Source of the DNA: an uncultured Victivallales bacterium
GTDB lineage: Bacteria > Verrucomicrobiota > Kiritimatiellia > UBA8416
NCBI GenBank assembly: GCA_964472315.1
Contig: CAYYJS010000016.1
Span: forward strand, 265-64,264
Length of the DNA: 64,000 nucleotides
Direction of reading: 5' to 3'
Shown: positions 1 to 64,000 of the stretch, in pieces
How the letters are laid out: every line of letters starts with the position of its first letter
Numbering within the stretch: the stretch's first letter is position 1
Notes under the pieces: generated by a model
Database searches by the model: none
The model's input: the letters and a program-made list of their open reading frames with translations, nothing else
Told to the model about the DNA's origin: nothing
Made by a program: the position numbers and the translations under genes

Positions 1-1010
1 GCGGGCTGGATGGCGATGCCGTCACCGTGGCGCTCGCGGCCATCACGCTGGTCATCGCCATGCTGGGACACGTCGTGCTCCGCAAGTATCCCTCCAGCGT
101 CGCGCGGTTGCGCGCCTATACCGAACAGATCGCGCGCGGCGAGGCGCCCGAGCGCGTCAGCCTGCCACGCCGGGAGAGCGATCTCGAAGCCATTGAACGG
201 TCGATGAACCTCATCATCGCGCAACTGCGGGCCAAAGTCGAAGCCCTGGAAGTGGAGCGCCACATGTTGCGCGAACGCCTCTTCAAGGCGCGCAAGATGC
301 AGAGTCTGGGTCTGATGGCCACCGGCGCCGCCCGTGTGTTCTCGGGATTGCTCGATACCCTCGACCGACACGTGGGAGAACTGAAGCTCCTGGCCGCCGA
401 AGCGACACCGGAATGGACGTCGGCGATGCTGATCGAACAGACGGTGCGACACGGACGGGAACTGGTCAACCAGCTTCGCGTCGTGGCCGGCGAACGCACG
501 CCCGAACGCATGCGGATCCGGCTTTCCCCGCTGGTCGGCGATACGCTCGACCTCCTGCGCCGATACGTCCTGGCGGACACGCGGATCGACTACCGCCCGG
601 CCGACGGACTGCCGGAATGCCTGGGCGATCCTACGCTCGTGCAACAGGCCGCCACATGCATGGTGCTGCACGCAGCGCGGATGGGTAAGGCGACCACGGC
701 GCGGACGATCGAGGTCGTCACCGAAGCCGTGGATCTCAGCGAGGAAGATCTCGCCGAGGCCGTGCCGCCGGAACACATTCGTGCCGGCCGATGGCTCTCG
801 CTCCGGGTGGCAACGCCGGCTGTCATGCTCGACGAGGTGCAACGGAGCCAGGTTCTGGACCCATTCTACGCCATCGATGGAAACGATGGCGACATCGGGC
901 TCGCCGCCGTGCTTGGCATCGCGCAGGCCCACCATGGCCTTGTCACGGTATCCAGCGCACCCGATGCCGGCGCCACGTTCCGCCTGCTGCTGCCCATCGC
1001 GACGCCATAA
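1..1010 (+). CDS. Histidine-kinase-like sensor protein, 5' end cut by window edge; catalytic motifs degenerate
   Basis: Frame is open back to base 3. TM helix ALAAITLVIAMLGHVVL, helical linker, dimerisation-like segment KMQSLGLMATGAARVFSGLL, and a GHKL-like C-terminus ending GATFRLLLP. Arg sits where the phospho-acceptor His is expected. Confidence 0.6.
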   Translation, partial: GLDGDAVTVALAAITLVIAMLGHVVLRKYPSSVARLRAYTEQIARGEAPERVSLPRRESDLEAIERSMNLIIAQLRAKVEALEVERHMLRERLFKARKMQSLGLMATGAARVFSGLLDTLDRHVGELKLLAAEATPEWTSAMLIEQTVRHGRELVNQLRVVAGERTPERMRIRLSPLVGDTLDLLRRYVLADTRIDYRPADGLPECLGDPTLVQQAATCMVLHAARMGKATTARTIEVVTEAVDLSEEDLAEAVPPEHIRAGRWLSLRVATPAVMLDEVQRSQVLDPFYAIDGNDGDIGLAAVLGIAQAHHGLVTVSSAPDAGATFRLLLPIATP

Positions 1011-1014
1011 AAAA

Positions 1015-1043
1015 GCCCCTGCCCGTTCGTCACGGGCAGAGGC
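1015..1043. terminator. Hairpin between convergent genes (candidate bidirectional terminator)
   Basis: CTGCCCG (1019-1025) pairs with CGGGCAG (1033-1039), flanked by GCC/GGC and preceded by an A-run. It lies between the stop at 1010 (+) and the stop at 1070 (-). Confidence 0.5.
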
Positions 1044-1069
1044 GTCATTCTCACGCAACCGATACCGGC

Positions 1070-1603
1070 TTACCAGAAACCCTTCTGATCGCGCTTGGCA
1101 TTGCGAGCGCCTCGGCGGCTTCCCTTGCCCGACTTGCGCGGGCCGCGGGCGCCCCCGCCCCCTCCTCCGCCACCGCCGCCGTAGCCCCCGCCGCCGCCAC
1201 CGAACTCCGAGCCGCCGCCGCCACTGGGGGCTCCGCCACCGCCACCGTAGCCGCCGCCGCCCCCACCCCCTCCGCCACCGCCGCCGTAGCCGCCCCCGCC
1301 GCCGCCGCCGTAGCCGCCCCCGCCGCCGCCGCCAAATCCCCGCGGACCGTGCGCCTCTCGGGGACGCGCTTCATTCACAACAAGACGACGACCGTCCATC
1401 TCATACTCGTTGAACTTCTCAACGGCCGCCTGCGCTTCCGCATCGGCGCCCATTTCCACGAACGCAAACCCACGGGACTTGTTCGTGACCCGATCCAGCA
1501 TCAGGCTGCAGGACACCACCTTGCCCACCTGCGAGAACAACGCCTCCAGGTCCGGTTCCAGCGTGCCGTACGAGAGATTTCCGACATACAGTTTCGTCGC
1601 CAT
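1070..1603 (-). CDS. RRM (RNP-1) RNA-binding protein with glycine-rich C-terminal tail
   Basis: N-terminus MATKLYVGNLSY...KSRGFAFVEM carries the RNP-2 and RNP-1 motifs. The C-terminus is made of GGGGGGY repeats and ends in a basic tail. Confidence 0.9.
   Translation of the reverse strand: MATKLYVGNLSYGTLEPDLEALFSQVGKVVSCSLMLDRVTNKSRGFAFVEMGADAEAQAAVEKFNEYEMDGRRLVVNEARPREAHGPRGFGGGGGGGYGGGGGGGYGGGGGGGGGGGGYGGGGGAPSGGGGSEFGGGGGGYGGGGGGGGGGARGPRKSGKGSRRGARNAKRDQKGFW
1150..1342 (-). repeat. Coding low-complexity GGC/GCC tract (Gly-Tyr repeats of the RRM protein)
   Basis: Near-tandem gccgccgccgtagcc units on the + strand encode GGGGGGY repeats on the - strand. Confidence 0.85.
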
Positions 1604-1872
1604 CTACACCTTTCACTTTCCACTGCCGAGGTTGTTCGCGGCCTGCCCAACTCCTTTGGGCAGCGATATCCGGGCTGCATTATCGGAGGTTCCGTTCCCT
1701 CCGCCAGGCAGCCAGACACCCCGGTCAGCGGCATCATGATATCTGATTCGATCGCGTTTGATAATGACTTTTTTTGGACCGCTGTTCGAACCCCACGTGC
1801 GGGGGCGCCCAGAAGCCTCTTCCCTTCGCGGCGCCACCGCCGTATACTGGGTATGGAGAAGTGGAGGACGGA

Positions 1873-2445
1873 ATGAAACGGATACTGACAGCGGCGCTGG
1901 GATGCCTGTTGATGGTCGGTTCGGTCAGGGCCGGCGACTGGGACAATGCCCTGCGTGGCGGACTGGTGGGCGGCGCATTCGGCGCGTTGCTCGGCGAGTT
2001 GGACGGGGTCGAGTCCGGCGTCAGCATTCCCATGTTTGCGACGTTCGGCGCGCTCGCCGGGTATGGGTATGACCGGGGCTGGTATCGCGCACGTCGGTAC
2101 GACGATTGCTGGGTGGACTACGGCTGGCCCTACGCCAGATACGACCACGACTGGCGCTGGCTGAACCGCCGCCAGTACCGAACGTACGTGCATGGGGCGC
2201 CGTGGTCGCGTGAGCGGGCGGGCGGCACGGCAGCGGTCACGCATGCGCCCCCCCCCGCACGGGACATGCACCCCGGCGTCAGCATCGTAATCGTGCCCAT
2301 CGTGCTGACCAACGGCATGTCCGTGGACCTCCGGATACTCAAACTCGGCGCCCGCTACGTCGGCCCGCAGGGCGAAGCCTACGAAACGCTTCCGACGGCG
2401 GAGGAGCTGCAGACGCGCTACCGCCTGCGCGAAGGCGACGACTAG
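1873..2445 (+). CDS. Hypothetical secreted protein with glycine-zipper segment
   Basis: Internal ATG at 1873 gives the signal peptide MKRILTAALGCLLMVGSVRA, followed by GGLVGGAFGALLGELDG and Trp/Tyr/Arg-rich repeats. Confidence 0.55.
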   Translation: MKRILTAALGCLLMVGSVRAGDWDNALRGGLVGGAFGALLGELDGVESGVSIPMFATFGALAGYGYDRGWYRARRYDDCWVDYGWPYARYDHDWRWLNRRQYRTYVHGAPWSRERAGGTAAVTHAPPPARDMHPGVSIVIVPIVLTNGMSVDLRILKLGARYVGPQGEAYETLPTAEELQTRYRLREGDD

Positions 2446-2453
2446 GCGCCCGA

Positions 2454-2867
2454 TCAGGGATCGATGTTCTCGAGCGCCAACGTATCCGGGTCGATCCGGC
2501 GGTAGTAGCAGTTGCGCGGCCGACCGGCGGCATTCTTCGTGTGACAGATGCCGCCGCGGCGCGGACGCACCCGATAGAGCAGCGAGTTCTGTTCGCAGTT
2601 CACGAACGCGTCGACCAACTCGAACGTCTCGCCCGACGTGGCGCCCTTTTCCCAAAGCTCGTTGCGGGATGTGCTCCAGAGCACCAGCGTGCGCTTCCGC
2701 AGAGACTCTCGGAAGGCGATCTCGTTTGTATAGGCCACGAGGATCACATCGCCGGTATCCGCGTGCTGCACGGCCACCGGAACCACATCGCGACACCGGT
2801 CGGCAATCTTCCCGATCTTGCCGAAGTCAAGCTGCAGGCTGGCGCCTTCCTCACGTTCACGACTCAT
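2454..2867 (-). CDS. hisI: Phosphoribosyl-AMP cyclohydrolase
   Basis: VVPVAVQHADTGDVILVAYTNE...LWSTSRNELWEKGATSGE...CEQNSLLY...GGICHT is typical of HisI. The ATG at 2867 is preceded by GGAGA at a 5-nt spacing. Confidence 0.85.
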   Translation of the reverse strand: MSREREEGASLQLDFGKIGKIADRCRDVVPVAVQHADTGDVILVAYTNEIAFRESLRKRTLVLWSTSRNELWEKGATSGETFELVDAFVNCEQNSLLYRVRPRRGGICHTKNAAGRPRNCYYRRIDPDTLALENIDP

Positions 2868-3010
2868 CTGCGTCTCCATTGGGGTTCCGCGATCCGCCAC
2901 ACCCTACCCCGTTCCCGCGCCCAGAGCAATGATCTTCCGGTTTGACGGCGGCGGGGGTGCCCCGTAGTATCGTCGCCCATCGGTACGACAACCAACACAC
3001 AGGGGATGAC

Positions 3011-4012
3011 ATGAGCGAGCACGTCAAATCGGAAACGGATTCCGCCGAACAATGGGTGACCTATCGCCCCGGCATCAAGATCCTGGACTGCACCGTCCGC
3101 GACGGCGGCCTGATCAACGATCACCAGTTCGACGACGCCCTCGTCAAGGCCGTCTACGAAGCGGACGTCGCCGCCGGCGTCGACTACATCGAGTTCGGCT
3201 ACAAGTCGTCCAAGGCCATCTACGCGCCGTCCAAATTCGGTCCCTGGAAGTTCTGCGATGAGGATGACATCCGCCGCATTGTAGGAGACAACGATACGGA
3301 GTTGAAGATATCCGTGATGGCCGATGCCGAACGCACCGATTACCACACGGACATCCTGCCGCGCGATCGGAGCGTCATCGATTGCGTGCGTGTGGCCTGT
3401 TACATCCACCAGATCCCGCTGGCCATCGACATGGTCAAGGACGCGCACGACAAAGGCTACGAGACCATGTTGCAGCTCATGGCCGTGTCCGTCGTGAACA
3501 CGCACGAGATCGAGTCGGCGCTGGAAATCGTCGCCCACAGTCCCGCGGCCGGCGTCTACCTCGTGGATAGTTTCGGCGCGCTCTACTCGGAGCAGATCCG
3601 CGACCTTACGCAGTTGTATGTGAAGGCCATGGCCGGCACGGGCAAGGATGTCGGTATCCACGCCCACAACAACCAACAACTCGCCTTCGCCAACACCATC
3701 GAAGCGATCATTTGCGGCGCCAACCGCGTCGATGCCACCATGGCCGGGATCGGCCGCGGGGCCGGCAATTGCCCGATGGAACTGATCATGGGCTTCCTGC
3801 ACAACCCGAAGTTCAAAATGCGCCCGATCCTCGAATGCACGCAGAACCACTTCGTTCCGCTCAAAACGACGATGGACTGGGGCTACAGCATCCCTTACGC
3901 CATCACGGGGCAGCTCAATCAGCACCCCCGCACCGCGATCCAGTGGCGCGAAGGCGGCAGCCCGGACGATTACGTCGGGTTCTACGACCAGGTGGTCGAA
4001 GAGTACTCCTGA
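3011..4012 (+). CDS. HMGL-like aldolase / pyruvate carboxyltransferase-fold protein
   Basis: ILDCTVRDGG...YIEFGY...HAHNNQQLAFANT... matches the DRE-TIM metallolyase pattern. Start taken at ATG 3011. Confidence 0.6.
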   Translation: MSEHVKSETDSAEQWVTYRPGIKILDCTVRDGGLINDHQFDDALVKAVYEADVAAGVDYIEFGYKSSKAIYAPSKFGPWKFCDEDDIRRIVGDNDTELKISVMADAERTDYHTDILPRDRSVIDCVRVACYIHQIPLAIDMVKDAHDKGYETMLQLMAVSVVNTHEIESALEIVAHSPAAGVYLVDSFGALYSEQIRDLTQLYVKAMAGTGKDVGIHAHNNQQLAFANTIEAIICGANRVDATMAGIGRGAGNCPMELIMGFLHNPKFKMRPILECTQNHFVPLKTTMDWGYSIPYAITGQLNQHPRTAIQWREGGSPDDYVGFYDQVVEEYS

Positions 4013-4646
4013 CCGCCGTGGCCAGGTACCACCCCGGACGGTCCTCCGCGCGCAGCACGTCAAAGCCGGTCTCGCGCAGCAACCCGGCCAGGGCCTCGAC
4101 CGGAAGCATGCGATCCTCCCGCACGGCGGCGTCCTTCGCGCGGTGGAAATCGTTCATCTCGGCGCACGACATCGTATGCGCGATGGCCAGAACGCCGCCC
4201 GGCCGCAGGCGGTCGTGCAGGGCGGCCAGGGCGGCCGGTTTGTCGTCGAAGTGCGGGAAACACGAGAAACATACCGCGGCATCGAACGGCCCCATCCGGA
4301 GTTCGACGCCCAGAAGGTCGCCCGTAACGAACCGCACCCGCGGGTCGTCGTGCAGGCGCCGGTTTTCGTCAATCATCCCCTGAGCGGAATCCAGTTCGAC
4401 CACGCGACCGCCGTCGTCAAGCCCGGCAAGCAGATACGGCACCAGAACCCCGCTGCCGCAACCGACGTCCAGGATGGACGCCGATCGCCCCAACGGAACG
4501 GCCGCGAGGAGCGCCCGGATCGCCGTGTCCTCTTCCTGACGCATTCGTCCATCGGGGCCATGGTAGCAGACCGCCATCCAGTCGGAGGCGCACCGGTTGA
4601 AAAACGCCGTGCGCAGCGCCGCGCGCCGGTCCCGCTCGTCACTCAC
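3915..4646 (-). CDS. Class I SAM-dependent methyltransferase
   Basis: Motif I ILDVGCGSGVL, with later DAAVCFSCFPHF and LRPGGVLAI. The GTG at 4646 overlaps the upstream permease stop (GTGA). Confidence 0.7.
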   Translation of the reverse strand: MSDERDRRAALRTAFFNRCASDWMAVCYHGPDGRMRQEEDTAIRALLAAVPLGRSASILDVGCGSGVLVPYLLAGLDDGGRVVELDSAQGMIDENRRLHDDPRVRFVTGDLLGVELRMGPFDAAVCFSCFPHFDDKPAALAALHDRLRPGGVLAIAHTMSCAEMNDFHRAKDAAVREDRMLPVEALAGLLRETGFDVLRAEDRPGWYLATAVRSTLRPPGRRTRRNRPGCRLRATGSRCGGAD

Positions 4647-5482
4647 GGCAGCCGCTCCCGACGCGTCCCGCGTCGCGCCAGGCGCCGTCGCGGCGACAAC
4701 CACAGGGCGAGCGCGAAGATCAGACTGGAAACAAGAATGATGGCGGCGCCGGCCGGCACATCCCAGGCCGCGGATGCCGCAAGCCCACCCAGGCACGACA
4801 GCACGCCGAACGCCGCCGCGAGCGCCAGCATGATCTCGAGCCGGTTCGTCAGTTGCCGCGCCGCGCTGGCCGGGTTGACCAACAGACCGAAGATCAGCAA
4901 CCCGCCAACCATCGGCAGACTCGCGCTGACCATCAGCCCCGCGGACACGAGGATCGCCCCGTACACCAGCGCCGCCGGAACGCCACAGGTCGCGGCGATC
5001 GTGCGGTCATACAGCACGGCCACAATCTGGCGGTAGAACACGACCAGCAACGCCAGCAGCCCGGCGTTCAGCACCCCGAGCACGACCACATCGCGCCTCG
5101 TCACCGTCAGAATGCTGCCCCAGATCAGGCTCAGGGCCGAGGACCGCGGTCCGGGGAGAAAGTGCAACAGCAACAGGGCCATGCCCATCGTCCCGGAGAA
5201 CAGGATCGACAGGGCCACGTTGGAGCTCATCCGGGAACGCGTGCCGATCGGACCGACGATGGATGCCGCCGCCAGGCAGGCCACGGCCGCGCCAATGACC
5301 GGCGAGACGCCGCAAAGTTGCCCGGCGATGGCCCCCAGGAACGCCGCGTGCGACATGCTGATGCCGAGGAAGGGAATCTCCAGGAGCACCACAAGCACCC
5401 CGACGACCGATAGCCCGGCGCCGGCCAGAAGCGAAGCCGCCAGTGCGCGCCGCATGAAGTCGAATTCGAGTAGATCGATCAT
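4643..5482 (-). CDS. Metal ABC transporter permease (ZnuB/MntB, ABC-3 family)
   Basis: MIDLLEFDFMRRALAASLLAG... is followed by multiple hydrophobic helices. Its start shares an ATGA overlap with the ATPase stop. Confidence 0.8.
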   Translation of the reverse strand: MIDLLEFDFMRRALAASLLAGAGLSVVGVLVVLLEIPFLGISMSHAAFLGAIAGQLCGVSPVIGAAVACLAAASIVGPIGTRSRMSSNVALSILFSGTMGMALLLLHFLPGPRSSALSLIWGSILTVTRRDVVVLGVLNAGLLALLVVFYRQIVAVLYDRTIAATCGVPAALVYGAILVSAGLMVSASLPMVGGLLIFGLLVNPASAARQLTNRLEIMLALAAAFGVLSCLGGLAASAAWDVPAGAAIILVSSLIFALALWLSPRRRLARRGTRRERLP

Positions 5483-6249
5483 AGCGGAACGATGCCCTTC
5501 AAGTCCCCCAGCACACGCGCCGCGTTGGCGCCGTAAATCCGCTCCATCAATTCCGGCGTGAAAACGCCGCGCGGCGCACCGTCCCAAGCCAGTGTGCCGC
5601 TGTCGAGAACCACGGCGCGCCGGCACCCCGAGGGCACGTAGGCCAGATCGTGCATCACCATGATCACCGTGACGCCGCGCGCGCGGTGCAGGTCCTGAAT
5701 CAGGTCCAGCAACTCGCAGCGTCCGCCGAGATCGAGATTCGCGGCCGGCTCGTCGAGCAACAGGATATCGGCGCCCTGACACAGGACGCGCGCCAGGTCG
5801 ACCCGCTGCCGTTCGCCGCCCGAGAGCGCTTCGATCGGTCGATCGGCCAGGTGCGACACACCGGTATCGCGCATGGCGGTCCGGGTCCGATGCCGATCCA
5901 CACGCCCCCACCGCAGGCCGCCAAGCCCGGCCCCGCTGCGCCCAATGCTCACGACGTCCTTCACCAACAGCGGCAGCCGCCCCGCGTCATGCCGTTGCTG
6001 CGGCATGTAGCCCAGCCGCCGATGCGATCCCCGCGGCAATCGATCGGCCGGGCGACCGTCGATGCGGACCGTGCCGGCGCGCACCGGCAGCAACCCCATG
6101 ATCAGTTGCAGAACCGAGGTCTTCCCGGCCCCATTGGCCCCGAGCAGGACGACGAACTCCCCCGTCGCGATGGACAGCGAAAGATCGCATACGGCCGGCC
6201 GCCGCCCGTGGCAAGCGCTGACATGGACGAGTTCGATCGCCACGCTCAT
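5479..6249 (-). CDS. Metal ABC transporter ATP-binding protein (ZnuC-like)
   Basis: Walker A GANGAGKTS, signature LSGGERQRV and Walker B ILLLDEP. Confidence 0.85.
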   Translation of the reverse strand: MSVAIELVHVSACHGRRPAVCDLSLSIATGEFVVLLGANGAGKTSVLQLIMGLLPVRAGTVRIDGRPADRLPRGSHRRLGYMPQQRHDAGRLPLLVKDVVSIGRSGAGLGGLRWGRVDRHRTRTAMRDTGVSHLADRPIEALSGGERQRVDLARVLCQGADILLLDEPAANLDLGGRCELLDLIQDLHRARGVTVIMVMHDLAYVPSGCRRAVVLDSGTLAWDGAPRGVFTPELMERIYGANAARVLGDLKGIVPL

Positions 6250-7088
6250 GGCCGCTCCAGCGCTTCGGAAACCTGTCGGCACAGCCCCTTGAGCGCGTTG
6301 ACATAGCCCTCGGCCGTCGCGTCATCGGGAAAGTTGCTCAACAGCGTGAACCGGCAGCCGATATCGGCCGCCAGTTGCGCCCCAAGTTTGCCGGCGCTCT
6401 GTCGGTTGTCCGCCACGAGCGCCACCTTGCGCGACCGTCCCGACGCGACGAGGGCCGCGATGGTTTGCGCCGCGGCCGCCTCGTCCCGCGGAAAAGCGCC
6501 GACGACGTCCAGCCCCATCCAGGTCAACACTTCGGCATTCTGGACGGATGCGAGCACCGGACGCCCCGACACCGGCGCCATGGATTCCCGCAGGGCATCC
6601 GTGTCCGTCAGGACCCGCGCAATATAGGCATCCGTATTCCCGCGGACCGCATCGACAGCCCCGGGCAGCAGCGGCAGCAGGGCGTCGCGCACGTGCGCCG
6701 CAAGGACAATATGTCGCTTGGGCACCATGGCGTTGCCGCCCACGTTCAGCACCGCATGCCGCCCCGCCATGCGCGCGGCCAACTCCGCCAGGAACGGCTC
6801 GAACCCGTGCGCGAGAAACAACGCCGATGCTTCCGTCGCCGCCGCCTGCCGGGCCGTCAGGTCGAAATGCCCCGGACACAGACGCGGCGGGATCAGACTG
6901 TTGACGACGACACGGTCGCCGGCGACCGCACGCACGATGCCGGCCATCAGGGAGGTCGACACGGTCACGACGGGCCGCGTTTCGCCGGCCGTCGCCACCG
7001 CGGCGACCGCCGCCGTCAACCCACACAACGCCGCCACGGCCATTCCGACCCGACGTTTCCGCGCGCGGCTATCTCGATCGTGTATCAT
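6246..7088 (-). CDS. Metal ABC substrate-binding protein (ZnuA/TroA family)
   Basis: Signal peptide, then VVTVSTSLMAGIVRAVAGDRVVVNSLIPP..CPGHFDL, typical of cluster-9 solute-binding proteins. ATGA overlap with the ATPase gene. Confidence 0.75.
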   Translation of the reverse strand: MIHDRDSRARKRRVGMAVAALCGLTAAVAAVATAGETRPVVTVSTSLMAGIVRAVAGDRVVVNSLIPPRLCPGHFDLTARQAAATEASALFLAHGFEPFLAELAARMAGRHAVLNVGGNAMVPKRHIVLAAHVRDALLPLLPGAVDAVRGNTDAYIARVLTDTDALRESMAPVSGRPVLASVQNAEVLTWMGLDVVGAFPRDEAAAAQTIAALVASGRSRKVALVADNRQSAGKLGAQLAADIGCRFTLLSNFPDDATAEGYVNALKGLCRQVSEALERP

Positions 7089-7095
7089 CACACGC

Positions 7096-8994
7096 TCAGA
7101 ATACCGTCTTCAGCCCCGCCGATACAAGCCGTCCCGGCATGGGATACCCCGGTTGGTATTCGTACGTCTCGTCCGTCAGGTTCTCCACGCTGACATATAC
7201 CTCGCCGGCGAACCAGTCCGAGCCATGCACGGCATACCCGATGCGCGCATTCGCCACCGTGCAACTATCGATCTTCTCGACAGCCGCCAGTCCCGGCGCC
7301 GCCGTCCGTCCGTTGAACGCGTACTGCGCGTCCACATACTGCATGTTGACCTGCACGGACACGTGCCGCACCGGCACGACGACGACGCCGGCCGATGCCG
7401 ACACGTCGGGCGCACGCGGCGTCTTCTCCGTATCCGCGTCGAGCAGCGTCACCCCCGTAAAGGCGCTGTGGCCGCCGCGCCCCGTGAACGCCACGCTGAA
7501 CTCAAGGCCGTCGATGGCGGACTCGCGCCGGTTGACAAGCCCCGCGGGCGTCCATTGAAGCTGATCGCTCGCCTCATCGCGAAATACCGCCAGCCGCGCG
7601 CGGGCGCCCGTGTACGGGCACTTCACGCCGAAGCCCCCCTCCACATGTTCCATCCGTTCGGCGTCCAGGCTCGCCAGCGTACCCGCGGAAAGACCGGATG
7701 CGTAGACGCCGGGATAGTGGACGGCTTCGGCATAGTTGGCGAAGCACTCCCAGCGCCCGCCGGCCACCACCATGCCGGCCTGCGGCGACACCTCGTCGCC
7801 GAATTCGCTATGCGTGAAGTAACGCCCGCCCGCCGACGGCGTCAGCGTCACGCCGGCGACCGGCACATCGACCCGCAGGCCGAGCGCCGGCGCCACGGTG
7901 TCGTAGTCGTCTTCGAACGCCAGCGGCACGGCACCGGCCAGGGTCCGCGTCTCGGTCTCGCCTCCCGCGCGCTCGGCGTCGAGACCGGCCGTCAGCGTCC
8001 AGGCGCCCAGACGCAGATCCTCCACCCCGCGCAACCCGAAGTTCCGCCAGTCGGTATCGACATCGCCCGCCGGCGTACCGGGCCCATTCACGTTGTCGCG
8101 ATCCCATCGGATGCGACCGTCCTCGTGATACAGGAGCACATACCCGGCGACGCGTTCGCCGGCGTTGCGCAACTGGATCGACTGCGTCAGGGTCTCCGTC
8201 GCGAACAGATCGCGCACCGGGGTCGGACCGTCAACCCGCCCCGGATCCTCGCCCCAGTTGTCGGTGCGATGCAAAATGTACGACAGACGCACGGTGTCGC
8301 TCAGCGCGTAACCGCTTTGAACGTACTGACTGCGCAAGACCGCCGCACTGTGATCGCGGTGGCCTTCCGATTCCAGATACGCGCCGCCGCCGTAATAGTC
8401 CCACGCGCCAATGCGTCCGCCGTGCTGCACCCCCAACGTGAACGTATCGCGCTCGCCCGCGGATGTGTCGATCCGAGTCTCGTACCCCGCCTCTTCGCGC
8501 CGCGACGAGGCCACGTCCACCGCGCCGAACACCCCGCCGTACAGCAAGGGCTGCGGACTCTTGCTCACCGTAATCCCGTCCGCCAAACTGATCGGCAGCG
8601 TGTCGAGCAACGGGTGACCAAAGACCCCGACCTCGCGCGGGACACCGTCCATGTACGTACGGATTTCCGCGCCCGGACGGCTGGCGCCGCGGCCGCGGAT
8701 GTAGATCGCGCCCCCTTCCGCACCGCCATAGGCGCCCAGCAGGTTGAAGCGCGAGATGGTCACGCCCGTCGCCCGCCGCAAGCCCGAAGCCAGATCGTTG
8801 GCCGCCATCCCTTCGAGCTGCTCCCGTCCGATCCGCGTCACGCTGCCGCCGAACGGCGTCAGCGCTTCTTCCGCCACCAGGGGCGGCGCCGTAACCAGCA
8901 TCGGTTCCCCCTCCGTCACGGCGTCCTGCGCCCGCAACGCCGTCCCCGCCAGACCCATTGCCGCCACCACCGCCAGACTGCCTGTCACGCGCAT
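7096..8994 (-). CDS. TonB-dependent outer-membrane receptor
   Basis: Signal peptide MRVTGSLAVVAAMGLAG, a plug region (VTRIGREQLE, GVTISRFN, IYIRGRG), a long beta-barrel and a terminal aromatic (...GLKTVF). Confidence 0.85.
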   Translation of the reverse strand: MRVTGSLAVVAAMGLAGTALRAQDAVTEGEPMLVTAPPLVAEEALTPFGGSVTRIGREQLEGMAANDLASGLRRATGVTISRFNLLGAYGGAEGGAIYIRGRGASRPGAEIRTYMDGVPREVGVFGHPLLDTLPISLADGITVSKSPQPLLYGGVFGAVDVASSRREEAGYETRIDTSAGERDTFTLGVQHGGRIGAWDYYGGGAYLESEGHRDHSAAVLRSQYVQSGYALSDTVRLSYILHRTDNWGEDPGRVDGPTPVRDLFATETLTQSIQLRNAGERVAGYVLLYHEDGRIRWDRDNVNGPGTPAGDVDTDWRNFGLRGVEDLRLGAWTLTAGLDAERAGGETETRTLAGAVPLAFEDDYDTVAPALGLRVDVPVAGVTLTPSAGGRYFTHSEFGDEVSPQAGMVVAGGRWECFANYAEAVHYPGVYASGLSAGTLASLDAERMEHVEGGFGVKCPYTGARARLAVFRDEASDQLQWTPAGLVNRRESAIDGLEFSVAFTGRGGHSAFTGVTLLDADTEKTPRAPDVSASAGVVVVPVRHVSVQVNMQYVDAQYAFNGRTAAPGLAAVEKIDSCTVANARIGYAVHGSDWFAGEVYVSVENLTDETYEYQPGYPMPGRLVSAGLKTVF

Positions 8995-9104
8995 CTTCCA
9001 CTTCCTTTCGCGCAGCGCCAATTCATACGTTTATGGATTTCGTATTACGCAGGCGCAAGCTAGCACGGCCCATCGGCACTGTCAAACGGATGTTCGCGCC
9101 CCGG

Positions 9105-9992
9105 CTACGCGCGCGGATGGAACTGCTGATGCACGGACTTCAGCCGGTTCTGATCGACATGGGTATAGACCTGGGTCGTCGCGATGTCGGCATGGCCCAA
9201 CATCTCCTGGATGATGCGCAGGGGCGCGCCGTTGGCAAGCAGATGGCTCGCGAAAGAGTGACGGAGCGTATGCGGCGAAACGCTCTTTTGGATGCCGGCC
9301 CCCCGCGCGTAGGCCTTGATCAGCAACCAGACGCCCTTCCGCGAAAACGCCTGTCCCCGGTACGTAAGAAACACGTGCCGCGGCGAGCGGTCGTTGACGA
9401 AGTCCGGCCGCGCCTCGCGCAGGTACTGTTCGATGCGATCGATCGCGGCGGCGCCGAACGGCACCACACGCACCTTCCGTCCCTTTCCCACGCACCGCAG
9501 GTATTGCTCGTCCATGTGCAGGTCATCCAGTGTCAGCGCGCACAGTTCGGAAACCCGCAGTCCGCACGCATACATCAGTTCCAAAATGGCGCGGTCCCGC
9601 ATGCGGTAGCGGTCATCGCCCACGGGCGCCGCCAGAAGCCGCTCCACCTCGCGCGGCGTGAGCACGCCCGGCAGCACTTTCCAGAGGCGCGGCGAATCCA
9701 TCACCTCCGTGACATCGGCATCAAGCATGCCCTCCTGCCGCAAAAAGTGAAAGAACACCTTGATGGCCACCAGGCGCCGGGACACGGAGTTGACGCTGAG
9801 ACCGCGGTCGCGCTCCGCGAGGAGGTATTCCAGGATGTGCTCGCGCGTTACCGCGTTGAACGTCGCCACGCCGCGCGGGGTCAACCAGGCATCGAAGCTG
9901 TCGAGGTCGCGACCGTAGGCTTCGCGCGTGGCGGGACTGAGTCCGCGTTCCAGCGACACATGGTCGAGGAACATCTTGACCAGCGCGTTCAC
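9105..9992 (-). CDS. xerD: Tyrosine site-specific recombinase XerD/XerC
   Basis: N-terminal SAM-like domain (FLDHVSLERGLSPATREAY) and catalytic region with HTLRHSFASHLL and LGHADIATTQVYTHV. Confidence 0.8.
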   Translation of the reverse strand: MNALVKMFLDHVSLERGLSPATREAYGRDLDSFDAWLTPRGVATFNAVTREHILEYLLAERDRGLSVNSVSRRLVAIKVFFHFLRQEGMLDADVTEVMDSPRLWKVLPGVLTPREVERLLAAPVGDDRYRMRDRAILELMYACGLRVSELCALTLDDLHMDEQYLRCVGKGRKVRVVPFGAAAIDRIEQYLREARPDFVNDRSPRHVFLTYRGQAFSRKGVWLLIKAYARGAGIQKSVSPHTLRHSFASHLLANGAPLRIIQEMLGHADIATTQVYTHVDQNRLKSVHQQFHPRA

Positions 9993-10351
9993 GGCCGGCA
10001 GTCGGCCGGCAGCGCGGCGGCGGCCACGGGATCGGCGGGGATCTCGAAAGTCTTGCCCAACGACTCGGCGATCACGCGGAAACCGGCCTTGGCGATCATG
10101 TACTCCGCATTCTTGTCGGACGCCAGCAGCGAATCGTAGACGAGCGTGACGGTGCGCGCGTCATAGTCCAGCTTGAGGCTTGACGGCTGCAACCCGGGCA
10201 ACCGCGAAACGGCCCGCGACACGAGTCGTCCACAGGCTTCGTTGCGCATGTCCGGGACCCCGATCTCCAGCGTCCGGTAATCGTGCTGACGGCAACCCGC
10301 ACCGAGCGCCAGCACCGCACCGAGCACCAGTAACGTCACACGCTCAATCAT
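9989..10351 (-). CDS. Lipoprotein with HMA-like ferredoxin fold (no CxxC)
   Basis: Lipobox LALGAGC, then LEIGVPDMRNEACGRLVSRAVSRLPG...VTLVYDS. GTGA overlap with xerD. Confidence 0.45.
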   Translation of the reverse strand: MIERVTLLVLGAVLALGAGCRQHDYRTLEIGVPDMRNEACGRLVSRAVSRLPGLQPSSLKLDYDARTVTLVYDSLLASDKNAEYMIAKAGFRVIAESLGKTFEIPADPVAAAALPADCRP

Positions 10352-10403
10352 GTGGGGAACACTAACCAAGCGATTCCGCCAAGTCAACACCGTCGGACGG
10401 CGT

Positions 10404-11147
10404 CTACCCGTGGGGCCACAGGAGTTCATAGGCCAGAACGCTCAGCGCGTAGAGCGCCGCCGTTTCGACACGCAACACGTTCCCGCCGAAACAAACGGGA
10501 ATGCCGCCAAGGCCGACAACGCGTGCGACCTCGTCGGCCGTCAGATCGCCCTCGGGGCCGATAATCAGTCCCAGCCGGCGGGGCGGTGTCGCGTGCAGAC
10601 CGTTCACAACCTCATGGAGCATCCGCAACCCCGGCGCCAGCGTTCCAGCCAGCAGGCAATCGAACGCCCCGGGGACCAGCACCTCGTCCAGCGGTCGCAC
10701 CGGACGGATCTCCGGAAGCCAGTTGGTTCCGCATTGCTTGGCCGCGCTCCGCGCGATGCGTTCCCAACGGGCCGGCCGTTCGCGCAGGCGATCGCCCACC
10801 GGCTGCACGATACACCGGGCGGTCACAACGGGGTGGATGACGTGCACGCCGATTTCGGTCGCCTTCTCGACAATCAGGTCCATGTTGCGGCCTTTCGGCA
10901 AAGCCTGGATCAGCTCGATGGACAGCGGCATGGATGGCGCGCGCACGGTCTCATCCACAGCCACGACGGCCCGCTCATCGCCGCCGGTCAACCGGCCGCG
11001 GGCAACCCGGCCGCGGCCGTCGAACACATCGACCCGATCGCCCGCCCGCAACCGCAGCACATGGAAGACATGACGGCTCTCCGCGGGCGACAGCGCCACG
11101 GCGCCGTCGGAGGCCCACCGTTCCGGAGCTGCGTAACATCGGTGCAT
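10404..11147 (-). CDS. rsmE: 16S rRNA (uracil1498-N3)-methyltransferase
   Basis: HRCYAAP...ESRHVFHVLRLRAGDRV.VFDGRG... with a C-terminal SPOUT region (LIIGPEGDLTADEV). Confidence 0.8.
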   Translation of the reverse strand: MHRCYAAPERWASDGAVALSPAESRHVFHVLRLRAGDRVDVFDGRGRVARGRLTGGDERAVVAVDETVRAPSMPLSIELIQALPKGRNMDLIVEKATEIGVHVIHPVVTARCIVQPVGDRLRERPARWERIARSAAKQCGTNWLPEIRPVRPLDEVLVPGAFDCLLAGTLAPGLRMLHEVVNGLHATPPRRLGLIIGPEGDLTADEVARVVGLGGIPVCFGGNVLRVETAALYALSVLAYELLWPHG

Positions 11148-11154
11148 GCCGGTA

Positions 11155-12333
11155 CTACTTGCCCATCGCGCTCTTGCGCTCGATGAAGGCGTGCGCCTGC
11201 TCGACGAAGCGTTGCACCGCGGGATAGTTCCCGTCGTCGGTCTCGTCGCTGAACGTTTTCAACGCCTTCTTCTGGTGCCCGCTCAATTTGCTGGGCACCT
11301 CGGCGACGATCTGGACATGCAGGTCGCCGCGCGAATAACCCTCGACGCTGGGCATGCCCTTGTTCTTCAGGCGGAACACCTTGCCGCTCTCGGTTCCCGC
11401 CTCGAGTTTGAGCTTGGCGAAACCGTCCACGGTCGGCACCTGCACCTCGCCGCCGAGCGCGAGCACATGGAACGGCACGGGGACCTCGCACAGCAGATCG
11501 TCTTCGCGCCGCTGGAAAACCGGGTGGGCCTTCACATGCAGCACAACGTACAGATCCCCCGGAGGCCCCCCGCGGATGCCCCCTTCGCCCTTGCCCGACA
11601 GTCGCAGGCGGGAGCCGGTATCGACACCTTTGGGCACGCGCAACGTCATGCGCGACCGCGACTTGACGCGTCCGTTGCCCTGGCAGTTCTTGCACGGGTG
11701 AGATACCATCGAGCCGGTGCCGCCGCAGACCGGACAGGTCTGGCGCACCTGAAAGAACCCGCCGCCGGACACCACGGAGCCGGCGCCACCACACTGGCGG
11801 CACGTCTCGCGACTGTGTCCCGGCGCCACGCCGCTGCCCTTGCACGTGCCGCATTCCTGCGAAATCGGCAGTGTGATCTCGCGCTCCGATCCGAAGGCGG
11901 CCTCCTCGAGGTCGACTTCCAGATCGAACCGCAGGTCCGCGCCGGCCTGGGGACCGTCGTGCCGCGCCCGCCGGCGCCCGCCGCCAAAGAAATCCTCGAA
12001 GACGCCGCCACCGCCACCGCCGAAGAGATTGCCCAGAATATCCTGGAGGTCGCCCGTGTGGGTGAAGTCGCGCGAGAAGTCGAATCCGCCCGGGCCGAAG
12101 GTCGACTTCAACCCGTCGTGACCGAACTGGTCGTATTGCTTGCGCTTGTCGGCGTCGCTCAGGATCTCGTAGGCCTCGGATATCTCCTTGAACTGAGCCT
12201 CGGCTTCCTTGTTGCCCGGATTCCGGTCCGGATGATACTTCATGGCCAACTTGCGGTAGGCCTTCCTGATTTCTTCCGCCGTCGCCGTCCGGCTGACACC
12301 CAGTAGATCGTAATAGTCTTTCTTCGACGCCAC
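11155..12333 (-). CDS. dnaJ: Molecular chaperone DnaJ
   Basis: J domain DYYDLLGV...KYHPDRN, a G/F region and four CxxCxGxG zinc motifs. GTG start preceded by GAGGA. Confidence 0.95.
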
Positions 12334-12417
12334 GGTATTCCTCTACGGTACGATTCGTTTGTCGTTCACACTTGTTCCGCCGCCGGGATCGCATTCCCCG
12401 GCGTCCCGCGCATCGCG

Positions 12418-13074
12418 CTACGCCGCGGGCGGGCCGCTTGAAACCACGACCTGCGCCGGTCGGAGCAGCCGTTCGCCGAGCATATAGCCACGCCGTGTCT
12501 GCGCGATCACGTGGTTCTCGGCAACTTCCGCGGACGGCAGGTGCGCGATGGCTTCGTGTACGCGATGGTCGAAGGCCTGTCCTTCGGCGTCGACCGGCTT
12601 CAGGCCGAACCGCGCCATCACCCCAAGCATCTGCTCGCCGACCAGTTTGAACCCCTGCACCACGGCATCGTTGCCACCACCCTGAACCGCCGCGAACGCC
12701 ATATCCAGATTGTCAAGCACCGGCAGCAGTTCGCCCAACAGGTCCATGTTGGCGCGCTGATAGAGTTCATCCTTTTCCCGAAGCACGCGCTTCCGGTAGT
12801 TCTCGAAGTCGGCCCGCAACCGCAGGAGCTGCTGCGACTCCGCGGGCAGTGCCGCGGTCGGCTCAGGCGCCGGCTCCAACACAGGCGCAGCCGGCTCGAC
12901 CGGTGGCACCTCTCCCGTCTCGATCACAATCGCTTCGCAAGCGTCGGGTTCGCCCGCGGGCGACGCATCCCCACCCTCATCGCCGGTACCCGGAAAGCCA
13001 TCCGGAATCGCCTGTGTGCCATGCTTCTCGTTCGCGTGACCGTGCTTCTTCGAATCGCCCTTTTTCGTCATCAT
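12418..13074 (-). CDS. grpE: Nucleotide exchange factor GrpE
   Basis: LLRLRADFENYRKR...LLPVLDNLD...GYMLGERLLRPAQVVV. Confidence 0.9.
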   Translation of the reverse strand: MMTKKGDSKKHGHANEKHGTQAIPDGFPGTGDEGGDASPAGEPDACEAIVIETGEVPPVEPAAPVLEPAPEPTAALPAESQQLLRLRADFENYRKRVLREKDELYQRANMDLLGELLPVLDNLDMAFAAVQGGGNDAVVQGFKLVGEQMLGVMARFGLKPVDAEGQAFDHRVHEAIAHLPSAEVAENHVIAQTRRGYMLGERLLRPAQVVVSSGPPAA

Positions 13075-13083
13075 CCGTCCCGT

Positions 13084-14550
13084 CTATGCCTTGCTGTCTC
13101 GTGATATTTTCATGGCGACAAGCGTCATGTCGTCATACTGGGGCACGTCCCCGACGAATTGCAACAACTTCTGCCGGACAATCCTGGCGACGGCCCGTGC
13201 ATCGCTCTCGCCCGGCGACAACTGCACTGTTTTGGCGAGATTGAGCTTGCCCCACTCGTTGCCTTGTCGGTCCTGCGCCTCGGTCACGCCGTCGGTGTAG
13301 ATGACCACCGTATCCCGCGGCGAAAGCTGCACGGTGCGTTCGTCCAGCGTGGCATCGAACAGCGCGACGTCGCCGACACCGACCGCAATCCCCATCGATT
13401 CCGGTTCCCACGGTTCGCGCGGCGGCGGCGGGCAGATAAGCGGCGCCATGTGCCCCGCGCGCGCGACGGTCAGCGCCAGCGTCTCGGTATCGAGCACCAT
13501 GTACAGCATGCTGACAAACATATCCTCGGCAATGTCCGGCCGCAGCACGCGGTTGACCTCGCGCAGAACGGATGCGGGGCTATGCATCCCCGGCGCCACC
13601 ACGCGCAGGACCGTCCGGCAGATGGACATTACCAGACCACCGGATACGCCCTTGCCCGAGACGTCGGCGATGGCGATGCCGACATGCCGGTCGTCAATCT
13701 CCACAAACTCGTAAAAGTCGCCCCCGATCTGTTGTGCCGGCACGCTGAACGCCGAAATATCCACGCCGGGCAGCGAGGGGATCGTCTTCGGCAGCAGCGC
13801 CACCTGGATCTTTCTGGCAGTCATCAGGTCATAGTCCAGACGCCGCTTCTCGTCCAGCGCCGAGCTGACGCGGGCATAGTGAATCGCCACCGAGGCTTGG
13901 TCGCCCAAGGCCTGCAACAGACTTGCATCGGTCGTGCCGAAGGCGTCGCCATCGACGCGGTTGACGATCGCCAACACGCCCAGCACTTCGTGACGGAACC
14001 GCATGGGAACCAGGAGCAGCGAATGGACGCGCAGGAATTCATGGCGGAACCGCGGCACCCGTGCGTCGGAATCGGGGTTGTCCACGATGAGCGGCGCGTT
14101 CGTACTGACGATGCTCCCGACGATCCCCTCGCCAACCGTGGCCGGCTGGGTGCGAACGAGCCACTCGACGTGGCGGACCTTGCTGAAGGCGCGGTCAAGT
14201 TCGTCATCGACGCCGCCGATCAGCGGGGGGAAGATGCCGGCGACGGCCGCGGCAGTCAGGTGCTCGCGGTCGGGGTCCAGCAGATAGACCGCACCCGCGC
14301 TCCCGCGCGTGGCCTTGAGCGCGAAAGAGAGCACGCGCTTGACCAGGGGTGCCAACTCGACGGCATCCGACTCGGCGAAGACCTCGCCGATGTCGTAGAT
14401 GAAGCTGAAGACCAAATCCTTTTCGGCCAGCAACCGGTTCCGTTCGTGACGCATCCGCCGGATATGGTGCAGCAGGACCACGGTGACGACCAGCATGGCC
14501 ACATTAGCGAGAAGCAGCGGAATCGCGGGTGAGAAAAGCGCGCCCGGCAT
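13084..14550 (-). CDS. Membrane-anchored GAF-domain PP2C/SpoIIE-type serine phosphatase (RsbU-like)
   Basis: N-terminal TM, a GAF-like region, then the PP2C core IGGDFYEF...IADVSGKGVSGGLVMS...YTDGVTEA...DDMTLVAM. Confidence 0.8.
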   Translation of the reverse strand: MPGALFSPAIPLLLANVAMLVVTVVLLHHIRRMRHERNRLLAEKDLVFSFIYDIGEVFAESDAVELAPLVKRVLSFALKATRGSAGAVYLLDPDREHLTAAAVAGIFPPLIGGVDDELDRAFSKVRHVEWLVRTQPATVGEGIVGSIVSTNAPLIVDNPDSDARVPRFRHEFLRVHSLLLVPMRFRHEVLGVLAIVNRVDGDAFGTTDASLLQALGDQASVAIHYARVSSALDEKRRLDYDLMTARKIQVALLPKTIPSLPGVDISAFSVPAQQIGGDFYEFVEIDDRHVGIAIADVSGKGVSGGLVMSICRTVLRVVAPGMHSPASVLREVNRVLRPDIAEDMFVSMLYMVLDTETLALTVARAGHMAPLICPPPPREPWEPESMGIAVGVGDVALFDATLDERTVQLSPRDTVVIYTDGVTEAQDRQGNEWGKLNLAKTVQLSPGESDARAVARIVRQKLLQFVGDVPQYDDMTLVAMKISRDSKA

Positions 14551-14554
14551 GGCA

Positions 14555-15094
14555 TCACCCCTCGATTTGTTTCAAATCCTGGGTCAGATACGTCAGGACA
14601 TCCTTGAAACGCGTCAGGTTGTCCGGAACGGCATCGACGAGGGTCTGATGCGCCTCGAGCATGGTTTCAAGCGTCACTTTACGGTCGACCGCGACATCGG
14701 CGAGCCCGGTCACTTCCAGAGCTTCGGACAACATGGCACTCACCGCCGCGGGATCGGCGCCGACGGCGTAGGCTTCGATCAGGCGCGTCAGGCCCAGCGT
14801 ATCGAGCAGCGACAAGGTCTTCGGCGTCAGGTTGATCGCGATCAACCGCCCGCCGCACTCATGATGAAGCCGCAGGGCCAGTCCCGCCAGGACGCCCATA
14901 AACGTGCTGTCCAAGCTGTGACACTCGTCCATATCCAGTACGAGCTGCGCACAGCCCTTCTCGATGGCCGAAGCCCCAAACCGTTTGAGCGCCGGGGCGT
15001 TCTTGAAGGACCCGCGGCCCCGCACGCGTACCATTGCGGACTGCTTCTGGATGGCAACCAAGAGTTGATCGTCCTGGTTCGCGGCGTTACTCAT
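14555..15094 (-). CDS. STAS-domain protein (anti-sigma-antagonist-like) with C-terminal extension
   Basis: VRVRGRGSF...LVLDMDECHSLDSTFMGVLAGL...LSLLDTLGL contains the conserved phosphorylatable Ser context. Start at ATG 15094 is uncertain (alternatives up to 15151). Confidence 0.65.
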   Translation of the reverse strand: MSNAANQDDQLLVAIQKQSAMVRVRGRGSFKNAPALKRFGASAIEKGCAQLVLDMDECHSLDSTFMGVLAGLALRLHHECGGRLIAINLTPKTLSLLDTLGLTRLIEAYAVGADPAAVSAMLSEALEVTGLADVAVDRKVTLETMLEAHQTLVDAVPDNLTRFKDVLTYLTQDLKQIEG

Positions 15095-15232
15095 CTGACA
15101 AGCACCTGTTCCTTTTAAAACGGACTTGGAAGCTACCATCACCCCTGCCACCTGTCAACCCGGCTGACACCGCGAAACAGTGTCCAACAGGCGACGCGCA
15201 GACGGTTGCATTTGCGCGGCCAATCACGCAAC

Positions 15233-16402
15233 ATGTTCCGCATGAACGCAACATTCGCCCTTTCCGCCGGCTTCGCGACCGCCGACATTTCTCCGGCCGC
15301 CGATGCCACACTGTACGGCTACGGATTCCGTGCGCCGGGTTTCGACCGTATCCATGCGCCCCTTCTCGCTCGCGTCTGCGCGATTCACGACGGAACGCAA
15401 CCGGCGGCCCTCGTTGCCCTCGACCACTGCGTCATTCCGGACGAGCAGGCAACGGCCCTGCGCGCCGAGATAGCCACCGCCCTCGGTACGTCGATCGAAC
15501 GCGTGATGCTCGCGGCCACGCATACGCATTCGGGACCCGAGCCCACACCCGCCTATTTCGCGGCCATTCGTGACCGAACGGTCGATGCCGCCAGGCGCGC
15601 CGCGGGCTACCGCGTTCCGGTCGTCGCCCGCTTCCGCGAGGCGCCGTTGGGCCTGGCCTACAACCGCCGCGTCCCGCGCGGCGACGGCGGAAACGTGCAC
15701 CATTGCTGGGGCACGCAGGAATGGCCCGACCGCATCCCCGTCGGGACGCCCGACCCAACCTGCAGCGTGCTGGAACTGGCGCAGCTCAACGGGGATCGGC
15801 GCTACCTGATCTGGAACCTGGGCGCGCACCCGGTGGCACTCGGCAAGACCAGCCGCGTGCTGAGTCCCGACTACCCCGGCGTCGCCAACGCCGTCATCGA
15901 ATCCGTTCTCCCGGGAAGCCATGCCCTGTTCACCCTCGGCGCGGCAGGCGACGCGCAGCCGTGGATATCGACCGAGGAACTCCTGGAAGGCGCCGATCTC
16001 GTGGGGCGCACCGCCGGGTTGTTCGTCAGCGTCCTCCGCCACGGCGCGCCGCCCCTGGCGGCGGGGAGCGCATCCGGCGACGCCGCGCTGCGGTGCGTCG
16101 CCCGCACCGTCGTCATCGCCGGGGCCGCCCTGCCGCTGATGGCCTGGCGTCTCGGCCCCCTCTATTTCGTCGGGCTCCCCGTGGAACTCGTCGCGGAGCT
16201 CGGCATCGCGCTGCGCCGAAGACTTCCCGGCCCCGTCTTCGTCATAACGGTTGCCAACGGGTGGCACGGCTACTGGTGCACGGCACGCCAATGGGCGGAA
16301 GGCGGCTACGAGATCGAGGTCGCCCGTACGTGCGGCCTGACCCCCGGCTGCGGCGAGGCGCTCGTCGATGCCGCAAGCGCGCTGGCCCGCGAACTCGACT
16401 GA
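15233..16402 (+). CDS. Neutral/alkaline ceramidase-like hydrolase (function uncertain)
   Basis: ADISP..ATLYGYG.R...IHAPLLARV...LDHC......ATHTHSGPEP resembles the ceramidase_alk N-terminal pattern. Confidence 0.5.
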   Translation: MFRMNATFALSAGFATADISPAADATLYGYGFRAPGFDRIHAPLLARVCAIHDGTQPAALVALDHCVIPDEQATALRAEIATALGTSIERVMLAATHTHSGPEPTPAYFAAIRDRTVDAARRAAGYRVPVVARFREAPLGLAYNRRVPRGDGGNVHHCWGTQEWPDRIPVGTPDPTCSVLELAQLNGDRRYLIWNLGAHPVALGKTSRVLSPDYPGVANAVIESVLPGSHALFTLGAAGDAQPWISTEELLEGADLVGRTAGLFVSVLRHGAPPLAAGSASGDAALRCVARTVVIAGAALPLMAWRLGPLYFVGLPVELVAELGIALRRRLPGPVFVITVANGWHGYWCTARQWAEGGYEIEVARTCGLTPGCGEALVDAASALARELD

Positions 16403-16405
16403 CGG

Positions 16406-18889
16406 CTAGCGGTACGTATCCCGCAGCGAACGGACCTTGATCCGCTTCTCCATGTCGGCCGCGCTCGCCGGAGCGGGGGTGACGACTTCGATCTCGATCT
16501 CCTCGCCGGGACGCATCGCGAAGAAGTTGTCGCCGCAGTGCGCGCCGGCCCCCGCATCCAGCCACACCCACAATGCCGGGCGCGCCACGCGCAGCGTCAC
16601 CGCGAACGTGGTGTCGTCCACGGCACGCGCCTTCACGCCGAACTCCGGTTCCAGCCATTCCACGGCCTTGGGCTTCACGAACAGGACGAGGTTGCGCGAC
16701 TCGACCGTCGCGTCGCTCACAAGGGACAGCCAGACCATCAGGTCGCGCGCACCGTACCGCGCCAGGGGCTCGCGCAGATCGAGCGTCTTGACCTTCTTCG
16801 CCGAACGTTCGCCGACATGGACGTCGAACGCGTCCTGGACCAGCACGTCGCCGGCCACATTCGTCAAGGTCCAGACCAGCCGCCCTTCCACCGCCGCGAC
16901 ACGGTCGTTGCTGACATGCACGGTCACCGTGCCCTTTGCCGGGTCCTCGACACCCGATACCAGCACCGGCGCGAAGAACTCCTTCGCGGCGTAATGCAAT
17001 GCCTTCCAGTTGCCAGCGTAATCGATGGATGCCCAGCTCGCCACCGGCCAGCAGTCGTTGAGCTGCCAGTAGATCGCACCCATGCACCGCGGCATATTCC
17101 GGCGCCAATGCTCGACCGCATACTTGATCGCCACACCCTGCAGGATCTGACTGAGCCACAGCGTCATCTCGAAGTTCCGGGGCATCCGGAACCAGGACAG
17201 CATGTACTGCATGATCGCCGTATTGCCGATGCCACTGCGCTGGTGCCATTCCATCACCGGAGACGTGATGTTCCGATCGTCGGGCGCCGTGTAACCCGCG
17301 GTCACGCGCGGCTCCGTAAAGCTCTGGAAACCGAATTCGCTGACGAACCGATGGAACGTCCCGCGGTACCACTCGAACGGCTGCCGGCCATGCCAGACAT
17401 CCCAAAGGTGCGCGTCGCCCCAACGCGGGTCGCTGTGCTTGTGCCGGTCGCCTAGCGGCGAATGCGGACTGCAGGGCCAATACGCACGCTGGGGATCGTG
17501 CCGGGCCACGACCTTCGGCAACAGCTTGTCGAACAGCTTGCCGTAGTCCTCCCAGCTCATGTGGCCGTCCGTCCAGCCGCCATCGCGGACCAAACCCTGT
17601 TCAAGCTCGTTGTTGCCGCACCAGAGGGCGAGCGAGGCGTGGTGGCGCAGCCGCTTCACGTTGTCCACGGCTTCCCGTTCCACCGTGGCCATGAAATCGT
17701 CGTCGAACGTCGGGTACGTCGCGCAGGCGAACATGAAGTCCTGCCATACGCACAGTCCCATCTCGTCGCAGAGATCGTAGAACACATCGTGCTCGTAGAT
17801 GCCCCCACCCCACACGCGGACGACGTTCATGTGCGCCGCGGCGGCGTCGCCGAGCAGGCGCCAGTAGTCGTCGTACGTCAGACGCGACAGGATCGCGTCG
17901 GCCGGAATCCAGTTCGCGCCTTTGGCGAAGAACCGTTTGCCGTTGACCGCGAAACAGAACGACTCGCCCCATGCGTCGGCCTTGCGCACCACGTCCAGCG
18001 TCCGCAGCCCGATACGGCGGCGCAGGCTTCCACGACACTCGCCCTTGCCGTCGAGCAGGACAACCTCCACGTCGTACAACGGTTGGCCGCCCATGCCGTT
18101 CGGCCACCACAGCCTGGGCTCGGCGATGCGCAGCGTCGCCACACCCCGTCCCCGCCCGATCTCGACGGTCCCGCCCGCGACCCCCCGCCCGTCGTGCGTG
18201 ACCGCGACGAGCGCCGCAAGCTGCCCGCGCCCCGTCGTCTCGCAGGCCACGCTCACCGTCAGCGTCACCGCCTTGCCGCGGTGCTCCTGCGCGATATGCA
18301 GATCCGTCAGCCGCGCCACGCTGTACCCGACGATCCGGATATCGCGCCAGATGCCGACCGTCGTCAGCGCCGGCCCCCAGTCCCATCCGAAGTTGCACGG
18401 TTGCTTGCGGATCCAGGCGCCGCTGTTCACCTTGTGCTGGCCCACACCCCAGGCCGGCAGCTTGCGCTGGCCCTTCGCACGCGCCACGGCATACTTCAAC
18501 GGCGAGGTGAAATGCACGGAAATCGTATTCGTCCCGGCGCGCAGCGCGGGTTTCACATCAAACGCCCAGGTGCGGTACTGATTGTCGGCGGCGCCCACCG
18601 TGCGCCCGTTGACGCGGACGGTGGCGATGGTATCGAGCCCGTCGCATTCCAGCACGACCCGTTCATGGGCAAGCACGTTGGCATCCGCGTCGAATACGCG
18701 TTCGTAGACCCAGTCCGACTCGCCGATCCACTGCACCAGCGCTTCGTTGTCGCGGTAGTACGGGTCCGGTATCCGCCCCGCCGCGAGAAGGTCACCGTGG
18801 ATGTTCCCCGGCACCGACGCTTGCACCGAAACCCCATCCTTGCCGGCCTGCGTCGCCTGCCACCGCCCATTGAGATCGATAGCGGTCAT
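16406..18889 (-). CDS. Beta-mannosidase (GH2)
   Basis: IDLNGRWQ...VPGNIHGDLLAAGRIPDPYYRDNE...NLVLFVKPK matches GH2 mannosidase architecture and length (about 827 aa). Confidence 0.85.
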   Translation of the reverse strand: MTAIDLNGRWQATQAGKDGVSVQASVPGNIHGDLLAAGRIPDPYYRDNEALVQWIGESDWVYERVFDADANVLAHERVVLECDGLDTIATVRVNGRTVGAADNQYRTWAFDVKPALRAGTNTISVHFTSPLKYAVARAKGQRKLPAWGVGQHKVNSGAWIRKQPCNFGWDWGPALTTVGIWRDIRIVGYSVARLTDLHIAQEHRGKAVTLTVSVACETTGRGQLAALVAVTHDGRGVAGGTVEIGRGRGVATLRIAEPRLWWPNGMGGQPLYDVEVVLLDGKGECRGSLRRRIGLRTLDVVRKADAWGESFCFAVNGKRFFAKGANWIPADAILSRLTYDDYWRLLGDAAAAHMNVVRVWGGGIYEHDVFYDLCDEMGLCVWQDFMFACATYPTFDDDFMATVEREAVDNVKRLRHHASLALWCGNNELEQGLVRDGGWTDGHMSWEDYGKLFDKLLPKVVARHDPQRAYWPCSPHSPLGDRHKHSDPRWGDAHLWDVWHGRQPFEWYRGTFHRFVSEFGFQSFTEPRVTAGYTAPDDRNITSPVMEWHQRSGIGNTAIMQYMLSWFRMPRNFEMTLWLSQILQGVAIKYAVEHWRRNMPRCMGAIYWQLNDCWPVASWASIDYAGNWKALHYAAKEFFAPVLVSGVEDPAKGTVTVHVSNDRVAAVEGRLVWTLTNVAGDVLVQDAFDVHVGERSAKKVKTLDLREPLARYGARDLMVWLSLVSDATVESRNLVLFVKPKAVEWLEPEFGVKARAVDDTTFAVTLRVARPALWVWLDAGAGAHCGDNFFAMRPGEEIEIEVVTPAPASAADMEKRIKVRSLRDTYR

Positions 18890-18904
18890 GCCCGCTCGCA
18901 CCTC

Positions 18905-20257
18905 TCAGTCGCTGCCGCCACGCCACTCGACGCCGCCGGCGCCCTGGCCGTCGGGGCCGGGACTGCGCAGCACGAACGAGTCCGGCTCGCGGCGATACAC
19001 AACCAACGCGCCAAACGGCGATACGGGGGCGTTTGTCACCCCGCCCAGCACGGTCAGCGACTCCGGATAGGCGCCCGTCGCCTGCGCGTAAAGCGCCAGC
19101 CGCAACCCCAGGTCGGACATCTGCACGACCGCCTGACGAGCCGCCACCGCCCGCCACGCGCTCCCCAATGCCGGCAGGATCATGCGCGTAAGCGGGCACG
19201 ACACGGACGGTCGGTCGGTCGCCAGACGGCGCAACTCCGTCGCATCGCCCGCCAGGGCCGCCGCCCGATAGGCCGCCATCCGTTCCAGATAGACGCGCGC
19301 GTCCACCTTCAGCATCGGACGGCTCGGATACCATGCATAGTACCGGACCCACTTGGGCAGCCCGAGCCCCTCAAGCTGCTCCGGACTGCCATGCCCGTCC
19401 AGAAACGACAGAAACAGCCACCCGCCGAAGATGATGCGCTCGCCGTCGATGGCGCGGACAAGGGCTTCGTTCCGCGGATCATTCACCTCCTCCAACGCCG
19501 CCACCAGCCCCCATATCCGGGCAGAATCCAGCGCCTTGACCGGCGCCCCGATTATGATCGCGCGCAGGAGATGACACGTGCGTCCATCGCAGGACGCGCG
19601 CGCCAACTGCGAGATAATCACCGGCTCGTACGCCAGTCCGCGCGTCAGCCGCAGGCATCGCCGCAGATCGCCGAGCGCGCCGGATACGTCGCCCCGGTCC
19701 GCGCGCACCCAGGCGCGCGTCGCCAGCAGCCGCACGCAGCCCCGCAACGGGCCGAGGTGCGGCAGCAACACCCCGGCGCCCTGGCTGTAGTCGATGCGAA
19801 ACCGCGCCGGCGCCCCCTCGGCGGCCGCTTCGAGCAGCACGAACACCGGCGCCAGTTCCGGCGCGGCGATGAGGCGCCCGACGGCGGCCCGCCGATCCGG
19901 CCCGAGCGACGGCAACGCATAGGCCGCGTCACCCGTCGGCACATCGCCGTCATGGTAGCGCAGCAACTCCGCGCCAATGGCCGCCGCGCCGGTCGACACG
20001 CCGTCGGCCCGCAATAGCGCAAACGCCTGGAGCAACGGCACGGCGGCGTTCCTACCGTCCGGAACGCTTTCCGGCAGCACGTCCGCCAGCGACATGGGGA
20101 TGCCGGCGGACGCCTGCACGCGAATCGTGTGCGCGAGGCGCCGTCCGGCAACCCAGTTCCATGCCGAATGAGCCACCAGCAACACCGCGGTCGCGGCCGC
20201 CGCGACCGTGACCAGTCGTCCGGTCCGCGTCGTCTTTGTGCGTCTATTCGCCTGCAT
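18905..20257 (-). CDS. Hypothetical membrane-anchored protein
   Basis: Basic N-terminus plus TM (LVTVAAAATAVLLVAHSAW), then an alpha-helical Ala/Leu-rich body. No motif recognised. Confidence 0.5.
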   Translation of the reverse strand: MQANRRTKTTRTGRLVTVAAAATAVLLVAHSAWNWVAGRRLAHTIRVQASAGIPMSLADVLPESVPDGRNAAVPLLQAFALLRADGVSTGAAAIGAELLRYHDGDVPTGDAAYALPSLGPDRRAAVGRLIAAPELAPVFVLLEAAAEGAPARFRIDYSQGAGVLLPHLGPLRGCVRLLATRAWVRADRGDVSGALGDLRRCLRLTRGLAYEPVIISQLARASCDGRTCHLLRAIIIGAPVKALDSARIWGLVAALEEVNDPRNEALVRAIDGERIIFGGWLFLSFLDGHGSPEQLEGLGLPKWVRYYAWYPSRPMLKVDARVYLERMAAYRAAALAGDATELRRLATDRPSVSCPLTRMILPALGSAWRAVAARQAVVQMSDLGLRLALYAQATGAYPESLTVLGGVTNAPVSPFGALVVYRREPDSFVLRSPGPDGQGAGGVEWRGGSD

Positions 20258-20318
20258 GCTCCGTGCTCCTTGCATCCAGACCGATCCGCCGCGCAACCGC
20301 AATCTGCCGGCCTGCCGG

Positions 20319-21797
20319 TTACACGATGTACGTCGATGCCGACGTCGATCCGCCGCGTCCGGTCCAATTCGTGTGGAAGAACTCGCCGCGCGGTTTGTCC
20401 ACCCGCTCGTAGGTGTGCGCACCGAAGTAGTCGCGCTGCGCCTGCAACAGGTTCGCCGGCAGACGAGCGCTACGGAAACCGTCGTAATATGCCAGCGCCG
20501 AACTCATCGCCGGCATCGGGATCCCGAGCTCGATGGCCGTTACCGCCACGCGCCGCCACGCATCCTGCGCCTTGACGACCGCATTGCGGAAGAACGGGTC
20601 CAACAGCAGATTCGTCAGCGCCGGGTTCTTCTCGAACGCATCCTTGATCTTCCCGAGGAAGGCGGAACGGATGATGCAGCCGCCGCGCCACATGAGCGCG
20701 ATGCCGCCGTAGTTCAGGTTCCATCCATACGTCGCCGCGGCCGCGCGCATGAGCTGGTAGCCCTGGGCGTACGACACGATCTTCGAGGCGTACAGCGCCT
20801 GTTCGAGGTCCTTGACGAGCTGCCGCCGGTCGCCCTCGACCACCGCGTCCGGGCCGCGCAGGCTCTTCGACGCGACCACGCGTTCGTCCTTGATCGCCGA
20901 GAGACACCGCGCGAAGACCGCCTCGCCGATCAATGTCAGCGGCATGCCTTCATCGAGGGCGGCGATCGCCGTCCATTTGCCGGTGCCCTTCTGGCCGGCC
21001 GTGTCAAGGATGAGGTCGATCGTTTCGTTGCCGTCCTCATCGGTGTAGCCGAGAATGTCGCGCGTGATCTCGATGAGATAGGAATCGAGCTTGCCGCGGT
21101 TCCATGTCGCGAAGACCTTGGCCATTTCGGCGTTGGTCATCCCAAGGCCGTCCTTCATCATCTGGTACGTCTCGCAGATCATCTGCATATCGCCGTACTC
21201 GATGCCGTTATGCACCATCTTGACGAAGTGACCGGCGCCGTTCTCCCCGACCCAGTCGCAGCAAGGCTCGCCGGCATCGGTCTGCGCGGAGATCTTCTGG
21301 AAGATGCGTCGCACGGACTTCCACGCCGCCTTGGAGCCGCCAGGCATGATCGACGGGCCCAGCAAGGCGCCTTCCTCGCCGCCGCTCACGCCCGTGCCGA
21401 TATAGAGCAGTCCCTTGCTCTCCACGTAGGCCGTGCGCCGGATGGTGTCCGGGAAATGCGAATTGCCGCCGTCGATGATGATGTCGCCCTGCTCCAGATG
21501 CGGAACGACCTGCTCGATGAAGGCGTCTACGGCGCTGCCGGCCTTGACCATGAGCATGACCTTGCGCGGACGGGCCAGCATCGCGCAAAACGCTTCGATC
21601 GAATGCGCGCCGACGATCGTCTTGCCGGCCGCACGGCCGTTGATAAAGTCATCCACCTTGCTGGTCGTGCGATTGTAGCACGCCACGGTAAACCCTTTGC
21701 TCGCCATGTTGAGAATGAGGTTCTCACCCATGACCGCCAACCCGACCACGCCAATGTCCGCCAACTCCGTCTTCGCCGTCTTCCGCTTCGCCGTCAT
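20319..21797 (-). CDS. gnd: 6-phosphogluconate dehydrogenase (decarboxylating)
   Basis: IGVVGLAVMGENLILNMASKGF...GGNSHF...GTGVSGGEEGA...KMVHNGIEYGDMQ. Confidence 0.95.
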   Translation of the reverse strand: MTAKRKTAKTELADIGVVGLAVMGENLILNMASKGFTVACYNRTTSKVDDFINGRAAGKTIVGAHSIEAFCAMLARPRKVMLMVKAGSAVDAFIEQVVPHLEQGDIIIDGGNSHFPDTIRRTAYVESKGLLYIGTGVSGGEEGALLGPSIMPGGSKAAWKSVRRIFQKISAQTDAGEPCCDWVGENGAGHFVKMVHNGIEYGDMQMICETYQMMKDGLGMTNAEMAKVFATWNRGKLDSYLIEITRDILGYTDEDGNETIDLILDTAGQKGTGKWTAIAALDEGMPLTLIGEAVFARCLSAIKDERVVASKSLRGPDAVVEGDRRQLVKDLEQALYASKIVSYAQGYQLMRAAAATYGWNLNYGGIALMWRGGCIIRSAFLGKIKDAFEKNPALTNLLLDPFFRNAVVKAQDAWRRVAVTAIELGIPMPAMSSALAYYDGFRSARLPANLLQAQRDYFGAHTYERVDKPRGEFFHTNWTGRGGSTSASTYIV

Positions 21798-21881
21798 GAT
21801 CTCGCTCTCCTTATCTGGAGCGTCATCCGCCCCTGTGCAACCCGACAATCCGGATCCCGCACCGCGTCGGGACCTTCGCCA

Positions 21882-22739
21882 CTATACACCGCTGAAGGCC
21901 GAGAACCCGCCATCGACCGGGATCACGGCACCCGTCACGAACCCCGCGGCTTCATCCGATACCAGCCACAGCAACACGCCGACCAGGTCGTCCGGACTGC
22001 CGAATTTGCCCATGGGCGTGTGACTGATGATGGTGGTGCCGCGCGGTGTGAGAGACCCGTCGCTCCTGGTCAGCAGGGCGCGGTTCTGATCGGTCAGAAA
22101 GAAGCCCGGCGCGATCGCGTTGACGCGAATGTTGACCTTCGACATATGCACCGCCAGCCATTGGGTGAAGTTGCTCACCGCGGCCTTGGCGCCGCTGTAC
22201 GCCGGAATCTTGGTCAACGGCGTGAACGCATTCATCGACGAAATGTTCACGACGGTCCCGCGGCCGCGCTCGGCCATGCCGCGCGCGAATGCCTGCGTCG
22301 GCAACAGCGTGCCCAGGAAGTTCAGGTTGAACACGAATTGGATACCATTGGGGTCCAGGTCGAAAAACGTCACGACACCCTCGACCTTCGCCTTCAGATC
22401 GTCGGGCAGGAGATACTCCTTGCTCGTCGTTCCCTTCGGGTGATTCCCGCCGGCGCCGTTGACCAGGATGTCGACCGGCCCCAGCGCGGACTCGACTTCG
22501 GCGACCGCGCCCTTGAGACTCTCCATCTCGAGCACGTTGCACGCGACACCGATCGCCTTCCCGCCGTCCGCCACGATCGCGTCCGCCACCCCCTGGGCCG
22601 CTTCCTTCCGCAGGTCCGCCACCGCGACCGACGCGCCCGACGCCGCCAGCGCCTTCGCCATGCGTCCGCACAGAACCCCACCGCCACCGGTCACCACGGC
22701 CACCTTGCCAGTCAAATCGACGCCAAAACCTCCGCCCAT
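21882..22739 (-). CDS. SDR-family oxidoreductase (mannonate/gluconate-5-dehydrogenase-like)
   Basis: LTGKVAVVTGGGGVLCG, NGAGGN and the YSGAKAAV catalytic motif. ATG 22739 is preceded by AAGGA; ATG 22757 is an alternative. Confidence 0.8.
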   Translation of the reverse strand: MGGGFGVDLTGKVAVVTGGGGVLCGRMAKALAASGASVAVADLRKEAAQGVADAIVADGGKAIGVACNVLEMESLKGAVAEVESALGPVDILVNGAGGNHPKGTTSKEYLLPDDLKAKVEGVVTFFDLDPNGIQFVFNLNFLGTLLPTQAFARGMAERGRGTVVNISSMNAFTPLTKIPAYSGAKAAVSNFTQWLAVHMSKVNIRVNAIAPGFFLTDQNRALLTRSDGSLTPRGTTIISHTPMGKFGSPDDLVGVLLWLVSDEAAGFVTGAVIPVDGGFSAFSGV

Positions 22740-22809
22740 GTCATTCCGTCCTTTCATCGGCCCGCGCACGACCGGCGACGCTCCCGCGTCGCGCCACGCG
22801 CGGGCAGGT

Positions 22810-24081
22810 TCATGCAAACCGCCCACGATAGGCCCAGAGCCCGATCGCGGGGTTCGAGATGTAGAAAATGCGCTCGCCGTCCGCCAAGGTGTTGAACCCG
22901 TCCTTGAGCGTGCGGGCATCGTACCGCTTGGACATCGCCGCGAGATCGCCGTACACGTAGTTGACACCCTCGATCTCGGCCGCGGTCAGGCGCCCCGGAC
23001 AGTAGGTAATCCGGAACCGCCCCTCGGACGATCCGTGTATCAAGTGCGCCGCGGCGCTGAGATTCGCTTCGAGGTCCGGGTTGGCCTTCAACTGCCGCAA
23101 CACCTCCGGCGTCCCGACATAGCCGTACTTCCGGATCAACCGATCGATCTCGGCGTCCTCGCCGAACTCCTTCACGCCCGGCGCGAGCACGACCAATTCG
23201 CCGCCATCCGCGATCGCCATGCGGGTCCGGTAGATGCTCTTGTTGCCAAGCCATGTGCTCTTGAACTCCGCGGGATCCAGATGGACCACCACCTTGTCGA
23301 GCGGGGCATCCAGCATCGCGAAGTTTACTTCGAGCGACAACGCCGCCGCCTTCTCGAAACACTCGACATCGTCGCCGACGAATAATCCGCGCGTCACCAA
23401 CCCGCCTTCCGGAGCGCGGCCGACCACCGTGTGGACATAGACGATCGGCAGGTGCGTCGCGAAGTGGTCCGACGCATAGTTCAACACCCGCCGCACGGGC
23501 GTATCCGCCCGCCCCATGATGCGCTCCATGCCGTACGCGGCCCCCAGAAAATGGCTCTTGTTGATGCCTTCCGGGCCGCCGGTGCCAACAAAGATGTTCT
23601 TGTTGTAGTTCGCCATGCCGATGACTTCGTGCGGCACGACCTGGCCGATCGACAGGATCAGATCGAAATCGCCCTCCGCCAGCAGGGTGGCCACCTGCGC
23701 CGGCCAGGCGTAGTCGACGGCGCCTCCGGACTCGCGCCGCACGTACGCCGCCGGCACCTCCCCCAACGTCGTCACGCCGCGGCGCCAATCGTGCACCCGG
23801 AACCGGTCCCGGGGAATGGCGCCGAACATCGTCGCGAGCTGCTCCGGCGTCATCGGCGAATGCGTCCCCAGCGCCGGCAGAATATCCGTCAACCGATCGC
23901 CGTAGTAGGCATACGCGTACCGGGTCAATTCCCCGGCCCGCGAATGGAAGCGCGTGAAATCCGGCGGGATCGCCAGCACGCGTTTGCGCTCGCCAATACG
24001 GCCCAGCGCCTCGTTAAGACCAACCCTCAAATCGTCGGCGCTCAAGACATCGCCGGATGAGCCGCGGCTATAGTAGAGCAT
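22810..24081 (-). CDS. LarA-like (DUF2088) nickel-pincer-type racemase/epimerase family protein
   Basis: N-terminal LarA-like fold, VLAIPPDFTRFHS...GQVVPHEVIGMANYNKNIFVGTGG with His and Lys at the positions used by LarA. Confidence 0.6.
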   Translation of the reverse strand: MLYYSRGSSGDVLSADDLRVGLNEALGRIGERKRVLAIPPDFTRFHSRAGELTRYAYAYYGDRLTDILPALGTHSPMTPEQLATMFGAIPRDRFRVHDWRRGVTTLGEVPAAYVRRESGGAVDYAWPAQVATLLAEGDFDLILSIGQVVPHEVIGMANYNKNIFVGTGGPEGINKSHFLGAAYGMERIMGRADTPVRRVLNYASDHFATHLPIVYVHTVVGRAPEGGLVTRGLFVGDDVECFEKAAALSLEVNFAMLDAPLDKVVVHLDPAEFKSTWLGNKSIYRTRMAIADGGELVVLAPGVKEFGEDAEIDRLIRKYGYVGTPEVLRQLKANPDLEANLSAAAHLIHGSSEGRFRITYCPGRLTAAEIEGVNYVYGDLAAMSKRYDARTLKDGFNTLADGERIFYISNPAIGLWAYRGRFA

Positions 24082-24193
24082 GTAACTGACCTTCCCTTAC
24101 GCATCGCGCGACGGCCCTGTCCGGCACCCGCGACATGTGGGGCAACCATACCGCCAAGCCGGGGCGCACATCAAGACCAATTCTGGATCCTGA

Positions 24194-24579
24194 ATTCGTC
24201 TGTTCTCCGGCCTGGGCATCGAGCCGGCATGGGACTGGTCGAAGACCAACCCCGTAGTGCACCTGAGCCTGACCAAGACGTCCACCACGAGCCCTGAAGT
24301 TCTCGAGGAGAGCCTGTGGCGTCTGGTCGAAAACCGGGCTGCCGAGGATGGGATCGCAATCGCCGCAACCAACTCCACACAGACTCTGCCCGAACTGCTC
24401 CGGCGACTTCACGCCAAGACCGGCCGGCGCGTGGTGGTGATCGTGGTCGAGGCAGCCACATGGGCCGCACCGATGCCGGTCTGAAGACCGCCGCGGCGAT
24501 CTACGTGATCGAGTTCATACTCGGCACGCCGGAGGAGGCGCAGGCGCAGATCAAGATGACGGCAGACGATCGACCTTAG
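24194..24579 (+). pseudogene. Relic of an AAA-ATPase / PD-(D/E)XK (PDDEXK_9-type) family gene, frameshifted and internally deleted
   Basis: One frame reads LFSGLGIEPAWDWSKTNPVVHLSL...LHAKTGRRVVVIVVE, the N-terminal ATPase part. A second frame reads AAIYVIEFILGTPEEAQAQIK, the C-terminal nuclease end. An upstream in-frame stop lies at 24191. Confidence 0.55.
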
Positions 24580-24799
24580 AAGATGGCAGGACCGGCCTTT
24601 TCGTTCGCGTGGATCGGCGGAGCGTGGTAGTCTGTCGGCGACTTGGGGCACTGGGAGGTTCCGTTTATAGCCGGGTCAAGCCGGTTCGATGTGGACCGCC
24701 GCGTCGGCTTCGTCCCCCGTGAAGGCGGGTTTTGCTTGATATGGCGCGCCCCAATCGATTAGATGTGCGGCCCACAAGAGGAAGGAAAGGGAAAACCGT

Positions 24800-25639
24800 A
24801 TGGGCTGGTTCAAACGATCACAGGACCGGGAAGCGGCGCCGGTCTCCGACGACCTGTACGTCGCCTGCTCGAAATGCAAGGCCCACATCTTCAAGGAGGA
24901 GTGGAACACCAACCATAAGGTCTGTCCGAAGTGCAACCATCACGAACGGCTCACCTATCAGGAACGACTCGACCTGATCGTCGATCCGGGCACCTTCCGC
25001 GAGTTCAACCAGCACATCAAGCCGTCCGACCCCCTTGCGTTCGTCGACGGCAAGGGCAGCTATGCGGATAAGGCCGCGGAGACGGCGACGGCGACGGGGA
25101 TGAACGAGGCTATCGTAACCGGCAGCGGCAACATCAACGGCATCCGTATCGTACTGGGCGTCATGGACTTCCGATTTCTGGGCGGCTCGCTGGCCAGCGG
25201 CACCGGCGAGAAGATTCTCCTGGCCGCCGAGCATGCCCTGCGCTTCAAACGAGCGCTTGTCCTGTTCTCCGCCTCCGGCGGCGCGCGCATGCACGAGGGC
25301 ATCATCTCGCTCATGCAGATGGCCAAGACATGCGCCGCCATCGCCAAGATCGAGAAGGCCGGACTGCCGTACATTTCGGTGATGACCGACCCGACTTTCG
25401 GCGGCGTCTCCGCGAGTTACGCGATGGTCGGCGACATCAACATCGCCGAACCGGGCGCCATGATCGGTTTCGCGGGCCGCCGCGTGATCGAACAGACCAT
25501 CAAACAGAAGCTCCCGGATGACTTCCAGACGGCCGAGTACCTGCTGGATCACGGGTTCATCGACGCCATCGTGAACCGCGGCGAGATGAAGGATTTCCTG
25601 CACAAGGTGCTGCTCTACAGCGGCCGCAAGAAAGGATAG
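24800..25639 (+). CDS. accD: Acetyl-CoA carboxylase carboxyltransferase beta subunit
   Basis: Zn ribbon CSKCKAHI...CPKCNHH, then the crotonase-like carboxyltransferase domain. Confidence 0.95.
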   Translation: MGWFKRSQDREAAPVSDDLYVACSKCKAHIFKEEWNTNHKVCPKCNHHERLTYQERLDLIVDPGTFREFNQHIKPSDPLAFVDGKGSYADKAAETATATGMNEAIVTGSGNINGIRIVLGVMDFRFLGGSLASGTGEKILLAAEHALRFKRALVLFSASGGARMHEGIISLMQMAKTCAAIAKIEKAGLPYISVMTDPTFGGVSASYAMVGDINIAEPGAMIGFAGRRVIEQTIKQKLPDDFQTAEYLLDHGFIDAIVNRGEMKDFLHKVLLYSGRKKG

Positions 25640-25647
25640 CCCGAGCC

Positions 25648-26607
25648 ATGGAACTCGATTTCGAGAAAGAGATCACGGACGTCGAGCAGCGCATTGCCGA
25701 GATCACCCGGCAGTGCGAGCAGAACGCCAACGAGGAGATGGAAGGCGAACTCGCGACGCTCAAGCGCAAGATGAAGGCCCTGAGCAAGAAGCTCTACGCC
25801 TCGCTCACCGCCTGGCAGACCGTGCAGATCGCACGACATGCCGACCGACCGCTGCTGCGGGACTTCATCGCCGGCATGTGCTCGGACTTCGTCGAACTTC
25901 ACGGCGACCGCAATGTCGGCGACGATCGCGCCATGGCCGGCGGCTTTGCCACCATCGACGGCGAGCGCGTCATGCTGATCGGCATGGTCAAAGGGCGTAC
26001 CGTCGACGAGAAAGTGACCTGCAACTTCGGCATGCCGAACCCCGAGGGCTACCGCAAAGCCCTGCGCTTGATGCGGCTCGCCGAGAAGTACGACTTGCCG
26101 ATCGTGTGCCTGATTGACACGCCGGCCGCCTATCCCGGCCGCGAGGCCGAGGAACGCGGCCAGGCTGAAGCCATCGCCCGCAACCTCACGGAAATGGCGA
26201 AACTCGAGGTGCCCATCGTCGTCGTCATCACCGGCGAAGGCGGCAGCGGCGGGGCTCTCGGCATCGCCGTCGGCGATGCCGTGCTCATGCTCTCGCACGC
26301 CGTCTACTCGGTGATCCCGCCCGAAGGGTGCGCCGCCATCCTCTGGCGCGATGCCGCCAAGGCGCCGGAGGCCGCGCAGGCGCTCAAGATAACCGCCGAT
26401 TCGCTGCTGGCGCTCGGGGTGATCGACGAGATCGTTCCGGAACCGCCCGGGGGCGCCCACCGCGATGCCAACGCGACCATCGCCGCCACGAAGGAGGCCG
26501 TCCTGCGCCACGTGCGCACGCTGAAGCGGATCCGTTCGCGCCGCCATCTCGTCGAACGTCGTTACCAGAAGTTCGCCCGCTTCGGGCGGTTCCAGAAGAC
26601 CCGGTAG
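25648..26607 (+). CDS. accA: Acetyl-CoA carboxylase carboxyltransferase alpha subunit
   Basis: LDFEKEI..VEQRI...ARHADRP...IDTPGAYPG..AEERGQAEAIA. Confidence 0.95.
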   Translation: MELDFEKEITDVEQRIAEITRQCEQNANEEMEGELATLKRKMKALSKKLYASLTAWQTVQIARHADRPLLRDFIAGMCSDFVELHGDRNVGDDRAMAGGFATIDGERVMLIGMVKGRTVDEKVTCNFGMPNPEGYRKALRLMRLAEKYDLPIVCLIDTPAAYPGREAEERGQAEAIARNLTEMAKLEVPIVVVITGEGGSGGALGIAVGDAVLMLSHAVYSVIPPEGCAAILWRDAAKAPEAAQALKITADSLLALGVIDEIVPEPPGGAHRDANATIAATKEAVLRHVRTLKRIRSRRHLVERRYQKFARFGRFQKTR

Positions 26608-26642
26608 TTGTCCAGGATTGCCAATCAGGAGAAGATAACCCT

Positions 26643-28631
26643 ATGCCAACGAAGAAGAAAACGACCCGCAAGACCGCGGCGACAGCCGCGACGACGCCCC
26701 CCGTCGAGACGATCACCGGCGCCGCCAAGCGCATCCCGCTGCGGATTACCGATACGACCCTACGGGATGCCCATCAGTCCCTCTGGGCCACCCGCATGCG
26801 CAGCAAGGACATCATGGGCATCATCGACACCATCGATCAGGCCGGTTACTACTCCCTCGAAGTCTGGGGTGGCGCCACCTTCGACGTGTGCCTGCGCTTC
26901 CTCCGCGAAAACCCGTGGGAACGTCTGCGCCAGATCAAGAAGCACGCCCCGCGTACTCCGCTGCAGATGCTGCTGCGCGGCCAGAACATCCTGGGCTACA
27001 AGAACTACCCGGACGACGTTCTGTACCGCTTTGCCGAACTGGCCGTGCGCAACGGCTGCGACATCTTCCGCATCTTCGACGCGCTCAACGACACGCGCAA
27101 TCTCGAACAGGCCATCAAGGCGGTGAAGAAGGCGGGCGGCCACGCGCAGGGCACGCTCTCCTATACGATCAGCCCCGTGCACACGATCGCCGAGTACGTG
27201 CGCGTGGCAAAGGAACAGGTCGCCATCGGCATCGATTCCCTCTGCATCAAGGACATGGCCGGCATCCTGACGCCAATCATGGCCGAGAAACTCGTCTCGG
27301 CCCTCGTCCGAGAAATCAGCGTACCGATCCAGATCCATTCGCACATGACCAGCGGCATGGCCACGGCCACGTGCGTGGAGGCGGTGCGCGCCGGCGCCGG
27401 CGCGATCGACTGCGCCATCTCGGTGATGGCATGCCGCTCCTCGCAGCCTCCGGTCGAGACGATGCTGGCGATCTTCGACGAGACTCCCTACCACGCCAAT
27501 CTCAACGTCGAGGCGCTGCGCAAGATCTGCGCGTTCTTCACCGAACTCGCGCCCCAGCGCCAACTCGGGAACGATCCGATCAACCCGATCGATCCGGAGA
27601 TCCTGATCCACCATATCCCCGGCGGTATGATCTCCAACCTGCGCTCGCAACTGGCGCAGCAGAACGCCCTCGACCGCCTGCCGGAAGTGCTGGCCGAACT
27701 GCCGCGCTGCCGCGCCGACATGGGCTATCCGCCGCTCGTCACGCCGACCAGCCAGATTGTCGGCGTGCAAGCCGTGCTCAATGTCCTTTCCGGCGAACGT
27801 TACGCGATGATCACCGAGGAGACCCGGAACTACGTGAAGGGCCAGTACGGCCGCGCGCCGGCGCCGATCGATTCGAAGCTGCTGCACAAGGTGCTCGGCA
27901 AAGACAAACCCATTACCTGCCGGCCGGCCGACCTGCTGGAGCCGATGCTGCCCACGGCGACCAACGGCATCCCCGGCGGTCTGATCGAGTCCGAGGAGGA
28001 CGTCATCTCCTACTGCCTGTTCCCCGAACAGGCTCTGGAATACTTCCGCTGGCGCGCCATGCCCACCGAACAGCGGCCGTCCCCGCCGGCGGATATCGAG
28101 ATGAAGAAGCAGGCGGATGCCGCAAAACCGACCCCGCCCGCCAAAGCCGAACCCGCGCGCCGGCTGCTCTCCGATCAGGATTACCGCGAACTGGGCACGC
28201 TGATCGACAAGGTGGCCGCGCTGAACCTGAACGAGTTCACGATCCGGCGCAACGACCTGAACGTCAGCCTCAAGGCGGCGGGCATCGCCGCCGGCACGAT
28301 CGCCACCCCCGCGGCCGAAGTGGTGCCGACAACCCCGGTCGAAGTTCCCGCGGCGCCACCCGCGGCGCCCGCGACACCCGCGGCGCCGGAGGGCGAGTCG
28401 ATCAAGGCGCCGTTGAACGGGACGTTCTATCGGTCGGCCGGCCCCGGCCAGCCAAAGTTCGCCGAGGAAGGCCAGACCGTCGCGAAGGACGCGCCCGTCT
28501 GTATCGTCGAGGCCATGAAGCTGTTCAATCAGATCAAGGCGCCAAAAGCCTGCACGGTGGTGAAGTTCCTGGTCAACCACGGCGACGCCGTCACGAAGGG
28601 CCAGCCGCTTGCCGTCATCGTGGACGCCTAG
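26643..28631 (+). CDS. Oxaloacetate-decarboxylase-alpha / pyruvate-carboxylase-B type carboxyltransferase fused to a complete AccB-like biotin carboxyl carrier
   Basis: ITDTTLRDAHQSL... (5S/OadA carboxyltransferase), a Pro/Ala linker, an AccB-like N-domain (LIDKVAALNLNEFTIRRNDLNVSLK) and a biotinyl motif CIVEAMKLFNQI. AGGAG lies upstream of ATG 26643. Confidence 0.85.
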   Translation: MPTKKKTTRKTAATAATTPPVETITGAAKRIPLRITDTTLRDAHQSLWATRMRSKDIMGIIDTIDQAGYYSLEVWGGATFDVCLRFLRENPWERLRQIKKHAPRTPLQMLLRGQNILGYKNYPDDVLYRFAELAVRNGCDIFRIFDALNDTRNLEQAIKAVKKAGGHAQGTLSYTISPVHTIAEYVRVAKEQVAIGIDSLCIKDMAGILTPIMAEKLVSALVREISVPIQIHSHMTSGMATATCVEAVRAGAGAIDCAISVMACRSSQPPVETMLAIFDETPYHANLNVEALRKICAFFTELAPQRQLGNDPINPIDPEILIHHIPGGMISNLRSQLAQQNALDRLPEVLAELPRCRADMGYPPLVTPTSQIVGVQAVLNVLSGERYAMITEETRNYVKGQYGRAPAPIDSKLLHKVLGKDKPITCRPADLLEPMLPTATNGIPGGLIESEEDVISYCLFPEQALEYFRWRAMPTEQRPSPPADIEMKKQADAAKPTPPAKAEPARRLLSDQDYRELGTLIDKVAALNLNEFTIRRNDLNVSLKAAGIAAGTIATPAAEVVPTTPVEVPAAPPAAPATPAAPEGESIKAPLNGTFYRSAGPGQPKFAEEGQTVAKDAPVCIVEAMKLFNQIKAPKACTVVKFLVNHGDAVTKGQPLAVIVDA

Positions 28632-28645
28632 GCGACGCGACCGTT

Positions 28646-31600
28646 TCAGGCGACCCATGCCACGCGGCCGATGCGCGTGAAGACCAGACCGCACGCGATC
28701 GCCGTCTCCGGCACGGCGAGGATGCGCCCGAGCGCTTTGCGATAGAGCTGCATCTGCGGACGGTAGTGCTCGGCCTTGTCGGCGCACGCGCGTGCCGTGT
28801 CCTCGATCCGGTTGCTCTTGTAGTCGAGGATCGTCACCGCGCACACCCGGTCGTCGGCATCGCGCTCGATCACGACGCGGTCGAACTGCCCCGACACCCA
28901 GGTGTCGTCGATCACGATCTCGAAGCTGCGCTCGCGCCATAACGCCACGCGCGCGGCCGCCGGCCGCGACAGGGCCTTGCGCACGTCGTCGGTACGCATG
29001 GCGTGCTGGAACTGAACCGCGACGTCGCGTCGCACCGGCTCCGTCGCCGTCGCGGCAGCCCCCCACGCGGCGACGATCGCCGCGGGATCGGCATCCTCGA
29101 TGAACGCCACCTTCTCGAACAAGCTGTGAATCGCGGTTCCGAAATCGAGCACGTCGCGAACGTCCGGCGCGAATAACTTCGCCGCCTGAATACCCCGATC
29201 GTCCTGGAGCGAAGGCTCCTGGCGCGCCAGACGGCGGCGCATCGACGGCCGCCCGGCAAACGCCGCCGGCCGCCCCGCGGCCGCCGCCGGCGGGGTTTCG
29301 CGCGCGCGTTCGGGAAGCGCGCGGAACCACGCGGGATCGCCGGACGCGTACAGACACACGGCATCGGCCCCCGCCAGCCTCAGATTGGGCCGGCCATCCG
29401 TCGCGGACCCTTCGGTCAGGACAGTCTTGAGCAGCGCCGCGGCATCGAGGCTGGACGCCGTCTTTCCCGGATACCGCGTCACCAGATAAAGCCCGCGTTT
29501 GGCACGCGTCAACGCCACGTACAGCACACTCAACGCGTCCAGCGCCGCGGCGGCGTCACCCGCCGCCTGCTCGTCCGCCAGCACCGTGACCGCCTCGGCG
29601 ACCACGCGACGCGGCATCCGGAGGACCCACCGCGGTTGCTGGGTGCGCGGATCCCGCGCCAGATGCAGCTCGCCGCTGTCCCCGTGCGACATCGAACGGC
29701 CCATCAGATCGGGCACGATGACCACGTCGAATCCAAGCCCTTTGGCTTGGTGAACCGTCATGACACGCACCGCATGCGCCGCGGCCGACTCCGTAATGCG
29801 GTGGGCCTGCACGAACCGCACAAAAGCATCGACGTCGATACCGCCCGTCTGGTCATACGCGGCGGCGGCTTCGAGCAACTCGTCCAGCCGGCGCCGCCCG
29901 AAGGCATCCAGCACGCCCAGTTCGCCGAGGGTCCGCCCCAACCCACGCAGGCATTCCTGAAAGCCATGGGCCGCCACCGTGTCGAGAATGTGGCGCGACG
30001 CGTCGCCGCACGACCGACCGCGGAACCAGTCGCCGGCCGCCAGCGGACTCATCTGGATGTGGCGCAGCGCAACCGTATCGCCGGGATGCGCCGCAAAACG
30101 CATGACCGCCAGCATCAGCGCCACGACCGGGTTGTCGACGATCGTCGCCCGGCCTTCATGGACCACCGGCATGTCCGGACACCGGCGGCGCAACACGTCG
30201 ACCAAGTCGCCCCCGGCGCGGTTGGTCCGCACGAGCACCGCCACGTCCAGTCCGCGCGACAAGGGCCGCAACTCGTTCAGGAGATCGGCCACGGTCGCGT
30301 ACTCGTCCTCGACCTCGGGCTTCGCCCCGTCGGCACGATACGGTTCGAGCAGCATGGCACAGCCTGACACATCCGCCAATGTGCCCGAGCACGAGTGCGT
30401 CCGCCAGATGGCCGCCCAGTCAGCCACCGTCTCGGGCGGCAGCCCCGCGACGTCCCCCAGCCCGCCGAACACGCGGTTGACCGTATCGATGATCGGCGGG
30501 CAGGAGCGATAGGAGGCATTCAGCGGCTGCTCTTCCAGACGGCGCGCATAGCGCTCGCGCACCGCGCCGAACAGGCGCGCGTTGCCGCCGCGCCACCCGT
30601 AGATCGCCTGCTTGACATCGCCGACATAGAACAGGCTGCGCGTGCCGGAGTCGTCCTGGACGAGTTCGTCGACCAGATTGCTCAGAACGGCCCATTGCAG
30701 GTCGCTCGTGTCCTGGAATTCGTCAAGCAGCCAATGATCGAGGCGGCAGTCGAGGCGGTAGTCGATGTAGAGTCGGCCCGGCGCATCCGGCATACGACTG
30801 ATCGACAGACCTCCCGCGAGCGGACTCGCCGGCGTGAGCAGGTACTGAGCGTCCTCGAACGTAAAGCGCCCCGAACGGCGCAGTTCGTCCGCGTAGGCCT
30901 TCTCGAAGAGCGACAAGACACGGTGCAGACCGCGGGTGCGCTCGCAGGCGACCCTCAACTCGCTCCACAGAACATGCCGTACGAGGGCCAGCACGTCATG
31001 GGCCGCCGCGCCGGGAATGACGCAGACCACACGGTCCATCCGCACCGCGGCGGAACCGCGCAACAAGTCCGGAGCCACCGGCAGAAGCTTGACGAACAGG
31101 TACTCCAGCGGCCCGCTCCAGACGCCCCCCGGACCGAAGAAGGACACGGCATCGAGAAACGCCCGCCAACGCGCTGCCAGGCGATCGTCCGTCGCCCCGT
31201 CCACAAGCGCCACACGCACACGCGCCACCACGGCCTCCAGATCGTCCACTGGCGAAGGGAACTGCCCCGCGCACGGCCAGATGCACGCCGGTTCGCCCCA
31301 GCGCGCACCATCCGGCAACACACGGTAGGGTGCGCGGCCGTCGGACAGAAACTCGCCGAGCTGCCGGCCCAGCGCCTTGTCCTCGTGCCCGAACGTGGCC
31401 TGCTTGAACGCCTCGAAAAACGCCCGCTGCAGACGCCCCCCGACCGCCCCCGGATCGAAAATGCCGCGCAAGACCTCGAACCGCAGGTCCTCGGCCGCCG
31501 GACTCTCGCCATCCACGATGGTAAACTCGGACGCCACGCCCAACTCGCCCGGAAACGCGCGCACCACCGAGATGATGAAACTGTCCAGCGTGCCGATGTG

Positions 31601-31906
31601 GAGCCGATGCAAACTGTCGAGAAAGACGCGGAGCAGACCCCGAAACACGTCCGGCCCCGCGGAAGGCATATCGATCAGACACCCCGTGCGCGCGGCGACG
31701 CCGGCATCGTCGGACGCCTTCCACAGATAGCCGACGATGGAGTCGAAAATCTCGCCGGCCGCCTTGCGCGAGAACGTCAGCGCGCAGATCCGTTCGGGCG
31801 CGACACCACCCGCCAGCAACCGGATGTAGCGGTGCGCGAGTTGGAACGTCTTGCCGGAACCGGCCGACGCCGCGATGGCCAGATTGGGTAGCGCACGCGG
31901 TGTCAT
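28646..31906 (-). CDS. UvrD/AddA-like helicase-nuclease subunit A
   Basis: Walker A AASAGSGKTF, UvrD-type helicase motifs (FDEFQDTS, VGDVKQAIYGWRG) and a C-terminal PD-(D/E)XK (ILDYKSN). Confidence 0.8.
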   Translation of the reverse strand: MTPRALPNLAIAASAGSGKTFQLAHRYIRLLAGGVAPERICALTFSRKAAGEIFDSIVGYLWKASDDAGVAARTGCLIDMPSAGPDVFRGLLRVFLDSLHRLHIGTLDSFIISVVRAFPGELGVASEFTIVDGESPAAEDLRFEVLRGIFDPGAVGGRLQRAFFEAFKQATFGHEDKALGRQLGEFLSDGRAPYRVLPDGARWGEPACIWPCAGQFPSPVDDLEAVVARVRVALVDGATDDRLAARWRAFLDAVSFFGPGGVWSGPLEYLFVKLLPVAPDLLRGSAAVRMDRVVCVIPGAAAHDVLALVRHVLWSELRVACERTRGLHRVLSLFEKAYADELRRSGRFTFEDAQYLLTPASPLAGGLSISRMPDAPGRLYIDYRLDCRLDHWLLDEFQDTSDLQWAVLSNLVDELVQDDSGTRSLFYVGDVKQAIYGWRGGNARLFGAVRERYARRLEEQPLNASYRSCPPIIDTVNRVFGGLGDVAGLPPETVADWAAIWRTHSCSGTLADVSGCAMLLEPYRADGAKPEVEDEYATVADLLNELRPLSRGLDVAVLVRTNRAGGDLVDVLRRRCPDMPVVHEGRATIVDNPVVALMLAVMRFAAHPGDTVALRHIQMSPLAAGDWFRGRSCGDASRHILDTVAAHGFQECLRGLGRTLGELGVLDAFGRRRLDELLEAAAAYDQTGGIDVDAFVRFVQAHRITESAAAHAVRVMTVHQAKGLGFDVVIVPDLMGRSMSHGDSGELHLARDPRTQQPRWVLRMPRRVVAEAVTVLADEQAAGDAAAALDALSVLYVALTRAKRGLYLVTRYPGKTASSLDAAALLKTVLTEGSATDGRPNLRLAGADAVCLYASGDPAWFRALPERARETPPAAAAGRPAAFAGRPSMRRRLARQEPSLQDDRGIQAAKLFAPDVRDVLDFGTAIHSLFEKVAFIEDADPAAIVAAWGAAATATEPVRRDVAVQFQHAMRTDDVRKALSRPAAARVALWRERSFEIVIDDTWVSGQFDRVVIERDADDRVCAVTILDYKSNRIEDTARACADKAEHYRPQMQLYRKALGRILAVPETAIACGLVFTRIGRVAWVA

Positions 31907-34719
31907 GACAGGGGCTCCACCGCGTCCGCGACGGGCACCCCCGCCACCAGCGGATCGCACACGTCGTACGACACGCGCTCGACTGGAGGCCAGAAACGCC
32001 TCTCGGCAATGGCCAGCGCCACACCCCGCGCACACGCCATGGCCGTCTCGTGAAGGGCCTCGTTCATCTCGTCCCATACGGCCATGCCGGTATCCACGAT
32101 CGCTTTCGGCAGGTTGAAATACGCCAGCTCGATGTCGCCGCCGAGACCCATGGCCGTGACCATGGCCCGGTAGAGCGGCAACTGGAGGTCGGTCCAGCAA
32201 AGGTTGCGCCCGCGCACCTGGATCCCGGCCAAGGCAAAGGACGGCGTGTCCGCGCGCGCCGTGGACAGGTGGCTCTCGGCGGGATGCACGGCGCGGTCCG
32301 AAGTCTTGTAGTCGATCACACGCAGCGTCCCGCGGTCACGGTGGCGGTCCACACGGTCGATGCGGCCGCTGACCGTCAAACCGCCCACCTGAAGCGTCGC
32401 CTTCTGTTCCACGCGCAGGGGCTCCCATCCGACCGTCGGGAGCGCCACGTGACACTGCGCCGCCGCATGCAGCCGCTGCACGGCCGCATCGAGCGCCACC
32501 AGCACCGGCAGCGCCGGGCGGGCGCCGTAGCGACGGCGAACCCACGCGCGCGCGGCGCCTTCCAGAGCGTCGCCGAGGAGACCGGCATCCGACAGCGCGT
32601 ACAGCTCCGGATCCGCAAGCTGTTCGAGCACGTGATGGACCAGGCTGCCGAAGTCCCGGGCGTCCAGCTCGCGCTTGTCGTCCGACAACGACGCCATGTC
32701 CAGCAGGTGTGTCAGGTAGAAACGGAACGGACAGGCCAGGTAGTCGTGGAACGCCGTCACCGGAAGCCGCTCGATCGTGCGCTCTTCCGCCTTGACGCCG
32801 GCGGCCGCCGGCCGCAACCGGAAGCTCACCGTGGCCGGACAGGTCAGCCGCTCCTCGCGCGGCGCGTCGAACAGGCGCGCGGCGCGCCCCGGCAGGTCCG
32901 CCTCGGGGCACCGGAACAGCAGCCGCGACGGTCGCAGCGGATCGCCCGCGCCACTGACCTTCCCGCAGATCAACCGGACCACCCCGTCGCGGCGCCGACA
33001 CGCACACATGGCGCTCAACAGATAGACATCGCGCGCCAGACGCAAGGCATCGTGCCGCAGCCCGAGACGGACGCGCAACGCATCGGGTAGAAAGACATCG
33101 CTCAACCGGCCATCCGGCACGCATCCTTCGTTCATCCCGGTCACGATCAACACCGCGGCATTGTTCCAGGGCAGTTCGAGCCACCCCTCCAGGTCGACCT
33201 GCGCGGCGTCACGGTCGCACGGGTAACTCGACTCGCCCAGTCGGCTGACGAAAAGCTGAAGACGGTCGGCCTCCGACAGATCGAGCGACTCCATCGCGGC
33301 CGCACGGAATTCGTCCAGAACATCCATCACACACCCCGCGGCACGCAGGAAATCCTGATCCGTCCCGTCGTTCGCATCCAGCATGCGGCCGGCATATACG
33401 TCCCGCAACAGCGCGGCCACCGCGTCGTGTACCGAAGCGACGCCCAATGGAGCGATCAGCGCATCCAGCGCCGCCAGCGCCGCGCCGAGCGCGGTCGCGC
33501 GGTCGGGTGGTTTGCGCGCCAGCACCGCGCGCACCGCGGACACATCGGGCGGAAGATGGTCGTTCTGGAGCCGGTCCAACTCGGTCAGCACCGCATCGCC
33601 GGCCACGCCGCCGGTGGACGCGACTCGACCCAGCAGATCCGGGTGGCGCAAGGCCGCGCGAAGCGCCTCATACGACCCATCGCGATGCAACGCGACGACT
33701 GCCGCGATCAGGTGAAACAGACGATGGCGCGACATCGGCCGGTCGCCGGGATCGAAGGCCCGCAGGCCCTGGTCGGACAAGGCCGCCATCACGTGAGGGA
33801 TAACCTCGACGTCCGGCACGCCGATCGCCAGATCGCCAGCCCCCCAGCGCGCGTCGACCGCCTCGATCGTATCGATGACACAGGCCGCCTGCGCCTCCGG
33901 CGTACCCGCCAGCAGAATGCCATCGGCGCCGTCCGGCAACGGGATCTCACGCGTACGCCAGGCGTCCGGAAGCGGCCGCCCCCACCCGTCGAACAACGAC
34001 TCCAGCGACTCCGGCGCGTGGATCAGGACCTCCACCGAAACCGTATCGGCGAGGCGCTCCAGCGCCCGCAACGTCAGCAGAGACGGGTCCGGAACGCCGG
34101 CGACGACAACCCGCGAGACGCCCTCCGGCAACACGGGGCGTTCCGCCCGGCGCATCTTGACATCGCATGGGTCGGCGACGCCAAACGCATGCGCCTGCTC
34201 GCGATAGCGCTGCTCAAGCGCCGCCAGTTCGACCCAACGCTCCCGTTCGGGCAACGCCTCCCCAAGGCGCGCCACGACGTCCGCGATCGTCACGCCGCCA
34301 TCCGCCAGCACCGCCCGCAAGGACTGGAACTGACGTCCCGTCCGCAGCGCCCATGCCGCGTCACACCCACCCTCCGGAACCTTCAGGGCAATCGGAAAGG
34401 CGTCGGGAGGAACCGCCCGCAAGGTATGCGCCCACACCGCTTGCGAAACGGCCGCCGAGCATTCGACGACCGGCGACTCGCCACCCGTCACCAGGAAGTA
34501 CGACGGCGGAACCACGTGGACCGACAGCGCCGCCCCGTCGCCCGCCCCGCACCGCGCCGCCAGACACTCGCGAAGGCGCCGCCCCGCCTGTTGCGTCGGT
34601 GTGACGATCAGCAGCGCGCCAAGGTCGACCGTCCCCGGCGTCCCTCCCGGCAGGATGTACTCGCAGACGGATTCCGTCAGGAAGCGATCCCATCCCAGAA
34701 ATCGACGTACCACCGACAT
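31903..34719 (-). CDS. AddB-like PD-(D/E)XK nuclease subunit B
   Basis: ATGA overlap with subunit A. C-terminal nuclease motif GRIDRVD...RVIDYKT and an upstream DYLACPFRFYL motif. Confidence 0.7.
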   Translation of the reverse strand: MSVVRRFLGWDRFLTESVCEYILPGGTPGTVDLGALLIVTPTQQAGRRLRECLAARCGAGDGAALSVHVVPPSYFLVTGGESPVVECSAAVSQAVWAHTLRAVPPDAFPIALKVPEGGCDAAWALRTGRQFQSLRAVLADGGVTIADVVARLGEALPERERWVELAALEQRYREQAHAFGVADPCDVKMRRAERPVLPEGVSRVVVAGVPDPSLLTLRALERLADTVSVEVLIHAPESLESLFDGWGRPLPDAWRTREIPLPDGADGILLAGTPEAQAACVIDTIEAVDARWGAGDLAIGVPDVEVIPHVMAALSDQGLRAFDPGDRPMSRHRLFHLIAAVVALHRDGSYEALRAALRHPDLLGRVASTGGVAGDAVLTELDRLQNDHLPPDVSAVRAVLARKPPDRATALGAALAALDALIAPLGVASVHDAVAALLRDVYAGRMLDANDGTDQDFLRAAGCVMDVLDEFRAAAMESLDLSEADRLQLFVSRLGESSYPCDRDAAQVDLEGWLELPWNNAAVLIVTGMNEGCVPDGRLSDVFLPDALRVRLGLRHDALRLARDVYLLSAMCACRRRDGVVRLICGKVSGAGDPLRPSRLLFRCPEADLPGRAARLFDAPREERLTCPATVSFRLRPAAAGVKAEERTIERLPVTAFHDYLACPFRFYLTHLLDMASLSDDKRELDARDFGSLVHHVLEQLADPELYALSDAGLLGDALEGAARAWVRRRYGARPALPVLVALDAAVQRLHAAAQCHVALPTVGWEPLRVEQKATLQVGGLTVSGRIDRVDRHRDRGTLRVIDYKTSDRAVHPAESHLSTARADTPSFALAGIQVRGRNLCWTDLQLPLYRAMVTAMGLGGDIELAYFNLPKAIVDTGMAVWDEMNEALHETAMACARGVALAIAERRFWPPVERVSYDVCDPLVAGVPVADAVEPLS

Positions 34720-35161
34720 GCGCCGGATGCTAGCACAGGCCATTCTCGCGACGCAACCGCCGGATGCTTCGTCCAGCGGTTCACGCATCTCTCGGTCATG
34801 ACGGGCCGATCTGGCGCGGTGGTATGCAGCGTGTCACGACGACACATACCGGGAAGTCGTATTGGGTCATTTTGACACTGACACAATGGGCTTCGCAATC
34901 GGCCGCGGAATCGCTAATCCATTCATCGATAGCTAGATACATATCTCAGTCGGATCTTCCAAGACGGTGCAACTGCCGTACCGGGCCGACTCGCAAAACG
35001 TGAAAGCGGGCTACCGGAACGGGATTCTGAGAGTGACGGCGCCGCGGACCGCCGAGGAGAAACCACGGCGGATCGCCATCGAAGCCGCATAGCCGCGACA
35101 CACGTCCGGAACGACGAATACATAAGGGCGGCATGGCAGCCGCCGGGAGGATGGAGACACC

Positions 35162-35563
35162 ATGACAACGCAATCCGTACAGAAGAAACAGAATGACGCG
35201 GTGCAGACCGCGGAAGCACGCCCGACCCGCGCGCGCATTCCATACGTGGACATTTTCGAGAACGCGGACGCCTTGCTGATCCGGGCCGAAGTGCCGGGCA
35301 CGGACGAGGCGTCGACGGAACTGACGGTGGAAGACAACGTCCTGTCCATCACCGCCCGGGCCGGCGTTCCGAGCCCCGGCGAGGGGTACCGGGTGTTGTT
35401 CGCCGAGTACGACACCCAAGTGGTTTACCAACGTGCATTCGAGCTTTCGGACGCCATCGATACGAGCGCGATCACGGCGCGCCTGCGCAACGGCGTCCTC
35501 GAAGTCGTGCTCGGAAAGAAGGAGGAATCCAAACCGCGGCGCATCTCGGTCAACGCCGCGTAG
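35162..35563 (+). CDS. Hsp20/alpha-crystallin small heat-shock protein
   Basis: PYVDIFENADALLIRAEVPG...RAFELSDAID...ARLRNGVLEVVL. Confidence 0.9.
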   Translation: MTTQSVQKKQNDAVQTAEARPTRARIPYVDIFENADALLIRAEVPGTDEASTELTVEDNVLSITARAGVPSPGEGYRVLFAEYDTQVVYQRAFELSDAIDTSAITARLRNGVLEVVLGKKEESKPRRISVNAA

Positions 35564-35584
35564 TCCGTGCCAAGGCCAAAGAAA

Positions 35585-35642
35585 GGGTTGTCAGCGCGTG
35601 CGCGCCTGCTAGCATGTTCCGATTCGCATGCGCTGACAACCC
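35585..35642. repeat. Perfect 13-bp inverted repeat with 32-nt spacer
   Basis: GGGTTGTCAGCGC (35585-35597) and GCGCTGACAACCC (35630-35642), between hsp20 and the downstream peptidase gene. Confidence 0.8.
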
Positions 35643-35663
35643 GCTATCGACAAGGAATACGCC

Positions 35664-36362
35664 ATGTTTGTTGGAATGGACCCGCTCTACTGGTTGCTGG
35701 CCCTGCCCGGATTGATTCTGGCCGGCATCGCCACCCTGATGACCAAGTCGACGTTCTCGCGCTACGCGCGCACACGTGCGGCATCCGGCATGACCGGCGC
35801 CGAGGCGGCGGCGCGCCTGCTGGAGGCCGGCGGCATCCGGGATGTGCGCATCGAGCCCGTGCGCGGGTTCCTGTCCGACCACTACGACCCCCGATCGCGC
35901 ACGCTGCGTCTATCGCCGGAGGTCTACGGATCGCCCTCGCTATCGGCCATCGGCGTAGCGTGCCATGAAGCCGGCCACGCCCTGCAGCACGCATCGCGCT
36001 ACGCGCCGCTCATGGCCCGATCCGCCTTGGTGCCGCTCGCCCAGTTCGGCAACAGCGCCGCCTATGTGTTCTTCCTTCTCGGCATCCTTTTCCATGCGCC
36101 AGGGCTGGCCCAGCTCGGGGCGATTGTCTTCGTCGGCGCCGTGGCGTTTTCGCTCGTGACGCTCCCCGTGGAATGGGACGCCAGCGCGCGCGCCAAACGC
36201 CTCATGGTCAGCAGCGGCATCGTCGCGCCCGGCGAGGCGGCCGCCGCCGCACGCGTGCTGAACGCGGCGTTCCTGACCTACGTCGCCGCCGCGATAACCG
36301 CCTTGCTGACGCTGCTCTATTACCTCCTGCGATCCGGATTGCTCGGCGGACGGAACAAGTAG
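35664..36362 (+). CDS. Membrane zinc metallopeptidase (YugP / Zn_peptidase_2 family)
   Basis: SDHYDPRSRTLRLS...GVACHEAGHALQH with flanking TM helices. Confidence 0.8.
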   Translation: MFVGMDPLYWLLALPGLILAGIATLMTKSTFSRYARTRAASGMTGAEAAARLLEAGGIRDVRIEPVRGFLSDHYDPRSRTLRLSPEVYGSPSLSAIGVACHEAGHALQHASRYAPLMARSALVPLAQFGNSAAYVFFLLGILFHAPGLAQLGAIVFVGAVAFSLVTLPVEWDASARAKRLMVSSGIVAPGEAAAAARVLNAAFLTYVAAAITALLTLLYYLLRSGLLGGRNK

Positions 36363-36373
36363 CCGGAGCGCGA

Positions 36374-36772
36374 ATGACCACCATGCATCACCTCGCTCAG
36401 ATTGCGGCGGTTGGCATCGGCGGCGGACTCGGCGCCATCGGCCGCCACGCCCTCGGCGGCTGGATCCTCCACCGATCCGGGGCCGGGCATTTTCCCCTCG
36501 GCACGCTCATCGTCAACATCGCGGGGTGTCTGGCGATCGGCCTCGTCGGCGGTCTCGCCGAGCGGCATCACGCCTTCACGCCGGCCATGCGCATTTTCCT
36601 GATCCCCGGCCTGCTGGGCGGGTTCACCACGTTTTCGGCGTTCGGCTTCGAGACCCTGTACCTTCTGCGGAGAGGCGACTGGTGGATGGCCGCCGTGTAT
36701 GTCATGGTCAGCGTATCCGTCGGCATCGGCGCCGTGGGCTTGGGGTTGAGCTGCGCCGGCGCGGACCGGTGA
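36374..36772 (+). CDS. crcB: Fluoride channel CrcB/FluC
   Basis: GGGLGAIGRH...PLGTLIVNIAGC..IG...GFTTFSAFGFE, about 132 aa with four TM helices. Confidence 0.85.
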   Translation: MTTMHHLAQIAAVGIGGGLGAIGRHALGGWILHRSGAGHFPLGTLIVNIAGCLAIGLVGGLAERHHAFTPAMRIFLIPGLLGGFTTFSAFGFETLYLLRRGDWWMAAVYVMVSVSVGIGAVGLGLSCAGADR

Positions 36773-36811
36773 CGGACGGGCGCCGCGCGCACCACAATCA
36801 GAGTAAAAATA

Positions 36812-36841
36812 TTGCCTTTTGCGTGCAATTTTTTCTATAAT
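36812..36841 (+). promoter_or_regulatory. Near-consensus sigma-70-type promoter in an AT-rich island
   Basis: TTGCCT (36812-36817), 18 nt, TATAAT (36836-36841), about 70 nt upstream of ATG 36912, which has a GAGGTGA Shine-Dalgarno sequence. Confidence 0.55.
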
Positions 36842-36911
36842 ACAAATGCATTAGTGCTATAGTGCGAAAAACCTCGAAAGGTTCGGGGTAGCCAAACAAG
36901 CGAGAGGTGAT

Positions 36912-37184
36912 ATGGCAAAGCGCAGCAACAAAAAGGGCGGCAAGCGTAAATCGGTGGTCACCATTCTGGCGGCGCGGTTGCACGCGTGGCGCAAGCGCCA
37001 GGGAGTCCCGCTGAAGCACGTGGCGCAGGACCTGGGTGTGTCCGTGTCCGTGATCAGCCAGTGGGAGCGCGGATTGCGTTTCCCCTCCGCCCGCAATATC
37101 GACAACCTCGCCGGGTACCTGAATATTCCGGTGTGCTGTCTGATGTTCGACGGCGAAGGGCCCTGCCCGCACCACGGCGCATAG
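36912..37184 (+). CDS. Small XRE-family helix-turn-helix regulator with Cys/His-rich tail
   Basis: LHAWRKRQGVPLKHVAQDLGVSVSVISQWERG is an HTH_3 pattern. The C-terminus reads VCCLMFDGEGPCPHHGA. Confidence 0.75.
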   Translation: MAKRSNKKGGKRKSVVTILAARLHAWRKRQGVPLKHVAQDLGVSVSVISQWERGLRFPSARNIDNLAGYLNIPVCCLMFDGEGPCPHHGA

Positions 37185-37242
37185 ACCCGCACACCGCGTC
37201 CGTGCGGCGCGCGTTGCGGTTTCCCACGCGATTTGGCCATGC

Positions 37243-37269
37243 GGGGGCTACGTCAGGTGCGTAGCCCCC
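37243..37269. terminator. Perfect 10-bp stem hairpin between convergent genes
   Basis: GGGGCTACG-tcaggtg-CGTAGCCCC with flanking G/C, between the XRE stop (37184) and the kinase stop (37364). Confidence 0.6.
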
Positions 37270-37363
37270 GATTGCCAGACGGCAGGCGCGCGGCGAGCGC
37301 CTCCGGCGTCCCGTGACGGCCGCGCCGACACCGGATGCATATCCGGCGTGCAATGAGGCGAAT

Positions 37364-40300
37364 CTATCGTCCCCGACGCGGGCGTCCTTCGCCGGGTTCC
37401 CGGTCGAGCTGTGCGCGCCGCTCGATGATCGAGATGCCGTTGACCGTCTCGATCCGGGGAAACCCGCGGAGCAAGCCTTGCCGGACCAATTCCTCGTCAA
37501 CCCAGAGATGCTCGATCGGACTCCCCTGCAGGGGCGACAGGTCCGTCACCTTGCTTCCAACGCAGGCGAACGACGTCAGCGGCGCGCCGCGCAGTGGCTC
37601 CAGGTCCGACACGCGGGTACGGCAGATGTTGACGGACGACAACGATATGCCTTTGAGCGGCGTCAGACTGGATACGGACGTGTCGTCGATGTTGAGCACG
37701 TGTAACGGCAAACCGCGGCAGAAATCGAGATCCGACAGTTCCGTGCCGGAGAGATTCAGATGCCGCAACGGTTGGTTCCGCAGCGGCGCGAAGTCGGCAA
37801 TGGACGTTCCGGAAGCCTCGAACCGCGTCAACGACATCCCCTTCACGGCCGACAGCTCGCGTACCTTCGTTCCATTGATCAGCAGCGTCGACATGGCACG
37901 CGAACCGATACTGTCGAGACTGCGGATCGGAGTGTCGCTGACGTCGAGCCACTCGACTTTCGGCGCCTGCTGCAGAAACGAGAAATCGGCGACGCGCGAT
38001 CCCCGCACGTCCACGTACCGCAACGGCATGCCGAGGACGGGGCGCATGTTACTCACGTAGCTCCCGGCAATGTTGAGGTGCTCCACGGGCATGCCGCCCA
38101 AGGGGGCAAGGTCAAGCACCTTGGTATCCGCGCAAGTCAGCGCCTTCAGCATCATGCCGCGCAGGGGAGACAGATCCCTGACCTCGGTGTTCGACACGTC
38201 AAGCGACGTGAGCGGCATGCCCTGCAGGCACCGCAGTTCATTGACGCGACAATCGCGCACGCGCACCGTGCTCAGCGGCATGCCGCGCAACGGCAGCAGG
38301 TCCCGGAGCCGACCCCGTTCGTTCCTGTTTGGCGGCTCGTAGTGGAACTCCCGCAACCCGGTCATCGCGGCCACCGGCGCGATCGTTTCCACTTCGCCAT
38401 CGCGGATCGTCAGACCGATACAGACCCCGTCTTCCATGCGGATCTCGAAGGATTCCGGATCGGCACGCGTGTTCATTTCGCCCAGCAACTTCAGCGCCTT
38501 GTCCACATCGCCGCGGGCGCTCGCGATGTCTTTGCCCAACAACGGCCTCGAAACGGTTGCGGGCGGGGTAGCGTCCGCGGTGCCGTCCACCTCGACCGGC
38601 GCCGGCACCGGTGCGGCGGCTGGCGCCGCGCCAAGGGCCGCGACGATATCGCCAGCCTCGCTCGCAAACCGCGTCGCACCGTGTGCGCGTACGTACGCGA
38701 CGATGGATTCATCCACGCGCGCCTTGAGCGCGGGGTCAATCGGGCGACCGCGAACCGTGGACAGCCAGACATCATGGTCGTAGGCGCCGACGCCGTACCC
38801 GAAACTGGCCAGCAAGGCCCCAAGCGCCTGTCGCGCATCCGTCTCGGCACGGTCGGCGCTGGCCTGCTCCAGACCCGCGCAAAGACGGTCGGCAAGCGCG
38901 GGGTGCGTCATCGCGAAGTACTTGCGCGCGTGATCGAACGCCTTCGATTCGTAGGCCATGATCCCTTTGGCCAGCGCCACGTCCTGTTCGGCATCCGCGC
39001 CCATGCGCAGCAAGCGCTCGCGTGCCGACAGGTCCGCCACCCCGAAACTGATCACGCTGTGCACATAACGCTCGCTGCTGATGAAGTGCTTGCATGTGAC
39101 GCGCCCCCCGGCCACGCTGTCGATCGCCACGCGTTTGACACCGGACGCGAACTGCACGTCGACCATCTGCCCACGCTGGTTGTCGAACGACTGCAGGATG
39201 CGCTCGTCCACGCGCATCGCGCCCTGAAGCACGGCGAGGACCTCGCGAAGCACCGGCACGGATGGGTGCGTGGCCTGGCTGTCGATGAGGCGCGCGACAA
39301 GCAGCACACCGCCGGGAAGATCGCCGCCAAGCACGCCGGCCACCACCCCGTCGTATGTCTCTTCGATCGCCGCGTCGACTTCGTTCTGTCGCCGTGCGCG
39401 GTCATCGGCCACCGCCCGCGCATCCGCGAGCAACTTGTCCGCCATCTGGCGGCGCAGGGAAAGCGTCTCGTCCGCCAGTTGTCCTTGGTACCCCCGGATG
39501 TGTTCGGCGGCCGCCTCGATGCGCCCCTGCGCGACCATCGGAGCAACCTCCGATTTGAGCCGTTCGATGATCTGGCGACGGACTTCCTGACGACGGTCGG
39601 ACAGCCGCGTAGCGGCCGTCTGCGCCATCAGCGAGTATTTCGTGCCGGCGGCGTCGGTAACGACACGCCGGTAGTTCACGGCGGCTGTGCTCAGGTCGTC
39701 CGGATGCTCGGTCTCCCATCGCTGCGCATACTCGAACATCTCACGCGCCCTGCGGTCGCCCGGCGACTCGACCGGCGCCCGTGCCACCGGTTGTGTGGTG
39801 GTCGTCACGGACGGCGGGGACGCGGCCCGCCGATGCGACATCGCCACAAGATTCCAAATACCGATGAGAACCGCCACACCGATGCCAGCCACCAGCGCCA
39901 CCTTGACCATCGGGGTGCGCGTCGCCGCGGCGGTCTCCCGCAGGCGGCGGGCCCGGTTGTAGTCTGAAACCAGGCGACGCGCACTGCGCCGGATGGTGCT
40001 GCTGCCTTCCGGCAACGGCTTTCCGACCGGCGTCAGCCCCTTGCGCACTCGCGCCAGATCGGCTTTGACCGCTTCCCAACTCTCCTGCCGGAGGTCGCGC
40101 TGTTTCGCCAACATACGCTCGATCAGCCAACATAACCCCTTCGACAGCCCCGGCACCGTATCCAAGGGGTCGGGCACCGTTTCCGTGGTCTGCATTTCGA
40201 TCGTCGTCTCGGCGTCCTTGCCCTGAAACAGCATCTCGCCCGTGACCAGGTGGTACAACGTGGCACCCAGCGAGTAGATGTCGGCGCGACAGTCGAGATC

Positions 40301-40861
40301 GACAAGTCCCTCGGCCTGTTCGGGCGACATGTAGGCCGGCGTACCCATGATGTCCTGCAAGGCATCGGCATCCTGCATGGCGCTGATCGTCCGGGCCAAC
40401 CCCAGATCCGCCACCTTCACGGATCCGTCTTCATCGACCATGATGTTGTCGGGCTTGATGTCGCAGTGGATGATGCGCTCGCGGTCCCAGGCATAGCCCA
40501 GGGCATCCGCGACGGATTCACAGACGAGCAGCGCCTCGCGCTCGGGAATCCGGCCCTTCCGCCGCACCCAGTCGCCGGTCGTGTAGCCGGCCACGTACTC
40601 CATGACGAAGTAATAGAGCCCGTTTTCGGCATTGGCATCGTATACCTGCACGATACCGGGATGCTTCAGTTTCGCGGCCGCGCGGGCCTCCGTCTGAAAC
40701 CGCGCGATATCCTCCGCGTCGCCGGCCAACTTGGACGAGAGCACCTTGATGGCCACGATACGGTCCAGCGACACCTGTCGCGCCTTCCAGACCGAGGCCA
40801 TGCCCCCTTCACCCAGTTTCGATAGGATGTCGAACCCGGTCAATTGTTCGGGATGACTCAT
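37364..40861 (-). CDS. Receptor-like Ser/Thr protein kinase: cytoplasmic Hanks kinase, one TM helix, long helical region, about 13 C-terminal leucine-rich repeats
   Basis: GEGGMASVWKA, VAIKVL, HCDIKPDNIMV, DLGLAR and GTPAYMSPEQ; TM VALVAGIGVAVLIGIWNLVAM; 21-residue repeats of the type L.PL.GMPL..L.v..T.V.D. Confidence 0.85.
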   Translation of the reverse strand: MSHPEQLTGFDILSKLGEGGMASVWKARQVSLDRIVAIKVLSSKLAGDAEDIARFQTEARAAAKLKHPGIVQVYDANAENGLYYFVMEYVAGYTTGDWVRRKGRIPEREALLVCESVADALGYAWDRERIIHCDIKPDNIMVDEDGSVKVADLGLARTISAMQDADALQDIMGTPAYMSPEQAEGLVDLDCRADIYSLGATLYHLVTGEMLFQGKDAETTIEMQTTETVPDPLDTVPGLSKGLCWLIERMLAKQRDLRQESWEAVKADLARVRKGLTPVGKPLPEGSSTIRRSARRLVSDYNRARRLRETAAATRTPMVKVALVAGIGVAVLIGIWNLVAMSHRRAASPPSVTTTTQPVARAPVESPGDRRAREMFEYAQRWETEHPDDLSTAAVNYRRVVTDAAGTKYSLMAQTAATRLSDRRQEVRRQIIERLKSEVAPMVAQGRIEAAAEHIRGYQGQLADETLSLRRQMADKLLADARAVADDRARRQNEVDAAIEETYDGVVAGVLGGDLPGGVLLVARLIDSQATHPSVPVLREVLAVLQGAMRVDERILQSFDNQRGQMVDVQFASGVKRVAIDSVAGGRVTCKHFISSERYVHSVISFGVADLSARERLLRMGADAEQDVALAKGIMAYESKAFDHARKYFAMTHPALADRLCAGLEQASADRAETDARQALGALLASFGYGVGAYDHDVWLSTVRGRPIDPALKARVDESIVAYVRAHGATRFASEAGDIVAALGAAPAAAPVPAPVEVDGTADATPPATVSRPLLGKDIASARGDVDKALKLLGEMNTRADPESFEIRMEDGVCIGLTIRDGEVETIAPVAAMTGLREFHYEPPNRNERGRLRDLLPLRGMPLSTVRVRDCRVNELRCLQGMPLTSLDVSNTEVRDLSPLRGMMLKALTCADTKVLDLAPLGGMPVEHLNIAGSYVSNMRPVLGMPLRYVDVRGSRVADFSFLQQAPKVEWLDVSDTPIRSLDSIGSRAMSTLLINGTKVRELSAVKGMSLTRFEASGTSIADFAPLRNQPLRHLNLSGTELSDLDFCRGLPLHVLNIDDTSVSSLTPLKGISLSSVNICRTRVSDLEPLRGAPLTSFACVGSKVTDLSPLQGSPIEHLWVDEELVRQGLLRGFPRIETVNGISIIERRAQLDREPGEGRPRRGR

Positions 40862-42111
40862 CGCCGGCACCCCGTACCGCCGCACGAAGGACACTCGGAC
40901 ACGCCACCGCCATGGCAATGGGGGCATGGCTTCCCACGGTATACGCCGGTCTTCGCGCACCGGGTACAATCGACCAGCCCCTGCCCGACGCAACGCGAAC
41001 ACGCTTTCGCCACGCCCGTCCCGCCGCAACCGCGACAGAGGATCCCGCCGACACCGTTGCATCGGTCGCACGCGATCAGGCCATCGCCGCCGCAAACCGT
41101 GCATTTCACCTTTCGGAGCAGCGCCTTCCCGCCAAGCTTACCCCCGGATTCCGTTTCAACCTCGCCGTTCCGGCAGTTCTTCGCGGTGCAGGCGACCCGC
41201 CCCTGTCCGCGGCAGGCTTCGCAATCGCAACGCCCGAACCCCTCACAATCGGAACACGGCACCCCCAAGGCCCGCTTCAATGCCACGGCATCCGTGACAG
41301 ACAACCGACCGGCGACAACGTCAGGCACCCAGGACAGACCCACCGGAACCCTGCCGCGCGCCTGCTGCAACACGCGATACCGATTGCCGGCCTGACCTCG
41401 CGCAAATCTCAACTCGTCGATCGTCAACTGCCCGCGTACGACCCCGCTGCCTTCGCATCGCCGACAACGACCGGCGGCGACCTGCACGGTCTCCCGCGAA
41501 CTGATGGATCCGACATCGAGCACGCCTTTGCCGGATCCCTGACACTGCGGGCACTTGCGCTCGGTCGATCGTCCCCCTCGCTCACAAGCGTCGATCAGTT
41601 GCATGATCGCTCCCGCCCGTTCGTCACGGCGCGTCCCCGGCGTCGTCAACAGGTTTAGCGCCAGTGCGTTACGGCAGAACAACCGCGCGATATCCACGTC
41701 ACCGTCCTGGAACCGCATACGGGCCTGCTCGATCTCGCCGGAGACGGTGTCGTCCGGGATGCGTCCGTCCGCCACATCCAGCTTGTCTTCCACTCCGGAC
41801 ACGGTGCCCGTATCCGGCGTCGCCGGCGCGCGATCCGGAAGCGCAGCCTCGCAATGCGAACACCTCGCCCGCCCCGCCGGGTTCTCATGGCCGCAACTCC
41901 CGCAGATCGTCGGCGAAGCCCCGGCCATGAGCACCACGGCCGCAACCGCAACCAGCCCGACCAGCAGACGTTTCGCATGCGCGCTCGGGTATGAACCCGC
42001 TTCGGCGTCAATGGGTTTCACAAACGCCCTCCAAAACCGTACCGAAATCGCAATAGTCGCGCCTACGGATTCGTTATATCTGATAAGAACACGCATACGG
42101 GGGCTGATCAT
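40858..42111 (-). CDS. Membrane-anchored cysteine-rich protein with zinc-ribbon and ten DnaJ-CR-type CxxCxGxG motifs
   Basis: TM LLVGLVAVAAVVLMAGA; CGSCGH..CSHC ribbon; then CPQCQGSG, CRRCEGSG, CSDCEGFG, CEACRGQG, CTVCGGDG, CDRCNGVG, CRGCGGTG, CSRCVGQG, CPHCHGGG, CPSCGGTG. ATGA overlap with the kinase start. Confidence 0.7.
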   Translation of the reverse strand: MISPRMRVLIRYNESVGATIAISVRFWRAFVKPIDAEAGSYPSAHAKRLLVGLVAVAAVVLMAGASPTICGSCGHENPAGRARCSHCEAALPDRAPATPDTGTVSGVEDKLDVADGRIPDDTVSGEIEQARMRFQDGDVDIARLFCRNALALNLLTTPGTRRDERAGAIMQLIDACERGGRSTERKCPQCQGSGKGVLDVGSISSRETVQVAAGRCRRCEGSGVVRGQLTIDELRFARGQAGNRYRVLQQARGRVPVGLSWVPDVVAGRLSVTDAVALKRALGVPCSDCEGFGRCDCEACRGQGRVACTAKNCRNGEVETESGGKLGGKALLRKVKCTVCGGDGLIACDRCNGVGGILCRGCGGTGVAKACSRCVGQGLVDCTRCAKTGVYRGKPCPHCHGGGVSECPSCGGTGCRR

Positions 42112-42155
42112 AGGCGTTTACAGGGTTTCGTCAAGGTGCTAGTCTACTCGATGGA

Positions 42156-42368
42156 ATGTATACGTATCGCCACATTCGGGGCAAGCTCGCATGCCGAATC
42201 CGACGTTTTTTCGCCCCTTGCGGAGGTCGTGACGGTCAAGCTATGATCGAATACATGGTCGCGGCGGTCATGCTGCTCATGGCCACCGTGATTCTCGCTC
42301 TCGTTCTTTATACCTTTCGAGAACACAGCGGGCGGGTGCTCGATCTCGCGGCATCCGAGTACCCATAA
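42156..42368 (+). CDS. Flp-family type IVb pilin (candidate)
   Basis: Leader ends ...GGRDG then QAMIEYMVAAVMLLMATVILALV, matching the Flp G/XXXXEY processing motif plus a hydrophobic stretch. The start codon is uncertain. Confidence 0.55.
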   Translation: MYTYRHIRGKLACRIRRFFAPCGGRDGQAMIEYMVAAVMLLMATVILALVLYTFREHSGRVLDLAASEYP

Positions 42369-42427
42369 CCGCGGCAACGGCGGAACGGAGAGAGAACGCA
42401 ACGGATACGACAGGAGGAGATGGAGCG

Positions 42428-42667
42428 ATGAACGCAAGACAGAGTCGGAAGAGCGGACAAACCATGGTCGAGTACATCATTATCGTCGTCATCATCGCCA
42501 TCGCGGCAATCGCGATTTTCGGTGTCTTCGGCGATACCATCCGGGCCAAGCTCGGCGGCGCGGTCACCGAGTTGGGCGGCGATGAAAGCGCACGCGATAC
42601 GGCGCTGAGCACAGGCTCCGCCGATGCGCTCAAGGACCTCGATGCCGAGGGTGGTCTGACTCCGTAG
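42428..42667 (+). CDS. Flp-family type IVb pilin
   Basis: MNARQSRKSG / QTMVEYIIIVVIIAIAAIAIFG has a short basic leader, the G/XXXXEY motif and a hydrophobic helix. AGGAGG lies upstream. Confidence 0.75.
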   Translation: MNARQSRKSGQTMVEYIIIVVIIAIAAIAIFGVFGDTIRAKLGGAVTELGGDESARDTALSTGSADALKDLDAEGGLTP

Positions 42668-42741
42668 CACGCGGACAGACCCTTAACCCCGGTTGCTCGC
42701 GTCGACGGGCACTCCGTAGAGGCGCCCGCATCGATACGCGG

Positions 42742-43416
42742 ATGGAGGCGGGTTTGCAGTCAGCCGGACTATTCTTACGGATCCGCGACCGGCAACCGGC
42801 CGGTACGCGGCAGTCGGGGCAGTCTCTCATCGAAGCCGCGCTGGCCGTGATGATGATCTGCCTGATCCTTTTCGGGCTGCTTCAGATTTCCCAGCTCTTC
42901 GCGGCCAAGGAAGTGCTCCACCATACCGCCGCGCGCGCGGCCCGCGCGAAAACCGTGGGCTTCAACGGGTTCATGGTCGCCAAGGCCGCCCGCATCGCCT
43001 CGATCCCGATCGCGGGCCGCATGCGCGAGCCGGCGTTCACGAACGAGGACCTCGCGTTGCGCGCCCTGGTGAGCGACCTTCGCCCGGGACAGCTCTGGGA
43101 TGCCGTGCTGTCCGACATGACCCCGTCCGGGCTGCAGTACGAGATCGAACGGGCACGTATCCCGGAGTACATGGGCGCCGAACACTGGTCCACGGCCCAC
43201 TGGGTTCTGGACTACGACGGCTGGGACTCGCTCAGCATCGGTTTCACGAGTTCCCCCGATCCCGACGACCCGATGCTGCACGTACGCGTGCGGCACGAGT
43301 TCGCGCTCTGGGTTCCCATGCACCGCACCTTCTACGATGCCGACACCGTCGAACTCGACGGCGAAACGCACATCGAAAACCATTACCCGCTTTACATCGA
43401 CGAGGAGTACTGGTGA
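42742..43416 (+). CDS. TadE-like pseudopilin
   Basis: SGQSLIEAALAVMMICLILFGLLQISQLF is a TadE N-terminal pattern. Confidence 0.65.
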   Translation: MEAGLQSAGLFLRIRDRQPAGTRQSGQSLIEAALAVMMICLILFGLLQISQLFAAKEVLHHTAARAARAKTVGFNGFMVAKAARIASIPIAGRMREPAFTNEDLALRALVSDLRPGQLWDAVLSDMTPSGLQYEIERARIPEYMGAEHWSTAHWVLDYDGWDSLSIGFTSSPDPDDPMLHVRVRHEFALWVPMHRTFYDADTVELDGETHIENHYPLYIDEEYW

Positions 43417-43420
43417 CCCG

Positions 43421-44863
43421 ATGAACGCCCCCCGCATGACCGCCGAGACCGTCCGCCGAGCCGCCCGCAAGGCCGGCCAGGTAATGGTGTTTTTCATCAT
43501 GGCCGTCGTCATCGTCACGTTCTTCGTTCTCTACAATTTCGATCTCCATAAGCTACTCCACGTCAAGGCCGTCAGCCAAAACGGCGGCGACGCGGCCGCC
43601 CTGATGGCGGCACGGTGGCAGGGCATCACGCTCAACCTCGTCGGCGACCTGAACATCATGCAGGCCCTCGCCTTGAGCGCGGGCGACCGCGATGCCGCCG
43701 ATGCGATCAACGGCATCCAGGCCCGCCTGGCCTACACGGGGCCCATGATCGCCCTCCAGGCGTCGCAACAGGCCGCCAAGAACAACGGCATCTTCGTCAA
43801 CGCCGAATTCAGCGATTACCTCGCCGAACACGCCCGCGCCGTACGCGAGGACTACACCGCCCCCGTCGGTCCCGGCGGCGAAATGCTGTTCCCGCCGCCC
43901 TGGGACGGCGCCTGGGACGACTACGCCGACATGCTCGATCTCGCCGCCGCCGACGGCATCGCCGCCGCTCCGGACAACATGCGGCTCTATACCGACAGCA
44001 CGGACGGCCATACACTCCTGCGCATCGATTTCTACGAAGCCATCGCCGGACGGAGCTGGTGCTGGTTCTACCACAACGAGCCGACCTTGCTCGAAGATTA
44101 CCGCAATTTCTTCCCCTGCTGGTGGACCGCGATCCCCGAACCGACCGACCGTTATTTCATCAACAGCGAGATTTACGGCGTCGGCCTGCGCAAGGTCGTG
44201 ACAAGTCTCGACCGCTTGATCGGCGATGCGGCGCGGATCAACCCCCTCGCCGTAGAACGCGGTTTCGCCGGCGCCGTCACGTCCACCGGCATGGCCGCCG
44301 AAGCCACCTGGTACTGCTACAGCGACAGCGTCTGGACCGACTGGGATGCCATGTCCACCGACGGCGAATGGCCGATGCCGCTCACCGGCCGGGTGCGGCC
44401 GCGGTATAACTACCTCGGCGCCGATGCCGCCGTGCGCGTCGAAGCCTCCACGGGGCGTCTGACACCGGGACCGCATGCCTCGCTGACCACCAACACGATC
44501 ACCTGGAGCGCGGCCGCCAAACCGTTTGGCGCCCTCGATGAAGAAACGCGCCCCGATGCGTTCGATCTCGTGCTGCCCGCCTTCCGCGACGTACGCCTGT
44601 TCCCCATCGACGCCTCGTCGGCGCCCGCCGGCGGCTCGTACAACCTGGACTGGCGCCGCCACATTGAACTGCACCTGCCGCTGTACATGGAGGGCGGTCC
44701 CGCCGCACTCCCCGCCTGCTGGTACTGCAACCAGTTGCGCACTTGGGAGAATATCGGTTTTCGCCTCGAAGGCGTCGATTGGCTGTCGCGCTACAGCGAC
44801 CGGTGCATCCCGCACGGCGGCGGCGGCGGCGGTCCCGGCGGCGGACGCAGGAGGGGGCATTGA
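43421..44863 (+). CDS. TadG-like (Tad_N) pilus assembly protein with Gly-rich C-terminus
   Basis: KAGQVMVFFIMAVVIVTFFVLYNFD is followed by a large Trp/Cys-containing domain ending HGGGGGGPGGGRRRGH. Confidence 0.55.
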   Translation: MNAPRMTAETVRRAARKAGQVMVFFIMAVVIVTFFVLYNFDLHKLLHVKAVSQNGGDAAALMAARWQGITLNLVGDLNIMQALALSAGDRDAADAINGIQARLAYTGPMIALQASQQAAKNNGIFVNAEFSDYLAEHARAVREDYTAPVGPGGEMLFPPPWDGAWDDYADMLDLAAADGIAAAPDNMRLYTDSTDGHTLLRIDFYEAIAGRSWCWFYHNEPTLLEDYRNFFPCWWTAIPEPTDRYFINSEIYGVGLRKVVTSLDRLIGDAARINPLAVERGFAGAVTSTGMAAEATWYCYSDSVWTDWDAMSTDGEWPMPLTGRVRPRYNYLGADAAVRVEASTGRLTPGPHASLTTNTITWSAAAKPFGALDEETRPDAFDLVLPAFRDVRLFPIDASSAPAGGSYNLDWRRHIELHLPLYMEGGPAALPACWYCNQLRTWENIGFRLEGVDWLSRYSDRCIPHGGGGGGPGGGRRRGH

Positions 44864-45381
44864 TGAACGCTTCACGGTCCGGTCAGGCCATGGTCGAACT
44901 CATTGTCGGCATGATCGTCATCCTGGCCTTGGTCGCCGGCATGCTGCAGGTGGCCTCGCTCACCCGCGCCCATACCGCGGTCATGGTCGAAGCCCGTGGC
45001 CGCGCCGGCGGCCTCGCCATGTCCGACGCCTTCATCACGGCCATTCCCGATTACATCGCCGATGTCGAGGTGGGCCCCGACGGCCGCTCCTATTCCCGCG
45101 ACGACACGCACACCGCCGCCAGTCTGGTCGATCTCGACAACGTCATCGTCACCCCCACCGCGCCCGCGGCGGGCGACTGGGCGTACCTCGACGCCGTTCC
45201 CGGCAACCGGGTTTCGGCGCTCCATCGCAGTCCCGCGCCCGTACTCGAATTCGGCCTCATCGGCACGGAGGAACACGCGGTCATCGCCCTGCTTCCCGCC
45301 GTGCGCACGCTGCTCTACGATGCCGAGGAAATCGAGGTCGAAGCCAAGGTGTGGATGACCTGGACACGCGGGATTTACTGA
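44863..45381 (+). CDS. TadE-like pseudopilin
   Basis: MNASRSGQAMVELIVGMIVILALVAGMLQVASL. Its ATG overlaps the upstream stop (TGATG). Confidence 0.65.
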   Translation: MNASRSGQAMVELIVGMIVILALVAGMLQVASLTRAHTAVMVEARGRAGGLAMSDAFITAIPDYIADVEVGPDGRSYSRDDTHTAASLVDLDNVIVTPTAPAAGDWAYLDAVPGNRVSALHRSPAPVLEFGLIGTEEHAVIALLPAVRTLLYDAEEIEVEAKVWMTWTRGIY

Positions 45382-46112
45382 TGAGCCGACGACCTTGCCC
45401 GCCACCCATCGCCCTCGCGGCGCTGCTCTGCCTCGTCGCCGCCGCACCGGCATCCGCCCGCGTCTTCGCGCGCTGGGGCAGTCACCGTCAACTCGCGGCC
45501 GCGATGACCGCGCTCGGCGCCCAGTCGGGCTACCAGGCCGAGGTTTCCATCAACGGTCACGATGGCGCCGCCCATGTGTTCCGCATGCCCGGTTCGGTCA
45601 CGGAAACCGTCGCCACGCTTGAGCGCCGCTTCGCCCCGATCCGCTTCGCGTACGATGGCGGGACCATGGCGATCGGCACCGCCGTCGTCGGACGCCTGCG
45701 CCAGTTCATGATCGTTCTGCGGACCGATCTCGCCGACCACTCGATCGTCATGACCGTGTCGGTCGACGGCCTCGGCGACGCCCCGCCCGAAAAGCCCGCG
45801 CGGCACCTGCTCGGACAGGTTCCCGCGTTCCCCGGCGGCGCCCCGACGTTCTTTGCCCACGACCGCGAGGCCGGCATGCGTCTGGCCGTGGCAACCACGT
45901 CATCCGCCCCCGAGGATGTCCAGCGATTCTACGCGCAAAGCCTCCCCGCGGACGGCTGGAAACCGGCGCTGCCGGCCGGCGCTGCCGGATCGCGCGACTT
46001 CCACGTCTACCTGAAAGATCGCGAGATCTGCGGCGTTTTCGCGTCCGCTTCGCCCGCCACCCGCGAGACACGGATAACGGTATTGCATAAGGAACCGGGA
46101 AGGGATAAGTAG
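45381..46112 (+). CDS. Hypothetical secreted protein inside the Tad locus
   Basis: Signal peptide MSRRPCPPPIALAALLCLVAAAPASA. No recognisable motif. Its start overlaps the upstream stop. Confidence 0.55.
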   Translation: MSRRPCPPPIALAALLCLVAAAPASARVFARWGSHRQLAAAMTALGAQSGYQAEVSINGHDGAAHVFRMPGSVTETVATLERRFAPIRFAYDGGTMAIGTAVVGRLRQFMIVLRTDLADHSIVMTVSVDGLGDAPPEKPARHLLGQVPAFPGGAPTFFAHDREAGMRLAVATTSSAPEDVQRFYAQSLPADGWKPALPAGAAGSRDFHVYLKDREICGVFASASPATRETRITVLHKEPGRDK

Positions 46113-46119
46113 TACCTCC

Positions 46120-46947
46120 ATGAAAGACAAGATCATCCCCGTCGTGTCGGTGGCTGTCGGCATCCTTGCGTTTGCCCTCACCATGCAGTATCTGCGCAGC
46201 CGCGAGGATGACCTTCAACGCCGCTGGCGCGAGTTGTACGCCGGGGCCGAAAAGGTCAAAGTCCTCTGCGCCGCGCACACGATCCCGCGCGGCACGGTCA
46301 TCGCCATGGACGATCTGGCCACGAAGTCGGTCTTCAAATCGGCCGTACGGCAGGACGTGCTGCTGCCGGAGGACCTGACCATGATCGTCGGCAAGAAATC
46401 GCTTTTCGAGATCACCGGCAAGGATCCCATTTTCTGGTCGGACATCGAGGGCGGCGCGCCGTCCCTCGGCGGGCTCTCATCCATCGTCACGCCGGGCATG
46501 CGCGCCATATCGCTCAGTGTCGGCGGCGCCGCGGCCGTCAGCGGCATGGTCCTGCCGAACGACCGCGTCGACGTCCTCGGCACGTTCTCCTTTCCGTCAA
46601 AAACCGCCGCGGGCGAAATGGAGACCGTCACCCTGACGGTGCTTCAGGATGTCACCGTCCTGGCGACGGGCCAGACCATGGCCAACGAACAGTACCTGCG
46701 CCAGCGCGACAACATACGCCGCTCGACAGGCTTCAATACGGTGACGCTCGAAGTCACCGCCAAGGAAGCCGAGTTGCTGGTGTTCACCGAACACATGAAG
46801 GGCGCGTTGACGCTGTCCCTGCGCAATCCCCGCGATGTCGATTGGAAACAGGACCTGCCGAGCGTGAACTTCCTGCACCTCCAGAACGAACTGCCCCAAC
46901 TGAATCTGGAACGGCAGCGCGATATTCGGCACAAGAAGGTCCGGTAA
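46120..46947 (+). CDS. cpaB: Flp pilus assembly protein CpaB/RcpC (SAF domain)
   Basis: N-terminal TM (IIPVVSVAVGILAFAL), a SAF-like segment (VLCAAHTIPRGTVI..DDL) and a C-terminal beta-rich RcpC-like region. Confidence 0.7.
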   Translation: MKDKIIPVVSVAVGILAFALTMQYLRSREDDLQRRWRELYAGAEKVKVLCAAHTIPRGTVIAMDDLATKSVFKSAVRQDVLLPEDLTMIVGKKSLFEITGKDPIFWSDIEGGAPSLGGLSSIVTPGMRAISLSVGGAAAVSGMVLPNDRVDVLGTFSFPSKTAAGEMETVTLTVLQDVTVLATGQTMANEQYLRQRDNIRRSTGFNTVTLEVTAKEAELLVFTEHMKGALTLSLRNPRDVDWKQDLPSVNFLHLQNELPQLNLERQRDIRHKKVR

Positions 46948-47012
46948 CGGACACCGAGGCGGTCCCCGCCGCGCCGCCCGGCAACGCCCGCCCGACGAAA
47001 GGGTCAACTGGC

Positions 47013-48752
47013 ATGAGTGAATCGATCGCCTTGGAAGTCCGCCGACCCGGTCGCGAACCCCGTCGCTTCGAGATCGGCCCCGGCGTCTACACCGTCGGCA
47101 GCGACGACGACTGCCGCATCTGTCTCAGCCACGAATCCGTGGGCAGCCGTCACGCCATCGTCACCGTCCGCCCGGATACCTGCTGGCTGGAGGACCTCGG
47201 ATCCCCCGCCGGCACCAGCGTCGACGGCATTCCGGCGCGCGGGCGTACGGCCATACCGTCCGGCAGCGAGGTCCGCATGGGCGCCTACGTGCTCGTCTTT
47301 CACATGGAGGGGGTCCCCGCCGACATGTCGGCGACGGCGCCCGCCGCGCCCCCCCTCCCGCCTCCGGCGCCCGAGCAACCGCCAGCGCCACCCCCTCCGT
47401 CGCCCATCCTCACGCCGGTTCCGGCACGCGGCGCCGAGTCTTCGAGCGCCTCCCTGGATCCCGAAACCGTTCGCAAACGCTCCATCAAGCAACAGATCCA
47501 CCGGGAATTGGTCGAGCGGCTCGATATCCGGCGCCTCACGGCCTCGCGTGTGAACCCGGAGGAGCTGCGCGACAAGGTGCGCCGCACGCTTGAACAAATC
47601 GTACACGACGTCGCCGCCAAACTACCCCCCGGCATCCCCCCGCGGACCATCATCAAGGAGGTCTACGACGAGGCCCTCGGTCTAGGTCCGCTGGAGGATC
47701 TGCTCGCGGACGAAGCGGTCACCGAAATCATGGTCAACGGCCACGACCACGTTTTCGTCGAACGCAACGGCCGCATCGAACTGACCGGCCTGACGTTCAT
47801 GGACGACACGTCGGTGCTGGCCATCATCGAACGCATCGTCTCGCCCATCGGACGGCGCATCGACGAAAGCCAGCCCTACGTCGACGCCCGCCTGCCGGAC
47901 GGCTCGCGCGTGAATGCCATCATCCATCCGCTGTCGCTGGTCGGCCCCTGCATTACGATCCGGAAGTTTTCGAAGACGCCCTTCACCGACCGCGACCTCG
48001 TCCGCTTCGGCACCATGGCCGAGTCCTGCTGCGAGTTCATGAAGGTCTGTGTCCGCCTGCGCAAGAACGTCGTCGTTTCCGGCGGCACGGGGTCCGGCAA
48101 GACGACGCTGTTGAACGTCTTGAGCGGCTACCTGCCCCCCACCGACCGCATCGTGACCATCGAGGATGCCGCCGAGCTGCGCCTCGCGCAACCGCATGTC
48201 GTGCGCCTCGAGGCGCGCCAGCCCAACATCGAGGGCCGCGGCGCCATCACCATCCGCGATCTCGTGCGCAACGCGTTGCGCATGCGACCCGACCGCATCG
48301 TCGTCGGCGAATGCCGCGGCGGCGAGGCGCTCGATATGCTCCAGGCCATGAACACGGGACACGATGGCTCGCTCACCACCGTCCATGCCAACTCGCCGCG
48401 CGATGTCATCTCCCGTCTCGAAACGATGGTGCTCATGTCCGGCATGGATCTCCCCGTGCGCGCCATCCGCGAACAGGTGGCCGCGGCCGTCGACATCATC
48501 ATTCATGAGCAGCGTTTCAGCGACGGCTCCCGCAAGGTTCTCAAAGTCACCGAAGTGCTCGGACTGGAAGGCGATCAGATCGTCATGCAGGATATCTTCG
48601 AGTACCGCCAGACCAGCGTGGACGAGAAGGGCAAAGTGATCGGGCGCTTCATGCCGACCGGCGCCGTACCCACGTTCCTGGAGGATATCGAGACGCGCGG
48701 CATGACGATCGATCGACGCATGTTCGACCCGCGCCTGGCCACCGGAAACTGA
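47013..48752 (+). CDS. FHA domain fused to CpaF/TadA-type secretion ATPase
   Basis: N-terminus: YTVGSDDDCRICLSHESVGSRHAIV...LEDLGSPAGTSVDG (FHA-like). A Pro-rich linker follows. CpaF core has Walker A GGTGSGKTT and GHDGSLTTVHANS. Confidence 0.8.
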   Translation: MSESIALEVRRPGREPRRFEIGPGVYTVGSDDDCRICLSHESVGSRHAIVTVRPDTCWLEDLGSPAGTSVDGIPARGRTAIPSGSEVRMGAYVLVFHMEGVPADMSATAPAAPPLPPPAPEQPPAPPPPSPILTPVPARGAESSSASLDPETVRKRSIKQQIHRELVERLDIRRLTASRVNPEELRDKVRRTLEQIVHDVAAKLPPGIPPRTIIKEVYDEALGLGPLEDLLADEAVTEIMVNGHDHVFVERNGRIELTGLTFMDDTSVLAIIERIVSPIGRRIDESQPYVDARLPDGSRVNAIIHPLSLVGPCITIRKFSKTPFTDRDLVRFGTMAESCCEFMKVCVRLRKNVVVSGGTGSGKTTLLNVLSGYLPPTDRIVTIEDAAELRLAQPHVVRLEARQPNIEGRGAITIRDLVRNALRMRPDRIVVGECRGGEALDMLQAMNTGHDGSLTTVHANSPRDVISRLETMVLMSGMDLPVRAIREQVAAAVDIIIHEQRFSDGSRKVLKVTEVLGLEGDQIVMQDIFEYRQTSVDEKGKVIGRFMPTGAVPTFLEDIETRGMTIDRRMFDPRLATGN

Positions 48753-48755
48753 CCC

Positions 48756-49655
48756 ATGAGCATGATGCTGACAACCTTGCTTTTCTGGCTGGTCCCGACG
48801 CTGTTCATGGTCTGCTTCGCGGGGCTGACTTTCGTGCTCATGCGAGGACTGGCGGCCGGAGCCGAAGCCTACTCCGGCGAATACTCCGCGGATACCGCCC
48901 GGCAATTCGAGGACATCTTCCTCTTCGTGCCGCCGCGCCGGATCGCGGAAATCGGCTGGATGTGCTCGGCCGCCGCGTTCGCCCTCGTCTTTTTCCTCAC
49001 GGGCAGCCTCACGGACCGGCGCGGTTTCGGCGTGGGTCTGGTCCTCGGAGCGCTCGCGGCCGCCGGGATGCTGCAGATGCCCCGGTTGCTGCTCGTCACG
49101 CTCCGTCGCCGGCGTCTGCGCAAGTTCAACCTACAGCTCGTCGATACGCTCGTCAGCATGAGCAACGCGCTCAAGGCGGGCTTCAGCATCATGCAGTCGT
49201 TCGAGACCGTCACGCGGGACGGCGAAAACCCCATCGCCCAGGAGTTCGGCCTCTTCCTGCAACAGACGCGCGTCGGCGTCAGTTTTTCGGAAGCCATGGC
49301 GAACATGGAACGGCGTGTCGGCAGCGACGATCTGACCCTCGTCGTGCTCGCGATCGAAACCGCCCGCCAAACCGGCGGCAACCTGACGGAGATCTTCGAA
49401 CAGATCTCGGCCACCATCCGCGAACGCATGCGCATCGAGAACCGCATCCGCACGCTCACCGCCCAGGGCCGCCTGCAGGGCATTGTCGTCGGGTCCATGC
49501 CGCTGCTCATCGCGGGTGTGCTGACGGTGCTCGATCCTGACATGATGTTGCCTTTCCTGCACTCGGTGCCCGGCGCCGCGATCATCGCGCTCGTCATCGT
49601 GATGATCGCCTGCGGCGGCGTGATCATCCGGAAAATCATCGCCATCGACGTCTGA
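48756..49655 (+). CDS. tadB: TadB-like inner-membrane platform protein (T2SSF domain)
   Basis: TM-rich, with LVDTLVSMSNALKAGFSIMQSFE and ARQTGGNLTEIFE motifs. Confidence 0.75.
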   Translation: MSMMLTTLLFWLVPTLFMVCFAGLTFVLMRGLAAGAEAYSGEYSADTARQFEDIFLFVPPRRIAEIGWMCSAAAFALVFFLTGSLTDRRGFGVGLVLGALAAAGMLQMPRLLLVTLRRRRLRKFNLQLVDTLVSMSNALKAGFSIMQSFETVTRDGENPIAQEFGLFLQQTRVGVSFSEAMANMERRVGSDDLTLVVLAIETARQTGGNLTEIFEQISATIRERMRIENRIRTLTAQGRLQGIVVGSMPLLIAGVLTVLDPDMMLPFLHSVPGAAIIALVIVMIACGGVIIRKIIAIDV

Positions 49656-49662
49656 TCCAACC

Positions 49663-50586
49663 ATGAACACACATGCGATTATTCAGTCTCTGCTCGCCGT
49701 GTGCTGGGCCCTGGCCGCGGCCGGCGCAACCTGGCATGTGTCGCGCATCGCCCGCCAGATCACGTACGTCACGCTCGCCGACGGCCGGCGGCAGGAACGC
49801 GCCATTCCGATCCTGTTCCGTCTGCTGCTCCCGCTGTCGCCCAACTTGGCGCCGCTCTGGCGGCGGCCGGCATTCGCGAAGACACGCACGGAGGTGGACG
49901 CGCGGCTCGTCGCGGGCGGCTACGAAGGCTTGTTGTCGGCCGACGAGATGCTGGCCATCCGCGTGCTCGTACCCCTCGTGTACGGCACGCTCTGGGTCAT
50001 CTTCATGCGGGGCGCCGTCACGGCCAGTCACGTCGCGTTCCTCGCCAAGGGGCAGTTCGCCCTCTACGCGATCGGCGTCCTGTGGCTGGCGCTCTACCCC
50101 TTCACCTGGCTCCGACAGGCCATCGCCGCGCGGCACCGTGTCGTCCAGCGCGCGCTCCCGTTCGTCCTGGACCTGTTGACGCTCTCCGTCGAGGCCGGCA
50201 TGGACTTCATGTCGGCTCTGCAACGCAACATCGACCGACGCCGCATCGACGCCCTGAGCGAGGAACTCATTCGTGTCGTGCGCGAGATCCAACTCGGCGC
50301 CACCCGCCGGCAGGCCCTCCGCGGCATGTCGCGACGCGTCAACCTCGCGGACCTGCGATCGGTGGTGAACGCCCTCTGCCAAGCCGATGAACTCGGCGTC
50401 AGCATCGGGTCCATCCTCCGCATCCAGGCCGACCAGATGCGCCTGCGCCGCTTCGAACGCGCCGAGAAGCTCGCCAATGAGGCCCCGGTGAAGATGCTGT
50501 TTCCGCTGATGGTCTTCATTTTCCCCGCCGTGTTCCTCGTCCTGCTCGGCCCCGTCATCTACCGCATGGTCCAGCAAGGCTTCTAA
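49663..50586 (+). CDS. tadC: TadC-like inner-membrane platform protein (T2SSF domain)
   Basis: LPFVLDLLTLSVEAGMDFMSALQ...ADELGVSIGSILRIQADQMR. Confidence 0.75.
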   Translation: MNTHAIIQSLLAVCWALAAAGATWHVSRIARQITYVTLADGRRQERAIPILFRLLLPLSPNLAPLWRRPAFAKTRTEVDARLVAGGYEGLLSADEMLAIRVLVPLVYGTLWVIFMRGAVTASHVAFLAKGQFALYAIGVLWLALYPFTWLRQAIAARHRVVQRALPFVLDLLTLSVEAGMDFMSALQRNIDRRRIDALSEELIRVVREIQLGATRRQALRGMSRRVNLADLRSVVNALCQADELGVSIGSILRIQADQMRLRRFERAEKLANEAPVKMLFPLMVFIFPAVFLVLLGPVIYRMVQQGF

Positions 50587-50596
50587 ACGCCATGGT

Positions 50597-50626
50597 TTGA
50601 CACCAGGTCCGCCCGCCGCCTATACT
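50597..50626 (+). promoter_or_regulatory. Sigma-70-type promoter positioned for a leaderless deoA transcript
   Basis: TTGACA (50597-50602), 18 nt, TATACT (50621-50626). ATG 50632 is only 5 nt downstream and no Shine-Dalgarno sequence is present. Confidence 0.5.
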
Positions 50627-50631
50627 CCGCC

Positions 50632-51954
50632 ATGTTGCCGCAGTGGATCATCGAGACCAAGCGTGACGGGGGGACGCTTTCTTCCGAGGATATCGGTGCG
50701 TTCATCGCCGGCTACGCCGACGGCACGATCCCGGATTACCAGATGGCCGCACTGGCCATGGCCATCCTGTTCCAAGGCATGACCTTTCCGGAAGTGACCG
50801 CCCTGACGGACGCCATGATGCGCTCAGGCACGACATTGGATTTCGCCGGCCTGGGCGTGCCGACGGCCGACAAACACTCCACAGGCGGCGTCGGCGACAA
50901 GGTGTCGCTCGTCCTGGCGCCCCTCGTCGCCTGCTGCGGCATCGCCGTCCCCATGCTCTCCGGCCGCGGATTGGGCATCACGGGCGGCACGCTCGACAAG
51001 CTCGAATCCATCCCCGGGTACCGTACCGATCTCTCCGCCGATACGTTCCGCGCCGTCTTGCGCGCCTGCGGGTGCTCGATCATCGGTCAGACCGCCGAAC
51101 TCGCCCCCGCCGACAAGAAGCTATATGCCCTGCGCGACGTCACCGGCACAGTCCCCTCCATCCCCCTCATCGCCGCCAGCATCATGTCCAAAAAACTCGC
51201 CGAAGGCGCCGGGACGCTTGTGCTCGACGTCACCTGGGGCTCGGGCGCGTTCATGCGCCGACGCGCGGATGCGCGCGAACTCGCCCGCACGATGGTCGAA
51301 ATCGGCACACGCATGGGCCGTCGCATGGCCGCCCTGCTGACCGACATGGACGAACCGCGCGGGCGCGCGGTGGGCAACGCCGTCGAGGTCGCCGAAGCCG
51401 TGGCGGCCCTGCAAGGCCGCGGGCCGGATGACCTGATGACCGTCACCTACGCCCTCGCCGCGCGCATGCTCACGCTCGCGGGCCACACCGTTTCCGCCGA
51501 TGCCGCCCGGGCCATCCTCGAAGACCACGTGACCTCAGGTCGCGCCTACGAACGCTTCCTCACGATGGTCCGCCTGCACGGCGGAGATCCCGCCGCACTC
51601 GCCTCGCCCGACCGGCTGCCGCGCACCCGCCTGCGCGTCCCGGTTCCCGCGCCCGCCGACGGTTTCGTCGCGCGTGTGGACGCCGGCGCCATCGGCCGCG
51701 CCTCCGTCCTGCTCGGTTGCGGACGCACCCGGGTGACGGACACCGTCGATCACGCCGTCGGCATCGTCGAGCTCATTCGGCGCGGCGAGCCCGTCCGCGC
51801 CGGACAGCCGCTCATGATCGTTCTGGCCAACGACGGGGATGCCTGCGCGGCCGCGATGACGCACCTCGCCGGCGCCGTCGCGATCGATACCGCGCCGCCC
51901 CCGCCGCGCGCCCTGTTCGGCGAACTCATTCTGCCGGGAGACGCTGCCACATGA
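50632..51954 (+). CDS. deoA: Thymidine / pyrimidine-nucleoside phosphorylase
   Basis: IIETKRDGG.LS.EDI...DKHSTGGVGDKVSL...YALRDVTGTV. Confidence 0.9.
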   Translation: MLPQWIIETKRDGGTLSSEDIGAFIAGYADGTIPDYQMAALAMAILFQGMTFPEVTALTDAMMRSGTTLDFAGLGVPTADKHSTGGVGDKVSLVLAPLVACCGIAVPMLSGRGLGITGGTLDKLESIPGYRTDLSADTFRAVLRACGCSIIGQTAELAPADKKLYALRDVTGTVPSIPLIAASIMSKKLAEGAGTLVLDVTWGSGAFMRRRADARELARTMVEIGTRMGRRMAALLTDMDEPRGRAVGNAVEVAEAVAALQGRGPDDLMTVTYALAARMLTLAGHTVSADAARAILEDHVTSGRAYERFLTMVRLHGGDPAALASPDRLPRTRLRVPVPAPADGFVARVDAGAIGRASVLLGCGRTRVTDTVDHAVGIVELIRRGEPVRAGQPLMIVLANDGDACAAAMTHLAGAVAIDTAPPPPRALFGELILPGDAAT

Positions 51955-52358
51955 GCCTTGCCACGGACCTGCTTGCCGCCGCCGCGGACGCGCGGACTCG
52001 CGCCCACGCCCCCTATTCGTCATTCCGCGTCGGCGCCGCACTGGCTTGCGCGGATGGCGCCGTCGTCACCGGCTGCAACGTCGAGAACGCCTCCTACGGG
52101 CTGACCGTCTGCGCGGAGCGCAATGCGCTCGCGGCAGCCATCGCCCAGGGCCACCGCGCATTCACGGCCCTGGCGGTCGTGGCCGATGGCGCCGTGCCGC
52201 CGACGCCATGCGGCGCCTGCCGACAGGTGCTGGCCGAATTCTGCCCGCCCGAATTTCCGGTCCATTGCGCCGCCGCGACCCATCTCGACGCCGCCGCCGA
52301 GTTTACACTGGGGAATCTGCTTCCCTCCACGTTCAGCATGAAAGGGCACACCGCATGA
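51951..52358 (+). CDS. cdd: Cytidine deaminase
   Basis: APYSSFRVGAAL...CAERNAL...PCGACRQVLAEF. ATGA overlap with deoA. Confidence 0.9.
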   Translation: MSLATDLLAAAADARTRAHAPYSSFRVGAALACADGAVVTGCNVENASYGLTVCAERNALAAAIAQGHRAFTALAVVADGAVPPTPCGACRQVLAEFCPPEFPVHCAAATHLDAAAEFTLGNLLPSTFSMKGHTA

Positions 52359-53710
52359 GCGCTCGCACGGGCATCCGCAAGACATTCGTTCTGGACACCA
52401 ACGTCCTCCTGCACAACGCCACCAGTATCGAGAGCTTCGCCGACAACATCGTCGTGCTGCCGATGGCCGTGATCGAAGAGCTCGACAAGTTCAAGACGCA
52501 TAACGACGAGCTGGGCCGCAATGCGCGCGCCGTCATCCGCCGCATCGACAAACTCCGCGCCATGGGCAACCTGCGCGACGGCGTGCCACTGGCCGGCGAG
52601 GGCCTCCTGCGCATCCAGACGTCAAAGCTCGAATCGGTCGAAGGGTTGCTCGCCGAGAATGTCCCCGACAACCTGATTCTCCGGCTCGCGTTCGAGCTGC
52701 AGAGCCACCGTGAACAGGTCATTTTCGTCAGCAAGGACATCAACGCGCGACTCAAGGCCGATGCGCTCGGCATCGAGGCCGTGGACTTCGAGAAGGAGAA
52801 GGTCAACTTCGACGATCTCTACACGGGCCACTCGGAGGTCGAGGTGCCGGTCGCGACGATCAATGCGTTCTTCAAGGAAGACGTGTACACGAACGCCGAA
52901 CTCGGCACGTACCCGAACGAGTTCATCACCATGCGCGAGCGCACGAACCGCAAGAAGCAGCGCACCGCGCTGGGGCGCGTGCTGGCCCCCGGCAAGCTGG
53001 TCCATCTCAGCAGCAAGCTCGAACAGGTCTGGAACATCCAGGCACGGAACAAGGAGCAGCGCATGGCGCTCGAACTGCTGATGGACCCCGCCGTCCAGAT
53101 CGTCACGCTGGTCGGGCAGGCCGGCACCGGCAAGACCCTGCTGGCCCTCGCCGCCGCACTGCACAGCACCCTCCGGCTGCATCGTTACGACCGGATCCTC
53201 GTGTCGCGTCCCATCATCCCCATGGGCAAGGATATCGGCTACCTGCCGGGTCCGAAGGAAGAGAAGCTTTCGCACTGGATGCAGCCCATCTTCGACAACC
53301 TCACCTACCTCATGGCCTATGAGGCGGCCTCGGCCGCATCGAACAAGAAGAAGAAAGCCCGTGTCACGCCGCGTGACCGGATCGACGGCCTGCTGGCGAA
53401 CAACACCATCACCCTCGAGGCGCTCACCTACATCCGCGGCCGTTCGATCCCGGACCAGTACGTCATCATCGACGAAGCCCAGAACCTGACGCCGCACGAA
53501 GTGAAAACGATCGTCAGCCGCGCCGGCGAGAACACGAAAATGGTCCTCACGGGAGACCCTTACCAGATCGACAATCCCTACCTCGACGCCTCAAGCAACG
53601 GCTTGACCTACGCGACCGAGCGTCTCAAGACGCTGGACCTGCACGGGCACATCACGCTGATGACCAGCGAACGCAGCCATCTGGCCGCCGTCGCCGCCGC
53701 CTATCTGTAG
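52355..53710 (+). CDS. PIN-domain PhoH-like ATPase (YlaK type)
   Basis: N-terminal PIN (FVLDTNVLLH...VIEELD) and a PhoH core with GQAGTGKT. ATGA overlap with cdd. Confidence 0.85.
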   Translation: MSARTGIRKTFVLDTNVLLHNATSIESFADNIVVLPMAVIEELDKFKTHNDELGRNARAVIRRIDKLRAMGNLRDGVPLAGEGLLRIQTSKLESVEGLLAENVPDNLILRLAFELQSHREQVIFVSKDINARLKADALGIEAVDFEKEKVNFDDLYTGHSEVEVPVATINAFFKEDVYTNAELGTYPNEFITMRERTNRKKQRTALGRVLAPGKLVHLSSKLEQVWNIQARNKEQRMALELLMDPAVQIVTLVGQAGTGKTLLALAAALHSTLRLHRYDRILVSRPIIPMGKDIGYLPGPKEEKLSHWMQPIFDNLTYLMAYEAASAASNKKKKARVTPRDRIDGLLANNTITLEALTYIRGRSIPDQYVIIDEAQNLTPHEVKTIVSRAGENTKMVLTGDPYQIDNPYLDASSNGLTYATERLKTLDLHGHITLMTSERSHLAAVAAAYL

Positions 53711-53722
53711 ACCCGGGCGTCC

Positions 53723-55051
53723 TTACTTGAGCATCAACTCCACGACGGGCACGTCGACCCGCGGCTGTACGATCGGCAATTCGACCGTCACCGCGTTCGA
53801 GGGGCTCGACTCGGCCATGTTGGCGTGGATGGACGCCTTCGCGTCGCGGAACTTGACTTCGCTGGCGTCGTCGAGCAACTGCGCATACGCCACGCGTCCG
53901 GCCAGCCCGTCGATGTGAATCGTCTTGAACGGCCAGGCATAGACATGCACATAGAGCCGGTTCGTCGACGGGTTGTACGTCAGGCGGCAGTCTTTCGGCT
54001 CGACGAACTCGGCCGGCGCGGCCGTGCACCCATAGATCGCGCGCGAATGCCTGCGCATCCACGCGCCGATGCCTTCGAGCGCCTCCATGGCGCGGTAATC
54101 CAACTCCCCGCGACCCGTCGGGCCGACGTTGAGAAGGAGGTTTCCGCCGCGGCTGACATGGTTGACGAGCATCTGGATCAACATCGGCACGGTCTTCCAG
54201 GTCGTTTCGTCGCGATGGTAGCCCCAGGACCCCGACAGCGTCTGGCAGCCTTCCCACACGACGGGCTTGCCCTGTGCGTCGGTGATCGCGTTCGAGGGCG
54301 TGTACTGCTCGGGAGTCGCAATGTCGCCGACGCCCGGCAAGTCCAGCCGGTTGTCGAGGATGATGCCGGGCCGGAGCTTCCGGATCGTTTCGACAAGCTT
54401 CTCCGACTCCCAGTCGGCGTGACCCTTGCCGTCCTCGCCGGGATACGAGAAGTCGAACCAGAGGATGTCGACGTCGCCGTAGCGGGTCAACAGTTCCTTG
54501 ACCTGGTTGCGCATGTAAGCGGCGTACTTCGTCATGTCCCGACCGGCCTGTAGTTTGCGGAACTCCTGGTCCCCGCGTTGCGGGTGCATGCGGTCGATCG
54601 TGAATTCGGGATGGTGCCAGTCGATCAGCGAGTAGTAGAAACCGACCCGCAGGCCCTCTTCCCGGAACGCGTCGACCATCGGCTTGAGCAGATCGCGCCC
54701 GCAAGGCGTGTTCGGCGCCTTGTAGTCCGTGTACTTCGAGTCCCAGAGACAGAACCCCTCGTGGTGCTTCGTCGTGACCACGAAGTACTTCATGCCCGCG
54801 GCCTTGGCCGCCCGCGCCCAGATGCGCGGGTCGTAAAGGTCCGGGTTGAAGTTGTCGAAGTACTTCTGGTAGTCCGCGTTCGTGATGCATTCCCGGTGTT
54901 TCACCCACTCGTGCCGCGCCGGCAACGCGTACAAGCCCCAGTGAATGAACATGCCGAGCCGATCCCGCACGAACCACGAGGTGTCGCCCTTCATGCCGAG
55001 CGCGGAAACACCCGTGCCTTTACCCGTCACCGTCTGCTTGCGCGTGGCCAT
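53723..55051 (-). CDS. Alpha-L-fucosidase (GH29)
   Basis: GMFIHWGLYALPA...KYFVVTTKHHEGFCLWDS...WFDFS. Confidence 0.9.
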   Translation of the reverse strand: MATRKQTVTGKGTGVSALGMKGDTSWFVRDRLGMFIHWGLYALPARHEWVKHRECITNADYQKYFDNFNPDLYDPRIWARAAKAAGMKYFVVTTKHHEGFCLWDSKYTDYKAPNTPCGRDLLKPMVDAFREEGLRVGFYYSLIDWHHPEFTIDRMHPQRGDQEFRKLQAGRDMTKYAAYMRNQVKELLTRYGDVDILWFDFSYPGEDGKGHADWESEKLVETIRKLRPGIILDNRLDLPGVGDIATPEQYTPSNAITDAQGKPVVWEGCQTLSGSWGYHRDETTWKTVPMLIQMLVNHVSRGGNLLLNVGPTGRGELDYRAMEALEGIGAWMRRHSRAIYGCTAAPAEFVEPKDCRLTYNPSTNRLYVHVYAWPFKTIHIDGLAGRVAYAQLLDDASEVKFRDAKASIHANMAESSPSNAVTVELPIVQPRVDVPVVELMLK

Positions 55052-55117
55052 CGATGGATCTCCCTCTAGACGTTTTATGCAACCGCGGCACTATGGGTCA
55101 TGACGACCTGACACGCA

Positions 55118-55147
55118 AGCCGAACTCGGCACAGCCGAACTCGGCAC
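55118..55147. repeat. Perfect tandem duplication of a 15-nt unit, each unit containing a small palindrome
   Basis: AGCCGAACTCGGCAC x2 (55118-55132 and 55133-55147). The core GCCGA-ac-TCGGC is self-complementary. It lies between the E1 stop and the fucosidase start. Confidence 0.85.
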
Positions 55148-55176
55148 GCATGGCCGTCGCGCCCCGGAAACCGACC

Positions 55177-57630
55177 TTACACGCCCAACCGATTCCGTCG
55201 CACGATCTCGCCGCACGTCGGGTTGGTTGTCATGACATGTCCCGCCAGCGGCAGGACTTGCTCGTGGATCGCATCCAGGATCCAGGCGGCCTGCGGGAAA
55301 AAGGCATCTTCCAGCTCCGCGGCCGGTGTGATCCAGTTGCGCGAACCGACTACGACCGGCGGCGCGTCCAGGTGGTCGAACGCCAGCACGCCCAGGTTCG
55401 AGGCGATGTTGTGCAGCACCGAACCGCGTTCGCAGGCATCCGAGGCCAGCACCACGCGGCCGGTCTTCCTGACCGATTCCACGAGCGGCGCGTAGTCCAG
55501 CGGGTTGATGCACCGGCAGTCCCAGACATCCGCGGTCAGGCCGTATTTCGCCTGCAGTGTATCCGCCGCCTCAAGCGCCCGGTACAGCGTCGCACCCACG
55601 GTGATCAGCGTGATATCGCCGCCGTCACGGCGCTTCGCCGGCGGTCCCAACGGCACTTCGTAGTAACCCGCCGGCACCTCCTTTTCGAAGAGTTCGCCGA
55701 TGTCGTACAGCCGCTGACTCTCGAAGAAGACCACCGGATCGCTGCCGTGCAGCGCCGCATTGAGCATCCCCTTCGCGTCGTACGGCGTCACCGGGAAGCA
55801 GACCTTGAGCCCCGGGATGTGGTTGACCAGCGCGCTCCAGTCCTGCGAGTGCTGCGCCCCATACTTGGCGCCGACCGAGACGCGCAGCACCACCGGCATC
55901 TCCAGAATGCCGGCCGACATGCTCTGCCACTTCGCGAGCTGGTTGAAGATCTCATCCCCGGCGCGTCCCATGAAGTCGCAGTACATCAACTCCACCAGCG
56001 CCCGGCCGCCCTCCAGCGCGTACCCGACGGCCGTGCCGACGATCGCGCCCTCGGAAATCGGCGAGTTGAACAGCCGGTGATACGGCAGCGCCTCCGTAAG
56101 CCCGCGGTAGCACGCGAACGCGCCGCCCCAGTCGCGGTTCTCCTCGCCGTACGCCACCAGCGTCGGGTCCGCCTTGAAGCGATGCAGCGCCGCCTCGAAA
56201 ATCGCGTCGCGGAATTGCAGCACCTGGTTCTTCGGCACGGGTTTGCCGTCGACGATGCCCGCGCGTGATCGCCGTGACAGCGCCTTGACGCGCGGATTCT
56301 CGTCGCCTGCGTCAAGCAGTTCGGGGGCGCCCTCGCCGTAGCGATCCTTCGCCTTGTTGGAGAACATCACATCTTCGATGAACCCCGCCTGGATGCGCGG
56401 CGATATGGTCACGTCCGCGGCCAGACGGCACGCCGTCGCCGTCACGGTCACCGCCGCGCTCTTGATGGCCTCGAACCGATCGTCCGCCAGCACGCCGGCA
56501 GCCTTGAGTTGCCCGGCGAACGCCGCGATCGAATCGTGCTTCTGCCACAGCTCGACTTCGTCCTTATCGCGATACGACGAGGCATCGGAAGGCGAATGGC
56601 CCGAGTAACGGTACGTCAGCGTATCCAGCAGCACCGGCCCGTCGCCGCGCTCGATGATCTCGCGCTTGCGCAGGATCGCGTCCGCCACCGCCAGCGGGTT
56701 GTAGCCGTCCACGCGCTCGGCGTGCATCGCGTCGGGATTGACGCCCGCGCCGACACGCGCCATCACCTCGTAGCCCATGGTCTCGCCGGACGTCTGCCCG
56801 CCCATGCCGTAGAAGTTGTTCATGAAGTTGAAGATGATCGGCAATCCGCCACGATGGCCCGCATCCCAGAGTTGCTTGAACTGCGCCATCGAGGCGAAGT
56901 TCAGCGCTTCCCACACGGGACCGCACCCCATTGAGGCGTCGCCGATATTGGCGATGACGATGCCCGGCTTGTGGTTCACCTTCTTGAAGAGCGCCGCCCC
57001 CGCCGCGATATCCGCCGACCCGCCGACGATGGCATTGTTCGGATAGATGCCGAACGGCGTGAAAAAGGCATGCATCGACCCGCCCAGACCGCGGTTAAAG
57101 CCCGGCTTGCGGCCGAAAACCTCCGCCAGCGCCCCGTACACGAGGAAGTACCTGGCCAGTTCACGCACCGAACCGGCCTTGACATGCCGCTCGACGATGC
57201 CCAGGCACTCACCCGCCATGAAGGTTTTCATGACCGTCGTCAGCGTGTCGTCATCCAGCTTGCGGATCGCCGACATGCCCTTGGCCAGGATCTCGCCATG
57301 CGACCGGTGCGACCCGTAGATGTGATCGTCCACCGTCAGATGAAACGCCTGCCCGACCGACGACGCTTCCTGACCCATCGACAGATGGGCCGGCCCCTTG
57401 TGGTCGTAGGCCACGCCCTGATACTCGCCGGCTGTCTTGATCTCGTTGAGCATGAACTCGAATTCGCGGATCAGGACCATGTCTTCCAGCATGCCGACAA
57501 TCGCATCGGCGCCGTATGTTCCGATCTCGTCGCCAAGGCTCGTCTTGTACTGGTTAAGGGGAACCTTGGGGAACTTGAGCGCCCCCGGTTTCCGTTCCTT
57601 CGCGGGATCGACCATCAGATTCTTCGGCAT
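55177..57630 (-). CDS. Fused alpha/beta E1 component of a 2-oxoacid (pyruvate/acetoin/branched-chain) dehydrogenase
   Basis: About 817 aa. The N-terminal half is a TPP-binding E1-alpha ([15 protein letters not shown]). The C-terminal half is a transketolase-like E1-beta ([15 protein letters not shown]). Confidence 0.8.
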
Positions 57631-57673
57631 GTACGTTCTCCCTTGCCGCACCCGCACCGGGCGCGATTTTCCA

Positions 57674-59020
57674 TCAATGCGCCGTCATCAGCGCGGTTTC
57701 ACGAATCAGTTCACTCACCGTCGGATGCGGAAACACGAGGTCCTCGATTTCCGATACGCGCGTTTCCATCTCGATCATGGCCGCCGCCCCGAAAATCATC
57801 TCGGAGCAGGCGCCGCCGATCATGTGCACGCCCAACAACGCCTGCGTGCGGGCATGCACAACCACTTTGCAGATGCCCCGACCGCCCGCATGCTCGGCCA
57901 GGAACCGGCCGCTGGCGCCCATCTGCATCTTCGCGACCTTCACGGGAATCCCGCGCAGCTTCGCTTCAGCCTCCGTCAACCCGACGGTGGCCACCTCCGG
58001 CGCCGTGTAGACAACACCGGGAATGGCGTCATAGCGCATGCGATCGGCACGCCCCAGGATGTTGTGCACCACCACCTCGCCCATGCGCGACGCGGCATGC
58101 GCGAGCCACTGCCGTCCGGTCACGTCGCCCACGGCCCAGACGCCGGGGATGTTCGTCGCACACCGGTCGTCCACCTTGATCCCGCGGCGATCGAAGTCGA
58201 CCTTCAGGTCCTCCAGCCCCAGGTTCGCCACCGCGCAGGTACGCCCCGTGGCCGCCAGCACATGCGAGGCCTCCGCCTCGTGGGCCTTGCCGCCGACGCT
58301 GAAACTGACCTTGTGGTCGCCGATCCCCTCGACGCGCGCGCCAAGATGAAAGACCACGCCCTTGCCGGACAGTTCCTGCCGCAGCAACTTGGCGACCTCG
58401 GCGTCCACCGCGGGACAAATCTCCGGCAGCATCTCGATGACCGTCACGGGGACTCCGATCGACGCGTAGAAACACGCGAACTCGCAACCGATCACGCCAC
58501 CACCCACGATCGCCAGAGCGGTCGGCTTCTCGGCGAGATTCAGGATGCCCGTGGAGTCATAGACGAACGGTCGATCCAACCCCGGAATCGGCGGACGCGC
58601 GGGCGAGGAGCCCACCGCAATCAGGATGTGACGGCCTTCGTACTCATGATCGCCGGCCCGTACCGTCCGTTTCGCCGTGAGCCGGCCGATGCCGTTGACG
58701 ACCTCGACCTTGCTCCGCTTCATGATGCCCGCCACGCCCTTACGCAGCATCTCGGTCACCGCGTTCTTGCGCGCGATCACCGCAGGCATGTCGAACGACA
58801 CCGATCCGCAGGTCACGCCGAACGCCTCGCCGTGCACCGCGTTGTAATAATGCTTGCCGGAATTGAGCAGCGTTTTCGAGGGCACGCACCCGCAATTCAG
58901 GCACACACCACCCAACTCGCCCTTCTCGATCAGCAGCACCTTCAGACCGGCGTCCCCGGCCCGTTCCGCCGCGACATACCCGCCCGGGCCGCCGCCGATG
59001 ACAATCAGATCGTAACTCAC
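57674..59020 (-). CDS. lpd: Dihydrolipoyl dehydrogenase (E3)
   Basis: [16 protein letters not shown]...[13 protein letters not shown]... with a C-terminal dimerisation motif HPTVSE. GTG start. Confidence 0.9.
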
Positions 59021-59036
59021 GTCCAGTCCCTCCCCG

Positions 59037-60374
59037 CTATTCCGCGAACATCAGATCGAAGCTTTCGAGCATCCTGCACAGAAGATTCAGGAACCGCGCC
59101 CCCGGCGCGCCGTCCACGGCCTGATGGTCCACCGTCAGGCTGAGGTTGATCGCCTGCACATGCGTCACGACGCCGTCCTTCAGCACCGGCTTCAGCATCA
59201 GGCCGCCGATCCCGAGGATGGCCACCTCCGGGATGTTCAAGACGGGCGTGAAACTCTCGACACCCAGCATGCCCATGTTCGTGATCGTGAACGTCCCGCC
59301 CGTCAGGAGGTCCGGGTTCACGTTGCCTTTCTGACACGCTTCGAGCACCGGCTTGAGCGCCCTCGACAGCGCGGCTAGCGACAGACGTTCCGCCTGGCGC
59401 ACCACCGGCACCATAAGCCCGCGCGGCGTATCGGTGGCCACGCCCAGGTTGACACTCGGATATTGCACGATGCGGTCGCCCAGGAAGTGCGCATTCAGCT
59501 CCGGCATCTTCCGCAGGGCGCACACAACGGCATACGCGATCGCGTCGTTGATCGTGATGTTCGGCAGACCCAGGGCCTCGCCCTGCGCCTTGACGCGCGC
59601 CCGGAACGCCAGGATCGCGGTCGCGTCAAAACTCATGTTGAGCGTCAACTGGGCCGTGGTCGACAGGGACTGGTGCATCTTCGTCGCGATCAGCTTCCGA
59701 ATGCCGGTCAACTTCACCGTCACCGGTTCGCCCGCGGATACCGCCGGGGCCGCCGCGCCCGCCGCCGCCGGCGCGCCCGCGGGACCGCCCATGTCGCCGG
59801 CCAACACCATGCCGCCGGGGCCGCTGCCCGCCGCCGGCGCCGAAAGACCGGACGCGCGCGCCTCGCGCGCCGCCGCGCTCAGGCGCGGCCTGTCCGCCGC
59901 CGCCTGCACATCGCGCTCAATCACCCGCCCGTGCGGACCGCTGCCGGCTATCGTTGCCGTGTCGATACCCGACGCGCCGGCCAGCTTGCGCGCCCGCGGA
60001 CTCACGCCCGAGGCAGCGCCAGCCGCGCCCGCCGCCACCGCCGGCCGCGTCAACGCGGCGGGAACGGCCGCTTCCGCCGCGGGCGCCGTGACGGCGGTCG
60101 CACCGCCCGTCGGCCGCAGCGACGCGATATCCTCGCCCGGCTCGCCGATCGCCGCGATCGTGGTCAGCACAGGAACATCCGCACCCGCATCGAAGAAGCA
60201 CGCGATCACCGTGCCGGCCGCCGGACTCTCAACCTCGAATACCGCCTTATCCGTCTCGATGCTCGCCAGCGGCGCGCCTTGCGCAACCGCGTCGCCCGCC
60301 TTCACAAGCCATTCGACCAGGATGCAGCTCTCGACCGACTGCCCCTGCCGGGGCATGATTACTGGTGTCGCCAT
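59037..60374 (-). CDS. Dihydrolipoamide acyltransferase (E2)
   Basis: Lipoyl domain (IETDKAVFEVESP), PSBD (SPRARKLA...GSGPHGRV) and catalytic DHQAVDG. Confidence 0.9.
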   Translation of the reverse strand: MATPVIMPRQGQSVESCILVEWLVKAGDAVAQGAPLASIETDKAVFEVESPAAGTVIACFFDAGADVPVLTTIAAIGEPGEDIASLRPTGGATAVTAPAAEAAVPAALTRPAVAAGAAGAASGVSPRARKLAGASGIDTATIAGSGPHGRVIERDVQAAADRPRLSAAAREARASGLSAPAAGSGPGGMVLAGDMGGPAGAPAAAGAAAPAVSAGEPVTVKLTGIRKLIATKMHQSLSTTAQLTLNMSFDATAILAFRARVKAQGEALGLPNITINDAIAYAVVCALRKMPELNAHFLGDRIVQYPSVNLGVATDTPRGLMVPVVRQAERLSLAALSRALKPVLEACQKGNVNPDLLTGGTFTITNMGMLGVESFTPVLNIPEVAILGIGGLMLKPVLKDGVVTHVQAINLSLTVDHQAVDGAPGARFLNLLCRMLESFDLMFAE

Positions 60375-60424
60375 ATCGCTTCTCCTCTCACGAACCGTTC
60401 CTCGAATCCCGCCGCAAACCCGCC

Positions 60425-61267
60425 TCATCCCGACGCGCTGCCGTCCACCCGCCGCCCGCCGACCTCCGTGACATCTCCGCCCCGACTCACCGTCATCACG
60501 CGTACCCCCGCACGCCGCGCCGCCCGCACAAACGCGGGATCGGCCCCGTCGTCGGTAATCAGGATATTCACATCCTTCAACTCGCCCGCTTTCGAAAATG
60601 CCACGCTGCCAAACTTCTCGTGATGCGTCAACAGAACGACTTGCCGGGCGCGGGCCATGACGAGTTCCTTGGTGAACGCCTCGTTCGGGTCGGTCGTACT
60701 CAGACCGTCGTTCAGCGTCAGCCCCATCGTTCCCATGAACGCCTTGTCGACATGAATGCTCTCCAACGTCTGCCGCGTCAGGGCGCCGACGATCGTCTGG
60801 CTGCGCCGCCGCAATTCACCGCCGATCACAATGAGCTTCGGCCCGCCGGCAGCCAGCTCGGCGGCCGCACGGAGCGAATTGGTGACAATGGTCACATCCT
60901 CCCGTGACACCAGCAACCGCGCCAACTCCAACACCGTACTGCCGCCATCCAGATAGATGGTATCGCCTGCCTCAATGAGCGCAAGCGCCGCCGTGGCAAT
61001 CGCGACTTTCTCCGGACGGGCAATGGCTTTCTTGTCGTCGAACAACGGTTCATCCAGGCGCCCGTGCAGTCGCACCGCACCGCCATGCACGCGCCTGACC
61101 TGCCCATGCTCCTCCAATACCTCCAGATCGCGGCGCACAGTCGCCGCCGACACCCCCAGTTCCGCGCACAGCGATTCCACCCGTACCGCGCCGTCGCGTC
61201 GTACGATGGCCATGACCCGGTCCTGTCGTTCCGGCGCCAGATCGCGATGCTGGACTGTCTCGGTCAT
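60425..61267 (-). CDS. DeoR-family transcriptional regulator
   Basis: HTH LCAELGVSAATVRRDLEVLEEHG plus a DeoR C-terminal sensor domain. Confidence 0.85.
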   Translation of the reverse strand: MTETVQHRDLAPERQDRVMAIVRRDGAVRVESLCAELGVSAATVRRDLEVLEEHGQVRRVHGGAVRLHGRLDEPLFDDKKAIARPEKVAIATAALALIEAGDTIYLDGGSTVLELARLLVSREDVTIVTNSLRAAAELAAGGPKLIVIGGELRRRSQTIVGALTRQTLESIHVDKAFMGTMGLTLNDGLSTTDPNEAFTKELVMARARQVVLLTHHEKFGSVAFSKAGELKDVNILITDDGADPAFVRAARRAGVRVMTVSRGGDVTEVGGRRVDGSASG

Positions 61268-61560
61268 AGGTTCCTTCACTGAGTATCGAGCGGATAAAAA
61301 CACCAAACCCGAGCACAGTCAATCATAAACAATCACAATTTTGCACTCGCGGGAACATACCGCTTCAATGGCCCCCTCGACTGCGTGATTGCGCGGCAGG
61401 GGGTGTACCGTTAGCCGGACTTTCGCTATTCGCGGCGAAAATTGATGTAAGTCATTGAAAATCAACGCATCCTTCCTAAAAGTCTGTAGCCACTATGGTA
61501 TTTCGACAGTTCCGGCTGATGAAATTTTTGAAGGGGATTGCGGCGGCAATTTCCATTTCA

Positions 61561-61617
61561 GATCGATAAGGGACAAGATCGATAAAGATCGATAAGGGAC
61601 ATGTCACTCATTGACAT
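61561..61617. repeat. Three GATCGATAA direct repeats followed by the palindrome ATGTCA-n5-TGACAT
   Basis: GATCGATAA at 61561, 61577 and 61587. The longer unit CGATAAGGGACA is at 61564-61575 and 61590-61601. ATGTCA is at 61601-61606 and TGACAT at 61612-61617. Confidence 0.85.
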
Positions 61618-62088
61618 GGCCGGCATATGGGCCAGTTGAGCGTGTGGATTCAGTGGGGCGACGGCCGGATGGGCGGTGTTTGTGGCCTGGTTTCAACGTC
61701 CGCGCGTGGCCGCACGGCGCCGGAGACGTGTTTGCAACCGCTTTTCGGCAGACTCCGTCCGCAGAGGAGCAAGCGTCTTGAATGATCGGCGGGGAACGAT
61801 CTATCAGCCGCTGGGCGCGATCGGCGTCAGACGCAGGTCGCGCATGGTGAACAGCCCCGGCGTGGCCGCGTTCCGCAACTTGCGCGGCCCGCTGCGGCGT
61901 TTGAGCCCGAATTGGTCACGGTGCGCCAAGGTAGTAAGACAACCCCGATCCCCGCACCCGTGCGATCCTCATGCCAACCTCCTATGCCCTGCCCCGAAAC
62001 CACCCCGCATATCCATCTCTCACGACAACCCGCACCCTATCCCCGCCCACGCCAACGCGCAAGCTAATAAATGGTGTGTCCCTTATCG
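61590..62088. repeat. 12-bp inverted repeat pair bracketing a 0.5-kb high-GC non-coding segment (candidate MITE-like element or IS relic)
   Basis: CGATAAGGGACA (61590-61601) and its reverse complement TGTCCCTTATCG (62077-62088). The interior is about 65% GC; the left flank is about 45% GC. Confidence 0.4.
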
Positions 62089-62190
62089 CTTCTCAGCCGA
62101 TCAACAGGGGGACGGGTACGCTGGACGTTACCGTCGATATTGACCGCCCGAGCCATTCACGGCGGACCGGGCGGTCTCGTAAGTAGCAAG

Positions 62191-62790
62191 TCACTGTAAG
62201 AACTTGTTGGTGAAGACTCCCAGGGCCTCACTGATGTTGCTTTGGTTCTGTGAAGACACGAAGAAGTTCGAGATAGACAGATGGTCTGGATCAAACAGCA
62301 CAACCGTGGTCTCGTTCGTGAGTACCAGGCTGCATAGATCAAGGTCGTTGCTTGCCGTGTGCCACAGATCGACACTGATCGTATCGAGTTGTAGCCCGGC
62401 ACCGAACCGCAGGCAACTATGTGAAGTCCGGTTACTGAAGCCACCAGCCGTGATTTCCGCCGACAGATCGTTCGTGGATTCCGCAGCACATCGACTTGAT
62501 GTCATCCCGCGCAAGATCGAGTCCTTGAACGTATACCCATAGCCTTCCGGCAAATCGGCATCGGGCACAGTTTCATACATCGTGGTCTGATTCGTCGAAC
62601 AAGCCCCAAAACCTGCGGGCACCTGTACGACAGATGGGCGATTAGTTTGAACAGTGCCGAGGCTCATGCCCAGGGCGACGTTGGTGGGAAAGCGCGACCA
62701 AACGTTGGTCTCCGCAGTGGCTATGCCACAGAACAACAGAGCATATCCAATAGCAGCGCGGCTCACGATCAGGGCCACATTTGTTTTCAT
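62191..62790 (-). CDS. Hypothetical secreted protein (low-GC island)
   Basis: Signal peptide MKTNVALIVSRAAIGYALLFCGIATA, Ser/Thr/Asn-rich, four Cys. Codon usage is visibly less GC-biased than the core genes. Confidence 0.55.
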   Translation of the reverse strand: MKTNVALIVSRAAIGYALLFCGIATAETNVWSRFPTNVALGMSLGTVQTNRPSVVQVPAGFGACSTNQTTMYETVPDADLPEGYGYTFKDSILRGMTSSRCAAESTNDLSAEITAGGFSNRTSHSCLRFGAGLQLDTISVDLWHTASNDLDLCSLVLTNETTVVLFDPDHLSISNFFVSSQNQSNISEALGVFTNKFLQ

Positions 62791-62804
62791 GTGATTCACA
62801 CTCC

Positions 62805-64000
62805 TCAGTAGATTTTCGTTCCATCCGACTTCCGGATGATCCCCTCGCTGTCCTCTTGCGAGACACTCTGGGGCTTCCAGCCCCATAGCTCGCCATTCGT
62901 CCACTTGCTGGAAAGATCACTGAGGATCGCAGCGGAATCAGGAGCGCCGAGCCCAGTGGTATGCGTGGTTGTAGACCCGACGAAGTTGTTGAAGAGATCC
63001 ATCGTGGAATTGAAGGCCTGTTGCTCCTCATCGTACTTGTTGTCATGCTCGTGGGCTGTGGTGAAGAGGAGTGTCTCCATTTGCGATGGTGTCGGCGGCA
63101 ACGTGTCCGAGACGCAAAGAGCATTCCAGTATGAATGCTGCATTGCGTCCTTCTGCGCACATGGAGATGGGTAAGTGCTATTGACATGGATAAGCGAGGC
63201 CATGGCATAGCCGCCAATCTTCCAGGTCTTCCACGGCGCAAGCAATCCCCCAACCCATGCCTGGCTAAGCACTCCCACGTCGGGCACATCAATGTAGACC
63301 TTCTTGGTCAGACCGCACTGCGGAAAGTCGATGGTGATCTCCTTGGTGCCAGTTGTCGACCATGTGAAGGTGTAGTTCGTCGAGTTATTCGGCACTGTGT
63401 GGTCGGGCGCGGTCCATTGGATGAAGTCCGCCGAGAGAGAGGCGGCAAAGCTATCCGGCTCGATCTGCACGTCGACGCGAATCGGTTCGTTTGGCCAAGT
63501 ACAGAAGAGATTGTCCGCACAACCATTCGTGGGTGTTCCGTCATACTTCGGGTCGCTGCCAGTGGGAGAACCCGGCGAGGCGGGTTGGGTCACTTTCAAG
63601 TCGACTTTAATGACGTTTACGAGACACGTCTCCTGCACCTCGCCAGTCTCCAACGTGCCGTTGAGATCCATGTCGAACCCCATCTGGAAGACGTACGAAC
63701 CGACCGGCAGAGAAATGCCGCGCTTGGTGGCGCTACGCCAATCGTGACCATTCATGTTGGCCGTGGCAGGCGACATGCCCGATCCCTCGATCCGGACTCG
63801 CGCATAGCTCTGGAGAGTCGCTCCATCGACGGGAACACCTTCGTACGGTTCGTCGAGAATCGTCGGCGACACGCGGACAACGGCGCTGGTTTGCGCTTCT
63901 CCCAGCACGATGTACCATTGGCCTGTCATGCCGCAGGTAACGGTTTTGCTGGCATCGGCGGATCGGAGAGTCACCCAATCGAGCTTGGGCACCTGAAAGG
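62805..64000 (-). CDS. Secreted multi-domain protein, N-terminus beyond the window; beta-sandwich-like repeats plus a C-terminal toxin/enzyme-like module
   Basis: Frame is open to the window edge. The C-terminal module carries DAMQHSYWNAL, TAHEHDN and STMDLFNNFVG. It sits in the low-GC region. Confidence 0.6.
   Translation of the reverse strand, partial: FQVPKLDWVTLRSADASKTVTCGMTGQWYIVLGEAQTSAVVRVSPTILDEPYEGVPVDGATLQSYARVRIEGSGMSPATANMNGHDWRSATKRGISLPVGSYVFQMGFDMDLNGTLETGEVQETCLVNVIKVDLKVTQPASPGSPTGSDPKYDGTPTNGCADNLFCTWPNEPIRVDVQIEPDSFAASLSADFIQWTAPDHTVPNNSTNYTFTWSTTGTKEITIDFPQCGLTKKVYIDVPDVGVLSQAWVGGLLAPWKTWKIGGYAMASLIHVNSTYPSPCAQKDAMQHSYWNALCVSDTLPPTPSQMETLLFTTAHEHDNKYDEEQQAFNSTMDLFNNFVGSTTTHTTGLGAPDSAAILSDLSSKWTNGELWGWKPQSVSQEDSEGIIRKSDGTKIY

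Follow-up and report, generated by a model that had tools for sequence, protein, structure and literature searches.

A predicted exported multi-zinc-finger protein encoded with a Hanks-type kinase beside a Tad/Flp pilus locus of an uncultured Victivallales bacterium

The analysed stretch of 64,000 nucleotides from an uncultured Victivallales bacterium, which will be referred to as the window, encodes a cysteine-rich (Cys-rich) protein and a Hanks-type Ser/Thr kinase next to the genes of a Tad/Flp pilus. Our favoured though tentative reading is that the Cys-rich protein acts as a periplasmic accessory or input factor which, in concert with the kinase and the Tad machine, may control pilus deployment or support it. 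This proposal is supported by the conservation of the gene pair, the pairing with one kinase subfamily, export signals, a confident AF2 model and synteny with the Tad genes.

The gene pair and its kinase

The two genes and the domains of the kinase are located as follows.

37364..40861, minus strand: gene of a non-RD Hanks Ser/Thr kinase, 1165 aa, with a C-terminal ectodomain
40858..40861, minus strand: stop/start overlap ATGA, shared by the kinase ATG and the TGA that ends the Cys-rich gene
40858..42021, minus strand: gene of the Cys-rich multi-zinc-finger protein, 387 aa from GTG 42021, predicted to be exported
40067..40831, minus strand: kinase catalytic domain, predicted cytoplasmic (residues 11-265)
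39992..40012, minus strand: post-kinase motif P-E-G-S-S-T-I (residues 284-290)
39839..39901, minus strand: single TM helix VALVAGIGVAVLIGIWNLVAM (residues 321-341, hydropathy score 2.41)
38597..39838, minus strand: 'mid' ectodomain, largely helical apart from a small beta region (residues 342-755)
37424..38359, minus strand: leucine-rich-repeat (LRR) domain (residues 835-1146)

The overlap of the two genes that had been noted earlier was confirmed in the minus-strand sequence, where the junction reads ...GCG ATG A GT..., and implies translational coupling. Conservation of the two genes as neighbours had been set as a test in the original prediction, and a kinase gene was indeed found directly 3' of the Cys-rich gene at 56 of the 67 metagenome loci that were informative, with a 4-nt overlap (ATGA, GTGA or TTGA) in 49 of these 56 homologous pairs. 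The Cys-rich family comprises 152 clusters at 50% identity and is widespread in metagenomes without bearing a name. The possibility raised at the outset that the protein simply belongs to a well-annotated family did not hold: HMM searches yielded no annotated family, neither in Pfam nor in NCBIfam, and the protein matched the HMM built for its own family with E=1.8e-113.

Catalytic completeness of the kinase was borne out by a match to Pfam Pkinase PF00069 (E=2.6e-49; 168 bits versus a cut-off of 31.7) and by the full motif set, namely GEGGMASV at residue 17, VAIK at 36, HCDIKPDN at 132, DLG at 152 and SPE at 179. The same signature recurs in the kinase family (VAIK in 49/49, HCD in 47/49, DLG in 45/49 and SPE in 41/49), and judged by these motifs the partner kinases constitute one distinctive non-RD (HCD/DLG/SPE) subfamily. 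Assignment as a PknB/Stk1 PASTA kinase was rejected, as model NF033483 scored 281.7 bits (cut-off 450), matching the kinase domain only, and no PASTA repeat match was obtained in the kinase. The motif P-x-G-x-S-T-[IVM] recurs among TM-bearing kinases, and a comparable G-A-S-S-L stands at the end of the soluble ones; in the window kinase, P-E-G-S-S-T-I might serve as a phospho-acceptor or docking site. The position of the TM helix is kept in all homologues with an ectodomain. Fifteen homologous kinases have the 'mid' ectodomain in common, for which Pfam gave no match even at E<=10 and single-sequence AF2 a pLDDT of 49.8. The single TM helix and about 13 LRRs described previously were both recovered, the latter as an irregular first repeat followed by 12 regular repeats (residues 862-1114) of 20-23 residues each, mostly 21, and a C-terminal cap; the tandem repeats are of the LxxLxLxxN/T type. 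LRR_4 (PF12799) matched residues 761-1165 with 44.5 bits (cut-off 27), and the LRR part is weakly similar to internalins.

Across the family the partner varies considerably. Most partner kinases are soluble proteins of 300 aa; among the 38 complete ones, 21 are devoid of any TM segment and 6 possess a tail anchor only, so that for 27 of 38 kinases no extracytoplasmic part exists and contact between ectodomains is not a family-wide mechanism. LRRs are present in four of the 38 in addition to the window kinase, and ectodomain-bearing kinases are confined to the clade of the window. Some orthologues (e.g., L007 and L023) are without LRRs, yet have retained the Tad locus together with the Cys-rich partner. 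The LRR domain is a late, clade-specific addition. In a sister clade the kinase has been lost and the Cys-rich gene still lies beside the Tad genes, which argues for a kinase-independent role of the Cys-rich protein. No conserved membrane protein was found beside the family members with soluble kinases.

Start, export signal and fold of the Cys-rich protein

The mechanically called open reading frame of the Cys-rich protein (40858..42111, minus strand, 417 aa from ATG 42111) is as originally described, but its start probably has to be revised. GTG 42021, residue 31 of the 417-aa frame, is preferred because it is preceded by GGAGG 8 nt 5', because a promoter-like TTGACG-16-TATGAT at 42134-42107 lies within the longer frame, and because both the gene-caller product (P0001) and the homologues (alignment A1) start at this position. 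Unless stated otherwise, residues are numbered by the 417-aa frame.

41917..42021, minus strand: predicted signal peptide (residues 31-65)
41851..41904, minus strand: zinc ribbon CGSCGHENPAGRARCSHC, CxxC..CxxC (residues 70-87)
41578..41754, minus strand: three-helix bundle with a conserved RNAxALN motif (residues 120-178)
40870..41553, minus strand: DnaJ/BSD2-like zinc-finger modules (residues 187-414)

The N-terminus is basic and hydrophobic as had been reported; the TM anchor read from it probably has to be given up, as the stretch behaves in a signal-peptide-like way across the family. It consists of a basic n-region (AHAKR), the h-region LLVGLVAVAAVVLM and a cleavage-type site between AGA and SP, 4 residues ahead of the first ribbon Cys. 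Family statistics gave a mean of 2.3 K/R versus 0.2 D/E in the n-region and an enrichment of A/G at positions -5 and -4 counted from the first Cys. A Sec-like N-terminal signal was present in 132 of 154 family members, and several members carry signals of the Tat type (RRxFL, e.g., SRRAFLL and DRRRFLW) with basic c-regions. The hydrophobic stretch thus resembles a cleavable Sec signal peptide more than a membrane anchor, and the basic n-region together with the acidic flank past the hydrophobic segment favours an N-in/C-out orientation. These sequence features agree with the earlier placement of the Cys-rich domain outside the cytoplasm, and we infer that the protein is exported and its signal cleaved.

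The motif count given originally was reproduced in full. The 417-aa frame contains 32 Cys, 13 CxxC pairs and exactly 10 CxxCxGxG motifs (at 187, 216, 286, 297, 337, 348, 359, 371, 396 and 407); DnaJ of the window (11155-12333) has four, and no other window ORF of at least 100 aa has more than one. The four ribbon Cys are invariant in 61 sequences. The ribbon matched Pfam Zn_Ribbon_1 weakly (17 bits versus a cut-off of 25) and resembles an ArnA-type ribbon according to a PDB profile match. A disordered linker (residues 88-119; AF2 pLDDT <50) leads to the helix bundle, in which N148, A149 and A151 are invariant and whose AF2 helices (90-105, 109-123 and 130-148 in the 387-aa numbering) reached block-mean pLDDT values of 92-98. 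The zinc-finger module region holds the 10 CxxCxGxG motifs, one CxxxxC and one CxxCxxxG as well as an alpha/beta insert at 230-283. Modules and ribbon together have 28 Cys that are invariant among 61 homologues and would form about 7 predicted Cys4 sites, presumably binding zinc; in the DnaJ CR domain, pairs of motifs make up two Zn(Cys)4 centres. The AF2 model of the protein has a mean pLDDT of 90.4 and a pTM of 0.74.

PDB profile searches related the modules to BSD2 (4e-6), the DnaJ CR domain (2e-4) and anti-TRAP (3e-3), with which they share the CxxCxGxG hairpin motifs. Foldseek returned local matches only and no global PDB fold match. The DnaJ CR family PF00684 scored 16 bits on the Cys-rich protein (gathering cut-off 32.7; E=0.014), and its precomputed matches on homologues are faint only. 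In contrast to the four motifs of DnaJ, the window protein has 10-11 tandem motifs with a period of 11-12 residues. Classification as a type I Hsp40, which is made up of a J domain, a G/F region and client-binding domains at the C-terminus, was dismissed: Pfam detected neither a J domain nor any other DnaJ domain in the Cys-rich protein, and its motifs are instead accompanied by the signal peptide, the ribbon and the three-helix bundle.

The adjacent Tad/Flp locus

The Tad-like genes run divergently from the Cys-rich gene.

42156-42368 and 42428-42667, plus strand: two Flp-type pilin genes
42742..50586, plus strand: rest of the Tad-like operon by Pfam matches, collinear in gene order, with the following genes
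42742-43416, plus strand: TadE
43337-44863, plus strand: TadG-like gene
44743-45381, plus strand: pseudopilin-like gene
to 46112, plus strand: exported protein without assigned family, between the pseudopilin-like gene and RcpC/CpaB
46120-46947, plus strand: RcpC/CpaB
about 47013-48752, plus strand: CpaF ATPase fused to an FHA-like domain
48756-49655, plus strand: TadB
49663-50586, plus strand: TadC

The component set thus includes Flp pilins with G/xxxxEY-type motifs (GQAMIEY and GQTMVEY), TadE/G pseudopilins, RcpC/CpaB, CpaF and TadB/TadC. No Pfam match to a secretin (RcpA/CpaC), TadZ/CpaE or a prepilin peptidase was obtained within 42156-50586. Two ORFs of this region have no family, and these three components could also sit elsewhere in the genome.

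Co-occurrence with Tad loci, a further check proposed originally, was found with identical and divergent gene order in every Tad-linked locus: the Cys-rich gene in the opposite direction, then Flp1, Flp2, TadE, TadG ... RcpC, CpaF, TadB and TadC, both Flp genes always occupying the same position. Collinearity was seen in 16 loci and in another 3 that lack the kinase, and one Tad-linked Cys-rich locus belongs to a Victivallales MAG. In the tree of the Cys-rich protein, the clade with ectodomain kinases coincides with the Tad-linked clade. Within flanks of up to 10 kb, Tad genes were detected in 0/12 loci of the soluble-kinase clade and 0/3 loci with tail-anchored kinases.

The obvious candidate for reading phosphorylation would be the FHA-like domain of CpaF. 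In comparison with GarA, this domain of the window CpaF carries GR->GS and N->A exchanges, and the Ser position of GarA is a Gly, with a Ser one residue later. In eight further Tad-linked loci that were aligned, the GR Arg and the NG Asn were never present and the Ser position was variable. By this alignment the domain is without the canonical pThr-contacting residues and its pocket is degenerate. A Pfam scan of the adjacent genes revealed no PP2C phosphatase.

Proposed role, alternatives and related systems

In the proposed mechanism, the Cys-rich and kinase genes would form a two-gene operon joined head to head to the Tad/Flp pilus operon. The Cys-rich product would reach the periplasm via its N-terminal signal peptide, folded as a zinc ribbon, flexible linker, three-helix bundle and long array of DnaJ/BSD2-type zinc-finger hairpins. 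The ATGA overlap would provide it in a fixed ratio to the kinase, whose catalytic domain would lie in the cytoplasm and whose 'mid' domain and about 13 LRRs would lie outside. There, the Cys-rich protein would bind proteins and act jointly with the kinase and the Tad machine; its contact with the kinase and the pilus as output are putative elements of this scheme. The resemblance of the modules to client-binding modules of BSD2, DnaJ and anti-TRAP was counted for the proposed role, and the kinases without an extracytoplasmic part, the kinase-less clade, the degenerate FHA-like domain and the lack of a nearby PP2C were counted against it. It is rather unlikely that the Cys-rich protein goes further and serves as a sensor with multiple Zn(Cys)4 sites or as a client-binding co-receptor, perhaps responsive to redox state or metals, which physically engages the non-RD receptor kinase and the Tad machine. 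If true, the locus would represent a bacterial receptor-kinase/co-receptor pair gating pilus deployment and, if true family-wide, a previously unrecognised signalling route that leads from an exported zinc-finger protein to Hanks kinases dedicated to it, many of which are soluble.

With lower but still appreciable probability, the Cys-rich protein could instead be a periplasmic assembly chaperone, holdase or thiol-oxidoreductase for envelope machines, here the Tad machine, with the kinase merely co-expressed. It would then work like the DnaJ-type zinc-finger proteins BSD2, thylakoid PSA2, LQY1 and CYO1, and no kinase would sense through it. These plant proteins have disulfide-isomerase activity. 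The sole detectable relatives of the Cys-rich protein are the client-binding modules named above, Flp/Tad synteny is kept in the kinase-less clade, Tat-exported members included, and all domains of the Cys-rich protein are conserved to a similar degree regardless of how the kinase is built. However, 84% of the family members are paired with one specific kinase subfamily, for which a generic chaperone is insufficient as explanation; the clades with soluble or tail-anchored kinases lack Tad genes in their flanks, and the mature Flp pilins of the window contain no Cys. We consider it very unlikely that the N-terminus is an uncleaved anchor and that a cytoplasmic zinc-finger array scaffolds or regulates the often soluble kinase. 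Cys4 zinc sites and zinc fingers typically occur in the reducing cytoplasm, and the partner kinases, mostly soluble and cytoplasmic, are nevertheless translationally coupled to the Cys-rich protein; against this stand the charge distribution around the hydrophobic segment, the A/G-rich, AxA-like positions 4-5 residues ahead of the ribbon and the textbook Tat signals.

The original prediction had suggested a receptor/co-receptor arrangement. Taken strictly, with a ligand-sensing extracytoplasmic heterocomplex built by the Cys-rich protein and the LRR ectodomain in the manner of plant LRR kinases, this arrangement appears improbable. Both parts are predicted to lie outside the cytoplasm in the window's clade, where direct contact of the Cys-rich protein with the kinase ectodomain is possible, the overlap argues for production in a fixed ratio, and the kinase is non-RD, as are plant pattern-recognition receptor kinases. 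Conservation of the pair and the extracytoplasmic prediction stand, but the reading is supported only in part because the kinase partner varies, LRRs are rare and the Tad linkage survives kinase loss; in addition, the domain order is reversed relative to plant receptor kinases. A PD-T4-6/Stk2-type anti-phage defence kinase, with the Cys-rich protein as sensor or effector, is extremely unlikely: PADLOC PD-T4-6 models match with up to 257 bits, but the matches span residues 8-278, the generic kinase domain, PknB-type models score equally, the Cys-rich protein has no PADLOC match, and the conserved surroundings consist of either a pilus operon or a PAS-kinase/NtrC operon rather than a defence island.

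For the proposed accessory role, the closest analogy is the activation of PpkA, a Hanks kinase controlling type VI secretion, by TagR and RtkS, which bind its periplasmic domain (PMC6082577). In that threonine-phosphorylation pathway, which also includes the FHA protein Fha1, a Hanks kinase of the membrane with a periplasmic part is encoded together with an exported accessory protein beside an envelope nanomachine, as in the window. The window machine is, however, a Tad pilus, the Cys-rich protein shows no homology to TagR or RtkS, no PppA-type phosphatase was seen among the flanking genes scanned, and the FHA-like domain is fused to an ATPase and lacks the GR Arg, SxxH Ser and NG Asn. In actinobacteria, GlnH-GlnX-PknG combines an exported sensor and a soluble Hanks kinase in one operon (PMC6069109, PMC9769921), and the arrangement found in most of the Cys-rich family can therefore be a signalling unit. 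Nevertheless, that system requires the multi-TM transducer GlnX, whereas no conserved membrane protein was found beside the soluble-kinase members, and GlnH belongs to the solute-binding proteins and not to those with zinc fingers.

Tad/Flp pili with an FHA-fused, 'class III' CpaF, as in the Myxococcus Kil system, are described in PMC12019362 and PMC8460266; they have Flp pilins, TadE/G, RcpC and TadB/C in common with the window, as well as the FHA-type domain at the N-terminus of CpaF. The passages on FHA domains and kinases in these papers mention neither a Cys-rich partner nor a neighbouring Hanks kinase; compared with the systems described there, the window locus has no recognisable secretin, CpaE/TadZ or prepilin peptidase, and its FHA pocket is degenerate. 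The likeness to plant LRR receptor kinases (extracellular LRR domain, single TM helix, non-RD kinase) is an analogy only. A plant-type receptor/co-receptor pair was rejected, as plant proteins have a signal peptide, N-terminal LRRs, the TM helix and a C-terminal kinase, whereas the window protein begins with its kinase (11-265), followed by the TM helix (321-341) and the LRRs (835-1146), and as the plant co-receptor is itself an LRR kinase, unlike the Cys-rich partner, which has neither domain. In Sulfolobus, the Hanks kinases ArnC/D and the FHA/zinc-ribbon protein ArnA regulate a type-IV-filament machine, the archaellum (PMC5300886). All Arn components are cytoplasmic, whereas the window protein is predicted to be exported, and its similarity to ArnA is limited to the ribbon.

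Gene pair and the Cys-rich family

Both open reading frames (ORFs) of the pair were found where the original prediction had placed them:

40858..42111, minus strand, Cys-rich ORF (ORF call)
37364..40861, minus strand, kinase ORF (ORF call)

On the minus strand the junction reads ...GCGATGAGT..., in which the ATG of the kinase gene and the TGA of the upstream gene share positions 40858-40861, thereby forming the ATGA stop/start overlap that had been described. The Cys-rich gene probably starts at GTG 42021 (residue 31), yielding a product of 387 aa, since GGAGG is located 8 nt upstream of this codon, a promoter-like TTGACG-16-TATGAT (42134-42107) lies within the longer ORF, and this position is also the start of P0001, the gene-caller product, and of the homologues. 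Residue numbers of the Cys-rich protein below refer to the 417-aa ORF.

The Cys-rich product contains 32 Cys and 13 CxxC pairs; counting yielded exactly the ten CxxCxGxG motifs originally reported as well as the CxxC..CxxC ribbon, which has the form CxxC-x10-CxxC (residues 70-87). Only four such motifs had been noted in the DnaJ of the window (11155-12333), and our count agrees; all other window ORFs with a length of 100 aa or more carry at most one each. Searches of Pfam and NCBIfam assigned the Cys-rich protein to no family, with Zn_Ribbon_1 and DnaJ_CXXCXGXG both under their cut-offs, so it is not simply a member of a well-annotated family. In the databases, 'hypothetical protein' is the only name given to its relatives. 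Word-indexed homologue searches gave just 5 and 6 family members, and the family was seen only by an exhaustive representative search, which yielded 481 representative proteins at E ≤ 1e-3, of which 152 reach E ≤ 1e-30; almost all are 350-410 aa long and match over their full length. The locus includes a new protein family, so far without a name, which comprises 152 clusters at 50% identity.

Alignment of 61 sequences revealed 28 invariant Cys, made up of the ribbon, 12 CxxC pairs and one CxxxxC, which would be enough for seven predicted Cys4 sites. The AlphaFold2 model obtained with the family alignment is a confident one (mean pLDDT 90.4, pTM 0.74). It begins with an N-terminal helix and the ribbon; after a disordered linker come a three-helix bundle and zinc modules made of beta-hairpins, among which an alpha/beta segment is inserted. 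Foldseek against the PDB gave no global match to this model and nothing at E ≤ 1e-3, the matches to BSD2, DnaJA2 and anti-TRAP being local only. A profile search of PDB sequences detected BSD2 (4e-6), the DnaJ CR domain (2e-4) and anti-TRAP (3e-3). By these local and profile matches, the protein consists of DnaJ-type zinc-finger modules, yet it falls outside the DnaJ CR family of Pfam.

The Cys-rich protein had been predicted to be anchored in the membrane by one TM helix behind a basic N-terminus. The basic and hydrophobic parts are indeed present, but the family-wide pattern does not favour an anchor. In 132 of 154 members the first Cys of the ribbon lies well inside the protein (median position 28), preceded by a basic n-region (2.3 K/R vs 0.2 D/E), an uncharged stretch and A/G-rich positions -5 and -4. 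Judged from sequence, this arrangement is that of a Sec signal peptide, and the supposed TM helix is probably better read as such. Several members carry typical twin-arginine signals instead (SRRAFLL, DRRRFLW, DRRSVLL) with basic c-regions, among them several of a kinase-less, Tad-adjacent clade (metagenome loci L131-L135 and L101); all Tat-signal members that were looked up belong to this type. The Tat system exports folded, cofactor-loaded proteins. The Tat signals would imply that the Cys-rich protein is exported already folded and probably zinc-loaded, and they fit a zinc-bound protein acting outside the cytoplasm. Export of the Cys-rich protein is hence a well supported prediction.

Partner kinases

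The downstream product had been described as an apparently active Hanks kinase with a single TM helix and about 13 tandem 21-residue leucine-rich repeats (LRRs). Consistent with this description, it matched Pkinase with E = 2.6e-49, carries the motifs GEGGMASV, VAIK, HCDIKPDN, DLG and SPE, and has one strong TM helix (residues 321-341). A second hydrophobic stretch (505-523) was rejected as a TM helix, as it is weak, contains Asp and is not conserved in the metagenome locus L001. Residues 862-1114 form 12 regular repeats of 20-23 residues each, preceded by an irregular first repeat and followed by a cap; with 44.5 bits, the C-terminal fragment exceeds the LRR_4 cut-off of 27. The 'mid' ectodomain between the TM helix and the LRRs (residues 342-755) matched no known family, a word-indexed search gave no homologues, and its single-sequence AlphaFold2 prediction (pLDDT 49.8) was unusable as a model. 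In TM-bearing kinases the kinase domain is followed by a P-x-G-x-S-T-[IVM] motif (window copy 39992-40012, minus strand), where autophosphorylation or docking may take place; the soluble kinases have a comparable G-A-S-S-L at their C-terminus.

All four close homologues of the Cys-rich gene are immediately followed by a kinase gene. Metagenome contigs were then scanned with a fixed-spacing Cys/Gly DNA pattern, which matches 132 of 135 full-length members and whose non-family matches were TGC microsatellites, and the resulting loci were analysed with HMMs built for this analysis. Among the 67 strong family loci whose contigs continue for 300 nt or more downstream, 56 encode a Hanks kinase directly after the Cys-rich gene, and a 4-nt overlap (ATGA, GTGA or TTGA) was present in 49 of these 56 pairs. 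It is therefore well supported that, in most lineages, translation of the Cys-rich gene is coupled to that of a dedicated kinase gene. The literature searched yielded no description of this pairing, in line with the original prediction, which did not recognise it as a described bacterial signalling module; the pair itself is real and conserved.

The partner kinases constitute one subfamily, with VAIK in 49/49, HCD in 47/49, DLG in 45/49 and SPE in 41/49; given the HCD motif they are non-RD kinases. Among 38 complete partner kinases, 21 are soluble, with a length of about 300 aa, 6 possess a C-terminal TM helix only (329-359 aa), 7 a TM helix and the conserved 'mid' ectodomain (484-694 aa), and 4 a TM helix, 'mid' and LRRs (925-1185 aa), the kinase of the window being a fifth of this kind. 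This distribution marks the LRR domain as a late, clade-specific addition. Domain by domain, conservation of the Cys-rich protein gave no discriminating signal across clades of differing kinase type, with one exception: the clade with tail-anchored kinases (L052, L053, L057, L104, L115), in which the Cys-rich proteins are shorter (about 332-345 aa), apparently lacks zinc module A, the first zinc module (residues 179-229 in the window protein).

Linkage to a Tad-like operon

The Cys-rich gene is divergent from a Tad-like operon (42156-50586, plus strand) encoding two Flp pilins, TadE, a TadG-like and a pseudopilin-like protein, an exported protein of no family, RcpC, CpaF, TadB and TadC. Co-occurrence with Tad loci, proposed earlier as a check, was observed, as gene order and orientation were the same in 16 of 16 Tad-linked loci found; one of these, the single locus from the genome locus search, belongs to an uncultured Victivallales MAG (phylum Lentisphaerota, PVC group). 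Neither in this operon nor in the collinear loci was a secretin (RcpA/CpaC), CpaE/TadZ or a prepilin peptidase recognisable, and two ORFs of the operon (44743-45381, and a second at about 45300-46112 that carries a signal peptide) as well as their collinear equivalents had no family match. When the intergenic region between the divergent genes was scanned for DNA motifs in common, only a Flp coding motif and a 10-mer absent from the window came up.

In a neighbour-joining tree of the Cys-rich proteins, the Tad-linked loci formed one clade with two branches, one having ectodomain-bearing kinases and including the window, and its sister having no kinase at all but still arranged head to head with Flp/Tad genes. 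For the clade of the window it is well supported that the Cys-rich protein and the kinase are linked to one particular Tad operon, and equally that the kinase has extracytoplasmic domains of its own. The soluble-kinase clade (L009, L010, L011, L065 and similar loci) shows the order PAS histidine kinase, NtrC-type sigma-54 activator, Cys-rich protein, 300-aa kinase and DUF192, and no Tad genes were detected in its flanks.

CpaF of the Tad-like operon carries an N-terminal FHA-type domain. Two papers describe FHA-fused CpaF as 'class III' CpaF, found in the Myxococcus Kil system (PMC12019362, PMC8460266). A phospho-relay from the kinase via this domain to the pilus motor was the first mechanism considered, but was downgraded since the FHA pocket is degenerate. 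Aligned to GarA, the FHA region (47013-47321, plus strand) has GS in place of GR, the pThr-contacting Arg thus being Ser; Gly occupies the Ser position of GarA, with a Ser one residue later, and Asn is replaced by Ala. In eight further Tad-linked loci the canonical Arg and Asn were never present, and the Ser position was variable. A canonical pThr-FHA relay is therefore unsupported, and the domain may represent a non-phospho-binding FHA fold like that of YscD or EssC.

Possible roles of the Cys-rich protein

Overall, the locus can be inferred to combine a Hanks kinase and an exported accessory protein in one module that is linked to an envelope machine. The explanation we tentatively prefer, at somewhat less than even odds, is that the Cys-rich protein would work in the periplasm as an accessory factor of, or an input to, the kinase and the Tad machine; the degenerate FHA pocket was counted against it. 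The closest working precedent is found in type VI secretion, where the kinase PpkA has a periplasmic domain to which the periplasmic proteins TagR or RtkS bind (PMC6082577). A soluble kinase, too, can receive its input from an exported sensor, as GlnH-GlnX-PknG demonstrates (PMC6069109), but that system differs in its membrane transducer: no conserved multi-TM GlnX-like protein adjoins the soluble-kinase members here. Considerably less probable is an assembly chaperone of DnaJ/BSD2 type in the periplasm, with which the kinase would share no more than its expression, a role to which the local similarity to BSD2 would be suited; as far as known, such a factor would be one of few exported proteins in bacteria that correspond to the DnaJ-like zinc-finger chaperones of chloroplasts.

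The receptor/co-receptor arrangement originally proposed is supported in part: it could hold for the clade of the window, in which the kinase has an ectodomain. It is unable to explain the whole family, because most partner kinases lack an ectodomain and some Tad-linked members lack a kinase, and in its strict LRR form we regard it as unlikely. A cytoplasm-facing scaffold, set beside the predicted export of the protein, appears very unlikely, and an anti-phage defence role of the kinase is the most improbable reading, as the PADLOC matches behind it span the generic kinase domain only.

For signal input to bacterial Hanks kinases and post-translational control of Tad pili, the locus offers a defined, conserved three-part unit of exported zinc-finger protein, dedicated kinase and Tad operon. 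If the exported protein does provide the kinase input, it would represent a new class of extracytoplasmic sensor.

Rfam analysis of the whole 64-kb window at gathering thresholds detected no RNA family, and no fluoride riboswitch despite the presence of a CrcB fluoride-channel gene (36374-36772, plus strand). A small gene for an XRE-type HTH regulator (36912-37184, plus strand) faces the 3' end of the kinase gene in convergent orientation, a position not kept in L001. The GC content is 0.56 at 62001-64000 compared to ~0.65 in the rest of the window.
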